A program made the position numbers and the translations under genes. The notes beneath the pieces are model-generated. The model was not told the origin of the DNA and searched no databases. It worked only from the letters and a program-made list of their open reading frames with translations. From Vicugna vicugna (lineage: Eukaryota): DNA of 53,595 nt. Numbering within the stretch: position 1 is the first letter of the stretch; the number at the start of each line of letters is the position of its first letter. Positions 1 to 53,595 of the stretch are shown in pieces. Location of the stretch: assembly GCA_013265495.1 (NCBI GenBank), contig MU057783.1, positions 1 through 53,595 of the forward strand, given 5' to 3'.

Positions 1-610
1 TGGAGACCATCGCCATGGGAAATGCTTGGTGTCAGGAACAATGCACTGGAGCTGGGGAACCTGTGTGTTAAGGGTTTTCCTGTCCTGGGAGTGGGAAGTT
101 CAGACTCTGCCTTAGGAGCTGAGTTTGAATTAATCCTCTTTAGTTTACTGGTCCTCTGACTTTTGTCAAGTTATACACCCTCCTTGAACTCTTGTTTTCT
201 TGTCTCTCAAAATAGGAGAATTAGCCTGCTGCTATATAGTGTTTGATCAGGGTAAATTATTTGTATCTATAAAATGTCACATACTGTCACAAGCTCAAGT
301 AGAAATGGGCTCTCGTCTCTTCTGCAACTCAGTGCTCGATAAGACATCGGGGGAAAGCCAGTCCCTAATTTATGTGTGATGCAATGAGGAACAAAATTAA
401 CGTCTTGCCTTTTACTAGCAGTATTCTTACTCCTTTGCTTCATTTACCTCTTCCCTCCTTTACTCTCCCCTTTCCCCTTCTCCACCAAAAGAGACAAAGA
501 ATCCCTCAGAACACTAGATTCAAATTACTTTAAATGTTGGCTCATCCCCATGAAATGACAGTGACATAAAAAAAAAATCTGTACCACCCCAGACTTGATT
601 GTATTTGATT

Positions 611-631
611 TACACACACACACACACACAA
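611..631. repeat. (CA)n microsatellite in arm A
   Basis: tacacacacacacacacacaa; paralogue of the longer (GT)n at ~17054-17096. Confidence 0.9.
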
Positions 632-1344
632 TCAGCCTACCTCCCATTTGCTGAGGGAGAAGGACCAATTTTTCTGAGTTTTCATTCACTGAGCGTGAGA
701 GCAAAGTCTCTTAAGCAGAATTTCGCCTGGCTTCGTGCATGGTTTCTTAAACTGGATTTCTGCTTTGTGTCCATAGAAATATTCTCCTATTAGAAGAGAG
801 GAAGTGGAGACACAGATATTCTGCTGAGATATTGGTGTCATCATATTTGAGTTGGAAAGGACTTAAGACAGCATAGAGTCGTAACTTTTTATGGGTGAGA
901 ATCCATGATAGTGTAACTTGGACAAGAACCTGGGTCTCCTGCCATTGTACCCAAGTGGGTGAAGAGGCAATTGGGTGGGGGATGGTAGGGATCCTCCTTG
1001 CTTGAGTTCCAGGGTCTTGCTAGTTTTCATTGCTCAGCTGCCTTTAGTTTATGTCCATGTGGCCTCTCATGGGAAGGTCACTCTGTCCTCATAGATTGAG
1101 TTTCTAATCAGCATAAATCTCTGGACCCACTCATATTTCCCAGAGTTTTTCTGCTGACCTGTTGACACTTTAAATAAGTGAGACCTAAAAAACTACTGGA
1201 CATAAAATCCTTATTGTTATCGTTTGCCCTCAAGTTCCATAGGAATGGGGTGCTGTCTCAGGCTGTCTAAAGCGAGATCTGAACAAAGATAAGGTGATAG
1301 GCTGTGCTGCTGGACCCTTCCCAGTAGAATGGAATTTCCACTTT

Positions 1345-1505
1345 AGTTTTCAGAATCAGGCAGATGAGTTCAAATCTTGCCTTTTCCAGTTATTAGCTTT
1401 GTGAACTTGGGGAAGAAACTTTACTTTTTTGGGGTCTAATTTTCTTATCTGCAAATAAGTTCAGTATTTATTATAGGGTTTTTGTTTTAGAATTGAATGA
1501 GCTAC
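1345..1505 (+). mobile_element. MIR SINE fragment (paralogue at ~16180-16340)
   Basis: MIR core-like: cagaatcaggcagatgagttcaaatcttgcc...ttattagctttgtgaacttggggaag...tttcttatctgcaaa. Confidence 0.7.
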
Positions 1506-2117
1506 TTCCCTCATTTATTCCTAAAATACTGATCACATGGCTCTATGCTGGTGCCTTCGTAGTTGAATACTAAGGGACTCATCAGTGAGAATGAGGGTGG
1601 GGCGCCCCGTATCATAGAGCTGATATTCCAGGATATGCTTGAAAAAGACTGGATTACAGTGGATTTTTAGTAAATGCCCATTCCTTTCCTAATCCCCACT
1701 GATTGTGTATATATATGTATACTAATAAATGAACAATTTTTTATTGCAATTTAAATCTCTTTGTAGTATTTAAAATATGTAAGTATAACAAAAATAAATC
1801 AAATAAAATGATTTGACATTTATTTTCCTTTCAATAAGCAAAACAAAATAAAATAGAAAACAAAAGAAAAAGTTTTGTAGGAGTAGAAATACTTTTATTT
1901 CCATTGAATCAACCCCCTATGTTAGGTTTTTCGGTTGTGTTGTTAAACAGCATGCAAAATTGACAGGTTGTGACTTCAGTGTTGATAGCTAGGTGAGTAT
2001 AGTTTCTTTTTGTGGTTGTCTTTGATGAATTATTTGCACTAGATCATAAATGATGTGCATGTTACATATTGGAAACGAGGAAACATTGGAGACATACTAC
2101 CTCCAATGCAGTCATTT

Positions 2118-2650
2118 TGTTACTGAGTCCAAACTCGTTCTGCTCGCCGCATGACAGGCCAATAAACCGAAGATGAGGTGTTGGAGCAAGGAATAGTGAC
2201 TTTATTTGCAAAGCTGGCAGACCCAGAAGATGGCAGAATGATGTCCTGGCAAACCATCTTCCCCAAGTCAGAATTCAGTCTCCTTTTATACTATAAAGGG
2301 TCGGGGGTGTGATTGGTTGTTGCAAACTTCTTGCTGTATGAATTGTCCTTTGAATCCGCTGTTCTTGCAGCTGTCCATGTGGATCAAATCATGGTGCCCC
2401 TATAAAACCTCCAAAAAAACAAAGGTTATTCTCTATTTTGCATCTTGCCATCTCTACATAAGTGCAGATGAGCTAACATTCTTAAAGATCACGGCCCGGA
2501 GAATTGGCTCTCCTGTCGATTTCAGGCTAAAGGCAACTTTCTTTTACAAAAGGTACAGAGCTAGCAAGTCTGAGCCTAGAAAACAGGGCACAGGGTTAAA
2601 GCCAAAGGAACAGACCTAACATGGCGTCAAAATTGTTCTTTTCTATTACA
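2118..2650 (-). mobile_element. ERV1-class solo LTR (arm A copy)
   Basis: TG...CA termini (minus strand TGTAATAG...AGTAACA), TATAAAA-like and AATAAA motifs on the minus strand, 4-bp flanks attt/attc consistent with a target-site duplication. Same family at 15050, 43507 and 44659. Confidence 0.88.
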
Positions 2651-3821
2651 ATTCCCTTTTCCGCTTCATAGATAATTTTTGTAAGAAACATGAGCAATTT
2701 TGTATTTTTGCTTTTCATAACCGATAAGTGGGCCAACTATATTTTTGTGAGCAGGGATGCTTTGCGGGCATAGGGGTCACAGCAAACTCTTGTTGGGGGT
2801 GGCCGACCGTGCAACATGTCTGATGCCCCGTGACTGTTGGTGAGGGTCCCCCTAACCAGGGGCTCTCTTCAGGAACCAGCATATGGGCATTGACTTCTGG
2901 AGACCTCTTTTTCGGCTGCAGGAAATTTTTTCAGATACTGCGATTGAAAAATCACTCCAGCTGGAGATAATTAGGGAAAAAAGGAAAAGGAAAGTGTTTG
3001 GAGTAGAGTAGAAGAGAAGGAAATAAGATCACGGAGCCTGAGTGCTTCGCAGCACGGCCTCAGGAGAGAAGGGAGCAGACGTGGGGTGGGACCTGGCTTC
3101 GGAACCAGCTCCTGCTTGCACCTGTCCCCTTGACCAAGCCACATAGCTTTTAATTGGCCTGAGCCACCTCTCTGGGCTGGATGTCACCCTGGCAGAAACT
3201 TGAGAATCGAAGGTAAGGGGTGGGCAGCACTAACCTAAGGGGTCACTGAGGACTTCGGTCAAGTCCACAGTGCCTTTTCTGGTCATGTGTCTTCACTTGT
3301 CCTTTATCCCAGGATCTGAGGAGGAGGAGCAAGGAACTCAGGGAGAGATCCAGGAAGATATCCGACTGTGTAAAGGGAGGACAGACAAAGTGACAAGGGG
3401 AGTGAGGACACTTGCAGCAAAGTAAAATGACTTCACAACTATTGCTTCAGAGCTGCAGGTGTGAGAGAGCCTAAGCCTTTCTCAGAGTGCAGGGGACAAC
3501 AGGAAAGGAATGGCAAAATTTCCACTGACAATTGAAATTTTGTTAAATAGCCTGCTACTGTTGCTTGTATCACTTGAATGAATGCAGGCATATTTCTGTG
3601 GGCATTTATAGGTTCACTCAAACCCACCAGCCCCTCTTGCCCCCTTGGGGATGGGCTTACTCAAGCACAGTGCCCCTCCTGCTTGGGTGGGCCACACTGC
3701 GGGTCCTCGCCTGGAGCCAGATTGCTGCAGGGCACTGAGTCCCCGAGGCATGGCCTGTGAGACAAGACAGGAACATCTCTGCTCTTGACTGAGGGCCTCC
3801 TTTATCCCCTGCAGTGTAAGA

Positions 3822-3938
3822 ATGCCTGTGACTCAGTTAGAAGCATACTTCAAAGCTGTCCGTGTCCTCGCCATCCAGAAGCGGAGCCTGGAAGCTTCCG
3901 AATTTCTCCAGAAGGCGGTCTACATTCACCTTCAGCAG
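3822..3938 (+). CDS. Candidate coding exon, unknown small protein [39 protein letters not shown] (exon 3815-3938)
   Basis: Acceptor cctttatcccctgcag| at 3814, ATG 7 nt in (agaATGc), strong donor CAG|gtgagt at 3938. Frame, ATG and both splice sites are conserved in the arm B copy. No homologue recognised. Confidence 0.45.
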
Positions 3939-4749
3939 GTGAGTGTATGTCCTTACACAAGTGGAGGAATTACTGCAGATTTCCTGGAACAACTTACTCA
4001 CGTCCATCTGATATTTCTGTGCTAGGATTCAGTATGGCATGCTAAAAATTCTGGAGTCAGATCTTGAAATCCTGATGAAGAGGATTATTTATTTTATTTC
4101 TCCTATATGATAGACTTTTACATTCAAAATTAACAATTTTTGGTTCTTTCAGGAATTTTTTTGGGGGGGGGCGAAACAACATTGTTCTTACCATCTTTGC
4201 GACCTGTTGCTTTGTGCTCTCACCTGTCTTTTGTCACTTGTGAGGCGGTTACATTTGTGACCCTGTCCGGGTTGTTCATGTTATAAAATATAAAGTCTGT
4301 CAAAGTACAGTCCCATTTACTCCGAAGACATTCCACTAATACTACTTAAATCTGAATGTGGGTTTAAGAAGACAGAAACATTAGAACACGTACTTGCAGG
4401 TTGTTAGTGCAAAATCCCCAAATCAATAGTCTAGCTCAACATTTAAATCTTTCTAATATACTTTGGATTTGTATGGATAAGTGAAGCAGTTTGCTAAGAA
4501 CTCAAGACCAGGTTTAGAATACAGGCTGGTGTAGCTCAGCAGGTCCTCCCGAGCCCCTCGCTGTGCATGAGGGCAGGGCTGAGGGGGAGAGGACAGAGCA
4601 GAGGGGAGAGGGTGGGGCCTTGGGGAAAGGGGAGGGCCAAGGAGGAGGGGGGTCCTGCCCTCCCTGAGCTGACAGTTTCATGGCAAATACCTTCACCAGG
4701 TGGAGAACTTGGAATTTCTTCTAAGAATTGTGGGTTTTAAAAGAGTCTT

Positions 4750-5120
4750 AAAAGCACTGGAGTGACACAATCCCATGAGTCTCAAGTAGGAGAGAACAGC
4801 TGGGGGGCCACTTGGGAGACTCGTGAGTCCAGGTGGGCAGTGTTGGCGGCTTCCACCTGAGCGGCATGATGGTCGGTGGGAAAAAGCGAACAGATTGAAG
4901 GCATGTTTAGATGATAAAAAGGAAAGGATTAATGATGTGTGTGAAGGTAGGATGAAGTAAAGCCCAGGTTTCTGGGTGGATTAATGAGGTAAATGATGGC
5001 CCTGCTGTGCTCTGAGGAGGGAAAGCTGCAGAGAGAGTTCTGGGGGAAAACTGATGAGTTCAGGTGTGGATAAAATGAAAGGTTAGATGTGTGGTCTGGG
5101 AGCTCAGGTGAGAGCCAGTA
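4750..5120 (-). mobile_element. L2 LINE fragment (paralogue ~12670-13040)
   Basis: Typical antisense L2 text: cccaggtttctggg...gatgagttcagg...gatgtgtggtctgggagctcaggtgagag. Confidence 0.65.
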
Positions 5121-6028
5121 GTGGGTAGGGGGAGGGGAGAGAGACTTTCAAATCATTTTGTCTTGTGAACATACAAATAAGTATGGGTAATGATACACTT
5201 ACACCTCTATATTCTGGATTTAAAACCCATTAACATTTTGCTATATTGACTGCAGAGGTTCCTAATTGTTTTAATAGAAATAAAATAAATAGAAACAAAA
5301 TAGTGGAGTTAATGAACATCTTAGAGTTGATGTGTGTCCTTGTATGTATTTTGATACCTCATCTGTTTATAACTATAATCTATAAAAAGTTAACTAGTAT
5401 AGCATAAGAGTTAAACAGAGGGACGTGACACATACTGTTGGGGGTTGAAGCTGATTTTCTTGGACAAATTATATAGCCTTTCTGTGCCTTAGTTGCATCT
5501 TCTGTGACTGCCCCCGGACCCCTCATCACAGCTGATTTCCTAGACTAGATGTTGGGAGGGAGGCTGCTGTAGGGAGTGAGAAGTAGTAACTGCTAGGGAT
5601 AATGAAGAGAGAGACAAAAACAGATTAAAGCCGACAAACTCAGTACAAATACCCTCAGAAGAGAAAGAATCCCGCAGTGTTTTGGGCCACTTAGCATAAG
5701 GGAAACAAAACCACATGGACCCAAAGCTCTTGAGCATGTGAGTATTGTGGGTGGGAAGGTGTCATCAAAAAAGGGTTGAGAAAAGGCCTTTTGGTTTCCC
5801 TTGACGTTTCCAGTAAAGATGGGGAGCAGAAGCGAAAACCCCCCGCTTCACAGTTGAAGCTGCTGTTTTGTGTGAAACTGACCAAATGTTGGAGACCAGT
5901 CATCAGCGGTGCTGGCAAATGAAGAGACTTCTGGATTGGGTGGGGCACTTGCTGTGACTTCCAGGTGACCTGCTGGCTGGGGGCTGTGAGGCGGGCAGTA
6001 GGTTTGCAGGGTGACCCGGGCATAATCC

Positions 6029-6139
6029 NNNNNNNNNNNNNNNNNNNNNNNNNNNNNNNNNNNNNNNNNNNNNNNNNNNNNNNNNNNNNNNNNNNNNNNN
6101 NNNNNNNNNNNNNNNNNNNNNNNNNNNNNNNNNNNNNNN
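6029..6139. other. Assembly gap (111 N)
   Basis: Run of N; the paralogous interval in arm B is 11639-11768 (130 bp). Confidence 0.99.
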
Positions 6140-6419
6140 GCGGAGAGTGGAACATCCTCCTGCAGGGGAGGAAGAGCCTCTGAGCAGGGTGCTGGATGCA
6201 CAGGCAAGACCAGCCTGAGCACGGAGGGTTTGGGAAACTGGAAGTCATACAGTGGCCTGAGCAGCCTTGTTCCTGAGGAACTAGAGGGAGAAGAGGCTGA
6301 AAAACCAGCCTTGGGTCCGATCCTGTGGTGGGTTATGAGTGACAGTAAAGGATTGGTCAGGCAGGAACGAGAGAACCCTGTGGGCGTCCCAGCTGGGGCG
6401 TCACGCCGGAGGAAGAAGT

Positions 6420-6530
6420 GGAGTTATAGACTTTGCCACTTATGAGCTGTGTGACTTTGAGCAAGATCACCCCACCTCTCTCTATATATATCTTCATCTG
6501 TAAAGTGACACAGTGATAAGCTCGTGTCAT
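6420..6530 (+). mobile_element. MIR SINE fragment (paralogue ~11245-11355)
   Basis: ctttgccacttatgagctgtgtgactttgagcaag...cttcatctgtaaagtg is the MIR core. Confidence 0.75.
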
Positions 6531-7219
6531 CAGAAGGTTTAGTTTAGATCTGATCCTCTGTGTCCAGTCCTGTCTGTGCTGCCCTGCAAGGTTCTGCAGC
6601 GGCTGCTCTTACCCTGAGAAGGGAGGGTGTAGAGGGACATTGTAGCGCCCGAGGGCAGGAAGGGGTTGTTTTAAAAAACAGACATGTAGCCGCCTGCAGC
6701 TGCAGACCTGCAGGCAGTTTGGTTGATGGTCGTGGAGAGGACTTTGGAGGACTTAGCATCGTCTTAAGACTTGTTTTACCTTGGGGACCGTAATTGCCTT
6801 TGCAGCTTAATGTTGAAGATTTGGGCTTCTGGCAAAGCTGTTTTCAGAGGTGGGTATATAAGTAACATATCGTATAAAATAAGATGCTTTTATTTAATGT
6901 GTGGGACTTTGCAGCTGTTGGGAACAGCTCTGTTGGCCTGGTCTCCACGGAGGACACTAGGGGTCAGCAGAGCGTGCAGGAGGGCAGGCAGCCTGCAGTG
7001 CTGCTGCGGGGGTTTCTCCCCAGCACGGCGCTCTGCTGAGTTGACTCTCTCTGAGTTTGGTTGCCAGATGAGCAGACAGCAAAGTAGTGAGTTCTGGTGG
7101 GATTGTATAATGACAGGAAGAAAGAGGGACCAGTAGATTTTCGGGACTAGAACACGCTTTTGGTTCCTGATCCAGTGTGTTCCATTACAGAATTGATGAG
7201 TTGTGTCTATTCTGGGACT

Positions 7220-7713
7220 TGTCGACTGAAATAAATGTGCAGCCTGAAAGATACGAGTTATGATTTATTTGTCGGGAAGACTCGAGACGGGATGACAGCC
7301 TTCAGATCTGTCTGTGGGACTGCTCCTAAGAAGTATGGGAGGAGCTAGGATTATATAGGAACTTCACAACAAAGACCAGGTAGTTGGAACAATAAAAGAC
7401 TGCTTGTTATCTAAAGAAAACCAGGCATCTCAAGTTCAGGAATTTAGTGCTTTACTATGTATGGGAGGAAGCAAACATTTTGGCTCATTGAATTCATTCC
7501 TTTGACAAGCACCTAGCTATCTAGGGCCAGTATCCTGTCCTTTCTAATTCTGACTCCCCTCAGAGGGCACCATTGTGAGTGGCTGCAGAGGCTGGGCTGC
7601 AGGCCTGTCCTCGCTGGGGGGTGGTGGCAGCTGCTGATGACTTGGTTTCAGCATTCTTTGTTTACTGACATGGTTGCAGTCTTTTCATTCACATTGTAGT
7701 ATTTTCATTGACA
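7220..7713 (-). mobile_element. 3' LTR of an ERV1-class element
   Basis: Minus strand begins TGTCAATG at 7713, just after a polypurine tract (AAGGGGGAG), ends ...GTCGACA at 7220, with TATA-like and AATAAA motifs. Confidence 0.8.
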
Positions 7714-10312
7714 GTGCTCCCCCTTGGTCCTAAATTCGACCAATATTTTGAGAGACATTTCATGACCAATTTTGTCCCTTGGTGCTAAGATGGCTCATTC
7801 CTAGTTCAGGTTGAAGAATCTTCTGACCTGCCATTCAAGGTGTTAGGTGTTTTTATCAGGCCCTGTTGATACTAAAAGTTCTCTGGATTGCCTATCTTAC
7901 TAGTCTATTATGATCCAGGAAATATTTACCCTTCGTTGCTCATTCCCATACCTAGAATCACAGTTACATAAAATTTATACCCCTGCATAAAATAATTGTA
8001 TTTCTTCAAGATGTTTTGCCATCATCAATCTTCTTGTAGGCCTAGTTACACATTGGGAAATGTAAGAGAAAACAACCTTATAAAATTGACAGGATATAAG
8101 TAATAAAGCTAGTAACGTTAATAAACTCAGGAGTAAGAATTTAATAGTCGAGAAGATTTTTTTTGGGTTAAAATTTTGCTTGTGTTTCTCATTGAGTTTG
8201 AGTGATCTTATGAGAAAGTTCATATTTATGGTCAGGCTCAGAGCAGGTAACCCACCTTGTAAGATCAACAGTGGCCTAAACAGAACTATAATTTCTTTTT
8301 AGAATAACGTTTCTGAGGCCTATCTAGTTAGAGCCTTGGAGTAGGGAAAGCCACCAAGGTAACACAGAAGTACTAGACATAGGTAATTTACCATAAACTT
8401 AACAATTGGAGTAGTTCATAATCAAAGGTAGGAGAAATTATCAAAGTAATTGGTATACAGGCCTGGTCCGGTGTCTTGAGTCAGCTGTCTATCTCAGATG
8501 TCTTCTTCTCATCCTGGCCTGGTAGCTTTTTCTCCATTTCGGCATTGTTTTAAGGTGAGCAGTGCTCTATAGGCCACTGCACTGCAGGGGCTCTTTCTGA
8601 TTGGAAATGAATCCGAAAGTCAGTTTCCTTCAGCTTTGCTGTGTATGGTCTAGTTAAGAGTACCTGATAAAGAGTCCTTCCATTCAGGTTGGAGACAGTT
8701 TTTTAAGTCATGCCTATTCCAGTATGTATAATCCCCAGGCCGCAGGTCATGGGGCATTGGATCTTTACCCAAGGATATATTACTAAGCTTCAGAAAGAAA
8801 CATACAGTGTCCTTTTAATAATTCAATTAAACTTTGCAGCAATGTAACCTAACAGCAAGGAATGATCTGGGAAGTGTCTTACTAAATATATATCTCAATT
8901 AACAAAACTAGAATTTAATATCCACTAAAATATAATCTTTTGCTCTCTAAAGTTCCCTCATTTTTATCAAATATAGTCAAATCAAGGTTAATTTGTTTAC
9001 AAGTTAAGTCTGATTATTTGATCATATAGGCTTTTTTAAATTGGCTGTGTTGGAACTTTTAATAAGGACTTTTAAGGTGGAATGTTAATAAGGTTTTCTA
9101 AGGCCAGGAAAGCCCCGTCAAGGGCTTGTCATAGATTTCTGCCTAACAGATTTAGGTAAATTCTTTTCTTTTTGAAGTCCTTAAAATGCCTTGAGATTCC
9201 TATATCTGTTAGGAGATGATCTTCGTAATTTATCTGATAGAGCCACTGGGGACCTAAAAGATTTTAGTCTCTTGAGGGATCAGATAGAGAGAAAAGATAA
9301 CTGTTCTAAGTCTGCTTACATAGGTATAATTTATCAAATTGCCGTGAATCATAACTAGTTTAAGGAGAAGAGTTTCTTTATGTCTGGGAAACAGCTTAAA
9401 AGCCAGTAGTATTTCACACAAAATCAAAAATTATAACCATATTCACCAGTTTAATCATTCCCATGTAACTAATTCTTTTAATCAGAGTTTTCATTAGACC
9501 TTTAAAATTTCTTACCCAGTTTATTTCAGTGCTATAGTTTGAAATTTATTAGAAATCAGTAAATCTCCTTGAAGAGAGAGCATTTTGCAAAATCATAAGA
9601 AGAAAACAATTACCTGCCTATAAATGACAACAGATTTAACAGCATGGTTAAACAACGTTACACTGTAATCGATAAAGAAACCTGGTCACAATAACCAGAA
9701 TTATGACTGGTAACATTTCAAATATACCAGAATTTTAGGGAGTCCATATAATTTCTAGAATATCTATATTAATATTTTCTCATACAATATAACCTAGGAA
9801 GATTCATTATTCATTTGACAAATATTCATTTGACTTCCCATGTTATTTAACATGCCAAATGAAACTTACTACTTTAAAATCTCTCTTTGAGATGTTTCAG
9901 GGACCCTTTGTAGCAAGCCAAAGTTAACTGGAGACTAAAAGAACTTTAATGAGAAACTGATATTTGGGGAGCTTGTTAAAAGTTTTCAAAACACTTGGTC
10001 AGATAAACGTATAGATCACTATAAAGTAGTACTTATTCATTAACAAGAAAATATTTCAAAGGTAAAGGCAGAACAGATCACTTAAGTCGCATAAGAAGCT
10101 TTACTATTTGTTACTGAAGGTGGATTAACATTTTAAGAAAATTTTGTCCTCTTAACAAAGAGAAAACCAAATCTAGTCTTGTACCAGCTTACTTCTAAGA
10201 TTCATTTACTTAGAGCAAATTGATTCTAAACTTAGCCAATTCCGACCATGTACAAAACTCTTTCCTCAGGGTTCCTCTTCCACAAGCCTTCCACAGTTTT
10301 CTATACTCGTAT
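7714..10312 (-). mobile_element. Degenerate, internally deleted ERV1 internal region (integrase C-terminus and env TM/tail remnants)
   Basis: Minus strand ~8600-8755 reads, with frameshifts, HDLRPGDY..LQPEWK..YQVLLT..TAKL..IH, the gammaretroviral integrase C-terminal GPY-type region. ORF 7975..8268 has a hydrophobic stretch (FLLLSLLTLLALLLISC) followed by a tail where env TM is expected, just before the PPT. Confidence 0.8.
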
Positions 10313-10768
10313 TGTTATGGAAACGACAGGCCAGTCAAGAAACAAGCACCACTCGGAGGGTTGGAGTACTCAGATCTATTTAGCCGGCGGGCTCAGAGGG
10401 GCTTCTGCTAGAAAGCTCTGAGCACCTTCAAGACGTGCACATGAGGTTTTATAGGGTAAAGTACAAGCTTGGGGTATTCGGCCAATAGGCATGGAACAGC
10501 TTTAGCAGCATTATCATCACAAAAGTGGAGGCGGGGAGGCAGCAAACCAACATTTCAAGGCTAGATATGTCTCTTTGAAAATCCAGCTGGCTAGCAAAAA
10601 ACATAAGCAAACCAAATTAACTTAGATTTACAAGTTAGTCTAGCAGAACTCAGATCAGTATTCCAATACTTAGACTTGTGAGTTACCTTGTTAGCCCAGC
10701 CCAGCATCTCCTTCACATTCCTAGACTGGTGAGTTAACCTGTTAGACCAGCCCTGCATTTCCTTCACA
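10313..10768 (-). mobile_element. LTR of a second ERV family with a tandem ~48-bp duplication at its right end
   Basis: Termini tgttatgg...ccttcaca (TG..CA), TATAAAA on the minus strand, not similar to the LTR at 7220-7713. Repeated unit tagac.tgtgagtta.c.tgttag.ccagccc.gcat.tccttcaca at ~10670-10716 and 10722-10768. Confidence 0.75.
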
Positions 10769-10894
10769 AGAGTAGAGCGCCGTGCTGGTGAGAACCCTCC
10801 CGCACGCTCTGCTGACCCCTAGTGTCCTCCGTGGAGACCAGGCCAACAGAACTGCTCCAACAGCTGCAAAGTCCCACACATTAAATAAAAGCAT

Positions 10895-10900
10895 TTTATT
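10895..10900 (-). terminator. Candidate polyadenylation signal AATAAA for an inward-pointing transcript in arm B
   Basis: Minus strand tataaAATAAAatgcttttatttaatgtgtggg with U/GU-rich downstream sequence; the arm A paralogue at 6878-6883 is AATAAG. Confidence 0.4.
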
Positions 10901-13808
10901 TTATATGATATGTTACGTATATACTCATTTCGGAAAACAGCTTTGCCAGAAGCCCAAATCTTCAACATTAAGCTGCAAAGGCAATTACGGTCCCCAAGGG
11001 AAAGCAAGTCTTAAGACGATGCTAAGTCCTCCAAAGTCCTCTCCAGGACCGTCAGCCAAACTGCCTGCAGGTCTGCAGCTGCAGGCGGCTACATGTCTGA
11101 TTTTAAAGCAACCCCTTCCTGCCCTCGGGAGCTACAATGTCCCTCTACGCACTCCCTACTCAGGGTAAGAGCAGCCGCTGCAGAACCTTGCAGGGCAGCA
11201 CAGACAGGACTGGACACAGAGGATCAGATCTAAACTAAACCTTCTGATGACACGAGCTTGTCACTCTGTCACTTTACAGATCAAGATATATGTAGAGAGA
11301 GGTGGAGTGATATTGCTCAAATTCACAGAGCTCATAAGTGGCAAAGTCTATAACTCTGCTCCTCCCTCCGGCGTGACGCCCCAGCTGGGACGCCCACAGG
11401 GTTCTCTCGTTCCTGCCTGACCAATCCTTTACTGTCACTCATAACCCACCACAGGATCTGACCCAAGACTGGTTTTTCAGCCTCTTCTCCCTCTAGTTCC
11501 TCAGGAACAAGGCTGCTCAGGCCACTGTATGACTTCCGGCTTCCCAAACCCTCCGTGCTCAGGCTGGTCTTGCCTGTGCATCCAGCACCCTGCTCAGAGG
11601 CTCTTCCTCCCCTGCAGTAGTATGTTTCCACTCTCCACAGGGACACCCACAAAGGGGAGCCCTCCTCTCGCCCTCAGCACGGCAGGTGTCCAAGGCCACA
11701 TCCCGAGCTGCCCCATTAGGACTGCGGGTGCCCAGGTCTGCTAGTCAGACCAGCAGCCTCAGAGCCAGGGATTATGCCCGGGCCACCCTGCATACCTACT
11801 GCCCCCCTCACAGCCCCCAGCCAGCAGGTCACCTGGAAGTCACAGCAAGTGTCCCACCCAATCCAAAAGTCTCTACACTTTCCACCACCGCTGACGATTG
11901 GTTTCCACCCTTTGGTCAGTTTCACACAAAACAGCATCTTCCACTGAAGCGGGGGGTTTTTGCTTCTGCCCCCCATCCTTACTGGAAACGTCAAGGGAAA
12001 CCAAAAGGCCTTTTCTCAACGCTTTTCTGATGACACCTTCCCACCCACAATACTCACATGCTCAAGAGCTTTGGGTCCACGTGGTTTTGTTTCCCTTATG
12101 CTAAGTGGCTCAAAACACTACGGGATTCTTTCTCTTTTGAGGGTATTTGTATGTACTGTTTATTGGCTTTTATCCGTATTTGTCTCTGTCTTCAGTGTCC
12201 CTGGCAGTTGCCACTTCTCACTCCCCTCATCAGCCTCCCTCCCAACATCTAGTCTAGGAAATCAGCTGTGATGAGGGGCCCGGGGGCAGTCACAGAAGAT
12301 GCAACTAAGGCACAGAGAGGCGACATAATTTGCCCAAGAAGATCAGCTTCAACCCCCAACAGTGTGTGTCACGTCCCTCTGCTTAACTCTCATGCTAAAC
12401 TAGTTAACTTTTTATAGATTATGGTCATAAAGAGAGGAGGTATCAGAATACATATAAGGACACACATCAACTCTAAGATGTTCATTAACTACACTATTTT
12501 TTTCTATTTCAATTAAAAAAGGTAAGAACCTCTGCAGTCAATACAGCAATGTTAATGGGTTTTAAAATTAAGTTCAGAAGATAGATGCGTAAGTATCTTA
12601 TTACTCATAATTTTTTTTATGTTCACAAGACAAAATGATTTGAAAGTCTCTCTCCCCTCCCCCTACCCACTACTGGCTCTCACCTGAGCTCCCAGACCAC
12701 ACATCTAACAGCCTTTCATTTTATCCACACCTGAACTCATCAGTTTTCCCCCAGAACTCTCTCTGCAGCTTTCCCTCCTCAGAGCACAGCAGGGCCATCA
12801 TTTACCTCATTAATCCACCCAGAAACCTGGGCCTTACTCTATCCTACCTTCACACACATCATTCATCCTTTCCATTTTTATCATCATGCCTTCAATCTGT
12901 TCGCTTTTTCCCACCGACCATCATGCCGCTCAGGTGGAAGCCGCCAACACTGCCCACCTGGACTCACGAGTCTCCCAAGTGGTCCCCCAGCTGTTCTCTC
13001 CTACTTGAGACACATGGGATTGTGTCACTCCAGTGCTTTTAAGACTCTTTTAAAACCCACAATTCTTAGAAGAAATTCCAAGTTCTCCAACTTGTGAAGA
13101 TCTTTGCCATGAAACTGTCAACTCAGGGAGGGCAGGACCCGCCCTCTCCCCTCGGCCCCGCCCTCTGGCACTGCGAGGGGCTCAGGAGGACCTGCTGAGC
13201 TACACCAGCCTGTATTCTAATCCTGGTCTTGAGTTCTTAGCAAACTGCTTCACTTACCCATATAAATGCAAGGTAGATTAGAACGATTTTAGATGTTGAG
13301 CTAGAATATTTATTTGGGGATTTTGCACTAGCAACCTGCAAGTACATTTTCTAATGATTCTGCCTTCTTAAAACCACACCCAGATTTAACTAATATTTGT
13401 GGAATGCCTTCAGAGTAAAAAAAAAAAAAAAAAAACTGTAATTTCACAGACATCATGTTTTTATATGATGAAAATCCCTGACAGGGTCACATATGGAACC
13501 GCCTCACAAATGACAGAAGACAGATGAGAGGCATAAAGTAACAGGTCGCAAAGATGGTAAGAGCAAAGTTGTTTCTCCAACCCCAAAAAATTCCTGAAAG
13601 GACTGAAAATTCTGAATTTTGAATGTATAAGACTATCATATAAAGAAATAAAATAAATAACCTTCTTCATCTGGGTTTCTTGATCTGACTCCACAGTTTT
13701 TAGCAGGTCATACTGAACCCTAGCACAGAAATATCAGATGGACGAGTGGTGAGTAAGTTCCAGGAAAACTGCAGTAAATCCTCCACCTGTATGAGGGCAC
13801 ACACTCAC

Positions 13809-13925
13809 CTGTCGAAGGTGAATAGCAACCGCATTCTGGAGAAATTCAGAAGCTTCCAAGCTCCGGTTCTGGATAGTGAGGACACAGACAGATTGAATGC
13901 ACGCTTTTAAATCAGTCACTGGCAT
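13809..13925 (-). CDS. Paralogous candidate coding exon [39 protein letters not shown] (exon 13932-13809)
   Basis: Acceptor ctttttccccctgcag|, ATG at 13925, donor CAG|gtgagt; 27/39 aa identical to the arm A copy, no indels. Confidence 0.45.
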
Positions 13926-15049
13926 TCCTACACTGCAGGGGGAAAAGGAGGCCCTCAGTCAAGAGCAGAGATGTTCCTGTCATGTCCCGCAAGCGGTGCC
14001 TCAGGGACTGAGTGCCCTGCAACAGCCCAGCCCCAGGCGAGGACCCGCAGCGTTGCCCACCCAAGCAGGAGGGGCACTGTGCTTGAGAAAGCCCATCCCC
14101 GATGGGGGCAAGAGGGGCTGGTGGGGTTGAGTGAACCTATAAATGCCCACAGAAATACACCTGCATTCATTCAAGTGATACAAGCAAAAGTAGCAGGCTA
14201 TTTAACAAAATTTCAATTGTCAGTGGAACATTTGCCATTCCTTTCCACTTGTCCCCTGCACTCTGAGACAGACTTAGGCTCTCTCACACCTGCAGCTCTG
14301 ATGCAATAGATGGAAATTCCTTTTAATTTGCTGCAAATGTCCTAGCTCCCCGTGTCACTGTGTGTGTCCTCTCTTAACACAGTGGATGTCTTACTGGATC
14401 TCTCCCTGAGTTCCTTGCTCCTGCTCCTCAGATCCTAAGATAAAGGACAAGTGAAGACACATGACCAGACAAGGCACTTCCCACCCTTTACATTCAGTTC
14501 TCAAGCTTGTGCCCAAGGTGACATCCAGCCGGAAGAGTTGCCCAGGCCAATTACAAGCTGTGTGGCTTGGGTGCAGGGACAAGTGCAGGAGCTGGTTTCG
14601 GGGCCGGGCCCCACACCACTCTGTTCCCCTCTCTCCCGAGGCCCCGCTACCAAGCCCCCAGGCTCTCTGAAATTTTCCCCTCTTCTTCTACTCTACTCCA
14701 AACACTTTTCCTTTTCCTTTTTTCCCCAATTATCCCCAGCTGGAGTGATTTTTCAATCACAGTATCTGAAAAAATTTCCTGCAGCTGAAAAAGAGGTCTC
14801 CAAAGATAAATGCCCATATTCTGGTTCCTGAAGAGAGCCCCAGGCTGTTGGGACCCTCACCAATACTCAGAGGAGCATCAGACATGTTGCAGGGTCGAAA
14901 ACCCCCAACACGAGTTTGCTGATACCCCAAGGCCCGCACAGCATCCCTCCTCACAAAACTGTAGTTGGCCCACTTATCAGTTATTAAGAAGCAAACATAC
15001 AAAATTGCCCATGTTTCTTACTAAAATTATTTGAGGTGGAAAAAGAAAT

Positions 15050-15585
15050 TGTAATAAAAAGAACAAATCTGACTCCATGTTAGACCTGTTCCTTTGGCTT
15101 AACCCTGTGCCCTGTTTTCTAGGCTCAGACTTGCTAGCTCTGCACCTTTTGTAAATGAAAGTTGCCTTTAGCCTGAAATATCCAGGAGAGCCTATTCTCC
15201 GGGCTCTGATCTTTAAGGATGTTAGCTCTTCTGCACTTATGTAGAGATGGCAAGTTGCAAAATAGAGAATAACCTTTGTTTTGTTGGAGGTTTTACAGGG
15301 GCACCATGACATGACCCACAAGGACAGCTGCAAGAACAAAGGACTCCAAGTACAAACAATTCGTACAGCTAGAAGTTTGCAACAACCAACCACACCCCCG
15401 CCCCTTTTCAGTATAAAAAGAGCCTGAATTCTGACTTGAGGAAGAGGCTTCTCCAGGAAATCATTCTACCATCTTCTGGGTCTGCCAGCTTTTCAAATAA
15501 AGTCACTGTTCCTTGCTCCAACACCTCATCTCCTGGTTTATTGGCCTGTCATGCAGCAAGCAGAACGAGTTTGGACTCGGTAACA
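15050..15585 (+). mobile_element. ERV1-class solo LTR (arm B copy)
   Basis: TGTAAT...GTAACA termini, TATAAAA ~15412, AATAAA 15496-15501, flanks aaat/caat. Same insertion site as 2118-2650, so it predates the duplication. Confidence 0.88.
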
Positions 15586-17052
15586 CAATGATTGCATTGG
15601 AGGTAGTATGTCTCCACTGTTTCCTCGTTTCCAATATGTAACATGCACATCATTTATGATCTAGTGCAAATAATTCGTCTAAGACATCCACAAAACGAAA
15701 CTATACTCACCTAACTATCAACACTGAAGTCACAATTTTATATGCTGTTTAACAACACTACCAAAAATTCTAACATAGGGACTTGATTCCATGGAAATAA
15801 AATTATTTCTACTTCTTCAAAACTTTTTTTCTTTTCTATTTTATTTTGTTTTGCTTATTGAAAGGAAAACAAAGTCAAATCATTTTATTTCACGTATTTT
15901 GGTTATAGCTACATATTTTAAATACTACAAAGAGATTTAAATTGCAATTAACTGTTCATATATTAGTATAAAGATATATACACAATCAATGGGGATTAGG
16001 AAAGGAATGGATATTTACTAAAAATCCACCGCACATCCAGTCTTTTACAAGCATATCCTGGAATATAAGCTCTATTATCCAGGTGACCCCACCCCCATTC
16101 TCACTGCCGAGTCCCTTAGGAAACAACTACCAAGGCACCAGCATGGAACCACGCGATCAGTATTTAGGAATGAGGGAATTAGCTCATTCAATTCTAAAAC
16201 AAAAACCCTAAAATAAATACTGAACTTAATTACAGATAAAGAAAATTGGACCCAAAAATGTAGTTTCTTCCCCAAGGTCACAAAGCTAGTAACTGGTAAA
16301 GTCAGGATTTGAACTCAGGTCTGCCTGATTCTAAAAACTAAGATGGGAATCCCATTCCACTGGGGAGGGTCCAGCAGCACAGCCTATCACCCTGTCTTTG
16401 TTCAGATCTAGCCTTAGGCAGCCTGAGACTGCAACCCATACCTATGGAACTTGAGGGCAAATGATAACAGTAAGGATTTTATATCAAGCAGTTTCTTAGC
16501 TCTTATGTATAAAGTGTCAGCAGGTCGGAAGAAAAACTCTGGGAATTATGAGTGGGTCCAGAGCTTTATGCTGATTAGAAACTCAATCTATGAGGACAGA
16601 GTGACCTTCCCATGAGAGGCCACATTTACATAAACTAAAGGCAGCTGAGCAATGAAAACTAGCAAGACCCTGGAACTCAAGCAAGAAGGATCTCTGCCAT
16701 CCCCCACCCAGTTGCCACTTCACCCACGTGGACACGATGGCAGAAGACCCATGTTCTTGACCAATTTACCCTATCATGGATTCTCACCCATAAAAAGTTA
16801 TGACTCCATGCTGTCTTAAGTCCTTTCCAACTCAAATATGATGACACTAATATCTCAACAGAATGTCTAGGTCTCCACTTCCTCTCTTCTAATAGGAGAA
16901 TATTTCTATGGCCACAAAGTAGAAATCCATTAAAAAAAAAAAAAACCCACGAAGCCAGTCGAAAGTCTGCTTAAGAGACTTTGCTCTCACACTCAGTGAA
17001 TGAAAATTCAGAAAACGTGGTCCTTCTCCCTCAGCAAGTGGGAAGTAGCTGG

Positions 17053-17053
<1 letters not shown>

Positions 17054-17096
<43 letters not shown>
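17054..17096. repeat. (GT)n microsatellite
   Basis: About 21 TG units. Confidence 0.95.
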
Positions 17097-17100
<4 letters not shown>

Positions 17101-18129
17101 CAAATGCAATCAAGTCTGGGATACGTACAAATTTTTTTTATGTCACTGTCATTTCATAGGGATGAGCCAACATTTAAAGTAATTTGAATCTAGTGTTCTG
17201 AGAAATCCTCAGGCTCTTTTGGTGGAGGAGGGGAAAGGAAAGGAGGAAAGAGGTAAATGAAGCAAAAGAGTAAGAATATGGCTAGGGAAAAATAAGATAT
17301 TAATGTTGTTCCAACTTGCATCACATACAAATTAGGAACTGGCTTCCCCCCCCCGCCCCAATGTCTTGTCGAGCACTGAATTGCAGAAGAGACGAGAGCC
17401 CATTTCTACTTGAGCTTGTGACAGTATGTGACATTTTATAGATACAAATAATTTACCCTGATCAAACACTATATAGCAGCAGGCTAATTCTCCTATTTTG
17501 AGAGACAAGAAAACAAGAGTTCAAGGAGGGTGTATAACTTGACAAAAGTCAGAGGACCAGTAAACTAAAGAGGATGAATTCAAACTCAGCTCCTAAGGCA
17601 GAGTCTGAACTTCCCACTCCCAGGACAGGAAAACCCTTAACACACAGGTTCCCCAGCTCCAGTGCATTGTTCCTGACACCAAGCATTTCCCATGGCGATG
17701 GTCTCCAGGTCTCACAGACACAGCGCTCTGTGCAGCCAATGACCTTGATCGGACCTTGATCATCTACCTACCACGCCCACCAGGCTTCACCATATAGGCA
17801 GGAGAGCTGGCTTTCAAGTGCATACAAAGCCACCCCTGGTCTAACCTGGGCTCTTCTGCGGCTTCTCCAGCCTGAAGGCAGCCATGAAACTGCTCAGTTT
17901 GTTCATGAGCCACACTGTCTCTCTCCATCTGTCTCCCCACCTATACTACTTAGTTATGACCATTTTGATAATCTTGGAAACAAATTTTTTAAAAACAGAA
18001 AAGAAAGGGCTCTGGAACAAGTACTTAACACTTACAATTTTAAATGACAAGTTACAAAGTGAGTATTTACAAAACGAATCTGCCTTTCTAGGTGTCAGTT
18101 TTAAGCAGTTAAAAAATATATAGCAAAAA

Positions 18130-20460
18130 ATTCTCACTTACAAAATTAACAAAACATAAACAATGATCTGGAATACACTCAAAAATAATGTCCATGTTCT
18201 AAACGGAGAAACTACAGGACTGTACTGAGGGGTAAAGTAAGAGGTGTGAATGTAGAGAGATCAACATATTGCATGGAGGAAAGCAGCTTTCTAAAGATGT
18301 AAGTTCTCCTAAAAATAATTCAAAACTTCTAAAAAAAAACCCATGAAACCTCCAATCTGATTTTTTTTAACTTGAACAAAATATTTAAAACTATGCAGGA
18401 ATAATAAAGTCATAATACTAGCCAAGAAAAATTGGGATGGAAGAAAAGAATAAAAAAGAATCACACTGTTAGATATTAAATAAACTTTAACAACATGTAA
18501 TATATGGTGCCGGAGTTAGAAAGCATAGATTGACAAAGGAATCATGAGCTCGAAAAGAGACTCTAGTGAATGTAAGTCTTTTGTACAGGTGGGATTTCAA
18601 ATTAAAGAATAAAGAATGACTTCAATAATTGTCCTGGGACAATCAGAGAGTCACCTGAAAGAACAAATTGTATTCCTGTCATAATGACCACAAGAAAACT
18701 TACAGAAAGTGATGTAAATGTCAGAAAGTACTAATAACAGCAAATACCACTCTTTGCTCTATTAACTCAACGTACCCTCAGTATAACAAGTACCATTATC
18801 ATCTCCATCTTAGAGATGAAAAAAACCTACGGAAGAGATTTATTCATTGTAAGAAAGTATTTCTAAGAATAATACCAAAGATAAAACCCATAAGGAAGAC
18901 ATTTACTATCTCAAGAATATTTTGGGCCACAACAACAACAAAAAAAACCTCCTGAACAAAGTGAAAGGCAAGCAATGTCAAGAGAAAGCTCTGTGATACA
19001 TGTTGATGAAGACAAGGGGTTAATGTTCATAACATACAACGAGCTGTCACAAAGCAACCAGAAGCTCCCTCACTTAAATGTGTGCAAAGGACAAAAGGGA
19101 TCATCCATTTTAAAAAAAAGTCAAATGGCTAATGAGTGAAAAATTCTCAATACCTCACTGGTCATCAGATGCAAACTAAAACAATGAAAAAACACTTTTG
19201 CTCATCATATTGGCAAATATGCAAAAGATATACAAGCTGGTGTCCATCTGTGGGAGAACAAACTGTGAGCGACATTTTTGGAGGGCGACATGTCAATGAA
19301 TATGTAAACTCTGAAAAAGGTACATACACAATGACTCAACTCCAATTCTAGGAATCGTTTCCTTTAGGGAAAAAAAACTAAAATCAGTCCAAAAACATGT
19401 ACCTATCAGGGCATTTACACAGCACTGTTTACAATGGTGGGAAGAAAAGCTGAAGTGAAATCATATCCAGCGATAGAGAATTGGTTACATAAGCAATTCT
19501 ACATCTTTTCATTCCCCACTGGAGAAGGAATTTCTAGAGTCACTTGGAAGGAACCTGTGATGAGTGTAAACGTCACATCCAGGGAGTAAATTCCCAGAAG
19601 CCTTATCTAAGGGAATACTCATACAAGATCACAGGAATGTCTATACAAGAACGATGTCAGTCAAACATACTTTCTGACAGTGGAAAATGGAGAAAACCTG
19701 TGTCCACCATCAACACAATGATGCGGTAAATCTCGGCGAGCTGCGGGCGCTGAGGGAGCCGGCGTTTCGCTATGGTCCAGGGCCTTGTCCACAGCACTCT
19801 CCCACCAAAGGTATCCTTGCACAAGAGACCACACCTGCACATCTGGAGACCCCTCCACTCTATCTGAAAGGACCGGGTGAGTCTGCAGTGGGAGGACGTC
19901 TATGATATACCCCTGAGTGAATAAAGCGAGCTGCAGAAAAACGTATAATATGGTCTCATTTTTCAATAAAGCATATATACACATACTTATGCATAGATTT
20001 CTCATATATGTGTATGTATACGTATGTCGTAGGCACAAAGTTCATGAAATACATACACCACATTGTCAACAGCTTTTACTGTCAGAAAATAAGTGGAGGA
20101 GAGCTAGGGTCCTTTCATTTTTCACTTGATACCACTCTTCTCTACCACCGCAGTTCTCTTTTCAGTATTTCAGTTAAGTACACTTGGAATTTAAAAGTTT
20201 ATTTAAGTCCGAAGAAAAATGGACGATGCCTCCATAAGACAGAATGCTATACTGGTCATTAAAAATCATGCCACGGGAGATTAAATATTGTAGAAAAACA
20301 TGTAATTAGCCGAATGGAAAATGGAGGTCTCCACACATGTGTTTTATGACAGAGGTGATACACACTGACGAAAAGAACAGAAAAAAGATTTTAAAGTTTT
20401 AATTATTCTCTCTGAGTAGCAGGGTCAAGATAGCCTCTTTTACCCCTTTTTTCAGACTTA
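18130..20460 (+). mobile_element. Old, fragmented L1M LINE (ORF2 3' part and 3' UTR pieces)
   Basis: A-rich sequence with degenerate L1 ORF2 phrases (cactggtcatcagatgcaaactaaaacaatg; caattctaggaatc; cagcactgtttacaatgg); no ORF. Confidence 0.65.
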
Positions 20461-20548
20461 TTATATTAAATGCACATTATTTTTCATCTGAAAAAAGCAT
20501 TTTTAGGTGTGTAGCACCACACATTGGAGAAAATACACGAGTACTTAC

Positions 20549-20781
20549 AGAAACAAGTAACTAGGAGTCACCGCAGCAGCGCCACACAATGTAGAACGGG
20601 CGATCCTGATTAACACCGCGCAGCTACATAAGGACCCACAAAGTGAGAGCACCTGCTGTAACAGGGCACGGCCCCCTTCTATTTCTCAGTTGTGTCTTCA
20701 GGGCTGAGGCAGTTCTGAGCACGGTCAGTGTCAGTGCTGTTGTCTGGATGGATGCCACTGGAGGTGAGGGCACCTGCAAGC
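20549..20781 (-). other. Candidate exon of the minus-strand transcript
   Basis: Acceptor atttctgttcttcctctag|GCTTG; donor TCT|gtaagt. Confidence 0.5.
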
Positions 20782-22351
20782 CTAGAGGAAGAACAGAAAT
20801 CATCCTCTGCATTTTCTGTCTTGTTTCTTTGTTACTTCAAAAGAAAGGCATAAATAAGAATAAGATAAGCATCTTCCCTACTGAAATTTCAGTAATGAAA
20901 CCGTTTTTAAAGGCTTCACAGCTTATATTCTGCCTATAACTGTCTTTTGAAAAAGCATCATATTTATTAAATGTTAATCAACTCAGTTACTTAACTCCCT
21001 CCTGAAATTTTCTATTAAAGAAGGTGAAATGCACTACATAAAAGCACCACGCCTGCAGTGACCAGCTCAGCTGTCTTGATGGCAGTGCAGTCAGCCCGCA
21101 CCATCCTGTGGCCCTGAGCTCCTGATGCTGGGGTGAGCACGCTTCTGCCTCAGATGGAGCGGAAATGTGTGAAAGAATTTTCTGAAATCTACAGCACTGA
21201 CAAAACAGCACTGACAAATCCCAGGCCCCTTTGAGGCTGTCACTTTCTGTTTCTGGCCAACCCCCATCAATGAGCAGAACCACCCCATTCCCGAGCCATG
21301 GGACTCACGTGGGAAGGAGTTTTGGAGATATTTCCAGGTATAGAATGTAACCAACTATACATAGGACTGTGACAAAAGAAAAGATGAAATACTCTGATTT
21401 TGGAATACACTCAAAATATTCTCCTACGCCTTAGTAGCTGGAAAGGCTGGGCTTCTCCTCAGCCACTTATTTATTTCACAGCCAGTAAGCATCTCCCACA
21501 AACCCTTTTTCCCTGTGTCTGCTGGGAGTCTCAGGCACACTCTTGCTGTCGATCTTGAACTCATGGGGCAGAAGATTTTGTCTCAAGCCTGCAACCCTCA
21601 CATAGTCTCGCCTCCTAGCCTGTCTGAACTTGGCCCCATTTTCTCACCTGTTTATTTGGTATCTGTTCTTCTGTAAGCTGTCTGAAATGCTTTTAGGAAC
21701 AAGTCAGAAGAATGAGTGGGTAGATAAATGGACAGATGGACAGGTGAGAGATGGGCAGACAGGTGAGAGATGACAGAGAGGCTCCAAGAAAAGGGGAACA
21801 AAGAAAACTTCCTATGCAAAACCCTCTTCTAGTCAGGGAAGAAAACCACCACGGAGAAGTGTGAAGAAGCAGGTGGCTTTGGATTGTTTCCTTCATTCCA
21901 TGGAAAATCACCCAAGACATGAGAGGGTAGAACTATAAATAATAAAAAAAAAAAAAAAAAGCACGCATGCTTGAAAAAAATATCTACAATATGTACTTTC
22001 TAAAGAATAGATTCAAATCAGCAGGGCCCAATAACACAATCCTTGGGTATTTACAGAAGTGAGAATCCCATCTCCAAACTACAAGGCATCCCTTTGTAGC
22101 ACTGAGAGTCTACACGGGGCAGTCATAAAGCCGTCACCGCAAAAGCTATGCTATCTTGCACTTACGAGGAATGAGCAGCTGTGCTCGGGCTGCCCACGTG
22201 TGTCATTTACACCCCACAGCACCTCTACGGGGGAGGGACACCTAGCGATCCCCGTCTCTGCAGGACAGAAAACAAGTCTGGGAGAGGCTAAGCCGACCTA
22301 CCAGTTCATCTCACAAAACTGGTCACTCCAGAGCAGGACTTGAACTCGGAT

Positions 22352-22402
22352 CCATGTTTTTAATCACGGTGCCACCATGTTTTTAACCACGGTGCCACCA
22401 TG
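22352..22402. repeat. 23-bp tandem duplication
   Basis: ccatgtttttaatcacggtgcca ccatgtttttaaccacggtgcca ccatg, at the end of a MIR-like fragment. Confidence 0.85.
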
Positions 22403-22598
22403 CTTTGTGTGCTTTTTGTGTGTAATAATACATTTGTTTCTGTTATGAAAGGATATTTAATAAATGATCGGTTGCCTTGTCTACCTCATTAGCTCACAAT
22501 TAATCTTTATACTGTTGAACTGCACTCTTTTCCCTTGGAGAAAGGAAGGGAAAGAGCGGGGGTCAGAATGAGGTGGGGCTCCATTCTTTATCTGGTAC

Positions 22599-22746
22599 CT
22601 CGTCTCATCCAAGAAGTCCCCAACCAGAGAGAAGGAGTGAATGTTCTCTCCATCTGTTAAAGAGAGGGCTCCACCGATGGTGACTTGCTCAATTTCAAAA
22701 CCGAGGCTGGGGGGAAGGGCACATGAAGCAACAAGAGCAGTATCAC
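22599..22746 (-). other. Candidate exon (148 nt) of the minus-strand transcript
   Basis: Acceptor tcttttcaccttccgacag|GTG; donor GAG|gtacca; open frame DTALVASCALPPSLGFEIEQVTIGGALSLTDGENIHSFSLVGDFLDETR. Confidence 0.45.
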
Positions 22747-23249
22747 CTGTCGGAAGGTGAAAAGAGCTCACGGGAGAGCTCAGGGGGTCAGACTGATTTA
22801 ATTTCAATCAATAAAATAACACACTCTAAAAATACTACCATGCAATGGATTTGATCTTTATTGACATCTAGCAAGTTTCCACAGCCCACATGTAACATTA
22901 TCGTGAACCAGTAAAAGGAAGAGTCTACAGACAAAAAAATCAATGCCACAGGCAGGCTGAAACCCAGGCTGGAGGAAAGGAAGAGAAAGGGCATAGTTAA
23001 GAAGAAGTGGGGAAAGGCTGGAAAAAGGACATCAGTGCAAAGGCTGGCTCTCAAGCATCAACCCAACAATCATATAATCATTCATTCGAGAGAGTTACTA
23101 AGGTCCTATTGTGTGCAAGACTGTTAGTGGGCGAAGCAAGAGCGCAGAGACCATGATGGCAGCAAGGGGCGGGGCTCAAATACAACCAAATTTTGACCCC
23201 GGTACCCTGAACACTTGTCCTCAGTATAAAGGCAAAAAAAAGTGTACAA

Positions 23250-23545
23250 CAATACTCTGTAGACTCAAAGCATTGTTGAAAAAAATTAAAGAAGATCTAA
23301 ATACATGGACAGACACACCACGCACATTCCTGGATCACATGACAGATTTCTTGGGATGGCAGTGCTCCCCAGAGCGATCCGTATACTCAACGTGGTCTCG
23401 ATCACAATCCCTGCGGGCTCCTCTGCAGTAACTGAATAGCTGCTGCTACAATTCATATGGGAATTCGAGGGTCTCAGTAACCAAAACGTACTTGGAAAAG
23501 AACAACGTGAGAGGACTTGTAATTCTCAATTTCCAACCTTACAAC
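23250..23545 (+). mobile_element. L1 ORF2 fragment
   Basis: Translates as KALLKKIKEDLNTWTDTP, the L1 ORF2 'EIKEDLNKWKDIP' motif, followed by aattcatatgg and gaggactt motifs. Confidence 0.8.
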
Positions 23546-24939
23546 TGTATCTCCAGGTGCGATTAGAGGCCATTTTTAAGTTATTACTGCGTTTATCCTT
23601 ATTTTCTAAATTCTTTACAATGAATATAGCTGTTACAATAAGAAAAAAAAAGTAAGTTATCTTTCAAAACATGCACACCGATTCATTCACTGGGGAAAAA
23701 AATTAACTATAAAGAGGTAAACAAATATTTAGTGAAAAAGGACTACTTAAAAACAAGAGTGCATTTACATTTTCCATACAATGAAAACTGAAAAACACAA
23801 ACAAATCAAGGGTCTACGGAGACCGATGAAACATATTAAAAGTTATTTTCAAAAATTCTAATTGAACAATGGAAACTCAAGAAAGGGAAAATCGTGATTG
23901 ACAGCCAACTGCAAACACATGGAGAGCAAAGGCCTAGATATCACAGTTCCTTTAATTCTGCTACTAACTCAGTAGGAGAGGAAATTCCTCACTGATGGGA
24001 GATTGGAATCCCATGCGTAAGACAGGATACACAGTACAAACTGCACTAGACGTGGGGGTGATTTTTTAGAATTCTAAAGTTACAACATTGCTGAAAAACT
24101 ACAAAAACACTGAAAGACAGATTGAAACACACACACATATATATTATATATAAATGTATGATGTCTCCTCCATGTTGCATAGAAATACAAACATACATTT
24201 TGTTCATTTATGGGCCCTGATTACTTTATCCCAGGTAGAATATTTCAACTAAAACAAATAATCAATAATACACTCCTCTTGTCAAACCTAGTTTATAAGT
24301 TAGTCAACCATAATGTGTCAAAGATAGATCTAAAATTATTGAAAATATCTTTGTATGGTTTCTCGAAGTCTTCTCAAATTTCCAAGCTTTATTTTAAAAT
24401 AGATCTGAGCAGTATTTCTATATTATCTTTTCCCCTGTGAAATGAACAACAAAGTCTGTTGTCAAAATTCTGTCCTTACAATTATTCACGAGCACCGTAT
24501 CCTCACAAAACTGCTGGACAGCAAGGCACTATCCAGACACTGTGACCAAACAAAATGAAACACAAGGAAGACGATGACCCTATTCTGGAGGGCTTATAAT
24601 CTATATCAACACTGGGGTTTTTATTTGAGTGGTTAGCAAAATAAAATCAATCATGTGCTTTCTTTGAGCATTCTGTAAGTCTTGACTCTGTTTTTAGTGT
24701 CATGAGCAGGAAAGACTTAAGCATGACTTTATTAGATCAATTAGCAACAATCATCACTGGAGGGTGAGTAATAAAGAAATTAACTGACAGCAGTTCTTCT
24801 GCCTACATGAGACCTAAAACAAACCTACACTGAGCTCTGTAAGGAAAATGAGGAGATGAGGTCCCAAATGAGAAAAAAAAAAAAACTAACAAGAAATCAA
24901 AAAAGTAAAGATTTTACATTAAGGACTCTGGGAAGGAGT

Positions 24940-25125
24940 AGAGAATGGTAGTGAAGAGCACAGATGCTGGGGACAAGCATGTGGGTCTGAACCCCCACAG
25001 CACCACCAAGTAGCTGTGACAATGATAAGTCAGTGAAATTATCTACGTCTCAGTCTCCTCATCCAAAGACCAGGGACAACAGCACCCATCTCCTAGAACG
25101 GTCCTAAGAATTAAGTTATTTTATC
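24940..25125 (+). mobile_element. MIR SINE
   Basis: gtagtgaagagcacagatgctggg...tagctgtgac...tctcagtctcctcatc. Confidence 0.7.
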
Positions 25126-25139
25126 TATAAAAGTTTATA

Positions 25140-26200
25140 TAAAAATACCTCAGATTTTAAATATGACCCCAAAAGCACAAGGAACAAAGGAAACAGAGAT
25201 AAACTGGAGTTCATCAAAATTTAAAACTTTGCTTCAAAGGACACCATCCAGAAAGTAAAAAAACAACACACAGGAGAAAATTTTTTTCAAATAATTTATC
25301 TGATAAGGAATTTTTACCTCCAAGGTAAAGCAACAACAACAACTCCTACAACTCAAAAATAAAAAGACAACTCTATTAAGAAATGAATAAAGGATCTGAA
25401 AAGATATTTTTCAAGGAAAATATACAAATAGACAATAAGCACAATGAAAAGATATTCCTTATCATTAGCTGTAAGGGAAAATCAAGTCAAAACCACTAAG
25501 AGAAACCGCTTCACACTCACTACAATAGGTTATAATCAAAAAAGGAGTAACAAGCACTAATGAGGACACAGAGGAAGCGGAGCGCGCAGCCCTTGCTGGT
25601 GAGGATGTAACACAGCGTGGCCACTTTGGAAAACAACCTGACAGGTCCTCAGAGAGTTGAACATTTGGTTTCTGAATAACCCAGCAATTCTGCTTCCTGG
25701 GCACACACGTAAGAGAACTGAAAATATATGCCCACGTAAAAACTCCTTCAGGAATGTTCATGGCACCTTTACTCATCACAGCCAAAAAGCAGAAACAACC
25801 CAAATGCCTATCACGTGATGAATGGGGAAACAGAGGGGTCCAGGCATACGGTGGAATATAATTCAGCAATAGCAAAGCATAGAGTACTGACCCAGGCCAC
25901 GACGTGGACAAAACTTGAAAACGTTATTCAGTGTGAAAGATGTCAGTCACAATAGACGGTTCCATTTATATGAAATGGCTCAATTTACATGAAAGGTCCA
26001 GCACAGGCTAATCCACAGAGAGAGAAGAGTGGCTGCCTGGGGCTGGGGGAGGATGGGGAAGATGGGAATGACTGCTAAAGGGTACGGGGCTTCCTGTTGG
26101 GGGGATGAAATGTTCTAAGATTGACTGGGATGCACAATTCTGGGCATAGAGTAAAAACCGCTGTACATTTTAATGAGTGAATTGTATTAAAACTGTTAAG
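25140..26200 (+). mobile_element. L1M (L1MB/MC-like) 3' portion
   Basis: gataaactggagttcatcaaaatttaaaacttt; ccactttggaaaac; acccagcaattc; aaacaacccaaatgcctatc; 3' UTR gggtacggggcttcctgttggggggatgaaatgttcta. Confidence 0.9.
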
Positions 26201-26980
26201 AACAAAAGCACCTCGGGCCAGTACCTTCCAATAGTAAATGTAAATTGCCAACTTTTATTAGAGGAAGAAGAAACTGCCCTCAGCATGAAAGCAGGAGATC
26301 AGCAAATGTGAGTTAACCGAAATTGGACAAGAGCATTTCACTTGAAACAGTTGCTGAGTGTACACGAAATATTCAGACATGACAAGGAAAAAATCAGCTT
26401 GACGAAGCAGCATTCTGCTTCAAATGCAGATCAAGGATTCGGCAAGCCCAGCTGCTAGAAGGGACCAGAGAAGAAACCTGGTTCTTAAAACAAGCACCAG
26501 AGCCAACAAGGAAATGGTGCTGAGGAAAGCAGGCGGCTGAAAATCTGGAGCAGTTTGCTACAAACAATTTCTCCACCGAAAATTCAAAAATAAAATGAAA
26601 GTGATGCGATGCTGTGCTGGCCTCACGTGAACGGGCTTCCTCCAGTGTTCGACAGTTCTGTAACCCCGAATGAGAGACTCAGGAGAATCAGCATGGCTCC
26701 TGGGAGTCCACAAGGGACTGCCCACCAGCACGCTGACCACCATCACATCTGCCAGGGTTGAATTGCAGAGAAGAGACCAACTACTGAAAGGCACAGGAAA
26801 TGTTGACAAGGGAAGAAAAGGCTGGTTTCAGTCCTTGGACAGAGGCCCTGTGAGCAGAGGCCAGAAGTCTGCAGATGAACTGAAGTGGCCCTGGGGCAGG
26901 AATGGACCACGGGAGAGCAGACCTCAATTCTCTCCTCGCTGTGCCTCAGGTCGGAGAGATAAAGCCTGCATCCTTCTCAC

Positions 26981-27039
26981 CTGAAACTGTGGGTTATGGC
27001 TGGCAGAAGTCCCACTGAGACGGAATGAATTACTCAAGA
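26981..27039 (-). other. Candidate exon (59 nt)
   Basis: Acceptor gagttttcccacag|; donor CAG|gtgaga. Confidence 0.35.
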
Positions 27040-27837
27040 CTGTGGGAAAACTCAAGAGAGTGAGATGGAGTCGGGAGCCAATTCCACTGAGCCTCTCAAA
27101 TGCTCCCACATTTATTGTGTATAATCAAAGGAAAAAGTCATTATCAGTTGTGTGATGGTATGCAGGAACTTAGGGAAAGACAAGATGAGACAGAGAATGT
27201 AGAATCCACAATGAGTATAAAGGCTTAGTTTATCTTTAGGTAAGCCATGGGGAGAGGGGAATAAGATACATTCGTAAGATATGTGAATTACAAAGCAGAA
27301 CACCAGACCAGCCAGGTCCTTGTTGCGGGGATAATAGACTATCTAACAGCACGCAAGCCCAGCGTTTACAGCTGAGGGCCTGGGTCATTGCTTTGCAACA
27401 AGCAGAGTGCTATCTAAACCTCAACTACGCAAGAGAAGCATTGTCTCTATTTTTTATGGCAAGGAGGCAGGAGTGCAAATTGCACAGGTGCCTGCTTGCA
27501 AAGCAGTTACTAAGCATATTTTTTCTTCTTAAAGTTGACAGGCGGCTAGGGTCTGTTACAATTTGTTAACCCAATCATGGGCTCCCACATGGAACCATTA
27601 TGGAGGACAACCTAGGGTGACAAATCCTGGCTCTGGGTCTTTTCCTGCCAGCTTTAGCCACTCCAGCACACCCCTGAATAACGATCCTACAGAACCACCC
27701 ACACTCTTTCTCCTGGTGCTTGAAACTTAGTTTTAGCTCTACACAACTTACCGTAAAACGTTTCAGAAATAAAACTTGTATTCTTTTTATATCTCATAAT
27801 AGGACTGATTTTTATGATTGCTCTAAACTTCTTCTAC

Positions 27838-28035
27838 CTGGTAAAACACCTAATTCTCCTGCAGGTGAATTCAGTACTTTCCATTGGGTCAGTCTGTGCT
27901 CTCTGACTTCTTTTGGTCAAATACCGATAGATCTAATTGATTTCATTGTTCATCAATTTCAGCCTGGAGGTGAGGGAGTGTCACTCTGTTCCTCAGCCCA
28001 CCCTCAACTCTTTTCTCATCAGCAACTCAGGCCTC
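27838..28035 (-). other. Candidate non-coding exon (198 nt)
   Basis: Strong acceptor ttctttgttttgttttcag|GAG; donor CAG|gtagaa; stops in all three frames. Confidence 0.4.
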
Positions 28036-28835
28036 CTGAAAACAAAACAAAGAATTTGTTTCCTTCCTGTACACTTTCCACAAACCCAACAGGAAACATC
28101 AGCCTAGAGAAAGAATTCAACACAAATGTTAAAACAAAAATCTACAAACCTGAAGCAACTCCATCTCCGAATCATGATACACAATGACATGGAAGTAAGG
28201 GTGTCAAGTACAAAGCATGCGTGAGCCTGACCAAACCACCTCATTTCTTCAAAGGAAGGAAGGTTTTGATATTTTTTATTATTACTCTTTGTCATTGTTT
28301 CTGATTAAGCCAAAAAATAATAGAGCTCATTATGAAATAAATAAGCACTGCAATAAGAGATTTTGCTCTATTAATTACAGAAGGAATTCAGAGGGGATAG
28401 AAAAACCCAACTCTAAAAAATGCAAACTTTCTTCCTCCATTAAGAACACATATACAAAATGCAACAGAGAATTCAAAATCATGTGGAGAGAAGCAAAATC
28501 CACAGAATCAGAGCAAAGTCATTACTATGAGTCAATTCACAATTCACTGGACAAGCATGCTCAATGCATTCAAAGAATTTTAAAGGCACACTGCAAACCA
28601 TTCACTTAATGATCTCAGGCTAGAGGAAGAATTTCCCTCTTTAACAGACAACAGAAATCAATAGGTTGCCCCACCACACGAGGACCAAACAACAATCAGG
28701 TTTTTTAAGAGTTCTGATAAATCAGCATGTTCTAAAGATCAAAATCCAGAAATTTTAAACATTCATTCACACCACCATGAAACAAGCACTTAAAAAAAAA
28801 AAAAACCAAAGAATCTAAGCACATAGATCATGTAC

Positions 28836-28862
28836 CTGGATCAATGAGAACTTCTTGTACAG
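28836..28862 (-). other. Candidate 27-nt micro-exon
   Basis: Acceptor cctcttctttctttcag|CTG; donor CAG|gtacat. Confidence 0.4.
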
Positions 28863-29726
28863 CTGAAAGAAAGAAGAGGCCATAATCTTTTATTTGAAAA
28901 ATAAAACGACTTTTAAAGATAACTGCTAAAACACATTCCATCATTCATGTTGCCTTGAAAACTCTGAGACCCTTGTATCTGATCAGAAAAGCAATTCTGA
29001 GTAATAGTAGGTTACAATTCAGTGCCAGTTTGTTTTAGAAGAAAAGAGAAAAGAAAAGCGACTGTTTCTCATATCCTGCACAAATTGTAAAGTGCCTCCC
29101 TGCCTCTTTCTCCTCCCATTTTCTAAGCTCATGCTCCCCAACCCTTCTGAAAACAGTATGAGAACCTCTTATTACCACCAATATGCCAATAACAAAAGAA
29201 TATCAATTTATTTGTGGAAATATATGCCTACACCTTGAATGGGAGGAGAAAGGCATCAGAAGGCTATATGGAACTTATTTCTTCCTTCCTGAAATCACAC
29301 ACACAAACACGTTCACACTGACACAGACACCTACACACTGAATTACTGGGCACTTCACAAGCTTAGGACTTCCAAATTCTACAAAGTAACTTTGTAGTTA
29401 GTTTAAAATACAAAACTGTCCGCTTTTGAAATCCTTGATCATCTGCTAAACCATCCAAATACCAACAAGACCTAATTAGCCTTCTCTGTAGAATGTAATT
29501 TCCCAAGATGGCAAAACACAACCTAAGAAGTATTGGATCCAACACTCGTGTTTATCACTTGCTATGATTGTTTTTAAACACGTTAACACATTCAGAAAGG
29601 TATATCCCAACAAAAGTTATTCTTATTGAAATATACGTGTTCAATTGTCTATACAGAAAATAGGTCCCATGATGGTGTTTAAGAGCTATTTTGTGTATTG
29701 CAATGTTTATTTTTAAGTGCAGACAA

Positions 29727-29855
29727 GGAGGGTGGGTATAGCTCAGTTGTAGAGCAACTGCTTAGCATGCACAAGGTCCTGGCTTCAATCCCCAGTATCT
29801 CCATAAAAATAAATAAAAATAAACGCCTATTTAAAAAATAAGAATAAAGTTATAA
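29727..29855 (+). mobile_element. tRNA-derived SINE, Vic-1 (camelid) type
   Basis: gggtatagctcagttgtagagc...cttagcatgcacaaggtcctggcttcaatccccagtatctcc followed by an A-rich tail; A and B boxes; target-site duplication taagtgcagac / taaatgcagac. Confidence 0.88.
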
Positions 29856-31229
29856 TAAATGCAGACTAAAAACCACTGCAATCTAGAAGCCATGATTATA
29901 ATAAAAAAAAAAACCAAGAGTTTCTATCAAATATTGACTATAGGCCAATCACAGAGACAACCACAAATCACACCTGACGACCATTACGTGTGATTCTCAG
30001 CAACACTACGAAGTAGACACGAATGAGAAACCCGGCTCTGCGGATGAGGAGACGGAGCTCGGAGGAGCCGGGGACGCTGACCGTCCTGCTCCCTGTGACA
30101 CCACGTCAGCGCAGGATGAGTGCTGACAAAGCTGCACTGAGGGGACACCCAGCTGCATGGAAACTTGGGGCACTGGGGAGTCCCAGAAAACACTAAAAAT
30201 TGTTCAGTGAGAAACCAGCTCAAATGTATTACATTGTGCCACGTCCTTTAAATACGGAATATGACTGAGACCTTTTTGATGCCTCCATGTCCTTTCTGCC
30301 ATCATCATTTATTTGCCCTCTCAGTGTGACCAGTGATGAACTGGACCCCATATGAAGTGCACTCAGATGGCAGAGCTTTTAAAGCTGTTTTATGAAGCTT
30401 GTAAGACTCTGTCTATGCCTCACACAGGCGGTCATCCATCACTTCTCGCCGGTGTGGACGTACCACCTGAAACAACCCCTTTCTGTATTTAAAATTCCCT
30501 TCATCTAATCCAGACTTTTCAACAGCAAAGAAGCAGCTCAACCACAGACAGTGGACAGCTTTTCACCAAACGGACTCGAACAGTCCATCGGACTACCTGG
30601 AAGCCCTTTCCATCTAATAAACCCACTTCCAGGTACTTCATCGTTTTCTGATTGGTAGAGTTGGCCTCTAACTGTCTGGCCTACTCAGAGAGCTCCCAGC
30701 CTCATGTGCAGGGGTGGGAGAGGACGCTGCTGTCGGGAGAAATCAGTGGAAGGGGGACATTCTCCAGCCAGGTCTGCACGGGTAGAAGTGCCACAACGTG
30801 CTCAGAAATTATACCGTCAGCACCCCTGGGCTCCCATGGACTGGTCTCACATTAACCAAACTGATGGAAGAAAACCAGACGTTTAAGTTATTAATGAAAC
30901 AGGAGACATGAAACTATGAACCAGACTGAAATATCAGAGTCCAACCATCAGTACATTTTCTCCTGAACGGCCCAATCATGGGCAGGTGGTCATATAGCAA
31001 GCATGGACAGAAGAAATGCAGGGAGGGGTTCTAGATTAACTCAATGTTGTACAAACAGAACTGCTGCCTGGAAAACATTGCCAATCAAAGTGCACTCTCC
31101 TGGACAGGGGCTGAGACACGACTGTGAGAACCTGTGTAACTCTCCTTTCCCTGTCCTTTCTGGGCTAACTGATTCACAGAGGTACAGAGATCCAGGGATG
31201 CAGATACCTCTGAACACCCACAGCCCATC

Positions 31230-31460
31230 TCTGGGAGCCTGGAAACCAGACAGCCAGGGTTTAAAACCCAGCTCTGCCACTTACTAGCTCTGTGACCTTG
31301 GTCACCTTACTTACCCTCTCTGTGCCTTAATTTCCACACTGTAAAACTGGGATAACAATCAAACCTTCTTTACTCACTTGTGAAGATTGAAGGATTTATT
31401 TCTGTAAAATGCTCAAAAAAGAATGTAGCACATTTTTGGTGCTCAACAAATGTTAACTTA
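31230..31460 (+). mobile_element. MIR SINE
   Basis: cccagctctgccacttactagctctgtgaccttgg...ctgtaaaactgggataa...gctcaacaaatgtta. Confidence 0.88.
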
Positions 31461-34384
31461 ATATTAAACTGATTTAAAAGTCTCCCTTCTAATCATCTCC
31501 TGTGTTTCCCAGCTAGACTAAGTCCCAAAGGAAATCCTTATTTCCCCTTTTATAAACTCTTCGGGAGCACCCTTCTGTTCCATCCCACCACCTGTTTAAA
31601 CTGTGGGAGGGGATGCCTCCTCCCCACTCCTCTGGGCTATGGGGAGTGTTTCTCTCTTCATACCTCTGACCGCTGGCCCACGGCTAGCCCTCCTCACACT
31701 AACAGAGTGAGATGTGAGTCCGGGGAGACAAGCAGGGCATGTGAAACCCTTCCTTTCCCTCCAGTGTTGGCCACCCTCGGGAAGCACCGGGATGCTCAGA
31801 TCCATGGCAGGACAGCCCTGTGCAGGATGGGGCAGATCCTCTCAAGGGAAGGCTTGCTGTGGCCCAGAGCTAACTGGGACTGCGTGAGTCTCTACTTCTG
31901 GGACACAGTATCATGACACTCATTTTCCCGCAGCCCTGAGGTTCATGGAGAACGTGACTTCATCAGTAATAAAGGAGACATTTATCGCCTGCCTGCTCTT
32001 CTGTGTCATCTCTCAGTTGGCTGCTGGAGAAAACATGTGTATAACTATTGGGTCCCCTTAAGCCTCAACATATACAAATTAACAAAAAATTCTTTGGCTT
32101 AACGTTCGTTCAGGGCAACCATGTAACGGTCCTCACTCTGCTGATGCTAAATTATGGATATAGGAACTATGGAACCTCCTCAAACATCTTTCATCATAAA
32201 GCCAGCTTTTCTTATTTTCCTATTTCTTAGAAATTATCAAAGACTATAAAATGATGGCTTCACACAAACCAGCAGCTAAAGTTTATGAGCCCACTTGAGA
32301 TAGCCACTGTGCTAAACACTTTACATAATTCCTAATTCTCACAATTCTACAAAGCAAATATGAGCGTCCCCTTCTCACAGACGAGGGAAAAACTCAGAAC
32401 AAACTGACTTGGGTTCACGTGGCTCAGTGGCAGCACGTGCACGCAAACCTACGTCAAAACACTGCACCCCTTCCTACATATACCACATCACCTCCCGCCA
32501 ACTAACACACAGCGGCTGGGTCAATACTCAGGGAACTCAGTACACTTTTCAGCTTTAAGGTGCTCCAGAGGCTGCTTCTAGCTGTTTTATAAAATTCCGG
32601 CTCACTGGCTTCTAACACTGGAAGAGAAGTTCGATTTTGCCATTGTTTGCACAGCAAGTCTGAAATGTTCACAGCGAGATGACAGAATAAAAGTAAGATA
32701 TAAGCAGAATAATTTTTCCAGGTAGAAAGACGTAATGGACATTGTGCTATCCTGAAGCATTAAACGAAGGAATCAAAATAAAATAACGTTGATAAGCCTT
32801 CTTTTACAAACAGGAAAATTAAGACTGTAAGAAGGTGCAACAGTGCCACCTATGCCTAAAAAGGCCTTCCAGGTTACCGAGAAAGATGCAACACAAAAAT
32901 TGCCTGTAGGATCAGAAAGGAGAATCAGATAACTAAAAGCTTCTGTAGCACATACTGCACTTTGCTTCGGGGAAGGGAGGGGTATTCAGTATTTAATCTG
33001 ATATTGCTAAAACTCCTGAATATAAACAAAAGACATAGGCTCATGGAAACTCATCTTAGGAGAGGAAAGAATCCAGTACAGCCACTTCATTTTACAGGAG
33101 GGAAGACAGATCTGGGATCTGTCCTCCTGGCAATCAGCAGCAAAGCTCTCCTAGGCCTCATGTCTTGCACTGTAGCAAAAACCAATAGATCTGTACTAGG
33201 CCTATATTCATAAAAGTCACGTCTGTATTTTTCCAACAGTAGGTAATCTAAATATCTTGCAAAATGCTTCTCAAAGAGCCAGGAAATCATACAAGTCTGT
33301 TGAAATACAAAAACATTTATTTACATATTAAAACAGCATGAGATTTATTCTCTGTATTAAAAAACTGACATGTCAAAACAATGTTTTGATATTTTAAAAC
33401 CTATTTAGAGTGCAGAAAAAAATCAAAATTTTCTTCAATCACAAAAGAGATAAGCTTATTCCCTGAAAATTATCAATGTGGATTTTTCTAAACTTAATAG
33501 TTCTGGTCAGATTCTTACAAATTTAAAAGTCTGAGCGGATGGTTACACAGCAACATGAATTCTGAGTTGTAACAATACACATTCTGTGTAAATAATCTTC
33601 AAGGTTGTCTGTTTAAGGCAATTTAACTAGTCCCTGTCTCACTAGAATGATACAGATTTCATTAAAACTTCATACTGCACTAAAGAAACTAAAAAAAGGA
33701 ATCCTTGTTACTTTAAGCCATATTCATATATATGATATATATACATATTGAATATGCATCAGAAATAAGCCACCCTTTTTAGTATTCAGAGTTGATCCTT
33801 CTAAACTGTGATTGTGAAAGCACATTTTTATTAAGCAGCTCTTGGGTGCTTTGTATACAAGACGTCTACCTCTCACAGTCAGACACAGTAAACGGCATTA
33901 CTCAAATTTCACAAATAAAGAAATGTACTTAAGCCATGAAAACAACTTACATATTCATCATCAGGAAAGAAAACAGTAAAGATTTTACTTTCAATATTCA
34001 CTAACAGTCGTTTCCGCCATAATAAGACTACATAAAATCAATTCAGCTTTGTAAATTTTTCTGTCAATAAGCACCACTAGAGAAAAACAAGCAACATCAT
34101 TAGCAATGGTTGGACTTTCAAAGCCCACTCCTATTTTGCACTATAATCATTTTTAATGTTTTGTTTTTAGTACTTATAGAGCACTAAAATAAAAAATATT
34201 AACTTTTTAAGTCATTACCTGGGAATGCAACATTTGTGAAAATGTACAACTTTAATTTATGCCACTCTGTCTCACATTCTCACTGGTGTCTCTCCTTTGA
34301 AGGCCTCATCAGGCTGAGATCGCTAAAATCGGTCATTTATGGACTCACAGGAGTTTCGGAAACCACTCAACGGGAGGCTGATCA

Positions 34385-34600
34385 GAGGAGCAATTGAGAA
34401 TGCATCCTGTGCAGCCTGGGTTCCAGCCCTGAGCCTGCCACCGCCAGCTGCGTGTGATTTGGGACAAGCTGTCCCATCTCTCAATCCCTCAGCTGCAAAA
34501 AAGGTGACACTGATATCTACCCTCAAACACCTGCTATGAAGTAAAACATGAGGAAAGCATTTTAGCCTTTGGTAGGTGCCCACTCAATCAGAGCGAGCTT
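34385..34600 (+). mobile_element. MIR SINE
   Basis: gcctgggttccagccctgagcctgccacc...gctgcgtgtgatttgggacaag. Confidence 0.7.
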
Positions 34601-34856
34601 CGTAATTATGATGATGAGGATGGCTGTTAATAAATTAAGCTAGACCAAAAACTAGAAATTACCATAAAGGAGAAACATTTTAAGTCAATGAGCATTTCCT
34701 TTTGGATGAATTGCAGAATGTTCTATTGATTTTTTTAATAAACCAAGTTTTTTCCATTAATTATAGATTTACAGGTTCATGGACAAGTCTCCAGAAAAAG
34801 AATTAGAGACCTCTAACTTCTGAATACTAAGAAAGTAAAGTTTAAAAAAAAATTTC

Positions 34857-34942
34857 GGGGGAGATTATACCTCAGTTGGAAGAGTATGTGCTTACCATCC
34901 ATGAGGCCCTCAGTTCAGTCCCCAGTACCCCCATTTAAAAAA
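34857..34942 (+). mobile_element. Second, more diverged Vic-1-type tRNA-derived SINE
   Basis: ggggagattatacctcagttggaagagtatgtgcttaccatccatgaggccctcagttcagtccccagtacc; flanked by tttaaaaaa(a/c)aattt on both sides. Confidence 0.8.
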
Positions 34943-36014
34943 CAATTTTTTTTTTAAGAAATGGAGAATTAAAGCAAAAAGATGGAGGAATACAGTATTT
35001 TTTTAGAGGCTCAACTCAGATTTATGATAGGGAAAAAAAATCTATTTCTGAGGAAACATTGAGAACTATGTAAACTGGATCTGAGATGTCTAGTGTTTTA
35101 ACATTATTCATGAATTCATATTATCAAATCTTAAAACTATAACCCACAGTGGTGATATTGATCATAACAGTTGCCAACACGGATCAAGCTCCGGCTAGGA
35201 CTGCTGTGTTCTGACATCTCTGCCCCTGAGGCCTCACCAGGCTGAGAGCACTAAATTTTGTCATTCATGAGCATCTCGTGTAAGTCCTCCACGTGTAAGT
35301 CTTTGTGCTTCTCACTCCCCCCTCACCAGCCCCTCTGAGGGAAGCACTGTTATCATCTTCCCTACCCGCACACAAGGCCACTGAGGCGCAGAGACTAAAC
35401 CTGCTCCAGGTCACATCGGCATTAAAGGACGTCTATATTTCTGCTGTTTTACTATTGACAAAGGAATCTGAGCTACAATTCAAGAGAGACTGTTAAATAA
35501 TCAAGTCTGTCAGGTCTTCACCTCAAAGAGCATATACTATAAATTCCTGAGGTAGGATGAGGCTGCCGCCACAAACTGACTCAGCTAGAAATTAATATCC
35601 AAGATGAAGCAGCGGATACACGTAAATATTCACGACTGTCAACTCCAATCACGGATCTGGGCAGTTCACTGCCTGAAAGGGGGTGAAATCCCCACCCGTG
35701 TCTGGGAGGGAAGCCCTGCTCTTCCCGGGCTCACCCAGGCTTCATGGGCTATTTCCCCCCACAGGCTGTCCTCAGCGATTAAAAAGCTCTCAAGATTTTT
35801 ACACCATGCAAAACTAGAAGACATTTCTGCAGATGGAGCATTTTCTCAGGCTTAAACCTTTTTTGCTTACACTCAGCAAGGGGGAAAAAGAAACATAACT
35901 CTGCAAAGTCTCTGACCCTCACCACTCACAGAAGTAGAACGGCCTCAGCACAAGATGACTCTTCACATTGCAGGATGAGAACAAAATAAAGCCGCCCCAA
36001 CCACAGGCACTCCC

Positions 36015-36305
36015 AAGAGACAGTGCTGTCTTCTGCACACTCACGGTTGTGCAGCCCTCACCACCATTTCCAGAACACTCCATTACCCCAAAAGAAACCC
36101 CCTGTCCACTAGTAGTCACTCCCCATCCCCCCTCGACCCAGCCCCTCGCAACCATCATGTGCCCTGTGCCTCTGCATGTGCCTATTCTGGGCATTTCAGA
36201 TCACTGAAATCAACAATATGTGGTCGTTTGTGTCTGATTCCTTTCACTTAACATGCTGTTATCAAGGCTCGTCCATGTTGAATTGGTATCAACATCTCAT
36301 TTTTT
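36015..36305 (-). mobile_element. L1M 3' UTR fragment
   Basis: ccatttccagaacactccattaccccaaaagaaacccc...cctattctgggcatttca...caatatgtggtc...ctttcacttaacatg. Confidence 0.85.
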
Positions 36306-36912
36306 TGTTTGTTTTGAAAATGTTAAAGTTTATTAGAAGGTGGTAAGTACTATAAAAAAGAGTATAGTGGAGTATAAGGGGTGGGGATTCAAAGGGAAAA
36401 GGGCTGGTTGAGCAGTCAGGGTGGAATTCCAAGAGCAGGTGGCCTTTTTCATCTTCCCCTTAATTTTTTTTTCTTTTTCATTTTTTTCATTCTTAAGTCT
36501 GAAAAATATTCCACTACATGGAGTTACTGCATTGTGTTTATCAATTTAGAGGCTATATATGGATGAGGTCTGGAACAATACGTGTCAGAGGTGACTGTGA
36601 CTAAAAGAGATGGCATTTCAGCAAACGGAAAGATGTGCTTTTAAAAAAAAGCCAACAAACAGAGGCACAAGGAAATTCAGTGCGTTTCTCAGACAGTGCA
36701 TGCTTGCTTCAGCAGGACTGCCGTGCAGGGCTGTGAGGGAGAGTGACAGGAGACACAGAGAGGGAGTCACATGAGAAGACTCCCCACTGCAAGCAGCTCA
36801 GACAATTCTCCTCCCACATTCTGTATTTTAGAGCCATTTTTCTAGGTTTTCTCTTATTTCAAGTAACAGCACTTTAACTACACATCTGATCATCTGCATC
36901 AGATCCCCTTAC

Positions 36913-36996
36913 CTCCAAGCCACAGAAAGTCATTCACTGACTGGAGCAGCTCCAGGACAAATGGTGATGGACCAGGGAGTCCTACAGCATCCCGGC
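36913..36996 (-). other. Candidate exon (84 nt)
   Basis: Acceptor tttgtacctacag|GCC; strong donor GAG|gtaagg; open phase-1 frame RDAVGLPGPSPFVLELLQSVNDFLWLG. Confidence 0.5.
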
Positions 36997-38143
36997 CTGT
37001 AGGTACAAACCCCCGTGTGTTTCCGCATGCGCCCTGGTGATGTCCAGAAAGTAAAATGCACAGAAATGTCTCACTGATGTTACACGACCCCAAAATTGAC
37101 CTCAAGTCATGCTGGCAAAGCACTACTCAACCCTCTCATTACAAAAAAAAAAAAGTTAAGAAGGCAAATTTAGGCTCTTCCATTGAAAACCAGCAACCAT
37201 CACTGCCAGTATCTCAGCTGGGATGGTCCTGACTTCAAAAACCACTACGCAGTTACATTTCAATTGTGATAGGCATATATGTATTTCACGTAGATGATAT
37301 TACAGAAGGATTTTTCCTTTCAAAATTTCCATTTGCAACATTAGCACAAGAAAATTTATGTTTCAGCTTTAAAAAAATGAATTATCTTCCACTTTCTTAA
37401 TTTTGAACCTATTATTATTTTATAAAGGGAGCTATGCTGCAGATTATAAACCAACTGTTTGGCTTCTGCAAACAAGACCTTAATGACCTCACTATTTCAG
37501 AGCAAGCTTTAATGATGCTTTGAGAGGTGGGGCCTGGAGCACTCACTAACAGCTCTTTAAATACTGACAAGGATGTGCTATTAAGTAATGCAAAGGCTCT
37601 AACCCCACATTAGCTCAGAAAGCAAAGAAACTACAATGAAGCATTACTTTATCATTTTTAATTATTCCTATTCTTTTGAATATTAAAGTTCTTTAAAGAT
37701 AAGATTTTTTTTTGAGAAAGACAGCAGCTGTATTAAATTTCCTCTCACCGAGAAAGCAATCTTTATCAAGAATAAAAACCCCTATGGAAATCCAAAAGAC
37801 GGGACGTTTCTAGCTAAGTGAACATGCAGCTCTCAACACAAACCTAAATCCTATCAGATTTCCCTCGAACGAGCTCAACAAAGTTCTGGGCTACCCTGGA
37901 ACTTAGCTCTTCTGTTCCATATGTTGGCTGAGCTAAGATTATCACACAAGGCAGGGAAGGAGAGAAGAGGAAAGTCCACCTGGCTGCCTCCATCTGTTTT
38001 CTTCCAGCCACAAGGCGCCGCTCGAGCGACCCCGCTAACAAGCCCTCCCCATAAGGAAATCCGGCATCCATTGGTGGCCTCCCAGCCTGTGAATGGTCTT
38101 CTAATGACCCTCCCAGTTGGTGACACCCTCCCCCTCTCCCCCG

Positions 38144-38145
<2 letters not shown>

Positions 38146-38187
<42 letters not shown>

Positions 38188-38189
38188 AC
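38146..38189. repeat. (CA)n microsatellite
   Basis: Long AC run with two CG interruptions. Confidence 0.95.
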
Positions 38190-38748
38190 CTCCTGAGGGT
38201 CACTCCCTGCTGACACCCTTCACTGCCTCCTCTAAAGCACAAATTTGATTACATCGCCCGCACTTCAAACCCTTCAGAGGCTCCCTGGTAGAGTTCTAGC
38301 CCCACCTCCGACCCTGCTCACCCAGACTCACCTCAGTACCCAGGTCCCCAGTGACCTCTGGGGCCCCCTGACCTGCTGCTACTTCCCACTTGCCTCCAGG
38401 CTCCTTTTAACTGTTTCTCAGGAAGCCTTCCCTCCCTCCAAACTCCACCCCTTGAGTTAGGTGCCCCTGCTGTGTTCCTAGAACAGTCTACCCTAAGTCA
38501 ACTTCTGACACTGCTAAACTCCCAAGAAACAAATACATTTTGCTTACTACTCTGGGTCCACCCCCTCTCCACTAGACACTCAGAAGTGCGTGTGTTATGA
38601 ATAAATGTATGAAATGGTGGGTCTCAAAGGGACAGGCAGAGCTGCTCTCGCCCGTCCCGATCCCTTCTTTCTGTAGAACATCAGAAGCAAAACCAGCAGT
38701 ACCTCTCCTGAGGGTCACTCCCTGCTGACACCCTTCACTGCCTCCTCT
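38190..38748 (+). repeat. Perfect 44-bp direct repeat (38190-38233 and 38705-38748)
   Basis: ctcctgagggtcactccctgctgacacccttcactgcctcctct occurs twice, 515 bp apart. Confidence 0.92.
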
Positions 38749-40384
38749 GTGTCAGTTCTAGGAAAAACCAAGCTCCTCCTAAGCCCTCCATCCCTAGGCC
38801 CTCTCCAGTGTCCTCCCCAGCAGGGGCACCCTCCACCCTGGACCACACAGGGCACTCTCCACGAGTCCCCGCCCCACAAGCCTCCAGGCCTCTACCCGGG
38901 CTGCTCCTACCACCTGAGTCACCCTCTTGATTCCTTCTCCTGGCTGACTCTTACTCTGTCCTCAGAACTGAATGTAGAGCCCATTTCTTCCAGGAAGTCC
39001 TCTCTGATGATTTCCTTTAGCTCTTGGCTGGGCTCCCTCTACAGCAGCACTGCATGGTGACCAACTGGTGTTTGTCCACCCGCTCTTTTGAGACCATGAC
39101 CTCTTGGAGGCCATGTGGGAAAAAGGAGTGAGAATGACAAGAGAGGTGGGAAGAGCAAAAAGAAAAATCACAGCCCAAGTCCCAAATTCAAGGATTCTGT
39201 CTCAGAAAAAAAAAGAATAAAATGTTTCATACGTGTGTCATTGACTATGATTTTTGTGGCTCATGAAAAGCAAGAGCTTGGTGTTCTAATCCAAAAACCA
39301 ACTTATATGCAAAGAAATGTATATATTCATATCCAAAGGAAACCAGAGTTGCTCAACAACAGTTTGCAGTTAAAATCCAAATGAACTTTGGTAAAGGCAA
39401 TCTCTTTTTTTTCTTTTTTTTTTTTTTCAGAAATCCCTGACTCCCTAAAAGGTCTTGTTTCTACCGAGACACAAATGGCTTATGTGTATAATGTTTCACA
39501 AAAGCCATAAAATATTATCACCCCAACTTGACACATTAAGAATCTGAGGGAAAGAAGTTTATCACATTGTGTAAGATTAGAGAGAGGCCACATCAGAGGC
39601 CGTATTTAAACCCAAGCCTCTGCTCCAGTGCTCCCACTAGAAAGTGCGACATATTGGCCTTCTCCTGCCCTCTCCCTGCAATAAAGCTCTGAAGTCTTTT
39701 CTGTGCTACCTGGAATCAAAATCACATCAACTTTCCACAAAGAGCTATGTCACCCCCTTGGAGTATGTTTCAAAATCTGAAGGGTTGGGATAGGAGGAGA
39801 GATTTGGGTTTTCTGTTTCTCAAAAGGAGACATGGGTTTAAAAGAAACTGAATAGCACTTATCTAGTCTAAGCCGTCATTGTGCAGAGAAGGAAACGGAG
39901 GCTCAGGAGAGATGAGGAAAGGGCCTTATTAACAAATATTGCCTCAGTGCAGCACCAAGCCAGCCCTGGGCACTGCTCGGGGAGGATCTGGGAGGCTCAG
40001 GAGAATGAGTGTTAGAAAAAGGAAAGAGAAGAAGCAGACAAGGCCCTGTCTCTATACCACCATACCATGAAGTTCCACCAAATTATCCAGTATGTGTGCA
40101 GCCAACATTAAGGTGGGATAAACAGGTTATAGAAACCTGGAAGTCTCAACCATAGTGGAAATTCCAACATTTACTATGGTTTTTCCCAGTTCAAGCATCA
40201 GCTCAGTGGGCACTCTGTGCCAGGCACTACACAAGGCCTGGAGTTCTCCCAAATACAGATCTCTATTACCACGTGTGCAAACCACATACAGGCCCACCAG
40301 AAGAAAAACGCCCACAGATAAGATGGAATTAATGAAACCGAAGGCAGCCAACCAGCATATATTACTAATAAAAAATGTGCTGCT

Positions 40385-40725
40385 AGAAATAGACTCATGG
40401 ACATAGAAAGCAAACTGTGGTTAGCAGGCAGGAAAGGAGGCAAGGATAGAGTAGGAGTTTGGGATTAACAGATACACATTTAAAATATAAAATAAATGGC
40501 AAGGACCAACTATATAGCACAGGAAACTACATTCAATTTCTTGCAAAGAGTTGTACTAAAAACAATCTGAAAAATATATATGTACATATGCATATGTATG
40601 ACTGAATCACTGCTGTACACCTAAAACTGACATTGTAAATTGACTACACTTCAATAAAAAATAAGAATTTGAATAATAAATAAATAAAAATAAAAGCAAT
40701 GCCATAAAAAAAATAAATAAAAGAA
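40385..40725 (+). mobile_element. 5'-truncated L1 3' end (artiodactyl-type) with A-rich tail
   Basis: aaatagactcatggacatagaaagcaaact...gagtttgggattaacagatacac...tatatagcacagg...tatgactgaatcact...cttcaataaaaa. Confidence 0.85.
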
Positions 40726-41599
40726 TCCTGTAATTCCCTTAGCTGTAGGTGGTGGAGAACACTGGTTGCAAGAACCAAGTCCACTGGATCACTCCAGCAC
40801 TGGCTGTCACCCTTTCTAACCATCAGGGAGTCACTTGGCTTCACTGAGGTTACTTTTCTCTTCTGTGAAAGGCTACAGTTGCATCTAACGATGTATAGAA
40901 TCTCATCATTCACAGACCCAACAATTAGTGAGGACTTCCCAGGCCAAGCTATGGACAGATGAAAAGATAGGGTCCCAGATACATTCATGGGTAGAAAGTT
41001 TATGCCATAAAGACATTAATTCTTCCTGTTTTGATAGACAGATTCAATGCAATTCTGATTAGAATTCTTACCAGATGTTTTATGGAATGTAACAAGTTAA
41101 TTTAGGGTCAGGAACAGCCAAGAAACTTCTTTAGAACCACTACTGGGTAGGGGTGGATAGGTCATTCATTTCCACTGTTATTTCTGAAGTGATGAAAACA
41201 TTCAGGAATCATAATGGTTGCACTATGGTGAACATACTAAAACTGCTGTATTGTACCATTTAAATGGGTGGACTTCACAGTGTGTGAACAATATTGCAAT
41301 AAAGCTGTTCTAAGAAAAAATATTTCTTGATAAATATTTTTCCCTCCATACTAGTAGTCTGCCCCACAATTTAAGAAAAACAAAAACCAAAACCAAACAA
41401 AAATTTGCCAGGAGATCTTCAGGACTGCAATGTTCCTGGGTTTCCAATGCCTCTGGTGGAGCTGTTCCTGTTAACACACACTAGTTGAGCTGGACTAGTT
41501 AAGGACTATATCTTTTTAAGATCGACGGTCACATGTTTCACCCTGGGAGGGGGGAGGATGGAAGATGTCACAGCCTCATGCTCTCAGCTCATTTTTTTT

Positions 41600-41910
41600 T
41601 TTTTTTGGAGTAGAGAAAATTTTTATCGCAGAGCCAAGCAAGGAGAACAGTGGCTTGTACTCAAAAACCCTAAACTTTCTGATAGTTTTTGGGGTGAATA
41701 TTTTTTCTTTCTTTGTTTTTTTTTTTTTACAAGGTGAAGTTTGTAATGGGCAAAATGAGGCTTGAGGGCTTCCAGGTGTGTGACTTTCTTCTGACTAGGT
41801 GGAGGTAGGTAATAGGGCCGTGTTCCAGAAATCTCATGCTCAGCCTGAGGTTACCATCCTCCACCTGGGTGGGGGCCTTACCTCCTGCAGAAGAACTCAG
41901 ATACATTAAT
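41600..41910. mobile_element. Probable ERV LTR fragment
   Basis: gccaagcaaggagaac...ctcaaaaaccc...ctcagcctgaggttaccatcctccacctgggtgggggcctta resembles eutherian ERV1 LTR text; termini not resolved. Confidence 0.55.
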
Positions 41911-42089
41911 TATAGCCCTGCCCCCACTCTTCAGCTCATTTTTAAGTGAATCAAGCCCTGCTTTCAACACTGTGATCCCTCTCGCTATAAAAACATGTGA
42001 CATCAACAAGCACCCCCATCCTAACACCAGAAAAAGTGTTAAAGGTATTTACCTGGGGCAGAAAGACTGAGGGAGGAGAAAGAAACAAG

Positions 42090-42870
42090 CTCAGCGCTGG
42101 CGCTCTATTTTCCCAAGGCTCTGCCAAGAGAAGCTGGGCTTTACAGCCGGAGGCTCTCAGCCCGGGGAACAGCGCCCACGCCATTGAGTTGGACCTCGGG
42201 GAGCGGGAAAGGGAGAGGAGGGCAGCCCCAGGGTCCCGCAGCAGGGAAGGCGGCGGGGGAGAGGGCTGCAGCCCCGCTTGGAGGCCAGTCCCAGCCACTG
42301 CCCCTGCCCCCACCCGGCTCCGCAGACCCCGCCGACCCGGGACACAGCCCGCCGAGGGGTAGGGTGGGATCTGCGACAGAGGAGAGGAAGCCCGCGAGGA
42401 GAGGGCTGGCGGCGGGAGAAGGGAAGGGAACGCCGGCCAGGGACCTAGGGGAGCCCGGCTGGGGAGAGAGGCGGCAGGTGCGGGCCGCGGCAGGGACGGG
42501 GGTGGCCGGGCCCCCAGCAGGCGAGCGCCCGGCCCTGGACAGGTGTGGCAGGGGCTCCGGGGCAGGTGGCGCAGGCATAGGGGGCTGGCGGGAGCCCCTG
42601 AGCTGGACACGCGCTGACTCGCGCCCTCGTGGGCTGTGACACACAGACCCCCTTCTCCCGAGCCCCCCACCTTGCACTTACACAGCTGGAGGCCCCGGCC
42701 TGGGGCAGGAGCCAACGGCCCAGCGGGCGGCGGAGCCCAACAGACTCTGGGGCCGATCCCCAGATTGGAGCCGGAGCTTCGGACCCGCGGTCCAGCCGGC
42801 ACAGACCCTGTGCTTGAGCAGGAGGGCCAGAGCCACTCTGGGTTCTGCGAGAGACGCTGGGGAGTCGAGG
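42090..42870. promoter_or_regulatory. CpG island / probable promoter and first exon(s) of a minus-strand transcript
   Basis: The only extended GC- and CpG-rich tract in the window, with a GC box (gggcgg ~42725) and a consensus minus-strand donor TGT|gtaagt at 42682. Confidence 0.85.
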
Positions 42871-43506
42871 GAGGGAGAAGATGGTAGGGGGGATGAAAGG
42901 AGGGGAAAAGTGAAGGGAGAGAGATTGATGGAAGGAGGAGCAGGGAGGAGGGAGGGGTCCGGAGGGAGAAGGGGAAGAGGAGTAGCAGAGATGGAGAGAA
43001 AAAGCTTTACCTTCAGGGGCACCACGAAGGAGGCGCCAGTCCTGCCTATGTGCCCCTCTCTAGCCCCTCAAGGCCCGCAGCTCAAATTTCACCTCCCTGC
43101 TCCAGCCCTCCAGCCTAGGCCCCTGCAGAACCCCTAAGGGAATCACACCCATTGCTCCCATGAGGAACTGGGTTTCCTGTCGCTCCTGGAACCAAGCACC
43201 CACAGGCGTTGTTGCTTAGAACTACTTTAGGAAGAGTATAAATTCCTCTTTTACAGGCTGGGAAACTGAGGCAGGCACGATCTCTGCCTTAGCTGCACTG
43301 TCCCAGCTGTTGGGCTGGCGAGGAGAGGGAGGTACAATGTCAGGGCCCCAGATGGAGTAGACTGCCTGAGTGTTGGTGCATAGTCCCCATCCCTCCTGGG
43401 TAAACCACTCCCCACCCTAGGAGAACCATCAAGGGCTCACAGTAGGTCCCTGGATGTGGGAGATCTGTCCTCAGCACCAGTGACCAGCTTGCTAGGTAGA
43501 TAACAG

Positions 43507-44001
43507 TGTTACCGAGTTCAAACTCATTCTCCTCAGTGCAGGACAGGCCAATAAATCAGGAGACCAGGGGTTGGGCATGGAATAGCAAGTTTCTCTAAAC
43601 CTAGATGGCAAACTAATGTCCGGAAAGCCATCTCCCCAAGTAAGAATTCAGGCTCCTTTCCTCCTTGCTTGGTTGTTGCAAATTTCTTGGTGTAGGAATT
43701 CTTTGCTGTTAGAATCCTTTGTTCTTGCAGCTATCTGCCTGGGTCAGATCCCTGTAAATCTCCAATGAAACAAATGTTATTTTCTATTCTGCAACTTGTT
43801 ATCTTTATGTGAATGGAAAAGTGTAAATATCCTTAAAGGCCAGAGCCTTCAGAATAGGCTCCCCTGTATATTTCAGGCTGTAGGCCACATTGTTTTACGA
43901 AAGGTGCAGAACCAACAAGACTAATCCTAGGAAACAGGGCACAGGGTTAAAGTCAAAGGAACAGATCTAATATGGAGTCAGATTTGTTCTTTTCTATTAC
44001 C
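43507..44001 (-). mobile_element. ERV1-class solo LTR, same family as 2118-2650
   Basis: tgttaccgagttcaaactc...gaaacagggcacagggttaaag...ttctattac aligns with 2118-2650. Confidence 0.88.
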
Positions 44002-44658
44002 CGGGAAGAAGCCACTTGAGGATTTAAATCACTTTAGGTTAAAAATAAGTAAAACTTTAAAGGAATTTACATACATAGGTGGGAATGTGCATAGCATATT
44101 TGGAAAAACACACAAAGGATTGTAAACAGTGACATCTCCAGGGAGGGCTGAAAGAACAGAGGATGAGGGAAAACTTATACTTGTGTATTTTTGTGCTGTT
44201 TGAATTTTTTTGTACTATATGCATATATTTCTTTTTCAATTAAAAGAAGGTGTAATGGAGGGAAGGAGTAACTAGCTCAGCAAATATAGCAGCCATGGAA
44301 ACACTTAGCCGTCACTTTTGCTTTAAGCCAGGAAGCTTTTATTGACTCTTTCCTATGTGCCCAGTGCTGTTTTATGACTACATTTCTTATGTATACTGTT
44401 TATAAAATAATAACATGCTATCCCTCACCCTTGCCCAGGGGCGCTGGTGGAAAACCAACTAAGTTTTTATTGAATCATTTTCCAAGGAGTAGAAAGGAGT
44501 TATAAACAGAACACATCTTCAGGGCAAACCAGGTGGAAAGGGTTTCCAGCAGGCCAGACAGCTAGGAAGGGTTTTCAACAGAGGTGCCCAGAGGCTGAGA
44601 GAGAAAGACTCCAGGTCCCCACAAAAAGCTGCCCAAAGTAGTTTCTCCATGGCACTAT

Positions 44659-45185
44659 TGTAATAAGAAAGAAAAAATCTGACTCCATATTACGTCTGTT
44701 CCTTTGACTTTAAGCCTGCGCCCTGTTTCCTAGGCTTAGTCTAGCTGGTTCTGCACCTTTTATGAAACAATTGCCTAGAGCCTGAAATAGACAGGAGAGC
44801 CTAATCTCAAGGCTCTGACCTTAAGAATATTAACACTTTTCCATTCATATAAAGACAACAAGTTGCAAAATAGAAAATAACATTTATTGTGTTGGAGATT
44901 TACAGGAATGTGACCCAGATGGATAGCTGCAAGAACAAACAATTTTAACAACAAAGAATTCCTACACCAAGAAGTTTGTAACAACTGAGCATAACCACTT
45001 CCCCCTTTTAATATAAAAGAAGCCTGAATTCTGACTTGGGGAAGATGGTTCTCCGGGACAATTAGTCAGCCATCTACTCAGTCTGCTGGCTTTCCAATTA
45101 AAGTCGCTATTTCTTGCCCCAAAACCTGGTCTCCTGATTTATTGGCCTGCCTGCAGTCAGCAGAATGAGTTTGGACTCAGTGACA
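44659..45185 (+). mobile_element. ERV1-class solo LTR, same family as 15050-15585
   Basis: tgtaataag...ctgactccat...tataaaagaagcctgaattctgacttgggg...gagtttggactcagtgaca. Confidence 0.88.
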
Positions 45186-45919
45186 TAAACATACATTGAA
45201 GGTATCCATTTGGTATATTAAATGACCTACTTCCACTGGTCTTTCTTCCTGACTTTTTCTTCTCTTGACCACTCCTGCTATGTTTATGAAAAATCTGTCA
45301 GTCTTCTCATAGGGACACATTTCCATCTCTAGCCACTACCCTTCCACGTAAGAACTGATGTCACAAAGGCAACTGAAATTGTTAAGAGATATTACACGGT
45401 CAGAGAAGAGCAGAAGTGGGTACTGGCTGATGTTCAAGAGCCAGCTGTGACACACGACAAGATGTCGTGAGCATGGATAGACAGCTGGGCACCAAAGGAG
45501 ACGCTTCTAAGCCTCCATGAGGGACTTGGTAGATAGAAAGAAAAAGTCCCAGACTGTAGATGTGATCCCACTACAAGCATCCTGGGCGAGGCTGGGCAAG
45601 TCATTTAACTTCTCTAGACCTGTGCTGTCTTACATGGGAGCCACCAGCCACATGCAGAATTATGAAGGTATTCTGTAGCCAGGCAGAATTATAAATAAAA
45701 ATTTTACTGCAAAGGCTTAGCATATATGCTGTTTAGAAACATTAGTGGTCTTCTTGTCCTAACAGGTTATTTTTCTACGTCTAGCTTTCTGTGGTTTGTA
45801 ACACCCATGACTAATGATTCCCTTATAGTGACATATTTTGAAGTTATAATTTACTGGACACAGTATCATCATATCACAGTTTTAAAAAAAAATGATACGC
45901 ATAAGCCAGGCCATCTGAT

Positions 45920-46135
45920 TTAGTAGTTATGAGCAGGGTCTCTGGGGCCAGCCTGCCTGAGTACAAATTCTCACTCTGCCTCCGGGGGGTTCTTTGTGAA
46001 TCTTGGACAAATAATAATGATTATGATTATGATTATGATTTACTTATTTGTGCTTCTTTTTCCTTACCTCTTAAATGGTGAGGAATATGTAAACTATCTC
46101 CTACTGTGCTGGAAGGATTAAGTGAGTTAACGTCT
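45920..46135 (+). mobile_element. MIR SINE interrupted by an (ATTATG)n run
   Basis: tagtagttatgagcagggtctctggggccagcctgcctgagtacaaattc...aggattaagtgagttaa. Confidence 0.7.
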
Positions 46136-46204
46136 GTGCTGCCCACTTCCCTGTGTTTCAGCATTCTCCAGGCAATCAGTTCCAAAGTCTGAGGCATTCT
46201 CCAC

Positions 46205-46563
46205 TGCCTTAGTCAGTCTGGGATGCTGTAACAAATTACCATGGGTCAGGTGGCTTAAAAAACCAGCATATTCCTCAAGCTTTGGAGGCTGAGACATTCA
46301 AGATCAAGATATCTGGGAGAGGATTGGCTTCATGGCTTGAAGATGGCTGTCTTCCCACTATCTTCATGGGGCAAAGAGCAGAGAGGCAAGCTCTCTTGGG
46401 CCCCTTATAAGTGCCCTAATCCCATTCATGAGAGCTCTACTCTCATGACCTCATTTTATCCTAATAATCACCTCCCAAAGGCCCCGCCTCCCAATACTGT
46501 CACACTGGGAGATCGGGTTTCAACCTATGGATTTTGAGGGGATGCAAACATTCAGTCGGCTAA
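46205..46563. mobile_element. MLT1-type (ERVL-MaLR) LTR
   Basis: gctgtaacaaattacca...ggtggcttaaa...ggaggctg...caagatcaag...ctaatcccattcatgagagctc...cacctcccaaaggcccc...aaacattcagtc. Confidence 0.9.
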
Positions 46564-46876
46564 CTCTCCCCAACATGCAGTCATCAAATTTGTAGCTAAT
46601 TTCAAAGTAATGCTTGTATCTCTCTGCCCATTTCCATTCCTACATCCACTAACAGTGAAGCCCTGTGACCTTTTATTCCTTATTTTCCTGGTAGAGGTTT
46701 AATTGATTCCTCTACTCCAATGCTCTTCTCACTCCAAACAGTCTGCTTAACAGCTGTACCAGATATTTCTTCCTTAAAACACCTTCCCACTGCACCTGGT
46801 TGTTTTTTAGGTGTAAATGTCAAAATCCTCTCCACATCCCATCCCAGACCTTTAATTCCTTACACAACCCTTCCCT

Positions 46877-47290
46877 ATGTTACTTTTCTATTACCACTGT
46901 AACAAATTTCCAGAAACTTAATGGCTTAAACAAGCACAGATTTATCAGCTTATGGCTGTGGAGGTCAGAGATCCAACACAGTTCTCATTGGGCTAAATTC
47001 AAGGTAGCAGCAGGGTTCCTTCCTTCTAGAAGGTCTAGAAGAGAATGTTTCCTTGTTTTTTGTTTTTTGTTTTTTTCCAGTTTCCAGAGGTCACCGACCT
47101 TCCTTAGCTTTTGCCCCACCACTTCCTCCATCTTCATGGCCAGCAGCGTCTCGGAACATTTTTCCATGGCTACACCTCCCTCTGACTCTAAACTCAGCTG
47201 GAAAATGTCCTTCTCTTTTAAGGACCCCTGTGATTACATTGGGCCCACCTGGACAATCCAAGCTACTCTCCCTATCACCTCATCTCAGGA
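46877..47290. mobile_element. Second MLT1-type LTR
   Basis: ctgtaacaaatttccagaaacttaatggcttaaacaa...ttttaaggacccctgtgattacattgggcccacctggacaatcca. Confidence 0.88.
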
Positions 47291-47928
47291 TCCCCTTGTC
47301 CCACCCCACTCAGGCATTATGTATGTGTCTGTGACACTCCCCTTGGGTAACATTTCCTCTCGTGGGCAATTAAAGGTTCAAGAACCTTACGAAAGCCTTT
47401 TTGTTTTTCTTTCTTAGTCTTTCCACATTCAGTACATCTGGTGAGATTATATGAATCCTGTTTATTTGTGGCCTGACACTAATCTTTAATAATGTATCAT
47501 GGCCTTAAAAAGCTTATAGACAATTTAGAAGACAAATCCTCTAAGATTTTTTAAGATTTTTGTCCTAAAATGTCTGTCATCCCTTTTGCCCTGTACAGTA
47601 ACATTTCACAGGTGGTTACACCGTGGGGGGGGGGACACATTGTTCTGTCACCACACTTCCCTCATTCACACCAATGTGCTGATCTCCTAACCGAGGATCT
47701 ATGTTCCCAGCTTTGCTTACTTTCTCCTCCTTTCCATTGACTATCCTGTTCCCACCACTTCCTTCATTCAGCACATCAGGAGTTCATGGCCACATTCTTC
47801 TCTAAATGGAATGGATATTGTGCATCTAACGTCTGATAATTGTTTCCATTGTATATGCACACACTCACCTACATGTGTCCCCATCCATCTCTTTATTTTC
47901 CTAGAATCTTCCAGAGGAATCAGTTCCA

Positions 47929-47947
47929 TGATGATGATGATGATGAT
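47929..47947. repeat. (GAT)n short tandem repeat
   Basis: tgatgatgatgatgatgat. Confidence 0.8.
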
Positions 47948-49329
47948 ACTGACAGTGATGACAGGGGCCTCTCAAGGACTCTGATAAAGGAATCAATGAA
48001 GAGAGGGAATCTTTGCAAAATTGCCCCCAGAAACAGGCTTAAAGGTAAATAACTGCTATAGTGCTTAATGAAATTGACATATTTAACTATTATTAAAACT
48101 TTATATCACTGTATTTTAAATTTTAAGGGGAATTTTCATTCACCACTAACCAAGATTTGACTTTAGGACCAAAATCTAAGAGGATTTCTGTCTTCTAATA
48201 AATTGTCCACTAGCCTTCTAAACACGTGATTCTTTAAAAAAAAAAAAAAAAGGGTTAGTGCTGGGCTGCAAATAAGTAGGATTCATATAATCTCACCAGA
48301 CACTGAATGTGGAAAGACTAAGGAAGAAAAACAAAAATCCATTCATAATATCTTGAACCTTACGTTGCTCACAGGAGAAAGGTGAGTGTCACGTCAACAT
48401 GATGCCTGAGTGGGATGGGGAAGCTGATCTTCCTCATCAGACATTTATGCTGATTTGTTAGATGCCAACACAGTTTCCTCATTGGATTTGCTTCTAATAA
48501 GTATGGAACAGTTTAGGCTCTACAAAAAGCAGACTAAACATTTTCCCCTGCTGTCAGGTCTCTGGACTGAATGTCCCCACAAGAAGGACACGCTTATATT
48601 TCATTGGAAACTCTTCCTGAGAAACAATAGGCTTTTCGAGGACAGAGCTTCAGGTCCCCCCATGGAGGGCAGGAGGCGAGCTAGAGGGGACACTGGAAAT
48701 ACAGCAGGATTGAGTTCAGATACTGCTGCTCAGGTCACCAAACACAGCAGTGCTATCTCTAAGGACATGACATCCTCGCAAAAGTTCCATGAGTGAAGGA
48801 CCCTGTGAACACTGAGCAGGTTGTTATGACACAGCAGCACATAATTAGCATCACAAGTCAATTGTAGCATGTTTTGATATTTGGAAAATAATTAGCCCAT
48901 TGCTCTTTGAAAATGCAGCAGCAGCAATAGAAATAATAAAGATTGAGCCGTATTGGAGACAACAATAAACAATTCTAATCCGCAGGGTTCCTTGACAATA
49001 TACAAGCAATGAGCTAGATGTGTGCTGCAGATACCTCTTACTGCAGGGCTCACTCCTGCAAGGCACAGAACTAGTTTTCTCAGCAGACAGAGGGTACCAA
49101 GTCAAGATTCCTGATCTTGAGAGGTTTACTATATGGCAGGGAAGATCAGAAAAGTACATACAGCCAAATATGAATAAATTCAATCAAATATTATGAAGTG
49201 TGAATGGAGCACAGAAGAAAGAGAAATTCCCTTCACCTGGGGTCTAGAGAGATTTCTTCAGAAAATGTGGCTTTGTTGATGAATGAAAAAATGATTGGAA
49301 TTTTGGCAGAACAGGATGTAAGGAAGGAA

Positions 49330-50885
49330 ACTTAAAAACTAATTCTAAAATTCATATAAAAATACCAAGGATCCCAAATACCTAAAACAACTTTGAACAA
49401 GAAAAACAAAGTTGGAAGACTTAAACTATCGGATTTTCAGACTTTTTTATAAAGCTACAGTAATCAGAAAGTATAGTATTGATGTAAAACAGGAAAATAG
49501 GATAATGGAACAGAATAGAATGTTCAGAAGTAAACCAACACTTATATGGACACTTGATTCTCAGTAAGGATGCAGTAGAGGAAGGCTCTTTTCAATAGGC
49601 AGTGCTGGAACAATCAGAAATCCATATGCAAAGGAAAAAAATGAACTTTGATCCATACCTCATAAAATACACAAAAAATAACTCAAAATGGATCATACAT
49701 CTTAATAGAAAATCTTAAACTATAAAACATCTAAGAGAAAAAAGCATAGGCTTAAACTTTGTGACCTTGTGTTTGGCTAATATTTCTTTACTATGACACC
49801 AAAATTATAAGCTATTTAAAAAAGAAAATTATATAGTGAACTTTATCAAAATGAAAACTTTTCTTAAACACTGCTAAGCAAGTGAAAAGACAAGCCATAG
49901 ACAGAAACTATTTGCAAATCATATATCTGACAAATGATGATCAGATACAAAGAGAGACCCAGAACAAAGAACTCTCAAAACTCAGTAATGAAGCCAACAC
50001 CTGAATGAATGAGCGAGCCCAGAAAATACACTTCACTAAAGATATCCAGATGGATAACAAGCATATCAAATGATGCTGAATCCCAATAGTCATTAGTGAA
50101 ATGCTTTTAAAAACCACAATGAGATACTACTACACATACAAACTAGAATGAATACAATTTGAGACTGACCTCACAAAGTGCTGGCAAGGAAGCAGAGCAA
50201 CCAGAATTGAAATACACCATGAGGAATTTATAATAATACAATCATATCAGATAACTGTTTAGCAGTTTTCTTTAAAAAGGTAAACACCTATCTACCATAT
50301 GACTCAGACATCCCTCATCTGGGTGCTTTAGAAAATAAAAGCATATGTTCATACAAAGACTTGTAATCAAATATTCACTGCAATTTTATTTATAATAGCT
50401 CAAGTTGTAAATAACCCATGCATCCATCAAGAAGTAAATGGAGAATCAAATGATGGTCTATGCAAACACTGTTCACAATAAACTAGTCAGCAATAACTCA
50501 GCACTAAACAACACTCTGCCATAAGAATAATAAGCTAATAATGCCCACAGCAACACAGATGACTCTCAAAATAATTATGCTGAATGAAAGAAGTCAGACA
50601 ACATAGAGTAGATACTGCATGAATCCATTCATACAAGGATCTTGAAAATGCAAACCAATATGCTGTGATAGAAAGCAGATCAATGGTTTCCAGAGGAAGA
50701 GATGGGGAGGGAGGGAGGGACAAAATAAAGCAGGGGAAAAACTTTGTAGGCAATGGGTATGTTCACTATCTTGAGTGTGGTCATGGTTTCTTTGGGATAT
50801 ACTTATGTCAAAGTGTACTAAGTTGTACACTTAAATATGGGAAAAATATTTCACCAAGTATACCTCAAAGCTGTTTTAAGAAAAA
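49330..50885 (+). mobile_element. L1M (L1MC-like) ORF2 3' region and 3' UTR
   Basis: ctaattctaaaattcatat; aaagctacagtaatca; aactcaaaatggatcata; tatttgcaaatcatatatctgacaaa; aaccacaatgagatac; attatgctgaatgaaagaagtcagaca. Confidence 0.9.
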
Positions 50886-50989
50886 AGGCACTTGAGTCCT
50901 GACCCACCTCAGTGCCTGATCAGAGTGAGATGATCAATCCCTCACCCTGTCTGCCTGATGGGAAGGGAGAAAAACTCTCATGGAAGATA

Positions 50990-52340
50990 ACATATGGATT
51001 TTTCATTCACAAAGTCTGCCATGCAATAAAGAATTTCTAGACATGCAACATGTCAAGACTATATGACGGACAATATGAGAATAAGAAACATTAGACAATG
51101 GATGCAAACCCCTAGGTGATGTAGGCATCAAAGTTAACAATAAAGACTATAAAACAATTACTTTTAATATATTCAAGAATATAAGGAAATGAAGGGAAAA
51201 TAGATAACAGGATAAAGACTTTCACCAGAGAAATATACTGGAAAGAATTTTTAAGAAAAATCAAACAGATAATCTAGAAGTGAATCTTTCAGTTCTGGAA
51301 ACAGGTGAACAGAGCTAATTTTGATCACTATTAAGTAAAACTTTTAGTAAGTTAGATAAAATACAACAACAAAAATAATACAGAGCTAACTATGGAAAGA
51401 GAAGTTCCCATGTGAAAATAAAAAGAGGACACTTAAAGCCAGAATGGTAATCTTGTGAGCTTATTCCTCTGTGCCCTGGAAGGAAGGTGTTTTTATCTGC
51501 ACATAAATAGACACAATGTCCATTTAGGAAAAAGGGTCCATACCAGATATAGAAAAATCTTCCTTTATAGAAACTCTGCATAAGACGTATTGGAAGACTT
51601 GCCTCTTCACTGAAAGGGAGACTCAAAATTCTCCACGTGTGCACACAGGAAAGGGGTGAAAGAACCGGTTCTCTAGGAAAAAACAAAGTCTCCCTTAAAA
51701 ATATCTAAGCTCCATGCCCCTGCTTCATATGAATGTGGAATCCAAACTTATACTCCACTTAAGATTCCAGAATTCCCAAACCAGAAAATATACTAATACA
51801 AGGTTGATTAAATCACCTGGAGCCTTAGGATAAGCAACACAAAATTGTCCTCTAGGGAAACTTTAAAAACCAGGATGTAAGGGACAATCATAGGAAAAAT
51901 ATTGTACTCACTGAAGAGAAGCTCCCACAACTCTACACACACAGAGACACACAATTAAAAAAAGAAGAAAATAAGTGCCACAGGGAAGAAAGAGCTAACC
52001 ATAAAACACAGGATGATTAATATTCCAGAGCCTAAAATTATGAAACAATCTAAGAGAGAGCATAAAATAAGTATGACTGAATCACTAAAAGATAAAATGA
52101 ATCATATATAACATAATGAACAATCAAGGACATCATGAAAAATAAAACAGATCAATTTTTTAAAGAACTAAACAGAACTTATGGAAACAAAATAAAGATA
52201 ACTTTTGGTATTATAAAATTCAATGTGTGGGTTAAATAAATTTTAACCTTCAATATCTAGGGTGTTCATTAAAATTCAAGAGTAATCTCTAAAACAATGG
52301 TTTAAAAAGAGAATAAAAATAAAGAAGTCAAAATGAAGCA
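50990..52340 (+). mobile_element. Highly degraded L1-like A-rich fragments
   Basis: Strong A skew and old-L1 ORF1/5' phrases (aattacttttaatatattcaag; aattcaatgtgtgggttaaata). Confidence 0.45.
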
Positions 52341-52369
52341 TGCAAAATAGGCCAGTCACTATTCTAAGT

Positions 52370-52545
52370 TCTTCATATATTTTATCACTTAATGCTCACA
52401 GACTTTGAGGTGGATAGTATCACTTTTTGTATATGAAGAAAGTGAGTCTCAAAGGGATTACATATCCTGGTTACATGATTAGTAAGGGAGGAAACCAAGC
52501 CCGGATAGGCTGTCTCTAGACACCATGCTCTTAACCATGACTGCA
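52370..52545 (-). mobile_element. MIR SINE
   Basis: tcacttaatgctcaca...tgaggtggatagtat...atgaagaaagtgagtctcaaaggg...ccatgctcttaacca. Confidence 0.75.
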
Positions 52546-53362
52546 AGGTCCCCAACATCTCCTATGGCCCCTGGGTCAACTGTGGTCCGGGCCACTCCAT
52601 GCACTCTCTCAGTATCTTTTCATTAAGTCCCTTTTCTGCTTTTATCAGCCAGAGGTGGCTTCTGTTGCTTGTTCAGTGAAACAGTGCATCAGGAAACCAG
52701 ACTATTTCTAAGATCAGTAAAATACCAACCTCGGTCAGCTCTCCGGGCAGACCGTGCAGCACAAATTCCCGCACAGGGCTGTGCAACCGGCTTACATGTA
52801 GGGTCCTCATCATCTGTCTTCAGAGATACAGAAGCTGGTGGTTCAGGTAAAACCTCAGGGAGGGATTGAGGAATCCACAGCTGGTTGGTTTCAAAGACTA
52901 ACCGGTCGAACCAGACCCCTGAGATGTGGTCAGAAGCCTGGCTCAATGTCACGCAGACTCAGCGCCCCAAGTGCCCGGTGGGGCCGGTGCTGTTCCCTTT
53001 GCAGGCTCTCGTTGGGGAGTCACTGTAGCCCCTTACACGCAGCAGGGAATCCAGCCCCCTTAGCCCCCACCCTGAGTGTTCCATGACACAAATCCCGGGA
53101 GTGTTTAATTTTCATCTTTGCTTAGGAGGATCAAGGTGGGGCAAGAGGAGACATAAATTTATACTGACTGACACAAGGTCACAGTCAGTACCTCCTCCAC
53201 GGAGAGCTATGTGCTCCCACAGTGGTGGATGGGGGGCTGGGCAGAGCCCCTCCGCTGGTCCCAGAGGGACTCGCTCCTCTGGCTGCAACTGATGGGTTGG
53301 ACAACCAATCCAGAGGGGACAGAGCATCTGTCCCGGGAATTTGGAACTGACACACAGCACAG

Positions 53363-53385
53363 NNNNNNNNNNNNNNNNNNNNNNN
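53363..53385. other. Assembly gap (23 N)
   Basis: Run of N. Confidence 0.99.
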
Positions 53386-53595
53386 GAATCAAATGAAACC
53401 AGAGCAGGAGAGAAAGTTAGTTACAAGTGAATGAGAGAGAGACAGAGAGACTGAGCTTGTGAAAGCAAATTGTGGGAAGGAAGGAAAACAATCAGGGGAC
53501 AGACGAATTCCAGCTCCTGACTCTCTAGTCTGTCCCAGCCCATCAACGAGCCTGCGTGATGGTTAACATCATTCCAGTTTTGCAGATTAGGAAAC

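Follow-up and report, generated by a model that had tools for sequence, protein, structure and literature searches.

Segmental duplications are copies of at least 1 kb that share at least about 90% identity. The primate core duplicons (NPIP/morpheus, GOLGA8, TBC1D3) are transcribed, lineage-specific cassettes that have dispersed and that produce chimeric gene models. The family to which our locus belongs is like them in being lineage-specific, dispersed, and a source of chimeric models, with putative transcription, but it differs in that the window has no sign of an intact reading frame under selection.

Palindromes of the primate X chromosome have arms of 8–140 kb, up to 99.99% identical, that carry intact gene families (PMC8327919). 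Our locus shares with them the inverted arms, a spacer of a few kilobases, and an unstable center (PMC8327919), but what is visible here is 7 kb of arm at 91% identity, made of pseudogene fragments. In the alpaca, pseudogene-rich duplication blocks with NEK10-, FMN2-, ATF5-, and ABHD17A-like copies have been described, and the authors read them as duplication followed by decay (PMC13751797). In those blocks as in the family described here, camelid genomes carry fragmented gene copies in large number. The alpaca blocks are local and are reported as absent from camel assemblies, whereas our family is found on many records in three species; the main text of that paper makes no mention of TRAPPC9 (PMC13751797).

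We call the window the whole stretch of 53,595 nucleotides of Vicugna vicugna DNA that was analyzed; its features are collected in Table 1. The parent gene is TRAPPC9 (NIBP, Trs120; PF08626; protein P0079, XP_003473346.2), with which the window shares four exons in the same order and on the same strand, but of its 1148 residues the window has just parts of 203–378, with stops and frame changes. The two inverted arms are old, decaying copies of one TRAPPC9 piece, an ordinary kind of segmental duplication. Our preferred reading, which we hold to be probable, is that two members of a dispersed family of partial TRAPPC9 copies, specific to camelids, form an inverted segmental duplication of old date. 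Structurally there is nothing unusual in it; its use lies in marking a large duplication family of the camelids.

Table 1. Features of the window, in order of position
Feature	Positions	Strand	Remarks
Arm A	1–7037	+	one TRAPPC9-derived exon and flanking intron, TRAPPC9 sense on +; truncated at window start
Near-identical tract	1–327		matches 17707–17381; the lowest count in any 327-column window of 2000 shuffles is 8 mismatches
LTR-like insertion, arm A copy	2118–2650		in both arms; serves 23 of the 56 family gene models as an upstream exon
Candidate upstream exon (AG...GT)	3313–3458	+	used in P0029, P0041, P0054; here stops in three frames
124-nt TRAPPC9-derived exon, arm A	3815–3938	+	parent residues about 337–378
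Assembly gap, 111 N, within arm A	6029–6139		arm B has 130 bases there; both sides align in register
Arm A continuation	7038–7235		no second copy in window; probably parent intron
LTR1	7236–7713	-	TG...CA; directly preceded by a purine tract on the minus strand; belongs to a decayed endogenous retrovirus as its 3' LTR
Decayed retrovirus-like internal sequence	7714–10312	-	many stops in six frames
LTR2	10313–10768	-	TG...CA; unrelated to LTR1; its own flanks differ; adjoins arm B
Arm B	10771–17707	-	same exon and introns as arm A; TRAPPC9 sense on -
124-nt exon, arm B	13809–13932	-	ATG at 13925
Shared LTR, arm B copy	15050–15585		counterpart of 2118–2650
Preceding TRAPPC9 exon	20652–20774	-	parent residues 296–336, 56% identity, one in-frame stop
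27-nt TRAPPC9 mini-exon	28836–28862	-	parent residues 289–296 matched 8/8; AG...GT intact
TRAPPC9 exon remnant	36914–37034	-	parent residues 203–243; two frame changes and a stop
GC-rich island, probable first exon and promoter	42053–43050	-	GC 0.73–0.74, CpG o/e 0.58; matched by 15 of 56 family models

The inverted arms and their spacer

A sequence-only reading of this DNA had proposed a large inverted duplication that runs to base 1, and both statements are borne out. One local alignment pairs 1–7037 with the reverse complement of 17707–10771, and self-BLAST recovers the same arms as two minus-strand matches (1–6028 vs. 17707–11769, and 6142–6984 vs. 11636–10795), the run of Ns being the sole break. 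The arms differ at 587 of 6719 aligned bases (8.7%, K2P 0.093) with 60 gap events, and their longest perfect runs are 195, 131, and 120 bases at an overall identity of about 91%. The earlier reading gave a divergence near 10% with many indels; the divergence is not uniform along the arm. At 7.0 kb and 91.3% identity over aligned bases, the pair is a segmental duplication, and, with both arms TRAPPC9-derived and both pointing at the spacer, it is a tail-to-tail paralogue pair, as had been suggested.

Each arm is a genomic copy, with an exon flanked by AG/GT, introns, and a shared LTR with 4-base flanks. The introns rule out a retrocopy; introns, exon, and nested LTR rule out a transposon or a terminal inverted repeat; and the 8.7% divergence and the gaps rule out an allelic duplication. 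The LTR insertion that the arms were said to have in common is real, with TG...CA ends and flanks ATTT/ATTC (2118–2650) and ATTG/ATTT (15585–15050). The stretches near 1360–1460 and 4740–5100 may be MIR- and L2-like. The arms are at most a hypothetical substrate for recurrent inversion: perfect runs of at most 195 bases at this identity are far below what is found in the sex-chromosome palindromes with documented spacer inversions (PMC8327919).

The 3.7-kb spacer had been described as retroviral, which is correct for the part bounded by LTRs and leaves some 200 bases (7038–7235) outside them. It is a composite bounded by two unrelated LTRs: the best local score between LTR1 and LTR2 is 24, when the maximum for shuffled sequences is 28. 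No primer-binding site was seen behind LTR2, the spacer is without a target-site duplication, and the inner end of arm B lies within 2 bases of the LTR2 terminus. A single provirus is ruled out by the unrelated LTRs, the differing flanks, and the primer-binding site not being seen. A Pfam search of the six spacer frames matched none of them (0/6); at 8653–8814 there is a weak integrase C-terminal match (PF18697, E-value 0.008) below the cut-off.

TRAPPC9-derived exons and the camelid family

Four parent exons stand in order on the minus strand with introns between them, which makes this an unprocessed pseudogene fragment. Arm B is the 3' end of this broken, intron-containing fragment, which runs from the GC-rich island at 42–43 kb; the donor at 42053 also serves in the Bactrian model P0056. 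The mini-exon by itself has an E-value of 16, and it is credible only by its order, strand, and splice sites. Parent residues 1–202, 244–288, and 379 onwards have no window match below E-value 0.28. A match at 992–1045/16637–16696 that might have been left over from the next parent exon was dropped as probably due to chance (E-values 0.04–0.7).

The exon carried by both arms has 124 nt in the window vs. the 126 implied by 42 parent codons, and a derived ATG (3822 in arm A) opens 39 codons in the parent frame. The two exons differ from each other at 24 of 124 bases and 13 of 41 residues, and from the parent P0079 they retain 29/37 (arm A) and 25/37 (arm B) residues. The first idea was an exon of an unknown small gene, abandoned after the matches to camelid "TRAPPC9-like" proteins: searching 22 candidates, 14 of 15 matches were camelid "TRAPPC9-like" or uncharacterized proteins, and the 71 matches to the exon include full-length TRAPPC9 at residues 342–378.

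The derived start at the 5' end of the exon is present in 58 of the 129 proteins compared, two of them the window's own and the other 56 all camelid. These are RefSeq "trafficking protein particle complex subunit 9-like" and uncharacterized models of Vicugna pacos, Camelus bactrianus, and C. dromedarius, and they have the same derived start, exon, LTR exon, and island pieces as the window; examples of camelid models, none tied to the window locus, are XP_074215187.1, XP_064339167.1, XP_031528357.1, and KAB1271970.1. Records with the derived-start family number at least 19 in alpaca, 5 in Bactrian, and 3 in dromedary (counting one protein per distinct record length, 19/19, 5/6, and 3/3). Into the next parent exon continue 11 of the 56 models, whereas both window arms are without it. 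Pieces of the window between 2 and 45 kb are matched by family models, and most of it is therefore made up of family sequence; a match to P0041 lies at 17924–17847, past the outer end of arm B. The models splice into the 124-nt exon from the GC-rich island and from the 20.6-kb exon (P0056, P0014), and their N- and C-terminal parts are unrelated, often a translated LTR or GC-rich island.

The arms had been read as a local two-copy event, and instead they are members of a camelid-specific, dispersed, many-copy family, annotated piecemeal in RefSeq. Many dispersed copies in one lineage is also what one finds in a core duplicon. In the main texts of openly available papers, our search found no published description of a camelid TRAPPC9-derived duplication family. 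One metagenome scan gave 126 pattern matches, none confirmed, and a second gave none.

We built a tree of predicted proteins (24 rows by 41 columns), using 17 hand-picked models of the 56. The camelid copies, both arms among them, form one clade (support 100), inside which arm B groups with dromedary P0054 (94) and arm A falls in another clade (91). An AU test gives p = 0.036 against arms A and B as sisters, which is weak and borderline. The arm A exon is nearer to a Bactrian copy (37/41 residues) than to arm B (28/41). Because the arms fall into different sub-lineages on this 41-residue tree, they are unlikely to stem from a recent fold-back; a third copy acting as donor in gene conversion could yield the same tree.

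Origin of the arm pair and patchy divergence

From this one sequence we infer an order of events, their age, and a step of LTR recombination. A piece of TRAPPC9 would have been duplicated in a camelid ancestor, a net loss of 2 bases at the exon start creating the shared ATG, and would have gained the LTR before it spread. Two copies, already diverging, would have come to stand tail to tail, and the DNA between them, which would have carried the next exon, would have been lost. The simplest route for that loss may be recombination of two LTR2-type elements, one in the arm B intron and one inside the retrovirus in the arm A intron, which would leave one LTR with unmatched flanks. Occasional intrachromatid gene conversion could then have homogenized tracts at different times.

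Alternatively, a single old local fold-back (a template switch or a hairpin) may have made both arms, with the sub-lineages of the family arising here or with later conversion by other copies blurring the history of the exon. The arms do end within about 200 bases of each other in the same intron with all insertions in common, and an event that was old enough, followed by outward copying, would also place A and B in different clades. But the junction of arm B with the LTR terminus resembles that of an integration and not of a fold-back, and the Bactrian copy is closer to arm A than its supposed partner is, so that we hold this origin to be unlikely.

The divergence between arms goes from 1 mismatch in 327 bases (1–327) to 9.4% (328–2613), 13.3% (2614–4477), and 5.7% (4478–7037), a heterogeneity matched in none of 2000 shuffles. 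This patchiness, seen in the comparison of the two arms, is what putative arm-to-arm gene conversion would be expected to give. There is no GC bias between the arms (239:228), and polarizing their differences with two other LTR copies leaves 18 and 12 changes, numbers too small to use.

The first tract stands out: some 29 mismatches would be expected in it (binomial p = 3 × 10^-12), and identity above 99% between the arms is limited to its 327 bases. Gene conversion may account for it; it may also be where a larger palindrome has its inner edge, or the product of an assembly collapse at the contig end. If a palindrome, 328–17380 would be the eroded center of a far larger structure, compatible with the duplication that we favor, whose true arms start at 327 and 17381 and stay nearly identical by frequent conversion. 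The sequence-only reading had raised such a center as a possibility, and what points to it in the window is the near-identical tract, with a match that does extend to base 1; palindrome centers are unstable in primates (PMC8327919). We find this reading distinctly unlikely: 327 visible bases are accounted for equally well by conversion over a short tract or by a collapse at the end of the contig, the other homogenized tracts adjoin the spacer and are not confined to the outer side, and the visible sequence, 91% identical over 7 kb, differs from the arms of at least 8 kb and above 99% identity of sex-chromosome-type palindromes. Were the outer arms nearly identical, this would be a rare view of a palindrome center outside primates and mouse.

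The alignment could also mislead by being in part an artifact of assembly, with 1–6028 a paralogue from another locus scaffolded over the N gap, or with 1–327 filled from arm B reads. The family has many copies and the gap sits within arm A. When words sampled from 3000–4500 were compared with sequencing runs, 20 of 24 rows carried part of them and none carried half; the best share, 0.26, is a lead only, and six RNA rows have shares of 0.07–0.09, too small to count as evidence. But the gap length is close to that of arm B with the alignment in register, and divergence is alike on either side of it (6.2% of 1474 bases vs. 4.8% of 867). Positions 6140–53362 are without gaps and take in the innermost 0.9 kb of arm A together with the spacer and the whole of arm B, and for this reason the inner arms are not an allelic mis-assembly; the sequence-only reading had argued as much for most of the arm. 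An artifact is thus quite improbable.

Possible transcription and constraint

In the duplication history that we favor, the locus would probably be transcribed one way, on the minus strand from the GC-rich island, giving a non-coding or decaying transcript. Transitions between the arms are strand-biased (185:132, p = 0.003; 151:110 outside CpG), and the A/G component (91:59) is near the germline asymmetry of 1.66 (PMC5586376). The bias fits one-way transcription; under replication asymmetry its sign would be no different.

The same bias favors G.U pairs in a minus-strand RNA, and one may ask whether read-through from the island via arm B, the spacer, and arm A forms a functional hairpin of about 7 kb, 91% paired, subject to editing or dicing and with a regulatory role in the family. 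Family models do splice from the island and the 20.6-kb exon into the arm exon, and transcribed inverted repeats yield endo-siRNAs in mouse (PMC11239679). However, transcription- or replication-linked mutation would produce the bias without selection, the bias vanishes or changes sign in the inner segments beside the loop (29:22 and 9:16), 13 AATAAA/ATTAAA hexamers lie on the minus strand in the inner part of arm B and the spacer, and LTR2 could end the transcript. We consider such a hairpin very improbable. Just as little credence goes to a broader version, in which a camelid core duplicon (a transcribed TRAPPC9-derived cassette with a new start codon, present at dozens of loci) has here the eroded center of a large palindrome, read through one way into 7 kb of dsRNA by which the family as a whole would be silenced or edited in the germline. 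The arm pair can be explained without any function.

There is no sign of constraint on the TRAPPC9-derived exon, which diverges by 19% vs. 13% around it, with stops in the upstream exons and with parent residues missing. An exon dN/dS of 0.39 (NG86, 0.17/0.45, 39 codons) and a frame open in both arms do not exclude some constraint. That each arm is a young protein-coding gene, with a functional peptide of 63–67 residues or a spliced form beginning at the derived ATG, is hardly credible: the frame reads through for 67 and 63 residues, most family models retain the ATG, and the exon splice sites are the top-scoring ones in the arm, but dN exceeds the surrounding divergence of 0.13, the terminal parts of the models are unrelated, the models were ascertained for open frames, Pfam matched 0 of 13 window peptides at the curated cut-off, and an Atlas search at 0.9 found none (best 0.88, uninformative). 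Among related proteins, Pfam matched one of eight to PF08626 (E-value 0.0005). Rfam reports one tRNA-like match in the window, outside the arms.

Read mapping and association studies can be led astray by the TRAPPC9-derived family. In a dromedary study, for example, two chromosome 14 SNPs carry the label TRAPPC9 (PMC10357240); the label may reflect a copy of the family.

The inverted arms and their parent gene

As the sequence-only reading had proposed, comparison of the window with itself reveals a large inverted match, whose one interruption is the 111-base gap at 6029-6139. Arm A (1-7037, with TRAPPC9 on the plus strand) and arm B (10771-17707, with TRAPPC9 on the minus strand) form a single alignment, 1-7037 against 17707-10771. 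Of its 6719 aligned bases, 587 (8.7%) are mismatched, and it contains 60 gap events. Since 6140-53362 is gap-free, one contig runs from the inner 0.9 kb of arm A across the spacer to the far end of arm B. (A second assembly gap, of 23 N, occupies 53363-53385.) Mis-scaffolding of 1-6028 is unlikely, because the alignment stays in register across the gap, with 130 bases of arm B opposite the 111 N of arm A, and divergence is 6.2% before the gap and 4.8% after it. The LTR-like insertion said to be shared by both arms (2118-2650 and 15050-15585) is borne out by the LTR ends and their 4-base flanks. The arm pair is real and correctly located, and it is of an ordinary kind: an old inverted segmental duplication of pseudogene fragments.

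A simple splice-site scan chose corresponding 124-nt exons in the two arms. Of 22 candidates in a search with this exon, 15 proteins matched, and 14 were camelid TRAPPC9-like or uncharacterised models; the matches also comprise 71 representatives, among them full-length TRAPPC9, which is matched at its residues 342-378. These matches suggest that the animal is a camelid. Using full-length TRAPPC9 proteins as queries, we find three further exons upstream of arm B; for the remaining TRAPPC9 protein, nothing in the window falls below E 0.28. These minus-strand exons, with a GC-rich island 5′ of them, indicate that arm B is the 3′ terminus of a disrupted TRAPPC9 fragment that still has introns. 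Arm A is a second copy of the fragment's last exon and introns in the opposite orientation, and the arms form a tail-to-tail pair, as suggested earlier.

Features of the window
Feature	Position or length	Strand	Evidence or description
124-nt exon, arm A	3815-3938	+	splice-site scan, open frame
124-nt exon, arm B	13932-13809	-	splice-site scan, open frame
TRAPPC9 exon, residues 296-336	20774-20652	-	full-length TRAPPC9 match; stops and frame changes
TRAPPC9 exon, residues 289-296	28857-28834	-	full-length TRAPPC9 match
TRAPPC9 exon, residues 203-243	37034-36914	-	full-length TRAPPC9 match; stops and frame changes
GC-rich island	42-43 kb		5′ of the upstream TRAPPC9 exons
Divergence segment	1-327		0.3%, change-point analysis
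Divergence segment	328-2613		9.4%, change-point analysis
Divergence segment	2614-4477		13.3%, change-point analysis
Divergence segment	4478-7037		5.7%, change-point analysis
Spacer: arm A continuation	198 bases
Spacer: LTR1	7236-7713		purine tract on minus strand
Spacer: decayed internal sequence	2.6 kb		between LTR1 and LTR2
Spacer: LTR2	10313-10768		end 2 bases from arm B

Divergence between the arms and the spacer

None of 2000 shuffles produced divergence as uneven as that observed, and the 327-column tract at base 1 has 1 mismatch, where any shuffled window of 327 columns has at least 8. We infer gene conversion of different ages as the simplest cause of this patchiness. For the tract at base 1 there are three possible readings: gene conversion, a contig end that collapsed in assembly, or a large palindrome of near-identical arms whose inner edge lies here. 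A dromedary model has a match upstream of the exon, at 17924-17847, which fits the arm continuing beyond base 1. Primate X palindromes, in the available text of PMC8327919, have arms of 8-140 kb that are up to 99.99% identical, and unstable centres; the arms visible in the window fall outside that definition. The longest perfect runs between the arms are 195, 131, and 120 bases, so that recurrent inversion is possible but unsupported.

Transitions and transversions between the arms number 317:270 (1.17), or 130:123 for isolated mismatches; a ratio of about 2 is usual in mammals. Six LTR-to-LTR comparisons (2118-2650, 15050-15585, 43507-44000, 44657-45190) give 0.9-1.5, and the low ratio is not special to the arms. 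The last two belong to the arm LTR's family and are 14% diverged; they face opposite ways across 650 bases, just upstream of the GC-rich island.

In the spacer, LTR1 and LTR2 are unrelated, the outer pair of flanks is unmatched, and so is LTR2's own pair. No primer-binding site was seen there. Protein evidence is slight: translation in all six frames, with stops written as X, gave no match, and one integrase C-terminal match (E 0.008) is below the cut-off. The spacer is retroviral debris, not a single insertion. Just such a layout would result if two LTR2-type elements had recombined and a longer centre had been deleted.

Coding potential and strand bias

The exon differs between the arms at 24 of 124 bases, above the surrounding divergence; NG86 gives dN 0.17 and dS 0.45 on 39 codons, too few to interpret. 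Frames read through from the exon reach 67 and 63 residues, and neither has a family match.

Transitions favouring G.U pairs on a minus-strand RNA are in excess, 185 vs. 132 (p=0.003), and 151:110 outside CpG; the inner segments give 29:22 and 9:16. At 91:59, the A/G ratio comes near the value of 1.66 reported for human germline transcription (available text of PMC5586376), so one-way transcription or replication asymmetry would explain the bias, selection not being needed. By analogy with mouse Optn and Anks3 (PMC11239679, available text), one long hairpin RNA from the locus is possible, but the minus strand carries 13 poly(A) hexamers and an LTR between the exons of the two arms.

A dispersed camelid family

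The exon begins with M/I-P-V/M in 58 of 129 collected proteins and with the parent reading in 62. Two of the 58 are the window's own arms; the other 56, all named alpaca, Bactrian or dromedary, are predicted models, evidence of related DNA elsewhere and not of proteins. The 42 parent codons would need 126 nt, so the exon of 124 nt, with a new ATG, is a derived state common to the family. Counting a single protein per distinct record length, this start is on 19/19 alpaca, 5/6 Bactrian, and 3/3 dromedary records. Family models also match the shared LTR (23/56), the 20.6-kb exon (5/56), the GC-rich island (15/56), and several stretches within 25-27 kb, which makes most of the window family sequence. 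The next parent exon, absent from both arms, is present in 11/56. The family is a more interesting object than the arm pair.

In exon residues, arm A is identical to a Bactrian copy at 37/41 vs. 28/41 to arm B. A tree of 41 columns (the two arms, 17 camelid models hand-picked from the 56, and 5 TRAPPC9 outgroups) places arm B with a dromedary copy (support 94) and arm A in the other clade (91); constraining the arms together is rejected on these columns (AU p=0.036). An old fold-back that seeded both sub-lineages is possible, while the tree argues weakly against a recent one.

No paper on camelid copies of TRAPPC9, and none on TRAPPC9 and alpaca, came up in our searches; supplements and subscription journals, the VicPac4 paper included, were outside the scope and may bear on this. 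Text searches of PMC6598621 and 10.1101/2024.11.22.624925 gave nothing relevant. Other pseudogene-rich blocks are described in alpaca (PMC13751797), with no mention of TRAPPC9 in the available text. A dromedary association study (PMC10357240, available text) labels two associated SNPs, on chromosome 14 near 31.08 Mb, TRAPPC9 and POFUT2; these SNPs may lie in a family copy instead of the parent gene.

Another LTR-like element, which carries internal sequence, spans 26950-28030; alpaca family models include parts of this element and parts of 25.9-26.8 kb. An exact 44-base direct repeat (38190-38233 and 38705-38748, 515 bases apart) adjoins an AC microsatellite, and 47300-47550 has a 250-base inverted match to 48171-48419 at 73% identity. 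The Rfam tRNA match at 29732-29803 (39.5 bits) is by eye a tRNA-derived SINE head, and a similar element lies near 34860-34930.
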